From: an uncultured virus (IMG/VR IMGVR_UViG_3300023184_000085)
Lineage: Duplodnaviria; Heunggongvirae; Uroviricota; Caudoviricetes
Virus record (IMG/VR): IMGVR_UViG_3300023184_000085
Reading direction: 5' to 3' (one strand)
Length of the DNA stretch: 20,000 nt
In this document: positions 1 through 20,000 of the stretch, piece after piece
Layout: each line of letters starts with the position of its first letter
Numbering within the stretch: the stretch's first letter is position 1
Program-made: the position numbers and the translations under genes
Notes under the pieces: generated by a model
Database searches by the model: none
What the model saw: the letters and a program-made list of their open reading frames with translations, nothing else
What the model was told of the DNA's origin: nothing

Positions 1-1
1 A

Positions 2-679
2 ATGTTTTTCTTGGAATGCTTCTCCAAACGAAAGTTGCAACGGAGAACCAATGTATTCAACATTCACATCTAATTTTTGACTGGCGTGATAATGACCTAA
101 AAACACATGCTTGTATCCTTTAAATATTTCCGATTTAACAACGACCATATCCCCATCATGTTCTATGACAACATCAGAAATAACATTGGTGTGTAATTTA
201 GCTCCGTCTATGGCCAAGTGACCAATGGCGTACTCTTTTTTCCCATCTAGTTCGTTTAATTTTTTTATTGAAACGATTGGGTCGTGTGTGAAGGGGATGA
301 AATCCCAATTGTGATCATCTATTTTAATTCTTTCGACTTCAGATATCACACGAATATTCGAAATATCCGAAAATGGAATCACACTGCTTATATTAGTTTT
401 TTCATTGAACCACAAATCGTGATTACCGAGCAACAAATATAAATTAAACTTTTTAGTGTTTAACCATTTTCTTATAATTTCATATGTTTTTTGATAGGCG
501 AAAATTTCTATTTTTTGTCTGTCGTGAAATAAATCGCCACCAAAAATAATATTTTTAATGTTGTTTTTTTCTGCCGTCTGAAAGACCCAATCTAAAACAT
601 TAAGACAATCATTTAATCTCTCTGTTTTTCTTTTATGGGTCGCAATATGAATGTCTGAAAAAAGAAGAACTTTGTTCAT
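2..679 (-). CDS. Mre11/SbcD-like metallophosphoesterase nuclease (T4 gp47-like), running off the left edge
   Basis: Not in the ORF track. Manual translation from ATG at 679: MNKVLLFSDIHIATH...IIFGGDLFHDR...LLLGNHD...IGHLAIDGA...FLGHYH...YIGSPLQLSFGE. This contains the DxH, GD, GNHD and GHxH motifs and the YxGSP..F.E motif of SbcD/Mre11. Confidence 0.92.
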   Translation of the reverse strand, partial: MNKVLLFSDIHIATHKRKTERLNDCLNVLDWVFQTAEKNNIKNIIFGGDLFHDRQKIEIFAYQKTYEIIRKWLNTKKFNLYLLLGNHDLWFNEKTNISSVIPFSDISNIRVISEVERIKIDDHNWDFIPFTHDPIVSIKKLNELDGKKEYAIGHLAIDGAKLHTNVISDVVIEHDGDMVVVKSEIFKGYKHVFLGHYHASQKLDVNVEYIGSPLQLSFGEAFQEKH

Positions 680-760
680 GAAATTTTATCTTTAATTGGT
701 GCTAAAAATTTAAATCATATGCATTTGTTAAATTAACATGATTAAAAATATATTTCAATA

Positions 761-1087
761 TTACTTTTGAGATTTTTTGTCACCATATTTTTTTTCTATA
801 AGTTCCCAAACATCTTTTGCTAATATTTTTGCTGCAACAGGTTTTTTAACAGGTCCAGTTGGCGCACCGCCACCACCCATAGCTGGTGGCATGCCTCCAC
901 CGCCTCCGCCCATAGCTGGTGGTGGCGCACCTCCGCCCATAGCTGGTGGTGGCGCACCTCCGCCGGGAGGCGGGGCTGCTTCTGGTGGCATACCGCCACC
1001 GGGAGGTGCTGCTCCTGCTGCTGGAGGAGGAGTAGCTTCCGTAAAAATACTACTTCGTACTTTAATAAATTCTAAAAATGTTTGCAT
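761..1087 (-). CDS. Pro/Gly-rich low-complexity protein with capsid-targeting-like N-terminus (MQTFLEFI)
   Basis: ATG preceded by TATAAATA. Charged termini flank PPAMGGGAP repeats. Same orientation as the downstream nuclease gene. Confidence 0.75.
   Translation of the reverse strand: MQTFLEFIKVRSSIFTEATPPPAAGAAPPGGGMPPEAAPPPGGGAPPPAMGGGAPPPAMGGGGGGMPPAMGGGGAPTGPVKKPVAAKILAKDVWELIEKKYGDKKSQK
903..964. repeat. 27-bp GC-rich tandem repeat, about 2.3 copies (CCTCCGCCCATAGCTGGTGGTGGCGCA), coding
   Basis: Units at 903-929 and 930-956, partial unit at 957-964, degenerate copy at about 873-890. Confidence 0.9.
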
Positions 1088-1091
1088 AATC

Positions 1092-1099
1092 TATTTATA
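1092..1099 (-). promoter_or_regulatory. T4-late-type promoter TATAAATA
   Basis: Exact TATAAATA on the minus strand, 4 nt upstream of the ATG at 1087. Confidence 0.65.
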
Positions 1100-1142
1100 T
1101 GAGATATTTATTTTTTTTTTAGTAATAATGACTATATAATAA

Positions 1143-1280
1143 ACCTATAGGATGAATATTGTTTCTCCTCGAAAATGTGTGTTGGTACTTACCCAATCAA
1201 AACCACACATAATTTTTATGAGGAATATAAGGTGTAGCCTTGGTAGCTAAAAAATTATTAAGCTACCAAGGCTCTTTTTA
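1143..1280 (+). ncRNA. Candidate small structured RNA
   Basis: TATATA at 1133-1138. Nested stems 1166-1170/1220-1224, 1175-1181/1204-1210 and 1182-1185/1193-1196, followed by a strong terminator. No convincing ORF. Confidence 0.4.
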
Positions 1281-1283
1281 TTT
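1236..1283 (+). terminator. Rho-independent terminator
   Basis: Perfect 13-bp stem AGCCTTGGTAGCT (1236-1248) / AGCTACCAAGGCT (1261-1273) followed by CTTTTTATTT. Confidence 0.8.
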
Positions 1284-1315
1284 AAAAATTTGATAACTAA
1301 ACATTAAATACAAAT

Positions 1316-1786
1316 ATGATTAAATTTTCAGAATATATAAATTTGAAAGAACAAGAAGGCGTAGACTCTACATTCGTCAACAATGTGGACTCAAACACTG
1401 TAAAATCGCCTATTCCACAACGATCAATCACTCAGCAACAATCAATCGATCAGCAACGATTAATACAGACTGGCGAAAAATGGAGCATGAGTAAAGAAGA
1501 AGTCATGAAACTTTGGCAAAGAATTCCTCTCGGAACGCCAATCGCAATGAAACCAGTAGATAGTGACCACAAAGGATCAACCTTTAGCGAAGACGCTATT
1601 CGTATCACTGGCAGCAAAGAATTTATAGAATCTGTAATTTCTAGGCTAAAAGAATTTTTAAAATACGAAAGCGAAACCACAAAATTAAATATTTCTTATA
1701 GAGAAACCTCTTCTCCAAGTCTCGAAGAAGAAGGTATGGGTAAAAAATCTTATGTATTTTACATACAAAGCAAAACACGAGGATAA
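1316..1786 (+). CDS. Hypothetical protein with capsid-targeting-like N-terminus (MIKFSEYINLKE)
   Basis: 156-aa ORF with TAAATA 5 nt upstream of the ATG. Directly abuts the next ORF. Confidence 0.8.
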   Translation: MIKFSEYINLKEQEGVDSTFVNNVDSNTVKSPIPQRSITQQQSIDQQRLIQTGEKWSMSKEEVMKLWQRIPLGTPIAMKPVDSDHKGSTFSEDAIRITGSKEFIESVISRLKEFLKYESETTKLNISYRETSSPSLEEEGMGKKSYVFYIQSKTRG

Positions 1787-2053
1787 ATGGCAGATAATAA
1801 AAAAGATAATAAAAAAGATAATAAAAAAGATAATAAAAAAGTAGATTCTGGAATAAAAAGTGCAATTGTTGACATAGCAAACAATTTATCCAAGGTATTC
1901 AAAAAATACACAAGACACACAAGAGAAAAAGCATGGAAGGTCTTGCTAGACACAGAAGCGGAAAAAGAAATGAAAAAACTATTGCAAGATCCAAGCAGAC
2001 CACTTAACATGTTCTCTAAGTTAAATTTCAAGGAATGGTTATCACAAGGCTAA
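1787..2053 (+). CDS. Hypothetical basic protein with (DNKK)4 N-terminal repeat
   Basis: 88-aa ORF starting immediately after the previous stop (TAAATG), with GAGG upstream. Confidence 0.75.
   Translation: MADNKKDNKKDNKKDNKKVDSGIKSAIVDIANNLSKVFKKYTRHTREKAWKVLLDTEAEKEMKKLLQDPSRPLNMFSKLNFKEWLSQG
1793..1840. repeat. Perfect 12-bp tandem repeat x4 (GATAATAAAAAA), coding DNKK
   Basis: Units start at 1793, 1805, 1817 and 1829. Confidence 0.95.
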
Positions 2054-2069
2054 CGCTAGGAAGCGAAAA

Positions 2070-3146
2070 ATGCTTTCATCAGAACAACAAAGTGCAATAG
2101 ATCATCTTTTTCACAATCATCAAAAACAACAAGTGCAAACTCTTGGTGGATATGCCGGAACTGGCAAGACCACCATTATCAGCAATCTTGTCGATAAATA
2201 CGAAGAAGCTGGAATAAGACCAATCGTTCTTGCGTATACAGGAAAAGCAGTAAATGTTTTAAAAAACAAAGAAGTACCATGTCAAACAATTCATAGCCTA
2301 CTTTATACTCCGATGATTGATATAGAAGGTAATGTTGAAGGATGGATGCCAGTATGCAGCTATAATATAACAAAAAATTGCGACATTATAATCGTAGATG
2401 AATCCTCTATGGTCGATTCTGTGATCTATAACGACTTAAAAAACACAGGACTGCCTTTGATATTTGTTGGAGATCATGGTCAATTAGAACCAATTAGCAA
2501 TACTAATGATTTTAATTTAATGCGTGATCCAGATTTAAAATTAGAAGAAATACATAGAAATTCTGGAGAAATAGCTCACTTTGCTGAACATCTAAGAAAA
2601 GGTAAATCGCCAGCATCTTTCCCTAGTAGCAGTCGAGTTCAAATCGTAACTTGTTCAGCCGTTAAACCAAAGCATTACGCAGATTACGATCAAGTAATAT
2701 GTCTTTATAATAAAACTAGAACAAAAATAAATATCACAGTAAGAGAATATAAGAAAATTCATTTTTCATATATTGCGATTGGTGAAAAAATAATATGCCT
2801 AAAAAACAATCATCTTGAAGGACTATTCAATGGAATGCAAGGAATAGTAACAAAAGTTCATAAAAATGAAAAACTATCTTTTACATCTAACAATGTAAAT
2901 TACAAAAATGTACCATACGATCCTGATCAGTTTGGAAAAGAAAAAAATGATTTCAGAAAAGAAAGAAGCACTAAAAATCCTTTCGATTACGCATACGCAA
3001 TAACATGTCACAAAGCCCAAGGAGATGAATGGGATGATATAATTGTATATGAAGAAGTAAATAATTTTTGCGATACATCCCGCTGGCGATATACAGCTGC
3101 TAGTCGTGCCAGAAATAGCATCATTTGGATTCCAACTTTATTTTAA
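2070..3146 (+). CDS. SF1B 5'-3' DNA helicase, Dda/RecD-like
   Basis: Walker A GYAGTGKT, LAYTGKA, TIHSLLY, DESSMV, GDHGQLEP, YAITCHKAQG and YTAASRA. Confidence 0.92.
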   Translation: MLSSEQQSAIDHLFHNHQKQQVQTLGGYAGTGKTTIISNLVDKYEEAGIRPIVLAYTGKAVNVLKNKEVPCQTIHSLLYTPMIDIEGNVEGWMPVCSYNITKNCDIIIVDESSMVDSVIYNDLKNTGLPLIFVGDHGQLEPISNTNDFNLMRDPDLKLEEIHRNSGEIAHFAEHLRKGKSPASFPSSSRVQIVTCSAVKPKHYADYDQVICLYNKTRTKINITVREYKKIHFSYIAIGEKIICLKNNHLEGLFNGMQGIVTKVHKNEKLSFTSNNVNYKNVPYDPDQFGKEKNDFRKERSTKNPFDYAYAITCHKAQGDEWDDIIVYEEVNNFCDTSRWRYTAASRARNSIIWIPTLF

Positions 3147-3167
3147 TTTTGATCAATATATAATTAT

Positions 3168-4007
3168 ATGTTAAGTATATTTGTAATATATTCTGTAGAC
3201 AGAATAGAACAGTTTGAAATATTCTATGAATGTTTACAAGAAATGCCGGGATACGAAGATTGTCAAAAAATATTAATTGTAGACGGCAAAGAAACTAATG
3301 TTTATCCAGAAGATTTTGAAATATTTTTCTGCGAAAGACCAAACAAACATTTTAATTGGGCAGCAGCTTGGAATCTTGGGGTCGAAAAATCAGCATACGA
3401 AAAAATATGGTATCTAGATTCTGACAGAATATTGCCAATACATTATTTGCAAACATTACAACGAAAAATAAAAGATAATACTTTTATTTATTCTTCTCAA
3501 ATAGTCGCTATGAAACAACATTGTTCTATAGATTTCATAAAAGAATGCCGACAAAATCCATATCTTCATTGGGATTCATATGCAGAAGATTATAGACTTC
3601 CATGTCCTCCGAACATGGAATTTCTAAGCATGGGTAAAAATCCAATGAGTGGAAACACTGGTTTCACCAAAACAAGTTATTATAAATCAGGAGGATTGAG
3701 TCTTGCGTTTGAAGGACCAGCCTTGGCTGATACAGATTATTATTATAAAACTTATTTAAAAAGATTCGATTTTGAAACTATACCATGTTTAGAATTACAC
3801 TTGAAACATAATTATTCGATTTCAGGCAAAGAACGTGATATTATGTATATGTACAATGCGATTAAAATATGCAAAAAATACAATTTAAAGCCAAGCGTAA
3901 AACTACAAGAAAGAATTAAAAACAACAACATAGACATTAGTTTTGCTAAATACGATATTGATAAATTTTTAGAACTGTGTCAAAACAACAAAATAAAATC
4001 ATTTTAA
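3168..4007 (+). CDS. GT-A fold glycosyltransferase (GT2/GT7C-like)
   Basis: AAAWNLGV..S, DxD motif YLDSDRILP, SGN...GG...F.G...D.D and HLKH. Confidence 0.75.
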   Translation: MLSIFVIYSVDRIEQFEIFYECLQEMPGYEDCQKILIVDGKETNVYPEDFEIFFCERPNKHFNWAAAWNLGVEKSAYEKIWYLDSDRILPIHYLQTLQRKIKDNTFIYSSQIVAMKQHCSIDFIKECRQNPYLHWDSYAEDYRLPCPPNMEFLSMGKNPMSGNTGFTKTSYYKSGGLSLAFEGPALADTDYYYKTYLKRFDFETIPCLELHLKHNYSISGKERDIMYMYNAIKICKKYNLKPSVKLQERIKNNNIDISFAKYDIDKFLELCQNNKIKSF

Positions 4008-5452
4008 ACAATCAAAGCCTCATCCAAAGTCACTTCTTTAATAATATGACCTTGATCTTTTAAAATTTTAATGCGTTTTTTGCTATGTTCTAATAAATAA
4101 GGATTTATATCAAATATGAAATCAAAATACTTTAAGTCTTCTTTATCTGAAGACACTCTCAATCCACGACCCATACGCTGTATGATTTGATGATCGGCTT
4201 GTCCACCAGCCGCATTAATCAATTGATGTAAAAAAACATTAATTCCGGTATTAAATATTTGTTGAGTCGCAATAGCTATTAAATTTTCCTTACTATGTTG
4301 CAATTCTTTTATTACAAATTTCCTCGTTGCCGAATCGTCTTTTCCTTGAACCCATAAAGAGTTTGGAATTATTTTATGTAATGTATCTCCGTGTGCGATT
4401 CTATCCACCAAAATCAAAGTTCTTCCTTTTTGTCTTATTGCTATTTCTTTAACCATATCATGAAACTCGTTGTTTTCCGCTATGCCTCTGGTTACAGCAT
4501 CGATATAAATATCGTGTGGCAAATCAGGCGATTTGACTGGTATAAAATAACCTTTTGATGCAGATAATATACCTCTGTTTTGTAATTCTTTAGTGGTTAG
4601 AATTCCAGACTCTACAGAATTTGTTTTAAGTACTGGACCAAAAAATCCTTTCACACCATACTTTTGTACCTTGTCTTTTTCTCCAAATTTGAATGGAGTG
4701 GCACTCAATGCAACTCTTATATCAGTTCCTTTTAACTTCTTGTAAACAGATTTAGGACCCGATGACATCATGTCGTGTATTTCATCGACTATAAGAACCT
4801 TTATTTTCGGCAAAAGATTTTCAATTTTTGAAATCGATTGAACACTTGCAACAGTTATTATGTTGGGATTTACTTCTTTTCCCCATAGACAGCCAACATT
4901 GGGTATGTCCCAGCTTTTAATTTCTTCGTAGTTTTGTGATGCCAATCCAACTCTGTTTTGCAAAACCAATATAGGAGTATTAGGTGGCAATGATTTTATT
5001 ATACTCACCATAATAAAACTTTTACCAGCAGATGTAGGAGCGTAAATAACTCCTCTCTTGTGTTTTATAATTTGATTCACAAAATCAACTTGATAGTCAT
5101 GCAATTCGAGACTTGGATTTTTAAATTTAAGATAATCTTTGTCTATGCTTTCAACCGCAAATTTAGTTTTAGCTCTTTTATCGTTGTATGATATTTTAAG
5201 ATTATGATGTTTTATCACCAAGATTACTTCTGGCAATAATCCAGTCAAAAATTTACCGCTAGTCTTATTGAAAAAATCAATGTATCCATCCCATAACTTT
5301 TGTTTGTATCTTCTATTGTGGAAATAATTTCTATCTCTAAATCTAAGACTTTGCCATAAAATATTTAGAATGTCTTGATTGGTGGTGGTACAAATAGAAA
5401 CATCGTTGTTTATGGTCAAAACAACATCGTGATCTTCCAGACTATTCGACAT
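4004..5452 (-). CDS. uvsW: SF2 DNA helicase, UvsW-like
   Basis: LHDYQ, APTSAGKS, DEIH, SATP, TGIN and QRMGRGLR. N-terminal 'WDGYIDFF...TGLL' segment typical of UvsW. Confidence 0.88.
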   Translation of the reverse strand: MSNSLEDHDVVLTINNDVSICTTTNQDILNILWQSLRFRDRNYFHNRRYKQKLWDGYIDFFNKTSGKFLTGLLPEVILVIKHHNLKISYNDKRAKTKFAVESIDKDYLKFKNPSLELHDYQVDFVNQIIKHKRGVIYAPTSAGKSFIMVSIIKSLPPNTPILVLQNRVGLASQNYEEIKSWDIPNVGCLWGKEVNPNIITVASVQSISKIENLLPKIKVLIVDEIHDMMSSGPKSVYKKLKGTDIRVALSATPFKFGEKDKVQKYGVKGFFGPVLKTNSVESGILTTKELQNRGILSASKGYFIPVKSPDLPHDIYIDAVTRGIAENNEFHDMVKEIAIRQKGRTLILVDRIAHGDTLHKIIPNSLWVQGKDDSATRKFVIKELQHSKENLIAIATQQIFNTGINVFLHQLINAAGGQADHQIIQRMGRGLRVSSDKEDLKYFDFIFDINPYLLEHSKKRIKILKDQGHIIKEVTLDEALIV

Positions 5453-5467
5453 TTTGGTTTCTCTAAT

Positions 5468-6061
5468 TTAAAAATGTATTTTGTATTTACGCCTAATCAG
5501 CTTTATTACTTGTATAGCATCATCCACAGCATTATGCGTTACCTTTTCCTTGATGGAAGCTCTATCCAGACATGTTTCCATGTTGGGCAAATGATTGTCT
5601 TTTAAATGATCAAAATATAGTATAGCAGGATCTATCACCCTAGATCGAAACGAAATGTTAGACCAATCATTTTTTTGTATTTTTTCTTGCAAGAACATTA
5701 AATCAAATGTTGCGAAGTTTTTACCAGCAACATTTAAGTATATTTTCTCATTATCATCGTTGTAACCGTTTACGAAAAGAAAATTACTCAATCTTGTGAA
5801 CAATTCTTCTGGATAACAGATGTAAGGCGAATTATTTTCGACTTTGTTCGAAATGTCTAATAATATATTTCTACTATGTATCTTAATCGCTTTAGGATCG
5901 ACACAATAAGGTTCTTTTTTATTTAAATGATAATGAAAAACTGGTAAGTCTTTTATTGGCAAAGGATTCTTCAAATCATCAAGAACTGCTGCAAATTCTA
6001 AAATATCATGATTCTTAGGATCTAATCCGCTTGTTTCAATATCTATAGATGCGTATTTCAT
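5468..6061 (-). CDS. DEDDh 3'-5' exonuclease (DnaQ/oligoribonuclease-like)
   Basis: ExoI IDIETSGL, ExoII GKNFATFD, RVIDP and ExoIII HNAVDD. The start is more likely the ATG at 6061 (AAGGA upstream) than the TTG at 6100. Confidence 0.88.
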   Translation of the reverse strand: MKYASIDIETSGLDPKNHDILEFAAVLDDLKNPLPIKDLPVFHYHLNKKEPYCVDPKAIKIHSRNILLDISNKVENNSPYICYPEELFTRLSNFLFVNGYNDDNEKIYLNVAGKNFATFDLMFLQEKIQKNDWSNISFRSRVIDPAILYFDHLKDNHLPNMETCLDRASIKEKVTHNAVDDAIQVIKLIRRKYKIHF

Positions 6062-6109
6062 CGTGACTTCCTTATCTTGTTGGGCTGTAATAACGAACAA
6101 AAATTACGA

Positions 6110-6259
6110 TCAAATGTCGTCACATGATTTTTCTTCATTGTTATCGCCTTGTTCTATTTTCTTTTTTCTTTCAGATAACAATTGACAAAGCTCTTGATAT
6201 AAAGAAGGATCTTCCATTTGTATACTGGCCAAAATCCAATCTGATATGTTAGGACTCAT
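6110..6259 (-). CDS. Small hypothetical protein, 49 aa (MSPNISDWILASIQMEDPSLYQELCQLLSERKKKIEQGDNNEEKSCDDI)
   Basis: Manual translation; below the ORF-track cut-off. GGAG SD upstream of the ATG. Fills the gap and is co-oriented with the exonuclease. Confidence 0.6.
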   Translation of the reverse strand: MSPNISDWILASIQMEDPSLYQELCQLLSERKKKIEQGDNNEEKSCDDI

Positions 6260-6323
6260 GTTGACTCCAATTATTAAAAGATCAGAGTACCTTAGAATTC
6301 AAAAAAGTAAATGCGAGAATTAA

Positions 6324-7007
6324 ATGAATTTCCCTTCATTCGATGAAACTTCTATCTTGATAAAAACTCCTTTTTTTAAGATAGAACCAAAAATAATAGA
6401 AAACAACATTCCAAAAAAAATACATCAATTGTGGATAGGAAGCAAAAAACCACCTTTAGATTGGATGCACACATGGAAAATAAAAAATCCTGATTACGAA
6501 TACATTCTTTGGGATGAAGAAAAAATCGAAAAAGAAAATTTTCACAATCAAAGTCTTATCGACAAGATGCCAGAACTTAATGGTAAAGCAGATATAATGA
6601 GATATGAAATTTTGTATAAATATGGAGGATTTTTCATTGATGCGGACAGCGAATGTTTGAGGCCATTAAGCGACGAACTAAGAAACTATGAATTCCTTTC
6701 TTGTTATGAAAACGAAAAAATAAGAGGAGGAGTAGTCTCGTGTGCTATTTTAGGTTGTGCTTCTAATAATCAACTTATGGAAAACTGCATATCAAATCTC
6801 GAAGAACTAAACTTACCTATATCGCCAGCATGGTGGTATGTTGGTCCAATTTTTTTAACTTATGTGATCCATAAGTACAAATACAAAAACATAAACATAT
6901 TGCCATCTTACACATTTATACCATTTCATTATTCTGGAATGAAGTATTCTGGAGAATTTCTACCATTTGCAGATCAAAAATGGGCAACTACTTTGAATTT
7001 ATATTGA
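6324..7007 (+). CDS. Glycosyltransferase, GT32/OCH1-like (DxD sugar-binding)
   Basis: IPKKIHQLWIG, ADIMRYEILYKYGGFFIDAD and VGP.FLT. Confidence 0.9.
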   Translation: MNFPSFDETSILIKTPFFKIEPKIIENNIPKKIHQLWIGSKKPPLDWMHTWKIKNPDYEYILWDEEKIEKENFHNQSLIDKMPELNGKADIMRYEILYKYGGFFIDADSECLRPLSDELRNYEFLSCYENEKIRGGVVSCAILGCASNNQLMENCISNLEELNLPISPAWWYVGPIFLTYVIHKYKYKNINILPSYTFIPFHYSGMKYSGEFLPFADQKWATTLNLY

Positions 7008-7910
7008 TTTAGATTGACAGAATTCCCATGCTAATTTTTCGCAAAAATCTGTAAGATTCAAAAACGAATCCCTGTCTTTTATTAAATCATTGTATTTTAA
7101 AATTACATCATTAAACACAGGATCACAAATCAAATCATATTTTGAATCTTTGTGATCGTATGTGTATCCAGCAGCTGTGTCTTGCAAATCTTTATAAGTA
7201 ATTTCTTTTTTATTCTTAATCATATCAAATATTTTTTTCCAATGCGACCATTCTGGTTTTAAATTTTTATTATATGGATTTGCTAATTTAGACAGCCATC
7301 CGATTAAATACTTAGATTTCATCTGATTTATTGTTCTTATAGGAAAATGACATATTTTAATGTGTTTTGTGGTGTTTCTATTGATGTATTCGTTTTTCCC
7401 GTAATGAACTTCATGTTGACCTTCGACATAATACAATCCTTCACATGATTTAAATATGTTTCTATGGACAATAGCTTTAAGTTGATTTAAATTTATTGCT
7501 TTTGTTCTATGTGTTATTGTATTTAATATGTTTTTATCATTAGTCTCTATAGTGGGAACATAATTATACCAACACGCCATTAACAATTTATTGTCTTCAA
7601 ACACTATATCTTCTAAGTTTTTATCAAAAACAATAAATTCGTCCGCATCTAAAAATACAAACCAATCAGCGATTTCTTTGTATTCATTCAGTATTTTTGT
7701 GGATATTTGCGATTGAATGTGCCAAACGGATTTTTCATCAATTACATCAAGTTTTTTATATTCAGTTTGTAATTTTTTTAAAATCTTTCTTGTATTATCA
7801 GAACTATCGTGTTCGACAATTATTATTTTGTCGAAGTATACAGCGTGGTAACGCACGAATGTTTCGATGATATCTTCTTCATTTTTAACAATTGATGCTA
7901 TTATCTTCAT
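6999..7910 (-). CDS. Glycosyltransferase family 2-like
   Basis: IVKNEEDIIETFVRYH, HDSSDNT, WFVFLDADEF and HFPIRT. Confidence 0.88.
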   Translation of the reverse strand: MKIIASIVKNEEDIIETFVRYHAVYFDKIIIVEHDSSDNTRKILKKLQTEYKKLDVIDEKSVWHIQSQISTKILNEYKEIADWFVFLDADEFIVFDKNLEDIVFEDNKLLMACWYNYVPTIETNDKNILNTITHRTKAINLNQLKAIVHRNIFKSCEGLYYVEGQHEVHYGKNEYINRNTTKHIKICHFPIRTINQMKSKYLIGWLSKLANPYNKNLKPEWSHWKKIFDMIKNKKEITYKDLQDTAAGYTYDHKDSKYDLICDPVFNDVILKYNDLIKDRDSFLNLTDFCEKLAWEFCQSKSI

Positions 7911-8868
7911 GTGAATCGATTAGGAATTTACCCCATTGTTGTGACATGTATTTTGAATCCCATGATTTAATTTCATCGACAATACCATGATGCATTAATT
8001 GAAGTTTCTTTTTATCGCTTTTTAATTCTAATATTTTACCGACACATGAGTCAACATTTCTTTCGATAATATTACAATTACGAAAATAATTACTGTAACC
8101 AACATCGGTACACACAGGAACACATCCGCAAGCAGATGCTTCCAATAATGTACACGGACCTCCTTCCGATTTGGATAGACACAAAAAAACTTTGCATTCA
8201 TTGTAAATTTCATTCATATCTTTTAATGTTCTTTTGTTGTTGAAAGAATCGACATATATTTCTGCGAAATAAATATCTTTATATTTCGATAACTTGTTTT
8301 TTACTTGCTGTAAAATAGAATAACCCTTGTGTTCTAATCGCATCACACTTGATGAAAAAAATACAATAAAATCTCTTTGATCAAATGGTTTTTCTATAAA
8401 GAAAGTACTTAAATCAACGCCATCGTATGTAAGGTGTATATTTTCGAATCCGCTTTTAATCATAATTTCGTAGACATATGGATTGTTTACTGAAACACAA
8501 TTAAATGCTGATATCCTATCTTTTTTAATCATAATTTCATAAGGAGATAATACTTCGTTTATAGTAAGTACAACTTTTGTTCCTTTAAAGTTATGATGCT
8601 TTACAAAACTGACTAAATCTTTAGTTTCAGCAAAATACTGTTCATGCAAATGATGAATAATATCGTAATGTTTTTTTTCTACTTGATCGATCCAATTTAA
8701 ATTTGCGAAACCTATATCGATATCGAATTGTGGAAGATGCTTCTTATAATCTATTCCTTTAAAATGAAAACTCCAATTTGGTGTGTCTGCCAAATACAAA
8801 ACATTTATTTTATTATTTGTACAGTCGAGATTCGGTATTACAATTTTAGGTAATTTATTTAGTTTCAT
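7885..8868 (-). CDS. GT-B glycosyltransferase, family 4
   Basis: DGVD...F, HKG and the EX7E motif SEGGPCTLLEASACGCVPVCTDVG. Confidence 0.9.
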   Translation of the reverse strand: MKLNKLPKIVIPNLDCTNNKINVLYLADTPNWSFHFKGIDYKKHLPQFDIDIGFANLNWIDQVEKKHYDIIHHLHEQYFAETKDLVSFVKHHNFKGTKVVLTINEVLSPYEIMIKKDRISAFNCVSVNNPYVYEIMIKSGFENIHLTYDGVDLSTFFIEKPFDQRDFIVFFSSSVMRLEHKGYSILQQVKNKLSKYKDIYFAEIYVDSFNNKRTLKDMNEIYNECKVFLCLSKSEGGPCTLLEASACGCVPVCTDVGYSNYFRNCNIIERNVDSCVGKILELKSDKKKLQLMHHGIVDEIKSWDSKYMSQQWGKFLIDSHEDNSINC

Positions 8869-9154
8869 TATGTGACAACACTCTAACTATATCGCCAACA
8901 GTAGAAAAGTCTTTATTGTCTATAATATCAATCATGGCATCAATTGTGTCTTGATTTAAATCAGAAATGTCTCCTAAACCTAATATTTTTTTCTTAAGAC
9001 TTTCTTTTGTATAGCCAGATTCTTTCAAACTTTTAACACTAGTAGACATGCCATCCTTGTTGCCCTCTAAGTTTAAAAACTTTAACAACAAGTTCTTATA
9101 ATGATCAAAACCATGTCTTTCTTCTAGCCATAATTTAAAATTTGATTTGTTCAT
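8855..9154 (-). CDS. Hypothetical protein with capsid-targeting-like N-terminus (MNKSNFKLWLEE)
   Basis: 99-aa ORF with AAGGA SD. Overlaps the GT4 start. Confidence 0.75.
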   Translation of the reverse strand: MNKSNFKLWLEERHGFDHYKNLLLKFLNLEGNKDGMSTSVKSLKESGYTKESLKKKILGLGDISDLNQDTIDAMIDIIDNKDFSTVGDIVRVLSHNETK

Positions 9155-9186
9155 TTTGTTCCTTGGTAGCTCTATATAAGATAGAT

Positions 9187-9987
9187 ATGAAAAACATTAT
9201 CAGTAATTTTAAAACATTTTTTGAATTTGCCAATTATGGTTTCGAAGTTCAGACTTCAAAAACTATAGGTGGAACCGTCATGCAAGATGGTGAAAAGCCT
9301 ATTAATTACATAGATTCTAATTTAATTGTGGATGAATTAGTTAGACATAAAATAAACGATGTCGAACCAGTAAATTTTTGGGAAAATGTTGTTCAATGGG
9401 GTTCTGATCCCGGAGCAATTAAATTAGAAATTACACCTCTTGGTTCATATAGAATTGTAATAAGAAAATTAATAAAAGATTTAGTCGGGAATAGCACTTG
9501 GATTACAAAGAATGTAATAGATCTTGATGATGCATATTCTGGTCACAGTGAAATAGCTTATGCCGAAGATTGTTTAGGTATAATTGAAAATCTCAATAAA
9601 GAAAATTTAGATCATGCATCTGCCAACTGCGAAAACTTTGATAAACTTGCTTGGAAGCTATGGAATAAATGTAAGGCTGTGTTTCCTTCTTATATAATGT
9701 TTCCAATAGGCATGAAAAAAATGAGTGAAAATTATTACAAGCTCATATATGAATTTAAAGGTGGTGGCGTAGAAGCTCCAACAAGATCGAGAGCAGAACA
9801 ATTCGATATTGATCTTCATTTCAATAAAACCACAGGAATTATAAAGGCATGGGGATACGATATTGATTCAGATACCAGACAACATAGCTGGAAAATTCAA
9901 ATTTCAGATTTCAACGAATGGTTCGCTCCTTCGCAACCAATGGATGAAATAATAGCTGTAATAAATAATTCGTTTATGACATATTAG
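9187..9987 (+). CDS. Hypothetical protein (266 aa) with N-terminus MKNIISNFKTFFE
   Basis: Long ORF. The ATG at 9187 lies behind TATATA (9173-9178) and is preferred over the TTG at 9142, which overlaps the divergent gene. Confidence 0.8.
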   Translation: MKNIISNFKTFFEFANYGFEVQTSKTIGGTVMQDGEKPINYIDSNLIVDELVRHKINDVEPVNFWENVVQWGSDPGAIKLEITPLGSYRIVIRKLIKDLVGNSTWITKNVIDLDDAYSGHSEIAYAEDCLGIIENLNKENLDHASANCENFDKLAWKLWNKCKAVFPSYIMFPIGMKKMSENYYKLIYEFKGGGVEAPTRSRAEQFDIDLHFNKTTGIIKAWGYDIDSDTRQHSWKIQISDFNEWFAPSQPMDEIIAVINNSFMTY

Positions 9988-9994
9988 GATTTTC

Positions 9995-10483
9995 ATGAAA
10001 AAAAAATACATAAATTATTCTTTAAGTCTTACATTTTTAATGTGCATGTTTATATTTGTTTCTTTGACGAAAATAGATCATGCTGGGCCTCAAAATCACA
10101 TCAGTCAAGATAAATTAACAAATAATGATTATGCACAAAACGAAGAATCGGATAGTTATCAAAAAATTATCCAGAAATCAAAAATAGAAAACAAAAAAAT
10201 AATATTATTTTTTATAGATTCTACATGTGATTGGTCTGACAAATTTTTTGAAACTTTAAAAGACTCGGATGTAAACAGTTATATTTCAGACAATAATTAT
10301 ATTAAATATTATGTTGATGTCGAAAAGAACAAAAATGTATTTTTGAAATACAAAGTCGAATCTACTCCTTGGTATATTGTTGTTGATGAAAACGAAAAAA
10401 TAATTAAGATTGGATCTGGTTACAAACAAAAAAGAGAATTTTTAATTTGGCTAAAAAACATCATTAGAAATAATTCTAAATAA
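9995..10483 (+). CDS. Thioredoxin-fold protein with N-terminal signal/TM segment and CxxS motif
   Basis: Hydrophobic N-terminus, KKIILFFIDSTCDWS, YYVDVE, KYKVESTP (cis-Pro loop) and GY...EF..WL. Confidence 0.75.
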   Translation: MKKKYINYSLSLTFLMCMFIFVSLTKIDHAGPQNHISQDKLTNNDYAQNEESDSYQKIIQKSKIENKKIILFFIDSTCDWSDKFFETLKDSDVNSYISDNNYIKYYVDVEKNKNVFLKYKVESTPWYIVVDENEKIIKIGSGYKQKREFLIWLKNIIRNNSK

Positions 10484-11318
10484 ACTTTCCAAATTTAACT
10501 TTATTGTATTCATCGAAAAATCTTTTTTTAATCACTTCGTTTTTTAGATCATTTGCTGTTTTTACATACAATTTCGCTTCTCTATACCTCTCGTTAACTT
10601 CTATATTCCATTTGTTGCAATACTTCAGCATATTAGCCACACAATTTACTTCTTTTTCATCTTTGGTAAAGAAGCATTCTTTATAAAAAAATTGTTTTTC
10701 ATGATATAAATGTATTTCGTATTGATTGTGATATACAGTGTTACAACTTGAATCAATTAAAACTTTTTGTGTTATATCATTATCGTTAAAGGAATAGCCC
10801 AAGAAAGTTTCATCCATTCCGCCTAATTCTTTGTATTTTTTTTTATAGAACATAACATTACCAGAAAATAAATTTTTACAATTTATCTTGTTTTCTTTTG
10901 ATCTTTCTTCTTGTGTGTAATTAAACGAATTGTTTTCAATAGACTCGTCATCTTCTTCTTTTTCGCATTGTTGAATATATTCAACCGTGACGAAATCATT
11001 TTTACTTAAAGTAACCGCATTGTTGTAAAAATAATTATAAGGTAATATTCTATCGCTATCTAAAATTACAATTTTATCGTTAATTGAATGTTCAACACCT
11101 AAATTGCACATAAAAGGCTTGTTGTATATTTGTAAATTTAAATTGTATTTTTTAATATCAAAAACAGAAGATGTTATTTCTTTATTAAAAGAATCATGAA
11201 ATAAAATTACTAATTCAGAACCTTGTATTTTTATTTCTCTTTTTTCTAAAAGCCTTAACAATTGAAATAAATTTTTAATTCTTGATGAGTGCAAACAGAT
11301 AATAAAAGATATTTTCAT
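10476..11318 (-). CDS. GT-A fold glycosyltransferase (GT2/GT7C-like), paralog of 3168..4007
   Basis: MKISFII, NLGV..S, ILDSDRILP, SGN...LGGMDETFLGYSFND and HLYH. Confidence 0.8.
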   Translation of the reverse strand: MKISFIICLHSSRIKNLFQLLRLLEKREIKIQGSELVILFHDSFNKEITSSVFDIKKYNLNLQIYNKPFMCNLGVEHSINDKIVILDSDRILPYNYFYNNAVTLSKNDFVTVEYIQQCEKEEDDESIENNSFNYTQEERSKENKINCKNLFSGNVMFYKKKYKELGGMDETFLGYSFNDNDITQKVLIDSSCNTVYHNQYEIHLYHEKQFFYKECFFTKDEKEVNCVANMLKYCNKWNIEVNERYREAKLYVKTANDLKNEVIKKRFFDEYNKVKFGKFI

Positions 11319-12064
11319 TTTAATTCATTATAGAATAAAACTTCATATATTTTTTTAGTCTTATCGCTAATAGACACTTTGTATATGTTTAAATCTATGT
11401 TTATTTTATTTAAATCTATTAAGTCTTTGCATTTTTCAAAGTAATTTGAAAGAATTAGGTAGTATGGGCTTATTTTTTGTAAAACTACCCACATTTTAAA
11501 TTCATTATTTGATATTTTTTCTTTATACTCCTTGAACCCATAATCTTTTCCTAATTTTTTATTTAAAAATTCATATGTATTTTTTAATCCAAGAATTACT
11601 TTTTCTGTTGAAATAGAAATTGGAGCATTTACATTTTTGATTCCCGATTTCTTTTGTTTGACAAGAGCATCGTATCTGTATTTCCATAGTTTCCATCTTT
11701 TCCATGCTTTTTCGCCAGCCAAACAATTTATGTTTATAAGTGGCTTTTCGTTGTTGTCTATGTTTATTCTTTTTAAAATATCTAATTGAGCGAAAACATA
11801 AAGGTGGTATTCGTCTTCTGATAATTTATCTTTTGTTTCTCGTTGTAGCTTAAAACAATATTTGAAAACGAGAGACTTTCTAGGATCTCCTTTTAGTTTT
11901 CTTCCAGATGCCATATCAGGGAATAGCTTTCTTAAAGAATCGTGCCAACACAAAGTTATTTTGTAGGCTTTTTCTTCTTCTGCTGTCATTTTGTACTTTT
12001 GTATGGCCATTTCGAGCATTTTATTGAATTCGTGAGAAAAGAATGTATCTTTATTATTTAACAT
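11315..12064 (-). CDS. Hypothetical basic protein (249 aa)
   Basis: Long ORF with TAAATA 4 nt upstream of the ATG and a 4-nt overlap with the downstream GT. No family recognised. Confidence 0.8.
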   Translation of the reverse strand: MLNNKDTFFSHEFNKMLEMAIQKYKMTAEEEKAYKITLCWHDSLRKLFPDMASGRKLKGDPRKSLVFKYCFKLQRETKDKLSEDEYHLYVFAQLDILKRINIDNNEKPLININCLAGEKAWKRWKLWKYRYDALVKQKKSGIKNVNAPISISTEKVILGLKNTYEFLNKKLGKDYGFKEYKEKISNNEFKMWVVLQKISPYYLILSNYFEKCKDLIDLNKINIDLNIYKVSISDKTKKIYEVLFYNELK

Positions 12065-12068
12065 AAAC

Positions 12069-12165
12069 TATTTAACTCGCCACTCTAAAAAATTAACATT
12101 TTAATTAATATATAAATTATGACATCATTTACACAATTTTTAGAACAACGAGATCCAGAACTTTA
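12069..12165. repeat. 97-bp perfect direct repeat, copy 1 (divergent promoter pair plus the first ~15 codons of the 13050 gene)
   Basis: Identical to 13000-13096 by direct comparison. Confidence 0.95.
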
Positions 12166-12187
12166 CGATGAGCTTTTGAAATGTTAA
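12119..12187 (+). pseudogene. Truncated duplicate of the 13050 gene N-terminus (MTSFTQFLEQRDPELYDELLKC*), overlapping the start of the next gene
   Basis: First 16 residues identical to the 13050 product. Stop at 12185-12187 overlaps the ATG at 12181. Confidence 0.7.
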
Positions 12188-12918
12188 AAACTATTAAATG
12201 TGGCTTTATAACATATGCTGATAAAAATTTTTTAAAATCTAAAACAAGAATTTTAGAAGAAGCAAAAAAATTTAGAGAATTTTATAAAATAAAAAGTTTT
12301 GACGTTGAAGATCTGGATGTACATTTTAAAAAAAAATTTAAAAAAATATTAAGTTTTCCAAGAATTGCTGGTTACGGAATATGGAGACCATACATAATTA
12401 AAAAATTTATAATTGATACAAATCCTGATTATTTAGTATATTTAGACGCAGGATCTACGATAAATATCGAAGGGAAAAAAAGATTTTTTGAATATATTAA
12501 AATTTTAAATAATACTGATTGTGGAATAATTTCTTTTGAATTAAAAGGACGATTGCACACAGAAAGATTTTGGACAAATAAAGAAATCTTTGAATATTTT
12601 AATTTATCTTTAGATGGCAAAATAGCATTATCAAATCAATATCTAGATGGTGTATTGATAATGAAAAATAATGTTAATTTAAATAAACTAATAGATCTTT
12701 GGCTTAAATCTGTATATGATAATCCTTATATGTTTACTGATATTTTTAACAATAATCAAAAAGTTTATTTTAAAGATAATCGACATGAACAAAGCGTATT
12801 TAGCATAATAAGAAAAATACATGGATCATTTGTAATCAAAAACGAATCAAATTTTGAATTTTTTGGTTGTGAAGAGTCTTTAAAATATCCTTTTTGGGCT
12901 ACTAGATATCGTGGTTAA
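12181..12918 (+). CDS. Putative GT-A glycosyltransferase-like protein
   Basis: GYGIWRPYII, LVYLDAG and RHEQSVFS motifs. Visibly more AT-rich than its neighbours. Confidence 0.6.
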   Translation: MLKTIKCGFITYADKNFLKSKTRILEEAKKFREFYKIKSFDVEDLDVHFKKKFKKILSFPRIAGYGIWRPYIIKKFIIDTNPDYLVYLDAGSTINIEGKKRFFEYIKILNNTDCGIISFELKGRLHTERFWTNKEIFEYFNLSLDGKIALSNQYLDGVLIMKNNVNLNKLIDLWLKSVYDNPYMFTDIFNNNQKVYFKDNRHEQSVFSIIRKIHGSFVIKNESNFEFFGCEESLKYPFWATRYRG

Positions 12919-12999
12919 ACACACAAGACAATTTACTTAAAACACAATCCAAAATTTTTATATTTATTTAATTAAATATTTGGCGTATATTTGTTCTAT

Positions 13000-13096
13000 T
13001 ATTTAACTCGCCACTCTAAAAAATTAACATTTTAATTAATATATAAATTATGACATCATTTACACAATTTTTAGAACAACGAGATCCAGAACTTTA
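13000..13096. repeat. 97-bp perfect direct repeat, copy 2
   Basis: Identical to 12069-12165 (offset 931 nt). Confidence 0.95.
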
Positions 13097-13910
13097 TAAT
13101 CAACTTATAAATGAAGGGATTTCTGATATTTGGCAAAATACCAAAAATTTCTTTGGTGAATTCTGGAATCGTTTAAAATCGCAAGGAAAAGAATTCCAAG
13201 AAGATGCTGTAAAAATCAAAAAAGCATACGATGAAGGAAAATTAAAACCAAAACAAATAGAAGAAATTAGTGTGGCTTCAAAAAAAGGAGATTGGTGGGG
13301 TGTGGCTAAAATTCTAGCTACTGCTGGAGTTATTGGTTTGTCGGCACTTACTGTTGGTGCTGGTCACGCTTATGCTCCTAATGATATTGGAACTGATTTT
13401 AAATTTTCTCCAGATAATGAAACTTTGATTCAAGGTGAAAAAGATGTACCTAACGACCCAAATGCTACATATGATGTTGCTGCGATCAACAAACTTACAA
13501 TGGACTCTCATAAAGATAAAGATGACTTCCAAACTTCTATAAGAAGTGCAAACCAAGATGATCCAGATGATTTTACAGCTGTACAAAGCAACATAGATCT
13601 TAAATCAAGTCACAGTGAATTAACATCAATGTTGCCAAAAGATATTAAAAATTACATGAAAGAAAAGGGAATCACAGATAATGTACTTACAAATATGGAA
13701 AAAACTGCTTTAAACAAAGATGTTAATTCATTGACGCAATATGATAAAAATACCCTTCGTGGAATAAACAATAAATTAAGTGCTTTTCATTATGTTACTT
13801 CCGACCAAGGAGGGAAACACTTAGCACATGGTTTCTTCGATGCAGAAGGTAAAGCAGGACATATTGATCAATCACCAGATGAAATTTATAATTTAAACAA
13901 AATCAAATAA
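13050..13910 (+). CDS. Hypothetical, probably virion-associated protein with capsid-targeting-like leader and an internal hydrophobic segment
   Basis: MTSFTQFLEQRDPELYNQLINEG leader, WWGVAKILATAGVIGLSALTVGAGHA segment, and TATATA 4 nt before the ATG. Confidence 0.8.
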   Translation: MTSFTQFLEQRDPELYNQLINEGISDIWQNTKNFFGEFWNRLKSQGKEFQEDAVKIKKAYDEGKLKPKQIEEISVASKKGDWWGVAKILATAGVIGLSALTVGAGHAYAPNDIGTDFKFSPDNETLIQGEKDVPNDPNATYDVAAINKLTMDSHKDKDDFQTSIRSANQDDPDDFTAVQSNIDLKSSHSELTSMLPKDIKNYMKEKGITDNVLTNMEKTALNKDVNSLTQYDKNTLRGINNKLSAFHYVTSDQGGKHLAHGFFDAEGKAGHIDQSPDEIYNLNKIK

Positions 13911-13919
13911 ACTATCTCG

Positions 13920-14540
13920 AACTCAATAATTTTTAAAATAAAATCACTCAAAGTTATTACATTAGGGTTGCAATAATTTTAATTAAAGCAACAATGTAAA
14001 TTAATACTTTGAAAACTTTGAATACTGAGATGAAGGCTCTAATCCTTCCATTATTTTATGATTGGCTGCGTTCCCTTGAGTAATTTAATGAAAAAACCTT
14101 GGAGCGTCTTACCCAGATGAAGTCTTAGTTGTTAAACACAATACTGTACGAGCAGTATTCTTCTCCAATGGTCAAGGTAGTCTAGGATAGGAAAAACCAC
14201 CCGAATCTTTAGTTAAACTTAATTAACCTTATGTTTTTCTAGAGCTATCTTAGATTAGGCGACCATAACAAACGCACCATAATGTTAGCGTAACTTTCGG
14301 TTGTTAACTTAAGTTACTAAAGTTTTTAAGTGAAACTATTGTTTCAAATATTAACTCTTAACTTAAGTAACATAATGCTAATGGAAGTAACAATTAAGGT
14401 ATTACTAATTACCTTAATTAAAAATCCATTTCCCCTTAAGTCGGGACCTCGGTACGTAAAAATAATACTATTTAACTAAAAGTAACTGTCTATTGTTTTT
14501 TATGTAAGTGTTTGTTAGATTTCATTTAACAAATATATTT
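13920..14540 (+). ncRNA. Candidate large structured ncRNA and/or replication-origin region
   Basis: No ORF of 60 aa or more. More than 15 nested helices found by eye, several completed by G-U pairs on the + strand (see findings). Ends are approximate. Confidence 0.65.
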
Positions 14541-14551
14541 AGGGAAAATCT

Positions 14552-15856
14552 ATGATTAAGTTCATTTCAGACATAGTTTCGATTAGCGGTACTTCGAGTA
14601 CTTTTTATATAAGTCTAGAAAATGATTCGATTGATTTTACAAACTCTGAAACAAGGCAAATTTTGCGTATTTGTTCTTCTGAGGGAGAATGTAGCATTCC
14701 GATAGAGATAAAGGAATTACCGCTGCTTATTGAGGTTCTAAAAGGCACTGTATTATCAAAGCAATCAAAGGTAGTTGCGTGGAACTGGAAAGACTTCGTT
14801 TCTTATGTTTCATTTCATTTTGGGAAGTTAGTTGAATTTCAAGCTGTAGTACTTGATTTAAAGATTATCGAATCGTATTTTTTCATCAAACAAGAAAAAC
14901 CAGTTAACTATTTGTCTGCTTTGATTCGTTTCAAGAAATTAAAGACAGATAAAGATTGGGAAAAGTTTTACAATATATATAATTCTGTTTATTTGCCTTT
15001 AATCACTTTAGTAATTCCTACGATGGAAAACACGCCTTTACTTGATTGCGAGCTTAAGGATAGGGTATATGCTCATTATTCCATAAACGGACAAGACAAT
15101 GGCAGAATGCTATGTTCTAACGCAAGGATCAAAGGCTACAACCCTCACACGCTATCAAAAGATCAAAAAGGTAAATATAAACCATGCGTTCCTTATAATG
15201 TATTTTTGAATTTTGATTTTAGAAGCATGGAAGTTGCGGTATTGGCTTATCTGGCTAATGACGAAAAGTTATTAGAATTGATTCAAGCACCAGATATTTA
15301 TTCAAGTATATTTGTGGCTATAACAAATAGCGTTGCAGATGACAATTCTAAGATTTTAGCGAAAAAAATATTTTTACCGACTATATATGGCATGTCGGCA
15401 CGGACTCTTGCTGAACAAGCGGATATCCAATTATCTCTTGCCGAACAAATTTGTAGCAATATAAATAAAATATTTTTTAAATCTGTAAATTATGTCAAAG
15501 GCTTCGTGTCTTTGGCTGAATCTCAAGGAACAATAAGTGATTATTTTGGCAAGAGAAGAACATTTACTGAAAATTTCTATAAGGCTCGCAATTTTTGTAT
15601 TCAATCACCTGCATCATTAATTTGTTTAGAAAAATTAGTTCAGTTATGGAAAAAAATACAGCATAAGACTAGAATTTGTTATCATGTACATGATGGTTAT
15701 TATGTATATGCACAAGATGATAATTGGAAAGAAGTGGCTATTGAAGCGAAAAAGGTTCTTGTTGGTGAATCACAAATATGTCCCGGCATGAGATTGAGAG
15801 TGGCTTGTCATGGGGGGACTAAATTAAATAACTTGAAGTCACTCGAAAAGCGATGA
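14552..15856 (+). CDS. polA: Short family A DNA polymerase-like protein with degenerate exonuclease domain and apparently no thumb
   Basis: NGRMLCS (motif 2), DFRSMEVAVLAYLAND (motif A), KILAKKIFLPTIYGMS (motif B), ARNFCIQSPAS (motif 6) and HVHDG (motif C). Confidence 0.88.
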   Translation: MIKFISDIVSISGTSSTFYISLENDSIDFTNSETRQILRICSSEGECSIPIEIKELPLLIEVLKGTVLSKQSKVVAWNWKDFVSYVSFHFGKLVEFQAVVLDLKIIESYFFIKQEKPVNYLSALIRFKKLKTDKDWEKFYNIYNSVYLPLITLVIPTMENTPLLDCELKDRVYAHYSINGQDNGRMLCSNARIKGYNPHTLSKDQKGKYKPCVPYNVFLNFDFRSMEVAVLAYLANDEKLLELIQAPDIYSSIFVAITNSVADDNSKILAKKIFLPTIYGMSARTLAEQADIQLSLAEQICSNINKIFFKSVNYVKGFVSLAESQGTISDYFGKRRTFTENFYKARNFCIQSPASLICLEKLVQLWKKIQHKTRICYHVHDGYYVYAQDDNWKEVAIEAKKVLVGESQICPGMRLRVACHGGTKLNNLKSLEKR

Positions 15857-15860
15857 GTAA

Positions 15861-16424
15861 ATGAAAGAAATATGCAATAATTTTCCAATCACATCAGAAG
15901 AATATTTTGAATTAGATAAAAAATTTGGCAAACTTTGTTATTACGCAGCACATCAATTAAAAAAGAAAAATTCAAAAAACAACTGTGTCGAAGATATAGA
16001 CGATATAAATCAAGAGCTTCAACTTTCTATTATTCGTGCTGGATCTTATTACAAGAGACAGATTTATATTGAAAGTTCACTTGTGTTGGCCAAGGAACAC
16101 ATTAAGAAGACCGTAAAAAATAAAAAGTTAGTTTTAACTTTACAAAATTTGTGGAACAACAGGACTCGTCACGGTGCGAATAGACAAAAATTTGGACCTA
16201 TTCAAGAAAAGTTATTAGACGAATTGATTAAAAAATATGTTCCCAAAGACATCAGACCAAGTAAAACTGAATCGTTAAAAATTGACACAAAGTTTTCGAC
16301 TTATTGTAAAGCAATTGTTTGGAATGGCCAGAAGAGCATGGGCAAGAAAATTACTAGAGAAAAAGCTATTCGATCAGGTTTGGTTAGTTTGTCTGAATAC
16401 GATTATCTTGGTACGAATTTGTAA
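15861..16424 (+). CDS. Sigma70 region-2-like protein (phage sigma factor candidate)
   Basis: DIDDINQELQLSIIRA resembles region 2.2 (DLIQEG.IGL..A) and DTKFSTYCKAIVWN resembles region 2.3 (KFSTYA.WWI). No region 4. Confidence 0.6.
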   Translation: MKEICNNFPITSEEYFELDKKFGKLCYYAAHQLKKKNSKNNCVEDIDDINQELQLSIIRAGSYYKRQIYIESSLVLAKEHIKKTVKNKKLVLTLQNLWNNRTRHGANRQKFGPIQEKLLDELIKKYVPKDIRPSKTESLKIDTKFSTYCKAIVWNGQKSMGKKITREKAIRSGLVSLSEYDYLGTNL

Positions 16425-16481
16425 CTTCTGATATTGTTCTTCTGCTTAGTTAATGTTATTTCGTAAGTAGGAGAAAGTAAA

Positions 16482-17984
16482 ATGAGTTTGACACCAGAAG
16501 AACAAGCGATAATCGAGTCGTTAACGAATCCAGAAACGCAACAGACGAAGTTTTCATGGGACGATATGTTCCAAAAGAAATTGCTTGGTATGTTGCTTAC
16601 TGATAAATACATGTTGATTCAAAGTATCGACAAACTAAAGCCAGAATATTTTTCAAATGAAATACATGTTCTGATATCGAAAATTTTATTCGACTACTTC
16701 AAAGAAAAGAATTCTATTCCTGATCATTTTATAATGAACACGGAACTCACCTCGAAGATAAAAGACAAAGATAAAACTATTCAGTTGTATCATTGTGCTG
16801 AATTAGGAAGTTTATATAGCTATTATGTTCCCGGACTTGATACGAGAGAATACCTTATCGATAAGGTATTCTACTTTGCTAAAGTACAAGCGGTAAAAGT
16901 AGCATTTCACAATTGTCTTGAAAAAATGAAAAAGGCACCAGAGGAAGAAAAGACTTGGGCGTATGTTTACGAGCAAATGCGTCAGTCTATGTTGATCGAG
17001 CGATCATATGAACCGGGACTTGAATATTTTTTAAATATAGATTTGATGTTTGATCGCATGGAAGATCAGTTCGCTGGTAAGGATAGATTCACATCTGGAT
17101 TTCCTTCTATAGATAACAATTTGACTGGAGGTGGCTTATTTCATGGGCAAATAGCTTCGTGGATAGGATTGCCCGGTACTGGCAAGTCTTTGGCTCTTTC
17201 GAAGGCTGCTGTTGCTAATGTTCTTTTAGGCCATAAAGTTTTATATTTAACTATGGAAATGGATGAGATAGGAATAGCAACAAGATTTACATCTCAATTT
17301 ACAAAGATTGATATAAATTTATTAAAAGAGAACAGAGATCAAGTTAAGAGTACGATTGAAGAATTTAAAAAGGACAAAGAAAATTCTAATCTTTTAATTG
17401 TAAAGCAATTTCCCGGTGGCATGATCGATGTCAATGGTATTAGAGCTTATCACGCTCAATTGCTTCTTAGAGGTTGGAAGCCAGATTTAGTTATTGTCGA
17501 TTATGTCGGAGAAATGAAAGATGACCCGACTGTTAAGAAGTACGAGTCTGCTTATAGAATATTAAGAGATTTAAGAGGTTTCGGGGTCGAACAAAATCAT
17601 TGTACATTTACATGTTTGCAACCAAATCAATCAGCAGCAAAATTAGAATTAAACGAATATATCGACGAATCAAACATAGGAACATCGTTTGATCAATATA
17701 AACCACTTGATGCTTTTTGGTCTATTAATCAAAAAAGTTCCGAGAAGGATGCTGAGATAGGAAGGGTATTTGTTATAAAACACAGAAATGGACAATCAAG
17801 GTTCAATTTTAAAATAGGATTTGATTTATCTATGGGTACATTAGATTTGTATGAAATAACAAATGAAAAATATAAAGAATTATTTAGCACTTCGAATTCT
17901 CAGAAAACAGAAGATTTAAATTTCGATCAGTTTAAAGCTGGTGGTAAAAAGAAAAAATCTGAATCATTCGATGACGAAGAATGA
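16482..17984 (+). CDS. dnaB: Replicative helicase, DnaB/T4 gp41-like
   Basis: SGFPSID..L.GG, Walker A GLPGTGKS, YLTMEM, IVDY, QPNQ and KHRNG. AGGAG SD upstream. Confidence 0.92.
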   Translation: MSLTPEEQAIIESLTNPETQQTKFSWDDMFQKKLLGMLLTDKYMLIQSIDKLKPEYFSNEIHVLISKILFDYFKEKNSIPDHFIMNTELTSKIKDKDKTIQLYHCAELGSLYSYYVPGLDTREYLIDKVFYFAKVQAVKVAFHNCLEKMKKAPEEEKTWAYVYEQMRQSMLIERSYEPGLEYFLNIDLMFDRMEDQFAGKDRFTSGFPSIDNNLTGGGLFHGQIASWIGLPGTGKSLALSKAAVANVLLGHKVLYLTMEMDEIGIATRFTSQFTKIDINLLKENRDQVKSTIEEFKKDKENSNLLIVKQFPGGMIDVNGIRAYHAQLLLRGWKPDLVIVDYVGEMKDDPTVKKYESAYRILRDLRGFGVEQNHCTFTCLQPNQSAAKLELNEYIDESNIGTSFDQYKPLDAFWSINQKSSEKDAEIGRVFVIKHRNGQSRFNFKIGFDLSMGTLDLYEITNEKYKELFSTSNSQKTEDLNFDQFKAGGKKKKSESFDDEE

Positions 17985-18067
17985 TTATAATTTTTTCAAA
18001 CTAGGATTGATTAAATTTAATTATATATTTTAATGTGTGTGTACGAACATCAAACGAGGTAATTCAA

Positions 18068-18568
18068 ATGTTAGACGAAATTCCGAACGAATGCATTGTT
18101 GTAGTGGTATGTGGCAAAGATGTCAGGTTAGATCCAGAATACATGAAATTCAATGAAGCTAATATCAATAAATTCATGGAACAAGAGTATGGATGGATTG
18201 ATTACTTTGGAAAACAACTTGAATTGGCTCAAAAGGAATTAGCCTTGGCATCATTAGAATATGATGTTTTGTATAACGAAAAATACATTCAAGTTAAAGA
18301 TCAGGGAAATTCCGACACATATTCAAAGGCTAAAGCTCAAACAGATACTGTGGTTATCGATAGTTATAAAAAAATGCTTTCAAAGCGAGAAACGGTTGGT
18401 CTTATAAAAGCATATCTTAGAGCTTGGGATAGAAATCATGATAATGCTCAAAATCGTGGTCATACTCTTAGAAAAGAATTCGAAAAGCTGAAAGATACTA
18501 GGTCTGCTGATTTTCCAGATGTAAGTTACAATCAAGACAAGCAAATAGAGGACATATTAAATGGCTGA
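18068..18568 (+). CDS. Coiled-coil protein, UvsY-like recombination mediator candidate
   Basis: Helical pattern (YFGKQLELAQKEL...YNEKY...KAKAQTD) and size resemble UvsY-like proteins, and it lies next to the helicase. ATG at 18068 has a GAGGT SD. Confidence 0.55.
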   Translation: MLDEIPNECIVVVVCGKDVRLDPEYMKFNEANINKFMEQEYGWIDYFGKQLELAQKELALASLEYDVLYNEKYIQVKDQGNSDTYSKAKAQTDTVVIDSYKKMLSKRETVGLIKAYLRAWDRNHDNAQNRGHTLRKEFEKLKDTRSADFPDVSYNQDKQIEDILNG

Positions 18569-19091
18569 TTTTGAAAATGCAAAGCATTATTCCTTTTCAG
18601 ACCACCAACTCGAACAAAACATATTATTTTGGCTGTGTGCCGAAGATAATGATATTTTGAACGTTGCTAAAAATTTAAATGCATTTTTAGATAAATGGAA
18701 TGATAAAGGAAAACTTTCTCCTTTTCAAAGCATAAGAAGCATGGTTGATAAAACAAATGTTCCATTGGAAATTAAAAACTTTGCGATAAAAGATCATAAC
18801 GAAAAAGCTATAGTTTTTATACTCCTTGCTTTTTCTGGAATCAATCTTCGCACTTGTTCGTTTAAAGAATTTTTAAAAGTAAAAGGATTGAAAAACAATG
18901 TCGTTAAATGTTTTTTAATTCATACAAGACAGCTTTGCGTTGAAGATTATACTTATGAAATAAGTTCGAACAAACCAGAAACAAAAAAAACAATCAATTC
19001 AAAAGAACAAAAATCTAAGGACATCATAGACAACAGAGAAATGTTAGATTTTGATTTAAGTGTATGGAACATTATCAGGAAAAATAAATGA
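18561..19091 (+). CDS. Degenerate helix-hairpin-helix (HhH-GPD/glycosylase-like) protein
   Basis: LEQNILFWLC, SPFQSIR and SGINLRTCSFKEFLKVKGLKNNVVKCFLIHTR match the layout of a phage HhH family, but the hairpin is altered. GAGG SD upstream. Confidence 0.5.
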   Translation: MADFENAKHYSFSDHQLEQNILFWLCAEDNDILNVAKNLNAFLDKWNDKGKLSPFQSIRSMVDKTNVPLEIKNFAIKDHNEKAIVFILLAFSGINLRTCSFKEFLKVKGLKNNVVKCFLIHTRQLCVEDYTYEISSNKPETKKTINSKEQKSKDIIDNREMLDFDLSVWNIIRKNK

Positions 19092-19834
19092 TAGATGTTA
19101 ATAGGATTTATAATGAAGATTGTCTTGAAACAATGTCGAGAATGCATGATGGATTTGTTGGATTGACTGTGACGAGTCCTCCATATGATAATTTGCGTAT
19201 TTATAATGGTTATGTTTTTGATTATAAAAAAACAGCGGAAAGTTTGTATAGAGTGACTAAATCTGGAGGTGTCGTTGTTTGGGTTATTGCCGATGGAAGT
19301 GTAGATGGTGGAGAAACAGGAACTAGCTTCGAACAAGCTCTTTATTTTAAGAATATAGGATTTAAAATTCACGACACTATGATTTATGAAAAAACAGGAT
19401 TCTCAAATCCAAGTTCGACTAGGTATCATCAAGTTTTTGAATATATGTTTGTGTTCAGTAAAGGTTCTCCTAAAACATTCAATCCAATAAAAGATAGAGA
19501 AAACAAATACAAAGGAGTTCATGGTGGCGAAAGATCTTTTCGTGAAGATTTTGGCATGAGATATAATGTTTGGAAGTATGCTAATGGTGGAGGTAATACT
19601 TCGAAAGATAAAGAAGCATTCAAGCATCCAGCCCCAATGCCAGAAAAACTTGCTAATGATCATATAGTCAGCTGGAGTAACGAAGGCGATTTAGTCTATG
19701 ACCCTTTCATGGGAAGTGGAACTACAGCTAAAATGGCTATCCTAAACAAACGTAACTTTATAGGTAGCGAAATATCAAAAGATTACTGCGATATCGCAGA
19801 GAAAAGAATCAAGGATATTGTAAGTGATAAATAA
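19088..19834 (+). CDS. DNA methyltransferase, N4C/N6A beta class
   Basis: NEDCL, catalytic TSPPY, HPAPMP, SAM-binding DPFMGSGTT and IGSEI. Confidence 0.93.
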   Translation: MIDVNRIYNEDCLETMSRMHDGFVGLTVTSPPYDNLRIYNGYVFDYKKTAESLYRVTKSGGVVVWVIADGSVDGGETGTSFEQALYFKNIGFKIHDTMIYEKTGFSNPSSTRYHQVFEYMFVFSKGSPKTFNPIKDRENKYKGVHGGERSFREDFGMRYNVWKYANGGGNTSKDKEAFKHPAPMPEKLANDHIVSWSNEGDLVYDPFMGSGTTAKMAILNKRNFIGSEISKDYCDIAEKRIKDIVSDK

Positions 19835-20000
19835 AATACACAACGAAGATTGCCTCGATACTATGGCTAGAATGCCAGATGATTTTATCGATTTAACTGT
19901 AACGAGTCCTCCTTATGATAATCTTAGAACATATGATGGAAGTTTAGATTGGGGTGAACACATTTGGAAACCAGTAATTCAAGATTTATTTAGAATTACA
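19824..20000 (+). CDS. Second beta-class DNA methyltransferase, running off the right edge
   Basis: Manual translation from GTG at 19824: MINKIHNEDCLDTMARMPDDFIDLTVTSPPYDNLRTYDGSLDWGEHIWKPVIQDLFRIT. Confidence 0.9.
   Translation, partial: MINKIHNEDCLDTMARMPDDFIDLTVTSPPYDNLRTYDGSLDWGEHIWKPVIQDLFRIT

What the first reader, a model, noticed from the sequence alone, without database searches (positions are those of the whole stretch)
13911..15856. Candidate RNA-protein system: ~600-nt structured RNA directly upstream of a thumbless family A polymerase
SEEN: the largest non-coding gap in the window is packed with helices and ends at the RBS of a co-oriented 434-aa PolA-like gene. That protein keeps its catalytic motifs but seems to have lost the thumb and the exonuclease sites. 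KNOWN: an ncRNA followed by a polymerase is the layout of retrons and several defence-associated reverse transcriptases. In ColE1 replication, a ~550-nt folded RNA is the primer extended by Pol I. I do not know of a described PolA with a dedicated cis-encoded RNA. INFERENCE: the RNA may be the primer, template or scaffold for this enzyme, possibly replacing the thumb's grip on primer/template.
Basis: partly seen in the sequence, partly recalled or inferred. Interest (0 to 1): 0.9.

Follow-up and report, generated by a model that had tools for sequence, protein, structure and literature searches.

The report
Knotted RNA before thumbless phage polymerase
The gene-free stretch holds a real, intricately folded RNA of about 450 bases that matches no catalogued RNA family. 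It sits just upstream of a stripped-down DNA polymerase gene in many large freshwater phages, and its job is still unknown.

Summary
Window 13911-14551 is non-coding in all six frames and is the largest gap in the window. It ends at the ribosome-binding site of a 434-aa family A polymerase.

The gap encodes a + strand RNA at about 14020-14470. It has a three-way junction, a three-helix stack and three long-range pseudoknots. Compensatory base changes support these in 12-13 phage lineages whose polymerases are only 33-40% identical. Rfam and ARAGORN find nothing.

An RNA-first DNA search hit 11 contigs, and all 11 carry the polymerase just downstream. Lake metatranscriptome contigs from four studies cover the RNA.

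The polymerase keeps motifs A, B and C. About nine residues stand where the roughly 110-residue thumb should be, and the N-terminal exonuclease-like fold is small. Four of five large relatives also encode a split DnaE-type polymerase, so this PolA is probably accessory.

No tool here tests the proposed role as primer, template or thumb substitute. My best reading is that the RNA is the 5' part of the polA transcript and acts on or with the replication module. The RNA family seems undescribed in print, although earlier notes of this scan report it from other genomes.

The parts
13911..14551 (.). Non-coding gap, 641 nt, the largest in the window
   Evidence: No ORF of 50 aa or more. All three stop codons occur in all six frames. 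No Rfam family and no tRNA or tmRNA.
14020..14470 (+). Conserved structured RNA, about 450 nt. The ends are approximate.
   Evidence: Conserved blocks run from ACUGAGAUG (14024-14032) to the CUCGGU site (14448-14453) in alignments A2 and A8. Metatranscriptome contigs start at 13977, 14020 and 14026 and reach 14530. The + strand z-score is -6.0.
14032..14048 (+). 5' hairpin GAAGG/CCUUC after ACUGAGAUG
   Evidence: Read by eye in sequences. The stem changes to GGAUG/CAUCC, GGGUG/CACCC, GGGCA/UGCUC or UGGAG/CUCCA in other lineages. It is absent in the L038 clade, where a TTGACA-17-TATAAT promoter sits instead.
14049..14090 (+). Hairpin b, with the conserved loop GG..GUA..CC at 14062-14075
   Evidence: The stem has changes on both sides at 9 of 9 pairs but only 65% of cells pair, because the register is imperfect in A7. 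The loop strand forms pseudoknot A.
14067..14276 (+). Pseudoknot A: loop UGCGU (14067-14071) pairs with ACGCA (14272-14276)
   Evidence: In the MAFFT-only alignment A8, 4 of 6 pairs change on both sides. The states are CGUACU/AGUACG, UGUACU/AGUACA, GCGCU/AGCGC, GUGCU/AGCAC and AGUAUC/GAUACU.
14098..14168 (+). Three-way junction. Outer helix 14098-14104 with 14163-14168; H1 14105-14119; H2 about 14129-14141 (weak here); H3 14140-14159.
   Evidence: RNAalifold gives 23 pairs, 14 of them with compensatory changes. Cells paired are 96.7-100% in A7 and 85.7-100% in A8, with 0 of 500 shuffles as high.
14149..14451 (+). Pseudoknot B: H3 loop CGAG (14149-14152) pairs with CUCG (14448-14451)
   Evidence: Three covarying states occur across lineages: CGGG/CCCG, CGAG/CUCG and CAAG/CUUG.
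14168..14266 (+). Stack Pz (14168-14173 with 14261-14266), Px (14180-14190 with 14245-14255) and Py hairpin (14206-14244), with purine-rich internal loops
   Evidence: Each of 12 sequences, folded on its own with only the pseudoknot C strand held open, gives the same Pz-Px-Py shape despite different sequences.
14200..14445 (+). Pseudoknot C: CCCGA (14200-14204, in the Px-Py internal loop) pairs with UCGGG (14441-14445)
   Evidence: A8 shows 93% of cells paired and 2 of 6 pairs changed on both sides. The states are GCUGAC/GUCAGC, GCAGA/UCUGC, GCCGAC/GUCGGC and CCCGA/UCGGG.
14277..14440 (+). Variable 3' domain. Hairpins at 14307-14316 with 14359-14368 and at 14392-14401 with 14410-14419, flanked by AAUGGA (14380-14385) and UCCAUU (14425-14430).
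   Evidence: Inverted repeats I14 and I15. A terminal hairpin in the same place occurs in other lineages with quite different sequence (read by eye). No relatives of intermediate distance were available, so covariation for the window's own version is untested.
14452..14551 (+). AT-rich spacer (GC 0.23) with the ribosome-binding site AGGGAAAA at 14541-14548
   Evidence: No terminator-like site here. The distance from the pseudoknot B site to the ATG is 83-165 nt in 10 of 14 loci, with outliers of 44, 163, 229 and 233 nt. One RNA-library contig spans 14380-14530.
14552..15856 (+). Compact thumbless family A DNA polymerase, 434 aa
   Evidence: PF00476 E 2e-23. AlphaFold2 pLDDT 94.5. Klenow-type fold. 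About 9 residues in place of the thumb. A family of 56 proteins, nearly all about 420-480 aa.
16482..17984 (+). DnaB-like replicative helicase (context)
   Evidence: phrog_19 E 7e-52; PF03796.
5468..6100 (-). DEDDh (epsilon/RNase T-type) 3'-5' exonuclease (context)
   Evidence: PF00929 E 6e-11; PolC and epsilon NCBIfam models; phrog_192.

Best explanation
The gap encodes a member of an uncatalogued family of large (about 380-480 nt), triple-pseudoknotted RNAs. The family is always found directly 5' of, and co-oriented with, a compact thumbless PolA in large freshwater phages.

Shown:
- The fold, which comprises hairpin b, a three-way junction, a Pz-Px-Py stack and pseudoknots A, B and C.
- Its conservation by compensatory change.
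- Its strand.
- Its fixed place in front of polA.
- Its presence in RNA libraries.

Inferred: it is transcribed from a promoter at its own 5' edge and read through into polA, because no terminator is found and the spacer length is similar in most loci. That would make it the 5' part of the replication-module transcript. From there it would act in cis, as a protein-bound or otherwise sensing leader that sets when and how much PolA and the downstream replication genes are made.

My odds: about 0.95 that the RNA is real, about 0.6 that it is co-transcribed with polA, and about 0.4 that its main job is cis control of the module.
For: Structure:
- RNAalifold gives 23 pairs, 14 compensatory.
- On A7 (13 sequences, fitted to the model) 88.6% of cells pair and 28 of 34 pairs are compensatory. 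No shuffle of 500 reached this, and slid controls gave 41-46%.
- On A8 (12 sequences, MAFFT only, pseudoknots included) 93.3% pair and 23 of 37 pairs are compensatory. No shuffle of 500 reached this, and slid controls gave 35-46%.
- All 12 sequences fold alone into the same middle domain.

Strand:
- All covariance-model hits at E below 1e-3 lie on the + strand.
- G-U is the commonest pair at one H1 position, 7 of 12.
- z = -6.0 on the + strand against -2.8 on the - strand.

Linkage to polA:
- Model R2 hits 16 of 52 sources at E of 2e-5 or lower, all just upstream of polA.
- The H3-loop, 3'-site and pseudoknot C signature occurs in 19 of 52 upstream regions. It occurs in 0 of 52 in each of three controls.
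- RNA-first pattern scans of IMG/VR gave 7 of 7 and 11 of 11 contigs with the PolA downstream. Two of those contigs were not in my PolA-derived set.
- The RNA occurs once per genome in G003 and G006.

Co-transcription:
- Four L038-clade loci have a consensus sigma-70 promoter at the RNA's 5' edge.
- No terminator-like site lies between the RNA and the ATG in the window.
- I saw no clear terminator by eye in 14 spacers.
- An RNA-library contig spans 14380-14530.

Expression: contigs from 4 metatranscriptome runs of 4 studies lie on 13977-14530.
Against: - No transcript ends were mapped. The runs are contigs, which cannot show starts, ends or strand, and DNA carry-over in RNA libraries is not excluded.
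- A fold with three long-range pseudoknots over 450 nt is far more elaborate than known cis-regulatory leaders. It resembles ribozymes and RNP scaffolds instead.
- No ligand, protein site or expression platform, such as pairing that hides the ribosome-binding site, was identified.
- In the window the sigma-70 scan found no more promoter-like sites than shuffles give (8 against 8.9), and no promoter is evident at the RNA's 5' edge here.
- Adjacency and co-transcription are equally typical of partner RNAs such as retron, omega and tracr RNAs.
- At least 5 of 52 PolA loci have a protein gene abutting polA, so the leader is not universal.
Confidence: 0.4

Rival explanations
1. Partner RNA of the polymerase. 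The RNA binds the thumbless PolA and forms a ribonucleoprotein. It would serve as a scaffold that holds the primer-template in place of the thumb, or as the enzyme's dedicated primer or template.
For: - The thumb is missing.
- The RNA's architecture is as complex as that of ribozymes and RNP RNAs.
- The linkage to PolA persists although the polymerases are only 33-40% identical and the upstream neighbour varies.
- The PolA is probably accessory. Four of five large relatives encode a split DnaE-type polymerase and none a PolB, and the window carries an epsilon-type exonuclease.
- From general knowledge, not a call: structured RNAs encoded just 5' of a nucleic-acid enzyme are usually its partners, as with retron msr-msd, omega RNA and tracrRNA.
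Against: - No binding or activity data exist, and no tool here tests RNA-protein contact.
- Thumbless PolA genes of the same family exist with a protein gene, not an RNA, directly upstream: L001, L063, L068, L073 and L074. The RNA could still lie elsewhere in those genomes.
- No template-like repeat or exposed 3' primer feature was recognised.
Confidence: 0.25
2. RNA-primed origin of the ColE1 kind. The transcript folds, forms a persistent hybrid in the AT-rich DNA downstream, and is extended by the PolA. The phage DnaE-type replicase and the DnaB-like helicase then take over.
For: - The RNA sits in the replication module beside PolA and a DnaB-like helicase.
- A strong promoter points into an AT-rich spacer of GC 0.23.
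- PolA coexists with DnaE in 4 of 5 large relatives.
- In the window the cumulative GC skew reaches its minimum near 12,000 and rises from there on.
- In the 381-kb relative G003 the skew is flat up to about 72 kb and then rises steadily. The RNA lies at 70.3 kb, where the genes switch to almost only the + strand.
Against: - The skew follows gene orientation, so it is not independent evidence. The left arm of G003 is flat rather than negative.
- No iterons or DnaA-box-like repeats were found. The direct repeats in the gap are short two-copy families.
- No antisense regulator was seen. Promoter-like sites on the - strand are no more frequent than in shuffles.
- A primer does not obviously need three conserved pseudoknots.
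Confidence: 0.15
3. A free-standing ornate RNA with a function of its own, like GOLLD or ROOL. It could be an RNA-only assembly or a ribozyme. Its place before polA would be mere synteny or shared timing of expression.
For: It is a large, highly structured, phage-borne RNA from lake habitats with no recognisable regulatory platform. Some relatives have their own promoter.
Against: - It does not match GOLLD, ROOL, OLE, raiA or HEARO models, even at E up to 10.
- The adjacency to polA is invariant wherever the RNA was found, including in RNA-first searches. This is tighter than expected for an unrelated gene.
- No terminator follows it.
Confidence: 0.12
4. Not an RNA gene. It would instead be an intron splitting polA, a decayed gene, a mobile element, or a DNA-level hairpin cluster.
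For: - The ORF upstream (13050-13910) is replaced in the 99%-identical relative G001, so the left border is a site of gene turnover.
- A weak tRNA-like match of 20.9 bits lies at 13990-14056.
Against: - PolA homologs align from residue 1 and have their own ribosome-binding site.
- No group I or II intron match.
- No repeat copies of the element elsewhere: blastn against 'phages' found none, and there is a single copy in G003 and G006.
- Strand-specific covariation with G-U pairs and pseudoknots.
- No open frame under any stop reassignment.
Confidence: 0.03

Closest known systems
ColE1 primer RNA II with DNA polymerase I
   Same: A folded transcript several hundred nucleotides long whose structure matters, functionally tied to a family A polymerase. 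A second, C-family replicase is available for hand-over (DnaE in 4 of 5 relatives).
   Different: ColE1 RNA II is plasmid-borne, uses the host Pol I and is controlled by the antisense RNA I. It is not known for long-range pseudoknots. This description of ColE1 comes from general knowledge, not from a call. Here no antisense partner, R-loop or origin is shown.
GOLLD, ROOL, OLE and raiA: large ornate bacterial and phage RNAs of unknown or emerging function (PMC12286853, search listing and abstract only)
   Same: Large, heavily structured, phage-associated, found in lake metagenomes, function unknown.
   Different: No match to their Rfam models. This RNA is bound to one gene neighbour, polA, and is probably co-transcribed with it.
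Partner RNAs encoded 5' of a nucleic-acid enzyme (retron msr-msd with RT, HEARO/omega RNA with IscB)
   Same: Layout: a structured non-coding RNA directly upstream of, and co-oriented with, a polymerase or nuclease gene.
   Different: The enzyme here is a family A DNA polymerase, not a reverse transcriptase or nuclease. There are no retron-type flanking inverted repeats and no HEARO match. No complex is shown.
divPolA1 of Flavobacterium phage vB_FspM_immuto and relatives (PMC11348598, section 13 read)
   Same: A phage PolA of about 440 aa with conserved palm motifs, a truncated thumb and an inactivated exonuclease domain. It is encoded in addition to a regular polymerase and is followed by replication genes.
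   Different: It is only marginally similar in sequence to the window's PolA (BLASTP E 0.014) and was not found by tblastn. In MW353176 the last annotated gene ends 56 nt before the record's end, just before polA if the genome is read as circular, so no RNA-sized gap lies there. The section I read mentions no RNA.
T4 gene 43 translational operator (DNA polymerase autoregulation)
   Same: An RNA element in the leader of a phage DNA polymerase mRNA that could be bound by the polymerase itself.
   Different: The T4 operator is a single short hairpin next to the ribosome-binding site, in a family B polymerase gene (general knowledge). This element is about ten times larger and knotted.

Membership tests
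Any Rfam 15 family (including GOLLD, ROOL, OLE, raiA, HEARO, group I/II introns, RNase P, tmRNA, riboswitches) | Score at or above the family's gathering threshold | tested here: not met
   No hits in the whole window. At E up to 10 on 13700-14800 only three chance-level hits appeared, the best a tRNA match of 20.9 bits against a threshold of 29. Nine related loci gave one miRNA hit at E 0.17.
tRNA / tmRNA | Cloverleaf, or tRNA-like domain plus tag reading frame | tested here: not met
   ARAGORN found no genes in the window and none in 25 related loci.
Self-splicing intron in polA | Flanking exons that join into one conserved reading frame | tested here: not met
   PolA homologs cover residues 1-434 as free-standing proteins of about 430 aa. 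PolA has its own ribosome-binding site. The upstream ORF differs in the 99%-identical relative G001.
Retron (msr-msd + RT) | Adjacent reverse transcriptase of the retron clade | tested here: not met
   The adjacent enzyme is PF00476 DNA_pol_A.
Retron (msr-msd + RT) | Flanking a1/a2 inverted repeats and a branching G | not tested
   The inverted-repeat list showed no long terminal pair. I did not search for this specifically.
ColE1-type primer RNA | The transcript forms a persistent RNA-DNA hybrid at an origin and is extended by Pol I | not testable with these tools
   Only indirect context is available: the AT-rich spacer, the strand and skew switch and DnaE in relatives.
ColE1-type primer RNA | Antisense RNA I regulator from the opposite strand | tested here: inconclusive
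   Promoter-like sites on the - strand are present but no more frequent than in shuffles.
Family A DNA polymerase | Palm and fingers with motifs A, B and C | tested here: met
   PF00476 E 2e-23. Alignment to Taq motifs. D222, K271, G280, H380 and D381 are invariant in 32 sequences. Klenow-type fold.
Family A DNA polymerase | Helical thumb subdomain between the first palm helix and the TGR-type motif | tested here: not met
   About 9 residues stand where Klentaq has about 110. The model shows no thumb helices after helix 136-159.
divPolA1 (PMC11348598) | Sequence relationship to the immuto-phage protein | tested here: inconclusive
   BLASTP E 0.014 over 107 residues around motif C. It has the same length class and the same losses, so it may be a distant relative or a parallel reduction.

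The most novel reading that the evidence does not exclude
The RNA and the thumbless PolA work as one machine, a family A DNA polymerase ribonucleoprotein. The knotted RNA would grip or supply the primer-template. It could act as a thumb substitute, as a built-in primer at an RNA-primed origin with hand-over to the phage DnaE replicase, or even as a template for RNA-directed DNA synthesis. That would be the first DNA polymerase I-type enzyme with a dedicated cis-encoded RNA subunit.
Probability: 0.25. Interest if true: 0.92.

Novelty: new variant of a known kind. Interest (0 to 1): 0.8.

Why it matters
Large RNAs with several conserved long-range pseudoknots are rare, and most have turned out to be ribozymes or cores of ribonucleoproteins.

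This one is widespread in large freshwater phages and is absent from Rfam. It is tied to one gene, a DNA polymerase that has lost the part that normally holds the DNA.

If the two work together, it would be a new way to build or start a replication machine. If the RNA is a leader, it would be by far the most elaborate control element known for a polymerase gene.

Either way it is a well-defined target. The fold, the covarying pairs to mutate and the partner gene are now all specified.

Tried and rejected
- **Recoding.** All six frames of the gap hold all three stop codons.
- **Intron, tRNA, tmRNA and RNase P readings.** No Rfam or ARAGORN support.
- **DNA similarity of the gap in 'phages'.** None found.
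- **First RNA-first pattern with variable gaps.** I set one gap too long, so it missed the true copies. Its 48 hits were chance matches and none had a PolA. It carries no information.
- **Metagenome-contig scan for PolA relatives of 60-67% identity.** Only near-identical copies came back. The window's own 3' domain (14277-14440) therefore has no covariation test.
- **Uncovered stretch in the RNA runs.** The stretch 12500-13970 is without cover in all four runs except for 43 nt.
- **Contig depths.** RNA contigs had depths of 2-9 and coding contigs 2-7.5. These cannot rank the RNA against the mRNA.
- **GC skew as an origin test.** The inflection coincides with the locus in the window and in G003, but it tracks gene orientation. 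It stays ambiguous.
- **Polymerase-like motifs in the L001/L063 upstream protein.** I thought I saw them in the ~390-aa protein that replaces the RNA there (58% identical to each other). Neither phmmer against PDB nor hhalign against the PolA profile supports this.
- **Equating this PolA with the published divPolA1.** Only marginal similarity.
- **Covariance models R1 and R2.** They detect only some subfamilies. Divergent versions seen by eye in L071, L086, L069, L031/L013 and L067 were not confirmed statistically. L024, L029, L079 and L080 passed the signature scan.
Full report
**The observation.**
- The window looks like the replication region of a large phage with GC near 30%. It carries Dda-like and SNF2-type helicases, an SbcD-like nuclease, a DnaB-like helicase, a DNA methylase and glycosyltransferases.
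- Positions 13911-14551 form the largest ORF-free stretch. All six frames hold TAA, TAG and TGA stops, so no stop reassignment opens the gap.
- The + strand folds much better than shuffles (z = -6.0). The - strand gives z = -2.8, with 20 shuffles each.
- The gap ends at AGGGAAAA-N3-ATG of ORF 14552-15856.

**The polymerase.**
- The 434-aa product matches PF00476 at E 2e-23, but only from profile position 103 onward. Motifs A, B and C align to Taq and are invariant in 32 family members.
- The AlphaFold2 model built on that alignment has pLDDT 94.5. It matches Klenow, Bst, Pol nu and Pol theta chains at E 1e-17 to 5e-20.
- In the profile alignment to Klentaq, the helix "Y..V..PL..V.P..E" aligns to chain 136-157 and the next aligned block starts at chain 268. 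About nine residues therefore stand where the thumb of about 110 residues lies. The first block scores weakly alone. The model agrees, since helix 136-159 is followed directly by palm strands.
- Residues 1-110 form a small alpha/beta fold in the position of the exonuclease domain. No exonuclease family matches, and I did not settle the state of its carboxylates.
- The protein belongs to a family of 56 database clusters, nearly all of about 420-480 aa. Some come from contigs of up to 673 kb.
- In five large relatives (225-533 kb) there is one such PolA each and no PolB. Four of the five carry a split DnaE-type Pol III alpha.
- The window itself carries an epsilon/RNase T-type exonuclease. This PolA is therefore probably an accessory enzyme, not the main replicase.

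**The published relative.** A paper on phage polymerases describes "divPolA1". It is a phage PolA of about 440 aa with a truncated thumb and a dead exonuclease, found beside a regular polymerase (PMC11348598, section 13 read). The immuto-phage example is only marginally similar to the window's protein (E 0.014). It has no RNA-sized gap before it, if that linear record is read as circular. The 2023 PolA reclassification mentions "broken thumb" clades but no thumbless one, in the passages I saw (PMC10201439).

**The RNA is real and conserved.**
- Close relatives (99% identical) keep the gap but carry a different upstream ORF.
- Of 124 IMG/VR loci that encode the PolA family, 80 were fetched. By my hand count, 51 of the 77 measurable loci have 200 nt or more without a 60-aa ORF upstream of polA. 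Many of these loci are redundant, and some short "ORFs" are probably spurious.
- blastn of the gap against these loci gave one distant hit, to L038 at 70% over 78 nt (E 4e-4), at the same distance from polA.
- All-against-all comparison showed the same block of about 75 nt in many lineages. Reading the sequences showed matching hairpins with different sequences.

**The fold, in window coordinates.**
- ACUGAGAUG at 14024-14032, then a hairpin at 14032-14048.
- Hairpin b at 14049-14090, with the loop GG..GUA..CC.
- An A-rich linker, then a three-way junction at 14098-14168 with helices H1, H2 and H3.
- A stack Pz-Px-Py at 14168-14266.
- A variable 3' domain at 14277-14440.
- The strands UCGGG (14441-14445) and CUCG (14448-14451).
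- Three pseudoknots tie these parts together:
  - A: the hairpin b loop (14067-14071) with ACGCA (14272-14276).
  - B: the H3 loop CGAG (14149-14152) with CUCG (14448-14451).
  - C: CCCGA (14200-14204), in the Px-Py internal loop, with UCGGG (14441-14445).

**Tests of the fold.**
- RNAalifold on nine sequences gives 23 junction pairs, 14 of them compensatory.
- On the 13-sequence alignment fitted to the model (A7), 88.6% of cells pair and 28 of 34 pairs change on both sides. No shuffle of 500 reached this. Slid controls gave 41-46% paired, and the covariation score was 0.53 against about 0.1.
- The structure-blind MAFFT alignment of 12 full-length RNAs (A8) includes the pseudoknots. There 93.3% of cells pair and 23 of 37 pairs are compensatory, with 0 of 500 shuffles as high and slid controls at 35-46%.
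- Pseudoknot A shows five sequence states and pseudoknot B three: CGGG/CCCG, CGAG/CUCG and CAAG/CUUG.
- MAFFT put Pz and Px out of register for half the rows, so I tested them differently. Each of the 12 sequences, folded alone with only the six pseudoknot C bases held open, gives the same Pz-Px-Py shape.
- G-U pairs on the + strand and the strand of all significant model hits indicate a + strand RNA.

**Distribution and linkage.**
- Model R1 found 16 of 56 sources at E of 1.4e-4 or lower. Model R2 found 16 of 52 sources at E of 2e-5 or lower. Every hit was on the + strand just upstream of polA.
- I wrote a signature scan for an H3 hairpin with an ACRRG loop, a complementary CYYGKU site 120-480 nt downstream, and a pseudoknot C complement. 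It is positive in 19 of 52 upstream regions. It is positive in 0 of 52 for each of three controls: the reverse strand and both strands of the coding sequence.
- That scan adds L024, L029, L079 and L080 to the model hits.
- Searching IMG/VR with RNA motifs alone returned 7 and 11 contigs. All carry the PolA about 510-580 nt downstream, including two contigs outside my PolA-derived set.
- In G003 and G006 the model finds one copy per genome, at polA.
- At least five lineages have a protein gene abutting polA instead: L001, L063, L068, L073 and L074.

**Expression and ends.**
- Contigs from four lake or freshwater metatranscriptome runs, from four studies, lie on the RNA. They cover 13977-14290, 14263-14413, 14026-14181, 14020-14277, 14233-14383 and 14380-14530. 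Others lie on parts of polA and the next genes.
- Three contigs begin at 13977, 14020 and 14026, which is a weak hint of a 5' end there. Contigs cannot prove transcription, strand or ends.
- In four L038-clade loci (L038, L055, L034, L019) a sigma-70-type promoter, TTGACA or TTGACT, 17 nt, then TATAAT, TACAAT or TAGAAT, sits a few bases before the RNA.
- No terminator-like site lies between the RNA and the ATG in the window, and I saw none clearly in 14 spacers.
- The distance from the pseudoknot B site to the ATG is 83-165 nt in 10 of 14 loci.

**What it is not.** No Rfam 15 family matches in the window or in nine relatives. There is no tRNA or tmRNA. It is not an intron and not a repeat element.

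**Search for prior description.** Five full-text searches found no description of an RNA before a phage polA. They covered structured RNA with polymerase and phage, PolA thumb loss, huge phages with pseudoknots, the term "thumbless", and GOLLD/ROOL with polymerase. The library misses most subscription journals.

**Earlier notes of this scan.** Six notes report what appears to be the same RNA family in other genomes. They describe three pseudoknots, 370-500 nt and an unknown function. I had already found the junction and pseudoknot B. Their mention of three pseudoknots led me to look for the others, which I then tested myself.

**How it most likely works.**
- The fold, its conservation, its strand and its linkage to polA are shown. 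Everything about function is inference.
- I put cis action as the 5' part of the replication-gene transcript first, at about 0.4. The reasons are the promoter at its edge, the lack of a terminator, the similar spacer length in most loci and the bridging contig.
- The fold is far more elaborate than known leaders, and the neighbouring enzyme has lost its DNA-gripping thumb. An RNA-PolA particle (0.25) or a ColE1-like RNA-primed origin (0.15) therefore remain live.
- The origin reading gains only indirect support. DnaE is present in relatives. The locus also sits where the genes switch to one strand and the cumulative GC skew starts to rise, both in the window and in G003. That pattern follows gene orientation.

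**Verdict.** The element is an apparently unpublished large RNA family with a specific gene partner, and the pairs to mutate and the assays to run are now clear.

Noticed in passing
window 13050-13910 and 12181-12918; G001 (L002 954-1496): The two ORFs upstream of the RNA (245 and 286 aa, no family match) are replaced by one unrelated 180-aa ORF in a relative that is 99% identical from 13929 onward. The RNA's 5' border is therefore a hotspot of gene turnover.
   Followed up: partly
L001 4781-5944 and L063 1796-2971: In two lineages without the RNA, a ~390-aa protein overlaps the start of polA by 4 nt. The two copies are 58% identical. By eye it has D..SQ and IHDS-like strings that recall polymerase motifs. 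Pfam, phmmer against PDB and hhalign against the PolA profile gave nothing.
   Followed up: partly
G003, G004, G005, G006 (relatives' genomes): A DnaE-type Pol III alpha is encoded as two separate ORFs of about 450-480 aa and about 460-930 aa in four large phage records. The 533-kb record G002 (CheckV 100% complete, classed as provirus) has none and no PolB.
   Followed up: no
window about 12000; G003 about 70-72 kb: The RNA-polA locus lies at or just after the point where genes switch to almost only the + strand and the cumulative GC skew begins a steady rise.
   Followed up: partly
window 13990-14056: A weak tRNA-like match of 20.9 bits, below the threshold of 29. Its T-arm-like part is the RNA's 5' hairpin GAAGGCUCUAAUCCUUC. 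The terminator scan also flagged the same hairpin because of the U-rich run after it.
   Followed up: partly
L019, L034, L035, L038, L040, L045, L048 (about 12 nt after the pseudoknot B site): A conserved GAUUGUAAA motif sits in the loop of a short A/U-rich hairpin just 3' of the last pseudoknot strand. The window has a longer A/U hairpin there instead, at about 14455-14507.
   Followed up: no
window 15861-16424: The 187-aa ORF directly after polA has no family match apart from sub-threshold MOM1-like and other hits. Earlier scan notes call the gene in this position sigma-like in other genomes. I could not confirm that here.
   Followed up: partly

What the first reader, a model, noticed from the sequence alone, without database searches (positions are those of the whole stretch)
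13920..14540. End-to-end secondary structure with G-U pairs favouring the + strand
Helices found by eye: 13948-13955/14014-14021; 13957-13963/13993-13999; 13967-13971/13988-13992; 14032-14036/14044-14048; long-range TGCGTT 14067-14072/AACGCA 14271-14276; 14099-14104/14163-14168; 14140-14146/14153-14159; ATGGTC 14168-14173/GACCAT 14261-14266; 13-bp 14178-14190/14245-14257 (two G-U); 14191-14197/14233-14239; 14285-14291/14375-14381 (one G-U); 14302-14316/14359-14372 (14 bp, one bulge); 14331-14336/14341-14346; 14380-14385/14425-14430; 10-bp 14392-14401/14410-14419; 14453-14462/14497-14506 (one G-U); 14508-14520/14524-14536 (three G-U). The mismatches are repeatedly G-U on the + strand (A-C on the minus strand). 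That pattern fits selection on a single-stranded + strand molecule rather than a DNA cruciform. The size is in the range of large ncRNAs such as ROOL and OLE, but I cannot assign it to a family.
Basis: seen in the sequence. Interest (0 to 1): 0.8.

Follow-up and report, generated by a model that had tools for sequence, protein, structure and literature searches.

The report
Large knotted RNA before phage polymerase
The gene-free gap in front of this huge freshwater phage's DNA polymerase gene encodes a real, roughly 450-500-base RNA folded with several knots, conserved in the same place in many distantly related giant phages and matching no catalogued RNA family; its job, probably tied to starting or controlling DNA replication, is not yet known.

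Summary
The + strand folds far better than shuffles (z -6.0; - strand -2.8). The window comes from a huge uncultured freshwater phage.

The gap lies between an orphan ORF and a compact family-A DNA polymerase gene. Related phages, whose polymerases are only 35-41% identical, carry the same element upstream of polA on the same strand. A covariance model built without the window finds it at 14088-14182 (+, 45.5 bits, E 9e-10).

Covariation supports the core junction. Neither Rfam 15 nor four literature searches gave a match.

RNA-library contigs from four lake studies cover the core. The conserved RNA spans about 14008/14024 to 14456/14506.

Function is inferred. It is most likely a dedicated leader or partner RNA of the conserved polA / sigma-2-like / DnaB replication cassette. 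A primer or origin RNA is the main rival.

The parts
13948..14021 (+). They are specific to the window, lie outside the conserved RNA, and overlap the putative promoter.
   Evidence: The pairs are verified. No counterpart appears in the 16 aligned relatives. Their function is unknown; they may be the terminator of the upstream ORF.
13995..14002 (+). Putative extended -10 (TG-n-TAAATT) of the RNA's promoter. The transcription start would fall near 14008-14010.
   Evidence: Inference by position. Relatives L071 and L077 have TATAAT about 7 nt before the homologous 5' sequence, and L023 has a 12/12 TTGACA-17-TATAAT with TG directly before its RNA. The tool's own best + strand site in the window is TTGATC-17-TATAAT at 13864-13892. 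Not shown experimentally.
14008..14506 (+). Inferred extent of the RNA gene. The covariation-supported part is 14024-14456.
   Evidence: Alignment A4 of 17 members, CM matches, and RNA-library contigs covering 13977-14413. Neither end has been mapped.
14024..14048 (+). Conserved ACUGAGA motif (14024-30) followed by hairpin P1 (14032-36/14044-48).
   Evidence: P1 covaries: GAAGG/CCUUC, GGACA/UGUCC, GGUAG/CUACC, UGGAG/CUCCA. In the partner-swap test 1/20000 permutations scored as well. This hairpin is the source of the weak tRNA-model and terminator-like hits. It is absent or replaced in clade A1.
14067..14072 (+). PK1 5' strand (UGCGUU), in the loop of the weak hairpin P2. It pairs with 14271-14276.
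Evidence: It covaries: CGUACU/AGUACG, UGUACU/AGUACA, GCGCU/AGCGC, GUGCU/AGCAC, GAUACC/GGUAUC, AGUAUC/GAUACU. Partner-swap test 6/20000.
14096..14178 (+). Core junction, made of P_o (14096-99/14175-78), P_a (14099-104/14163-68), P_b (14105-09/14115-19), the conserved joiner AAGUCUUAG (14120-28), P_c (14128-30/14135-37, minimal here) and P_d (14140-46/14153-59, loop UACGAG 14147-52).
   Evidence: CM R1, built without the window, matches 14088-14182 on the + strand at 45.5 bits, E 8.8e-10. R2 gives 53.9 bits. P_a partner-swap test 0/20000.
14168..14173 (+). P_e 5' strand (AUGGUC), pairing with 14261-14266 (GACCAU). It forms a pseudoknot with P_o.
Evidence: Fifteen distinct duplex variants occur among 17 members, for example GCAACA/UGUUGC, ACAGAG/CUCUGU, CCAGC/GCUGG and AAGCC/GGCUU. 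Partner-swap test 0/20000.
14178..14257 (+). Long hairpin domain P_f (14178-90/14245-57, with the inner window-specific 14191-97/14233-39). Its internal loop carries the PK2 5' strand CCCGA (14200-04).
   Evidence: The pairs are verified. A homologous helix is present in relatives with different sequence.
14253..14276 (+). Conserved GAUUAGG (14253-59), then the P_e 3' strand (14261-66), then the PK1 3' strand AACGCA (14271-76).
   Evidence: Alignment A4 and the duplex tables.
14285..14381 (+). Long hairpin of the 3' domain (14285-91/14375-81; 14302-16/14359-72; tip 14331-36/14341-46).
   Evidence: The pairs are verified. Relatives have a long hairpin at the same place, capped by a 3-bp stem with a UUAAAC loop that covaries (AGC/GCU, GGC/GCC, UGU/ACA; helix 7). 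The window's tip differs from that consensus.
14380..14430 (+). Hairpin 14380-85/14425-30 enclosing 14392-401/14410-19.
   Evidence: The pairs are verified. Relatives have a hairpin of variable sequence at the same position.
14436..14456 (+). 3' motif UUAAGUCGGGACCUCGGUACG. UCGGG (14441-45) pairs with CCCGA 14200-04 to form PK2. CUCG (14448-51) pairs with CGAG 14149-52 in the P_d loop to form PK3.
   Evidence: On structure-blind alignment A4, PK3 column pair 159/641 reads AU:9, GC:8, none unpaired. PK2 column pair 214/635 reads UA:9, CG:7, AU:1, none unpaired. More variants occur in divergent loci: CAAG/CUUG, GCAGAC/GUCUGC, GGCAGGC/GCCUGCC, GCGGAC/GUCCGC.
14453..14506 (+). Terminal hairpin (14453-62/14497-506), the probable 3' end region of the RNA.
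   Evidence: The pairs are verified. Relatives have a short hairpin right after the 3' motif with a GAUUGUAAA-like loop. No canonical terminator was called here.
14508..14551 (+). This lies outside the conserved RNA.
   Evidence: The pairs are verified. A promoter-like TTGTTA-16-TATATT sits at 14512-14539. Promoter-like scores in this interval are not clearly above shuffles across the family (8.69 against 8.19).
14552..15856 (+). Compact family-A DNA polymerase (434 aa).
   Evidence: PF00476, E 2e-23. AlphaFold model with pLDDT 93.6. It matches Klenow, Bst, Pol nu and Pol theta polymerase domains at TMq 0.7-0.8.
15861..16424 (+). Highly conserved basic helical protein (187 aa), possibly sigma region-2-like.
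   Evidence: Found downstream of polA in 80 of 80 loci. It is 58-70% identical across lineages. Pfam, PHROGs and PDB sequence searches gave no significant match. VIA-align returns many sigma-2 domains at Z 6-7.5, which is middling.
16482..17984 (+). DnaB-like replicative helicase.
   Evidence: phrog_19, E 7e-52, and PF03796.

Best explanation
The gap encodes a new family of large (about 450-500 nt), compactly folded non-coding RNA. It is transcribed on the + strand from a promoter at its own 5' edge. It always sits directly in front of the polA / small sigma-2-like protein / DnaB cassette of huge freshwater phages. The fold has a multi-helix core junction (P_o, P_a, P_b, P_c, P_d) and a long hairpin domain (P_f). 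Four long-range pairings lock it: PK1, P_e crossing P_o, PK2 and PK3. One 3' motif (AAGUCRGC..CYCGGU) clamps two distant loops at once. That much is shown. The rest is inferred. Because orientation, position and spacing to polA are fixed while the upstream neighbour changes, I take it to be the dedicated head of the replication transcription unit. On this view it is a structured leader or partner RNA that sets when and how much of the minimal replisome is made or becomes active, most likely by binding a protein of the cassette or a small ligand.
For: Structure. The + strand folds at z -6.0 and the - strand at -2.8. All 16 equal-length helices are verified.

Homology. A 75-nt block recurs upstream of polA, always on the + strand, in 43 of 85 polymerase-derived loci (nhmmer E<1e-3). 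CMs add L022, L043, L044, L054, L073, L079 and L080. R1, built without the window, hits 14088-14182 at E 8.8e-10.

Covariation on a structure-blind MAFFT alignment of 17 members. 91.2% of cells are paired against 78.7 +/- 0.8 in shuffles (0/500). 22 of 37 pairs changed on both sides against 12.6 (0/500). Slid partners give 29-43% paired. Partner-swap tests gave P_e 0/20000, PK2 0/20000, P_a 0/20000, P1 1/20000 and PK1 6/20000.

Strand. G-U 28 against A-C 4.

Promoter. L023 has a 12/12 TTGACA-17-TATAAT with TG directly at the RNA's 5' edge. The best sigma-70-like score upstream of the RNA averages 9.66 in 16 members against 8.22 in shuffles.

Linkage. The order RNA, polA, 185-aa protein holds in 17 of 17 lineages examined. 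The upstream gene is of at least three unrelated kinds, and in five lineages it is on the opposite strand. The RNA is single-copy in two large contigs.

No intrinsic terminator was called between the RNA and polA in the window or in L023.

RNA libraries. Contigs from four lake metatranscriptome studies all cover 14037-14181 at 99% or more.
Against: No experiment shows the RNA's ends, whether it is co-transcribed with polA, or what it binds. The RNA-library data are assembled contigs, so they give no strand or ends and could include DNA carry-over. The element is far larger and more knotted than any known translational operator or leader of a replication gene. A perfect-consensus promoter fits an abundant stand-alone RNA as well as a leader. 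I found no conserved pairing between the RNA and the polA ribosome-binding site (by eye). Fourteen polymerase lineages gave no model match. Two of those, L048 and L033, look like divergent members by eye. All 17 aligned sequences are related, so shuffle and permutation counts overstate independence.
Confidence: 0.45

Rival explanations
1. Replication-initiation RNA. The transcript acts as a pre-primer or origin-defining RNA, comparable in logic to ColE1 RNA II or to the R-loop origins of T4 and mitochondria. Its 3' part would hybridise to DNA just upstream of polA and be extended by the phage's minimal PolA, with DnaB loaded on the displaced strand.
For: The RNA is co-oriented and contiguous with a cassette made only of replication proteins: polA, a DNA/RNA-binding-looking 185-aa protein and DnaB. 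It has a strong promoter at its 5' edge. Its size is like RNA II (recalled). Cumulative GC skew has its minimum at about 12 kb and rises through the locus. The polymerase has a much reduced thumb region and no exonuclease domain of its own (exonuclease subunit at 5468-6100).
Against: The skew minimum coincides with a switch of gene orientation at 12.06/12.18 kb, about 2 kb from the RNA. No iterons or other direct repeats occur around the locus: 2 trivial families in 11800-14700. A primer needs a free 3' region, whereas here the 3' motif is locked into two pseudoknots that covary. Nothing comparable to this tertiary fold is needed by known primer RNAs (established knowledge, recalled).
Confidence: 0.2
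2. A stand-alone, trans-acting stable RNA that merely travels with the replication genes. It could be a ribozyme or the RNA core of an RNP, for example a scaffold, a decoy or an anti-defence RNA.
For: Conserved unpaired nucleotides sit in joiners and loops (AAGUCUUUGUAG, ACGRG, GAUUUAGG, UUAAAC, GCAGACAAG). The multi-pseudoknot compaction is typical of catalytic or ornate RNAs. One clade has a perfect-consensus promoter. The core was recovered in RNA libraries of four studies.
Against: A trans-acting gene has no need to keep strand, position and spacing relative to polA while the other neighbour changes. Anti-defence genes usually sit in variable regions (established knowledge, recalled). No match was found to any ribozyme or large-RNA model in Rfam 15.
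Confidence: 0.2
3. A DNA-level element, such as a cruciform, a single-stranded DNA origin or a packaging site, or chance hairpins in AT-rich spacer DNA.
For: The spacer is AT-rich with many inverted repeats, and the - strand also folds better than shuffles (z -2.84).
Against: G-U is tolerated on the + strand only (7 against 0 in the window; 28 against 4 in the family). Compensatory changes preserve loop-to-strand pseudoknots that a DNA cruciform cannot form. All 44 HMM matches and all CM matches upstream of polA are on the + strand. Contigs are present in RNA libraries.
Confidence: 0.03
4. A highly diverged member of an already described family (group I/II intron, RNase P, tRNA-like element, GOLLD/ROOL/OLE/HEARO/raiA) that the models missed, or a family published outside the searched literature.
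For: A weak tRNA-model hit at 13990-14056 (20.9 bits, E 0.18). GOLLD and ROOL are also phage-associated (abstract of PMC12286853 as listed).
Against: There were 0 gathering-level matches in the window. At E<=10 on the region only three sub-threshold hits appeared. At E<=1 on ten diverse members only chance miRNA hits appeared. ARAGORN found 0 tRNAs. The flanking ORFs are complete, with a stop at 13910 and a polA start conserved in 56 homologs of like length, so this is not an intron. Four literature searches found no description.
Confidence: 0.05

Closest known systems
Large 'ornate' bacterial and phage RNAs of unknown or emerging function (GOLLD, ROOL, OLE, HEARO, raiA)
   Same: Several hundred nucleotides long and non-coding. 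Many covarying helices and pseudoknots. Found by comparative genomics in uncultured material. GOLLD and ROOL are also carried by phages (abstract of PMC12286853 in the listing).
   Different: No sequence or structure match to any Rfam 15 model. It has fixed synteny directly 5' of a polA-DnaB cassette. GOLLD and ROOL are said to lie near tRNAs (recalled), and the window has no tRNA. Oligomerisation has not been tested.
ColE1-type primer RNA II (extended by DNA polymerase I)
   Same: A structured RNA of some 500 nt, made from its own promoter and functionally tied to a family-A polymerase (recalled knowledge). Here the RNA gene abuts the polA gene.
   Different: No origin features were found. 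The 3' end is locked in covarying pseudoknots. RNase H processing and hybrid formation were not testable. It is a phage element, not a plasmid one.
Translational operators and leaders of phage replication genes (T4 gene 43 operator, gene 32 leader pseudoknot)
   Same: A structured RNA immediately 5' of a replication gene on the same strand, and a candidate binding site for a replication protein (recalled knowledge).
   Different: It is ten times larger, with at least four long-range pairings. No pairing to the polA ribosome-binding site was found. Co-transcription has not been shown.
Partner RNAs encoded just 5' of a nucleic-acid enzyme (retron msr-msd with its RT, omega RNA with IscB/TnpB)
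   Same: A conserved structured RNA directly upstream of, and co-oriented with, a polymerase or nuclease gene (recalled knowledge).
   Different: The enzyme here is a DNA-dependent family-A polymerase inside a replication module, not a mobile or defence element. No template or guide segment is evident.

Membership tests
New family: knotted RNA upstream of compact polA (defined here) | Core junction (P_o/P_a enclosing P_b, optional P_c, and P_d with an ACGRG loop), scored by a covariance model built without the window | tested here: met
   R1 matches window 14088-14182 on the + strand, full model, at 45.5 bits, E 8.8e-10. R2 gives 53.9 bits.
New family: knotted RNA upstream of compact polA (defined here) | A 3' motif that pairs both with the P_f internal loop (PK2) and with the P_d loop (PK3) | tested here: met
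   In the window, CCCGA 14200-04 pairs with UCGGG 14441-45, and CGAG 14149-52 pairs with CUCG 14448-51. The family columns covary with no unpaired cell at the variable positions.
New family: knotted RNA upstream of compact polA (defined here) | Position directly 5' of the compact polA, on the same strand | tested here: met
   The window RNA ends about 50-100 nt before the polA start at 14552. The same holds in all 44 HMM hits and in 17 of 17 lineages examined.
GOLLD / ROOL / OLE / HEARO / raiA (Rfam families; that Rfam holds them is recalled) | Match to the family's covariance model at or near its gathering score | tested here: not met
   There were 0 matches at gathering in the 20-kb window. 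None of these families appeared at E<=10 on 13700-14800 or at E<=1 on ten diverse members.
tRNA / tRNA-like element | Cloverleaf scoring above the Rfam gathering score, or called by ARAGORN | tested here: not met
   RF00005 scores 20.9 bits against a gathering score of 29, with D and anticodon arms unpaired. ARAGORN found 0 genes.
Self-splicing intron (group I or II) | Interrupts a gene whose exons join into one reading frame, with a match to intron models | tested here: not met
   The upstream ORF ends with a stop at 13910. polA has its own start, and 56 homologs of 299-483 aa align over 68-100% of the query. No intron family appeared in the Rfam scans.
ColE1-like primer RNA | A persistent RNA-DNA hybrid at an origin, processed by RNase H and extended by PolA | not testable with these tools
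   Only indirect data are available: no iterons, and a GC-skew minimum about 2 kb away at a switch of gene orientation.
cis-acting leader / translational operator of polA | Co-transcription with polA, and an effect on its expression | tested here: inconclusive
   No terminator was called between the RNA and polA. Promoter-like scores in that interval are about at shuffle level. The RNA-library contigs cannot show transcript continuity.

The most novel reading that the evidence does not exclude
The RNA is a working part of a minimal phage replisome or initiation machine. On this reading the locus is a four-part cassette: a knotted RNA, a thumb-reduced exonuclease-less PolA, a sigma-2-like strand-separating protein and DnaB. 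The RNA would serve as origin-specifying primer or as a structural subunit of the polymerase. That would be an RNA-dependent DNA-replication start-up system not described in any phage.
Probability: 0.2. Interest if true: 0.9.

Novelty: categorically new. Interest (0 to 1): 0.78.

Why it matters
Large RNAs with intricate tertiary folds are rare. The few known ones (ribosomal RNAs, RNase P, introns, OLE, GOLLD, ROOL, raiA) have each opened a field. This one is strictly linked to the replication core of a widespread group of 200-530 kb freshwater phages. It has been kept while the polymerase itself diverged to 35-41% identity. It therefore probably does something essential for replication or its control. 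It also gives a concrete, testable handle (RNA plus three small proteins) on how uncultured huge phages start DNA synthesis. It is compact enough for cryo-EM and for heterologous tests. Other agents of this scan noted look-alike elements in three other genomes, so the family is recurrent. I found no description in Rfam 15 or in four literature searches.

Tried and rejected
- **GenBank phages.** blastn (distant mode) of the gap against 50,697 phage records gave no match.
- **Own assembly.** It is not held. The nearest record, G001, is 99% identical and so useless for covariation.
- **Close relatives.** The first related-loci run with the single protein returned only 99% relatives.
- **Pattern scans.**
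  - In genome contigs there were 106 matches, and 0 were confirmed by nhmmer, so they are chance. No evidence of the RNA in bacterial or archaeal genomes was obtained this way.
  - In viral contigs 24 of 58 matches were chance, and in metagenome contigs 104 of 119.
  - None of the 24 chance viral-contig loci matched R1.
- **Model-negative lineages.** R1 and R2 gave no match upstream of polA in 14 polymerase lineages even with filters off. L048 and L033 nevertheless look like divergent members by eye. L009 and L064 remain unclear.
- **Helices not formally counted.** MAFFT columns for P1, P2, P_a, P_e, P_f and PK1 are out of register between clades, so they could not go into the count of structure pairs. 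I used best-duplex tables and partner-swap permutations instead, which involve a fitting step.
- **tRNA-like reading of P1.** Rejected.
- **Iterons or direct repeats.** None of note.
- **Promoter between RNA and polA.** Not clearly enriched.
- **RNA libraries.** No contig bridged the RNA and polA, and parts of the stretch had no cover. Nothing is concluded from that.
- **The 185-aa protein.**
  - No Pfam, PHROGs or PDB sequence match.
  - Foldseek gave nothing at E<=0.001.
  - VIA-align returned sigma-2 rows only at Z 6-7.5, within the range common for helical bundles.
- **Third covariance model.** Not built, because no register-consistent seed for the full RNA was available.
- **The search of earlier findings.** Look-ups by place and by sequence returned nothing.
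- **Literature.** Four searches returned no paper describing this element; only listings and abstract starts were seen.
Full report
**What the window is.** The 20-kb window is AT-rich (about 31% GC) and phage-like.
- It encodes an SbcD-like nuclease, a Dda-like helicase, a second helicase and a polymerase exonuclease subunit.
- It also encodes five glycosyltransferase-type proteins, a thioredoxin-like protein, a compact family-A DNA polymerase, a DnaB-like helicase and a DNA methylase.
- Its own assembly is not held. The nearest record is a 36.8-kb viral contig, 99% identical and rated 8% complete.
- Relatives of its polymerase sit on viral contigs of up to 532 kb and on metagenome contigs of up to 673 kb.
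- So this is a huge uncultured phage. DNA and RNA runs that hold the stretch are lake or freshwater metagenomes.

**The observation.**
- The stretch 13911-14551 lies between an orphan 286-aa ORF (13050-13910; no Pfam or PHROG match) and polA (14552-15856).
- The + strand folds to -146.7 kcal/mol against -115.6 +/- 5.2 for shuffles (z -6.0). The - strand gives z -2.84 (20 shuffles each).

**Not a known family.**
- Rfam 15 gave 0 matches at gathering thresholds in the whole window.
- With permissive filters on 13700-14800 it gave only a sub-threshold tRNA hit (20.9 bits against 29) and two chance snoRNA hits.
- ARAGORN found no tRNA.
- Ten diverse homologous loci scanned at E<=1 gave only chance miRNA hairpin hits.
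- blastn against 50,697 GenBank phage records found nothing.
- Four full-text literature searches returned no description. I saw listings and abstract starts only.

**Homologs.**
- An alignment of 20 polymerase homologs recovered 80 viral loci.
- 65 of the 85 loci then held have an ORF-free gap of at least 250 nt, mostly right upstream of polA.
- All-against-all blastn showed a conserved block of about 75 nt inside these gaps, which also matched the window.
- An HMM of that block hits 44 of 85 loci at E<=1. Every hit is on the polA strand and 400-550 nt before the start codon.
- A motif pattern independent of the polymerase recovered 58 viral, 119 metagenome and 106 prokaryote-genome stretches. 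nhmmer confirmed 34, 15 and 0 of these.
- Members collapse to about 17-18 clusters at 93% identity.

**Independent membership test.**
- A covariance model (R1; 102 positions, 24 pairs) was built from 16 relatives without the window.
- It matches window 14088-14182 on the + strand over its full length at 45.5 bits, E 8.8e-10. The seeds score 81-101 bits.
- With filters off it also finds weaker matches at the same place upstream of polA in L022, L079, L043, L073 and L054. These lack hairpin P_c but keep the ACGAG-type loop.
- A second model (R2) adds L044 and L080, and scores the window at 53.9 bits.
- Read by eye, these divergent loci and also L048 and L033 show the whole architecture.
- Fourteen lineages stay negative with the models, so 47 of 80 loci is a lower bound.

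**The fold (window coordinates).** From the 5' end:
- the ACUGAGA motif and hairpin P1 (14032-36/14044-48);
- a weak hairpin P2, whose loop UGCGUU (14067-72) pairs far downstream with AACGCA (14271-76) to form PK1;
- the core junction, made of P_o (14096-99/14175-78), P_a (14099-104/14163-68), P_b (14105-09/14115-19), the conserved joiner AAGUCUUAG, a minimal P_c, and P_d (14140-46/14153-59) with loop UACGAG;
- P_e (14168-73/14261-66), which crosses P_o;
- the long hairpin P_f (14178-90/14245-57);
- the conserved GAUUAGG;
- a 3' domain of two long hairpins (14285-14381 and 14380-14430);
- the 3' motif UUAAGUCGGGACCUCGGUACG (14436-56).

In that motif, UCGGG pairs with CCCGA in the P_f internal loop (14200-04) to form PK2. 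CUCG pairs with CGAG in the P_d loop (14149-52) to form PK3. A terminal hairpin follows.

**Covariation.**
- RNAalifold on the 16-sequence core found 19 pairs, 13 with compensatory changes.
- I tested 37 pairs in 7 helices on the structure-blind full-length MAFFT alignment of 17 members (A4).
  - 91.2% of cells are paired, against 78.7 +/- 0.8 in shuffles (0/500).
  - 22 pairs changed on both sides, against 12.6 +/- 1.7 (0/500).
  - The covariation score is 0.392 against 0.163.
  - Sliding the 3' partner by 1-3 columns drops pairing to 29-43%.
- The variable position of PK3 reads A-U in 9 and G-C in 8 sequences, with none unpaired.
- The variable position of PK2 reads U-A 9, C-G 7 and A-U 1, with none unpaired.
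- Some helices are out of register between clades in MAFFT, so I used best-duplex tables and partner-swap permutations for them. The results were P_e 0/20000, PK2 0/20000, P_a 0/20000, P1 1/20000 and PK1 6/20000.
- These tests contain a fitting step and the sequences are related, so the counts are not probabilities.
- The many distinct duplex variants are hard to explain otherwise. P_e has 15. PK1 includes CGUACU/AGUACG, GAUACC/GGUAUC, GCGCU/AGCGC and UGCGUU/AACGCA.
- G-U outnumbers A-C 28 to 4 in the consensus pairs.

- Supported by the family: 14032/14044, 14067/14271, 14099/14163, 14140/14153, 14168/14261 and 14178/14245.
- Supported by position only: the 3'-domain hairpins and the terminal hairpin.
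- Window-specific: 14191-97/14233-39 and the hairpin tip 14331-36/14341-46.
- Outside the conserved RNA: the three 5' helices (13948-14021), which overlap the likely promoter, and 14508-36, which overlaps the polA leader.

**Transcription.**
- In clade A1 a consensus sigma-70 promoter sits exactly at the RNA's 5' edge. L023 has 12/12 with TG by the tool. L050, L010 and L021 score 12, 11 and 10.5 by my script.
- In L071 and L077 a TATAAT lies about 7 nt before the conserved 5' sequence.
- Across 16 members, the best promoter-like score upstream of the RNA averages 9.66 against 8.22 in shuffles. Between the RNA and polA it averages 8.69 against 8.19.
- In the window the homologous place has TG-n-TAAATT at 13995-14002. 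This is an inference.
- No intrinsic terminator was called between the RNA and polA.
- Six lake metatranscriptome runs hold part of the stretch. In the four I laid, from four studies, contigs at 99% or more cover 13977-14413, 14026-14181, 14031-14197 and 14037-14187. All four therefore include the core, and some flanking coding pieces appear as well.
- These are assembled contigs. They show presence in RNA libraries, not strand, ends or level.

**Context.**
- The order RNA, polA, 185-aa protein holds in 17 of 17 lineages examined, with DnaB next in 13 of them.
- The upstream gene is of at least three unrelated kinds and lies on the opposite strand in five lineages. The window's own upstream ORF has no homolog in the set.
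- The RNA is single-copy in a 225-kb and a 381-kb contig.
- The 185-aa protein follows polA in 80 of 80 loci. It is 58-70% identical to the window's copy where polA is 35-41%.
- That protein is basic and all-helical (pLDDT 82) and has no sequence-family match. Foldseek found nothing. VIA-align lists many sigma region-2 domains, but only at Z 6-7.5.
- The polymerase model (pLDDT 93.6) superposes on Klenow-type large fragments (TMq 0.7-0.8) although it is about 150 residues shorter. Only two helices (120-159) lie between the N-terminal alpha/beta domain and the palm.

**Interpretation.**
- Shown: this is a new, conserved, pseudoknotted + strand RNA family fixed to the head of the polA cassette.
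- Inferred: it works for that cassette.
- I favour a dedicated leader or partner RNA controlling expression or activity of the minimal replisome (0.45). The reasons are the fixed strand, position and spacing, and the absence of a called terminator.
- A primer or origin RNA (0.2) and an unrelated trans-acting RNP or ribozyme (0.2) remain open.
- DNA-level or chance explanations (0.03) and a missed known family (0.05) are unlikely.

**Earlier notes of this scan.** Three notes (e1-6084568, e1-6025011, e1-5702915) describe look-alike RNAs upstream of compact polA genes in other genomes. They agree with what I derived independently before reading them. I could not compare their sequences, so they are not counted as evidence.

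Noticed in passing
window 15861-16424 (+): A 187-aa basic, all-helical protein lies between polA and dnaB. It is present downstream of polA in 80 of 80 related loci. It is 58-70% identical across lineages whose polymerases are only 35-41% identical. It has no sequence-family match. VIA-align lists many sigma region-2 domains at middling Z (6-7.5). It is a candidate partner of the polymerase or of the RNA.
   Followed up: partly
window 14552-15856 (+) and 5468-6100 (-): The polymerase is a stripped-down family-A enzyme of 434 aa. Only two helices lie where Klenow-type enzymes have the thumb. The proofreading exonuclease is a separate gene 8 kb away on the other strand.
   Followed up: partly
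window 761-1139, both strands: A locally GC-richer stretch is open on both strands. It encodes Pro/Gly/Ala-rich low-complexity peptides (108 aa on the - strand, 120 aa on the + strand). No Pfam match was found for the - strand product.
   Followed up: no
window 3168-12918: A cluster of five glycosyltransferase-type genes (3168-4007, 6324-7007, 6999-7910, 7885-8868, 10476-11318) and a thioredoxin-like gene (9995-10483) is embedded among the replication genes. This may be a DNA- or surface-glycosylation module.
   Followed up: partly
window about 11500-12200: Cumulative GC skew reaches its minimum here. That is also where gene orientation switches (- strand genes end at 12064, + strand genes start at 12181). 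It could mark an origin or only the transcription switch.
   Followed up: no
L023 1827-1855; L050, L010, L021 at the equivalent place: One clade of the RNA family has a perfect or near-perfect sigma-70 consensus promoter (TTGACA-17-TATAAT with TG) at the RNA's 5' edge, and it lacks hairpin P1. Other clades instead start with a conserved CUUGUCAxAGAAAC...ACURAGA leader before P1.
   Followed up: partly
L048 1840-2270; L033 2060-2400: Two polymerase lineages are negative with both covariance models but still show the architecture by eye: the ACGAG/ACGGGG loop, the CYCGGU 3' motif, and the PK1 and PK2 complements. The family is therefore wider than the models detect. L009 and L064 have long gaps of unclear content.
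   Followed up: partly
window 14508-14536 (+): A 13-bp hairpin with three G-U pairs sits between the RNA and the polA start. It overlaps a promoter-like site (14512-14539) and ends 16 nt before the start codon. It may be a separate control element of polA. It is not conserved in sequence in relatives.
   Followed up: no

Follow-up and report, generated by a model that had tools for sequence, protein, structure and literature searches.

A family A DNA polymerase without a thumb in the replication module of giant freshwater phages

The open reading frame at 14552-15856 encodes a family A DNA polymerase of the compact Pol I type (PolA, P0001) that lacks the thumb. It lies in a 20,000-nucleotide stretch of an uncultured virus of the Caudoviricetes (IMG/VR IMGVR_UViG_3300023184_000085), hereafter the window, and is conserved among the replication genes of giant freshwater phages of several hundred kb. 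The thumb is regarded as a standard part of right-hand polymerases, where it grips the product duplex and determines processivity and frameshift fidelity. We favor the view that PolA is essentially "KlenTaq minus the thumb", with a vestigial exonuclease-like domain, a palm and fingers, and that it probably acts as a second, distributive polymerase beside a C-family replicase. The features discussed are listed in Table 1.

Table 1. Features of the PolA locus in the window, with the evidence on which each was placed
Feature	Position	Strand	Evidence
Separate DnaQ/RNase T-like 3'-5' exonuclease	5468..6100	-	phrog_192 "DNA polymerase exonuclease subunit" 2.1e-17; PF00929 6.1e-11
Structured RNA, conserved core (entire element probably about 13977-14413)	14073..14213	+	covariance model R2
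Thumbless family A DNA polymerase gene (PolA, 434 aa)	14552..15856	+	ORF, PF00476, AlphaFold, KlenTaq superposition
Probably vestigial 3'-5' exonuclease-like N-terminal domain, residues 1-135	14552..14956	+	structural alignment with KlenTaq and Bst large fragment
Predicted beta-hairpin in the thumb's place, residues 163-177; turn CELK at nt 15047-15058	15038..15082	+	DSSP, KlenTaq alignment, 197 homologues, bridging contigs
Q-x-N-G-R segment, residues 181-189, counterpart of the primer-terminus Arg motif	15092..15118	+	R185 kept; alignment with T-G-R-L-S-S of Taq
Motif A, residues 216-235 (D222, E227)	15197..15256	+	aligned to Taq motif A
Motif B / O-helix, residues 267-280 (K271, L275, Y279, G280)	15350..15391	+	aligned to Taq
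Motif C, residues 375-388 (H380, D381, G382)	15674..15715	+	aligned to H-D-E of Taq
Helical sigma-region-2-like 187-aa protein; disordered tail with a conserved hydrophobic-acidic motif at its end	15861..16424	+	neighborhood, AlphaFold, VIA-align, Atlas
DnaB-like replicative helicase	16482..17984	+	phrog_19 7.3e-52; DnaB_C in Pfam

A Pol I fold with a hairpin in the thumb's place

PolA scores 83.4 bits against the Pfam DNA_pol_A profile PF00476 (curated cut-off 34.3, E 2e-23). Residues 168-424 align with profile positions 103-378 of 381, and nothing in the protein matches positions 1-102. The AlphaFold model (pLDDT 95.4, pTM 0.93) was superposed with VIA-align on KlenTaq 3lwm_A, giving Z 32.7 and rmsd 2.8 over 393 of its 434 residues; with the Bst and M. 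smegmatis Pol I enzymes included, 393-414 residues fall on non-thumb parts. Foldseek matched the model to Pol nu, Bst and Klenow at E about 1e-19, and its best fold matches are DNA polymerases without exception. In its palm and fingers the model has the fold of a Pol I enzyme. Scores against the NCBIfam Pol I equivalogs TIGR00593 and NF004397 reach only 48-50 bits, versus cut-offs of 600 and 720, with the match restricted to residues 213-403, and the 5'-3' exonuclease domain of bacterial Pol I is absent from the 434-aa protein. An earlier note, made from the letters alone, had compared the protein with E. coli Pol I; the setting of the gene is a phage replication module and not a bacterial chromosome.

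The same note had suggested that the entire thumb subdomain was missing, and this is what we find. Translated on the + strand, 14552-15856 reads ...TMENTPLLD-CELK-DRVYAHYSINGQDNGRMLCS... in a single open frame, in which the T157 codon begins at nt 15020 and CELK forms residues 166-169. DSSP assigns a helix to residues 136-159 of the model and strands to 163-165 and 170-177, a plain hairpin; in this model a turn of four residues connects the palm strands between which the thumb helices usually lie. When the family profile was compared with PDB sequences, positions 143-164 fell on KlenTaq chain residues 137-157 (a piece that is not significant alone) and positions 172-420 on residues 267-529 (E 2.6e-28), which leaves 109 KlenTaq residues opposite seven profile positions. 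A thumb formed elsewhere in the chain had been named beforehand as a possibility to check, and the model contains none; with 393 of 434 residues aligned to KlenTaq, there is no substitute or extra domain in cis. A search with PF00476 at E <= 1 revealed no separate thumb-like ORF, with just one match in the 595-kb relative LR756511.1 and likewise one in G001. A 387-aa ORF upstream of PolA in LR756511.1 that looked PolA-like by eye was rejected, with an hhalign probability of 1% and no Pfam or PDB match.

Could the short junction be an assembly or sequencing artefact, or recent decay in a single genome? Contigs assembled independently from DNA runs of two other studies bridge the site: one (X2 record 12) spans 14152-16500 with 0 gaps, the other (X4 record 16) spans 13900-16500 with 19 substitutions and 0 gaps, and neither shows an indel or joint. 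At least 72% of sampled words are present in 14 DNA runs. The frame is open, and relatives share the short junction. We counted residues and junction lengths over the 197 family proteins that cover the site, measuring the junction as the residues between the equivalents of E159 and Y176: it is 13-21 residues long in all 197, and 16 in 173. None of these proteins retains a thumb. The artefact and decay explanations are refuted.

The loss is clean and in frame, with the frame open and the catalytic residues kept, but it is not a single event in one bacterial polA. The family comprises 213 clusters at 50% identity with E <= 1e-30, and for this large group of phage proteins the lack of a thumb is ancient and fixed.

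Catalytic residues and known relatives

The residues that serve templated dNTP addition are retained: the Asp and steric-gate Glu of motif A, the Lys and Tyr of the O-helix, the Asp of motif C and the Arg at the primer terminus. D222, D381 and R185 are conserved in 197 of 197 proteins, E227 (the steric-gate Glu) and K271 in 196 each, and position 279 is Tyr in 143 and Phe in 54. The steric-gate Glu keeps ribonucleotides out in Pol I enzymes. The position after the motif C Asp, 382, is Gly in 177 proteins (Ala 11, Ser 4, Glu 4, Cys 1), and this Gly in place of an acid may lower or alter catalysis. Position 275, equivalent to Phe762, is Leu in 189 proteins, Ile in 7 and Phe in 1; a substitution of the Phe762-to-Leu type renders Taq polymerase slower and more accurate (Suzuki et al., 2000, as cited by Nasko et al., 2018, PMC6302109).

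By structural alignment, the model from residues 1-6 onwards corresponds to Taq from 295-297 onwards. Across the family, K80 and D102 are the sole invariant positions within residues 1-135. The putative exonuclease-acid positions, assigned by eye from the alignment and model, are variable (82 is Leu, Phe or Ile; 21, 23 and 124 are mixed), and at these positions no proofreading acid of an active site like that of Klenow is conserved in the family. The domain is probably vestigial and inactive. The separate DnaQ-like exonuclease of the window is a possible proofreader in trans; such a gene lies less than 10 kb from PolA in only 5 of 80 loci.

Bacterial Pol I large fragments (KlenTaq, Bst LF, Klenow) share the exonuclease-domain, palm and fingers fold (Z 30-33, rmsd about 3 A, 385-414 residues), and their motifs A, B and C can be aligned with those of PolA. 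They differ from it in possessing a thumb (109 residues in KlenTaq), in the second acid of motif C, which is Gly in PolA, and at the Phe762 equivalent, where PolA has Leu.

The closest design in print appears to be divPolA1, to which sequence similarity is only remote; the design itself was thus described in 2024, in smaller phages. As presented by Yutin et al. (Virol J 2024, 21:200, PMC11348598), divPolA1 is found in Flavobacterium phage vB_FspM_immuto and 13 related phages, has its exonuclease acids replaced, its catalytic palm residues kept and its thumb truncated, and occurs in phages that also carry a polymerase termed "regular", which belongs to family A, B or C. Our family resembles it in length (about 440 aa), in the inactivated exonuclease domain and conserved palm residues, and in losing the thumb at the same place: the Pfam alignment of the immuto protein also begins at profile position 103, and only about 20 residues separate its two flanking strands. 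A replication cluster with DnaB starts with the divPolA1 gene, and PolA likewise sits in a phage replication module; as for a "regular" polymerase, Pol III alpha is present in 5 of 6 large records of relatives. The sequences are far apart, with an hhalign probability of 61%, E 8e-5 and 19% identity over 193 C-terminal columns for the immuto protein, one of the 14 published members, and no divPolA1 genome is among the tblastn matches at E <= 1e-5. Our family is nearer to Taq/Bst Pol I (E 2.6e-28). Motif C reads H-D-G here versus Y-D-A in the immuto protein, the phages carrying divPolA1 measure 155-190 kb versus several hundred kb, and no sigma-like gene neighbors divPolA1, the downstream genes of immuto being unrelated to the 187-aa protein.

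A second phage PolA without a homologous thumb, divPolA2 of barbaviruses, is described in the same paper. It too is a second, phage-encoded PolA; its published description sets it apart by an unrelated N-terminal globular domain, variable neighborhoods and a resemblance to RNA polymerases, all absent here. In PhiKZ, a split B-family polymerase works with a clamp-derived subunit, Rhc (Basu et al., bioRxiv 2026, PMC13648687), and, as reported there, offers a precedent for a jumbo-phage polymerase whose grip on the duplex comes partly from a separate protein. That enzyme belongs to family B, keeps its thumb and has a partner identified experimentally. The literature on thumbless family A polymerases and huge-phage PolA yielded no description of the present family, to which proteins in the supplementary tables of Yutin et al. 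might stand closer; neither Nasko et al. (2018, PMC6302109) nor Keown et al. (2022) uses the word "thumb".

The replication module and its structured RNA

The module consists of the structured RNA, PolA, the small sigma-like protein and DnaB, in this order. Gene neighborhoods were counted over 80 loci. The 187-aa gene lies immediately 3' of PolA in 80 of 80 (52-68% identity, excepting four near-identical loci at 98-100%), and DnaB lies downstream in 78; the nearby genes o177, o249 and o281 are conserved in 73, 71 and 61 loci, with no function assigned. In the window, the conserved unknowns occupy 18035-18568, 11315-12064 and 9142-9987. The 187-aa protein passed no Pfam cut-off and matched neither PDB sequences nor any structure in Foldseek. 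In its AlphaFold model (pLDDT 81.9), the tail (172-187) is disordered yet conserved. The best VIA-align Z is only 7.0, with sigma-2 domains making up about one third of the top 50 rows, and an Atlas feature match of 0.94 leads to a cluster with Sigma70_r2 in 53% of its members. We considered this protein as a thumb supplied in trans and dropped the idea, because the searches gave no match and such weak resemblance as it has in fold and features is to sigma region 2. The late sigma factor gp55 of T4 is described as having a sigma-70 domain-2-like fold, a flexible linker and a conserved hydrophobic-acidic C-terminal tail that binds the clamp (PMC2988020). The 187-aa protein may resemble it in part: its sigma-2 match is weak (Z 7.0), its disordered tail is conserved, and the clamp domain PF00712 was found in 0 of 5 large relatives.

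The structured RNA precedes PolA by 300-500 nt, on the same strand, in the window and 34 other loci (35 matches among 80 sources); the first covariance model did not detect it in the remaining 45. The covariance model R2 was built from 12 loci with the window left out and recovered the window at 53.1 bits (E 3.1e-10). Compensatory changes occur in 12 of the 19 predicted pairs, and the folding z-score of the region is -5.6 on the + strand versus -3.1 on the - strand. Rfam gave no family at gathering score for the upstream region (a tRNA-like match stayed below threshold, 20.9 bits versus 29), and blastn and nhmmer with this region returned near-identical loci only, the others having come from the covariance model. 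A metagenome scan for intermediate relatives, meant to supply covariation, returned nothing except a 99%-identical locus. Two RNA libraries, from two studies, have contigs over the element (13977-14413 and 14026-14181), which is not proof of transcription. When 13800-14650 was scanned for promoters and terminators, promoters were no more numerous than chance would give, and a single short terminator-like hairpin lay within the structured RNA. Cumulative GC skew across the window is lowest at ~11-12 kb, near the RNA/PolA locus, and this coincides with a switch of coding strand.

We also looked for other replication genes in the large relatives. Pol III alpha (PF07733) was found in LR756511.1 and in 4 of 5 large IMG/VR contigs, hence in 5 of 6 large records; the contig without it is only 46% complete. 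Thus, the "true replicase" that the earlier note had proposed to search for is likely, in the relatives, a Pol III-alpha-type enzyme. Its homologue is divided into two ORFs, 5-21 kb apart, in 4 of the 5 large contigs. The window's own lineage gave PF07733 in 0 of 4 fragments, which at 5-40 kb and 1-8% CheckV completeness are uninformative. At the Pfam level, and in incomplete records that do not prove absence, PolB (PF00136) was found in 0 of 6 large records, and the 5'-3' exonuclease PF02739, RNase H PF00075 and the beta clamp N-domain PF00712 each in 0 of 5 large relatives. In pairwise comparison of three genomes, PolA is 33-36% identical, DnaB 41%, the Pol III-alpha pieces 45-49% and the sigma-like protein 55-61%. 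PolA is the least conserved of the replication proteins compared, which fits a less constrained accessory enzyme.

What the polymerase may do

The thumb normally clamps the primer-template duplex, so PolA is expected to bind DNA weakly and to add few nucleotides per binding event. The earlier note's suggestion of an enzyme that is distributive or needs a partner is a reasonable expectation. Klenow fragment deprived of its thumb tip, or T7 RNA polymerase deprived of its thumb, retains catalysis but loses in DNA binding and processivity. Since the phages of PolA also encode a Pol III-alpha-type polymerase, we most readily read PolA as a second, distributive polymerase, catalytically active, of low processivity and with an accessory role. 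Its task inside the module would be short synthesis, such as extending or handing off primers, filling gaps or repair, with the C-family enzyme as the processive replicase. For this reading we counted the thumb loss, the conserved residues, Pol III alpha in 5 of 6 and PolB in 0 of 6 large records, the relative rates and the Leu in 189 of 197; against it, we counted the place of PolA at the module core beside DnaB, where a replicase would sit, the Okazaki-maturation partners (PF02739 and PF00075, 0 of 5 each) and clamp (PF00712, 0 of 5) that were not detected in large relatives, and the Gly of motif C in 177 of 197.

That position at the core is also what an opposite assignment would explain, in which PolA is the main fork polymerase, receives its processivity in trans from DnaB or another conserved module protein, and leaves the Pol III-alpha enzyme otherwise employed. 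It would then resemble T7 gp5, which relies on thioredoxin and gp4, and the PolA-DnaB linkage (78 of 80), the conserved o177, o249 and o281 and the division of the Pol III-alpha homologue into two ORFs in 4 of 5 large contigs all agree with it. From genomic context, Yutin et al. (2024, PMC11348598) infer a replication role for divPolA1 and describe that of the "regular" polymerases as less obvious. We nevertheless hold this assignment to be unlikely: PolA evolves fastest among the compared proteins, has no proofreading site, has no partner that we could find and coexists with a Pol III-alpha homologue in 5 of 6 large records. A loss of templated DNA synthesis altogether, leaving a pseudo-enzyme, a scaffold or a PolA-derived RNA polymerase or primase, seems very improbable. 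The second acid of motif C is gone in 193 of 197 proteins and both thumb and exonuclease site are missing, and an RNA polymerase role is raised for divPolA2 in the description by Yutin et al. (2024, PMC11348598); however, the metal-binding Asp pair, the O-helix Lys and the primer-terminus Arg persist in 196-197 of 197, the steric-gate Glu E227 in 196, and the best fold matches are all DNA polymerases.

The conserved RNA raises the further idea that PolA works with it, either by extending a ColE1-like origin primer or in an RNP where the RNA replaces the thumb's grip. Its location 300-500 nt upstream on the same strand in the window and 34 loci, the recovery of the window by a window-free model, the 12 of 19 compensated pairs, the contigs of two RNA libraries and the nearby GC-skew minimum speak for such a partnership. 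Even so, we find it improbable: adjacency is the sole link between RNA and protein, for which a polA mRNA leader or an operator accounts equally, the first model missed the RNA in 45 of 80 sources, the RNA-library contigs do not prove transcription, and the skew minimum coincides with the coding-strand switch. A broader scheme, to which we give a slimmer chance still, joins the RNA, the thumbless polymerase, the mini-sigma and DnaB in one initiation machine, where a sigma-aided RNA would serve as origin primer or RNA "thumb", PolA would extend, and DnaB and the C-family replicase would take over. If true, phages would possess a counterpart to the pairing of RNA II and Pol I in ColE1, with a specialized polymerase of its own.

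The reading as a second, distributive polymerase remains the one we prefer. The clean removal of the thumb has been maintained under selection in hundreds of huge-phage lineages, and PolA offers a natural minimal Pol I core for asking what the thumb does. It is a candidate for unusual enzymology: it may synthesize very short patches, tolerate duplexes that are non-B-form or contain RNA, or depend on a new partner. PolA also helps to sort out how A-family and C-family polymerases divide their labor in phages of several hundred kb.

A polymerase without a thumb

An earlier note had proposed that the 434-residue family A DNA polymerase of the window (PolA) lost its thumb through a clean in-frame deletion. 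Translation of the ORF reproduces the quoted junction exactly: T157 starts at nt 15020, and CELK, a link of four residues, spans nt 15047-15058. Of the 381 positions in the Pfam DNA_pol_A profile, 103-378 match PolA residues 168-424 (83.4 bits), and the first 102 have no match in PolA. We then compared the profile of the thumbless phage relatives (hereafter the family) with PDB sequences. Positions 172-420 aligned with residues 267-529 of the KlenTaq chain, the large fragment of Taq Pol I (E 2.6e-28), and positions 143-164 with residues 137-157, a segment non-significant by itself, so that 109 KlenTaq residues stand opposite seven profile positions. We take these residues to be helices H to I of Pol I structures, that is, the thumb. 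Altogether, the observation is confirmed and its structural reading, thumb loss, is supported.

We further modeled PolA with AlphaFold2 from a 52-sequence family alignment (pLDDT 95.4, pTM 0.93). DSSP assigns a helix to 136-159 and strands to 163-165 and 170-177, and the 163-177 region is predicted to be a plain hairpin at the point where the thumb would leave and re-enter the palm. Foldseek matched the model to Pol nu, Bst, Klenow and Taq (E ~1e-19), while VIA-align superposed 393 of 434 residues on KlenTaq 3lwm_A (Z 32.7, rmsd 2.8 Å; model 6-430, Taq 297-832) and 408-414 on Bst and M. smegmatis Pol I. As the exonuclease-like domain, palm and fingers cover almost every model residue, no domain is left as a stand-in, and the superposition shows no thumb formed elsewhere in the chain.

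The short junction is neither an artefact nor decay. Of the words sampled from 13900-16500, at least 72% occur in each of fourteen DNA runs, and misassembly, a concern of the earlier note, is countered by DNA contigs from two other studies that span the junction with zero gaps and no indels or joints listed. A homologous protein search returned 56 PolA relatives, 299-483 aa long and mostly 416-445, and some of the contigs that carry them measure 475-673 kb. At E <= 1e-30, an exhaustive search of representatives yielded 213 clusters. When 198 family proteins were aligned to the family profile, 197 spanned the junction, which is conserved: in every one of them, 13-21 residues lie between the equivalents of E159 and Y176. 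The extra length of the seven family proteins above 470 aa lies in N-terminal extensions, not in thumb insertions.

PolA motifs can be aligned to those of Taq. D222, R185 and D381, presumed equivalents of E. coli D705 (the motif A Asp), R668 and D882, are present in 197/197 family proteins; E227 and K271, which we take to be the steric gate E710 and K758, are each present in 196; and the Y279 position, presumably Y766, is Tyr in 143 and Phe in 54. Two departures are family-wide: the motif C Asp is followed by Gly in 177 proteins, by Ala, Ser or Cys in 11, 4 and 1, respectively, and by Glu in only 4, and the Phe762 equivalent is Leu in 189. Taq polymerase with Leu at the latter position is slower but more accurate, according to work cited by Nasko et al. 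(2018; PMC6302109). K80 and D102 are the sole invariant residues of the N-terminal domain. The positions that we ourselves assigned to the exonuclease acids vary across the family, and judging from the alignment we interpret this as loss of the proofreading site, which Taq has also lost.

Genomic context and an upstream RNA

With a GC content of 0.23-0.36, the window is rich in AT; its genes include ones for phage replication and for glycosyltransferases, and scans for tRNAs and for Rfam families (at gathering score) found none. Near-identical IMG/VR contigs span 37-40 kb at a CheckV completeness of 8%, and the top match among deposited phages is LR756511.1, a 595-kb uncultured phage; we infer a source genome of several hundred kb. 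Glycosyltransferase-like and unknown genes are interspersed among the replication genes (3168-4007, 6324-8868, 10476-11318 and 12181-12918), and two of this glycosyltransferase-like cluster match PHROG glycosyltransferase families. A 108-aa ORF (761-1087, -) consists mostly of Pro/Gly/Ala repeats, and the long ORF antisense to it is probably its shadow. The cumulative GC skew minimum at 11000-12200 coincides with a change of coding strand from - to +; it could be the site of an origin or reflect nothing more than that change.

Features of the window and of large relative contigs (G002-G005)
Feature	Location	Strand
SbcD-like nuclease	2-679	-
Dda/RecD-like helicase	2070-3146	
SF2 helicase	4004-5452	-
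DnaQ-like exonuclease	5468-6100	-
Conserved gene a	9142-9987	+
Conserved gene b	11315-12064	-
Structured RNA upstream of PolA	probably ~13977-14413 (core ~14073-14213)	+
PolA	14552-15856	+
187-aa sigma-like protein	15861-16424	+
DnaB	16482-17984	
Conserved gene c	18035-18568	+
DNA methyltransferase	19088-19834	
Split Pol III-alpha	G002:C1 126583-126900 and 136233-136727	
Split Pol III-alpha	G003:C1 9895-10392 and 14658-14960	
Split Pol III-alpha	G004:C1 118365-118859 and 139797-140111	
Split Pol III-alpha	G005:C1 231009-231320 and 235899-236396	

Window proteins were searched by tblastn against 80 IMG/VR loci encoding a PolA relative, which include many near-duplicates and whose upstream regions form about 21 groups. 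DnaB was found in 78 of these loci, and the 187-aa gene adjoins the PolA 3' end in all 80. Excluding four near-identical loci, the 187-aa protein (52-68% identity) is more conserved than PolA (30-43%). Genes a, b and c, without any Pfam or PHROG family, are conserved near PolA in 61, 71 and 73 loci, respectively, and are candidate members of the replication module.

For the 187-aa protein, no Pfam family passed its cut-off and PDB sequences gave no match; its model, helical with a disordered tail (pLDDT 81.9), had no Foldseek match. Against 48,161 chains, VIA-align reached a best Z of 7.0, weak for a helical protein; about one third of the best 50 rows were sigma-factor domain 2, and an Atlas feature search placed the protein at 0.94 to a cluster with Sigma70_r2 in 53%. 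Its disordered linker ends in a conserved hydrophobic-acidic C-terminal tail. T4 gp55, as described by Geiduschek and Kassavetis (2010; PMC2988020), has a similar layout and uses a tail of this kind to bind the sliding clamp. We regard the 187-aa protein as a probable transcription factor rather than a thumb.

The 641-nt gap 5' of PolA has a folding z of -5.6 on the + strand versus -3.1 on the - strand and holds a structured RNA with no counterpart in Rfam. Its core aligns with PolA-upstream regions of other clades; in this alignment 24 columns are invariant, and compensatory changes occur at 12 of the 19 predicted pairs; an extra helix (~14101-14104 with 14162-14165), missed by RNAalifold, covaries by eye. 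A search of 80 sources with an RNA model that took in the window gave 35 matches, all on the + strand and 5' of PolA; the RNA occurs at this position in the window and at 34 further loci. A second model, derived from 12 loci that exclude the window, recovered the latter with a score of 53.1 bits (E 3.1e-10). Two RNA libraries yielded contigs that span 13977-14413 and 14026-14181, coverage that is not proof of transcription.

Known relatives and the likely role of PolA

A thumbless phage PolA design has been known in print since 2024 as divPolA1. As described by Yutin et al. (2024; PMC11348598), this group comprises 14 phages of 155-190 kb, with a truncated thumb, replaced exonuclease acids, retained palm residues, replication genes downstream and a 'regular' polymerase encoded elsewhere. 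We compared one member directly, the 441-aa immuto 3-5A protein. Its Pfam match begins at profile position 103, as in the window PolA, about 20 residues separate the flanking strands, and DnaB lies 4 kb downstream. Its hhalign match to the present family is remote (probability 61%, E 8e-5, 19% identity, C-terminal part only), Taq and Bst Pol I are nearer to the family than divPolA1 is, and no divPolA1 genome was among the tblastn matches. Either one ancient thumb loss or independent losses would account for both groups. The literature searched yielded no description of the present family, which is a differing version of the design.

A likely candidate for the replicase that the earlier note proposed to look for occurs in relatives: a Pol III-alpha homologue is present in LR756511.1 and in four of the five large IMG/VR contigs examined (46-79% complete). 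In LR756511.1, PF00476 has a single match and Pol III-alpha is encoded by one ORF of 1183 aa. In the four contigs, PF07733 is carried by two ORFs each (~450-480 and 880-950 aa), 5-21 kb apart; it was not found in the fifth, least complete, contig. PolB was found neither in LR756511.1 nor in any of the five contigs, and no 5'-3' exonuclease, RNase H or beta clamp N-domain was detected in the five large records. In pairwise comparisons across three genomes, PolA is 33-36% identical, DnaB 41%, the Pol III-alpha pieces 45-49% and the sigma-like protein 55-61%. A 387-aa ORF directly 5' of PolA in LR756511.1 (L001 6781-7944, +), PolA-like in motifs by eye, was rejected (hhalign probability 1%, no Pfam or PDB match).

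With Pol III-alpha encoded in these relatives, we lean towards PolA serving huge phages as a second, distributive DNA polymerase that would work beside a C-family replicase. The main rival, that PolA is itself the replicase and depends on a partner, seems unlikely to us. A role linked to RNA is a long shot. PolA is of interest mainly because it offers a natural experiment on the function of the polymerase thumb.
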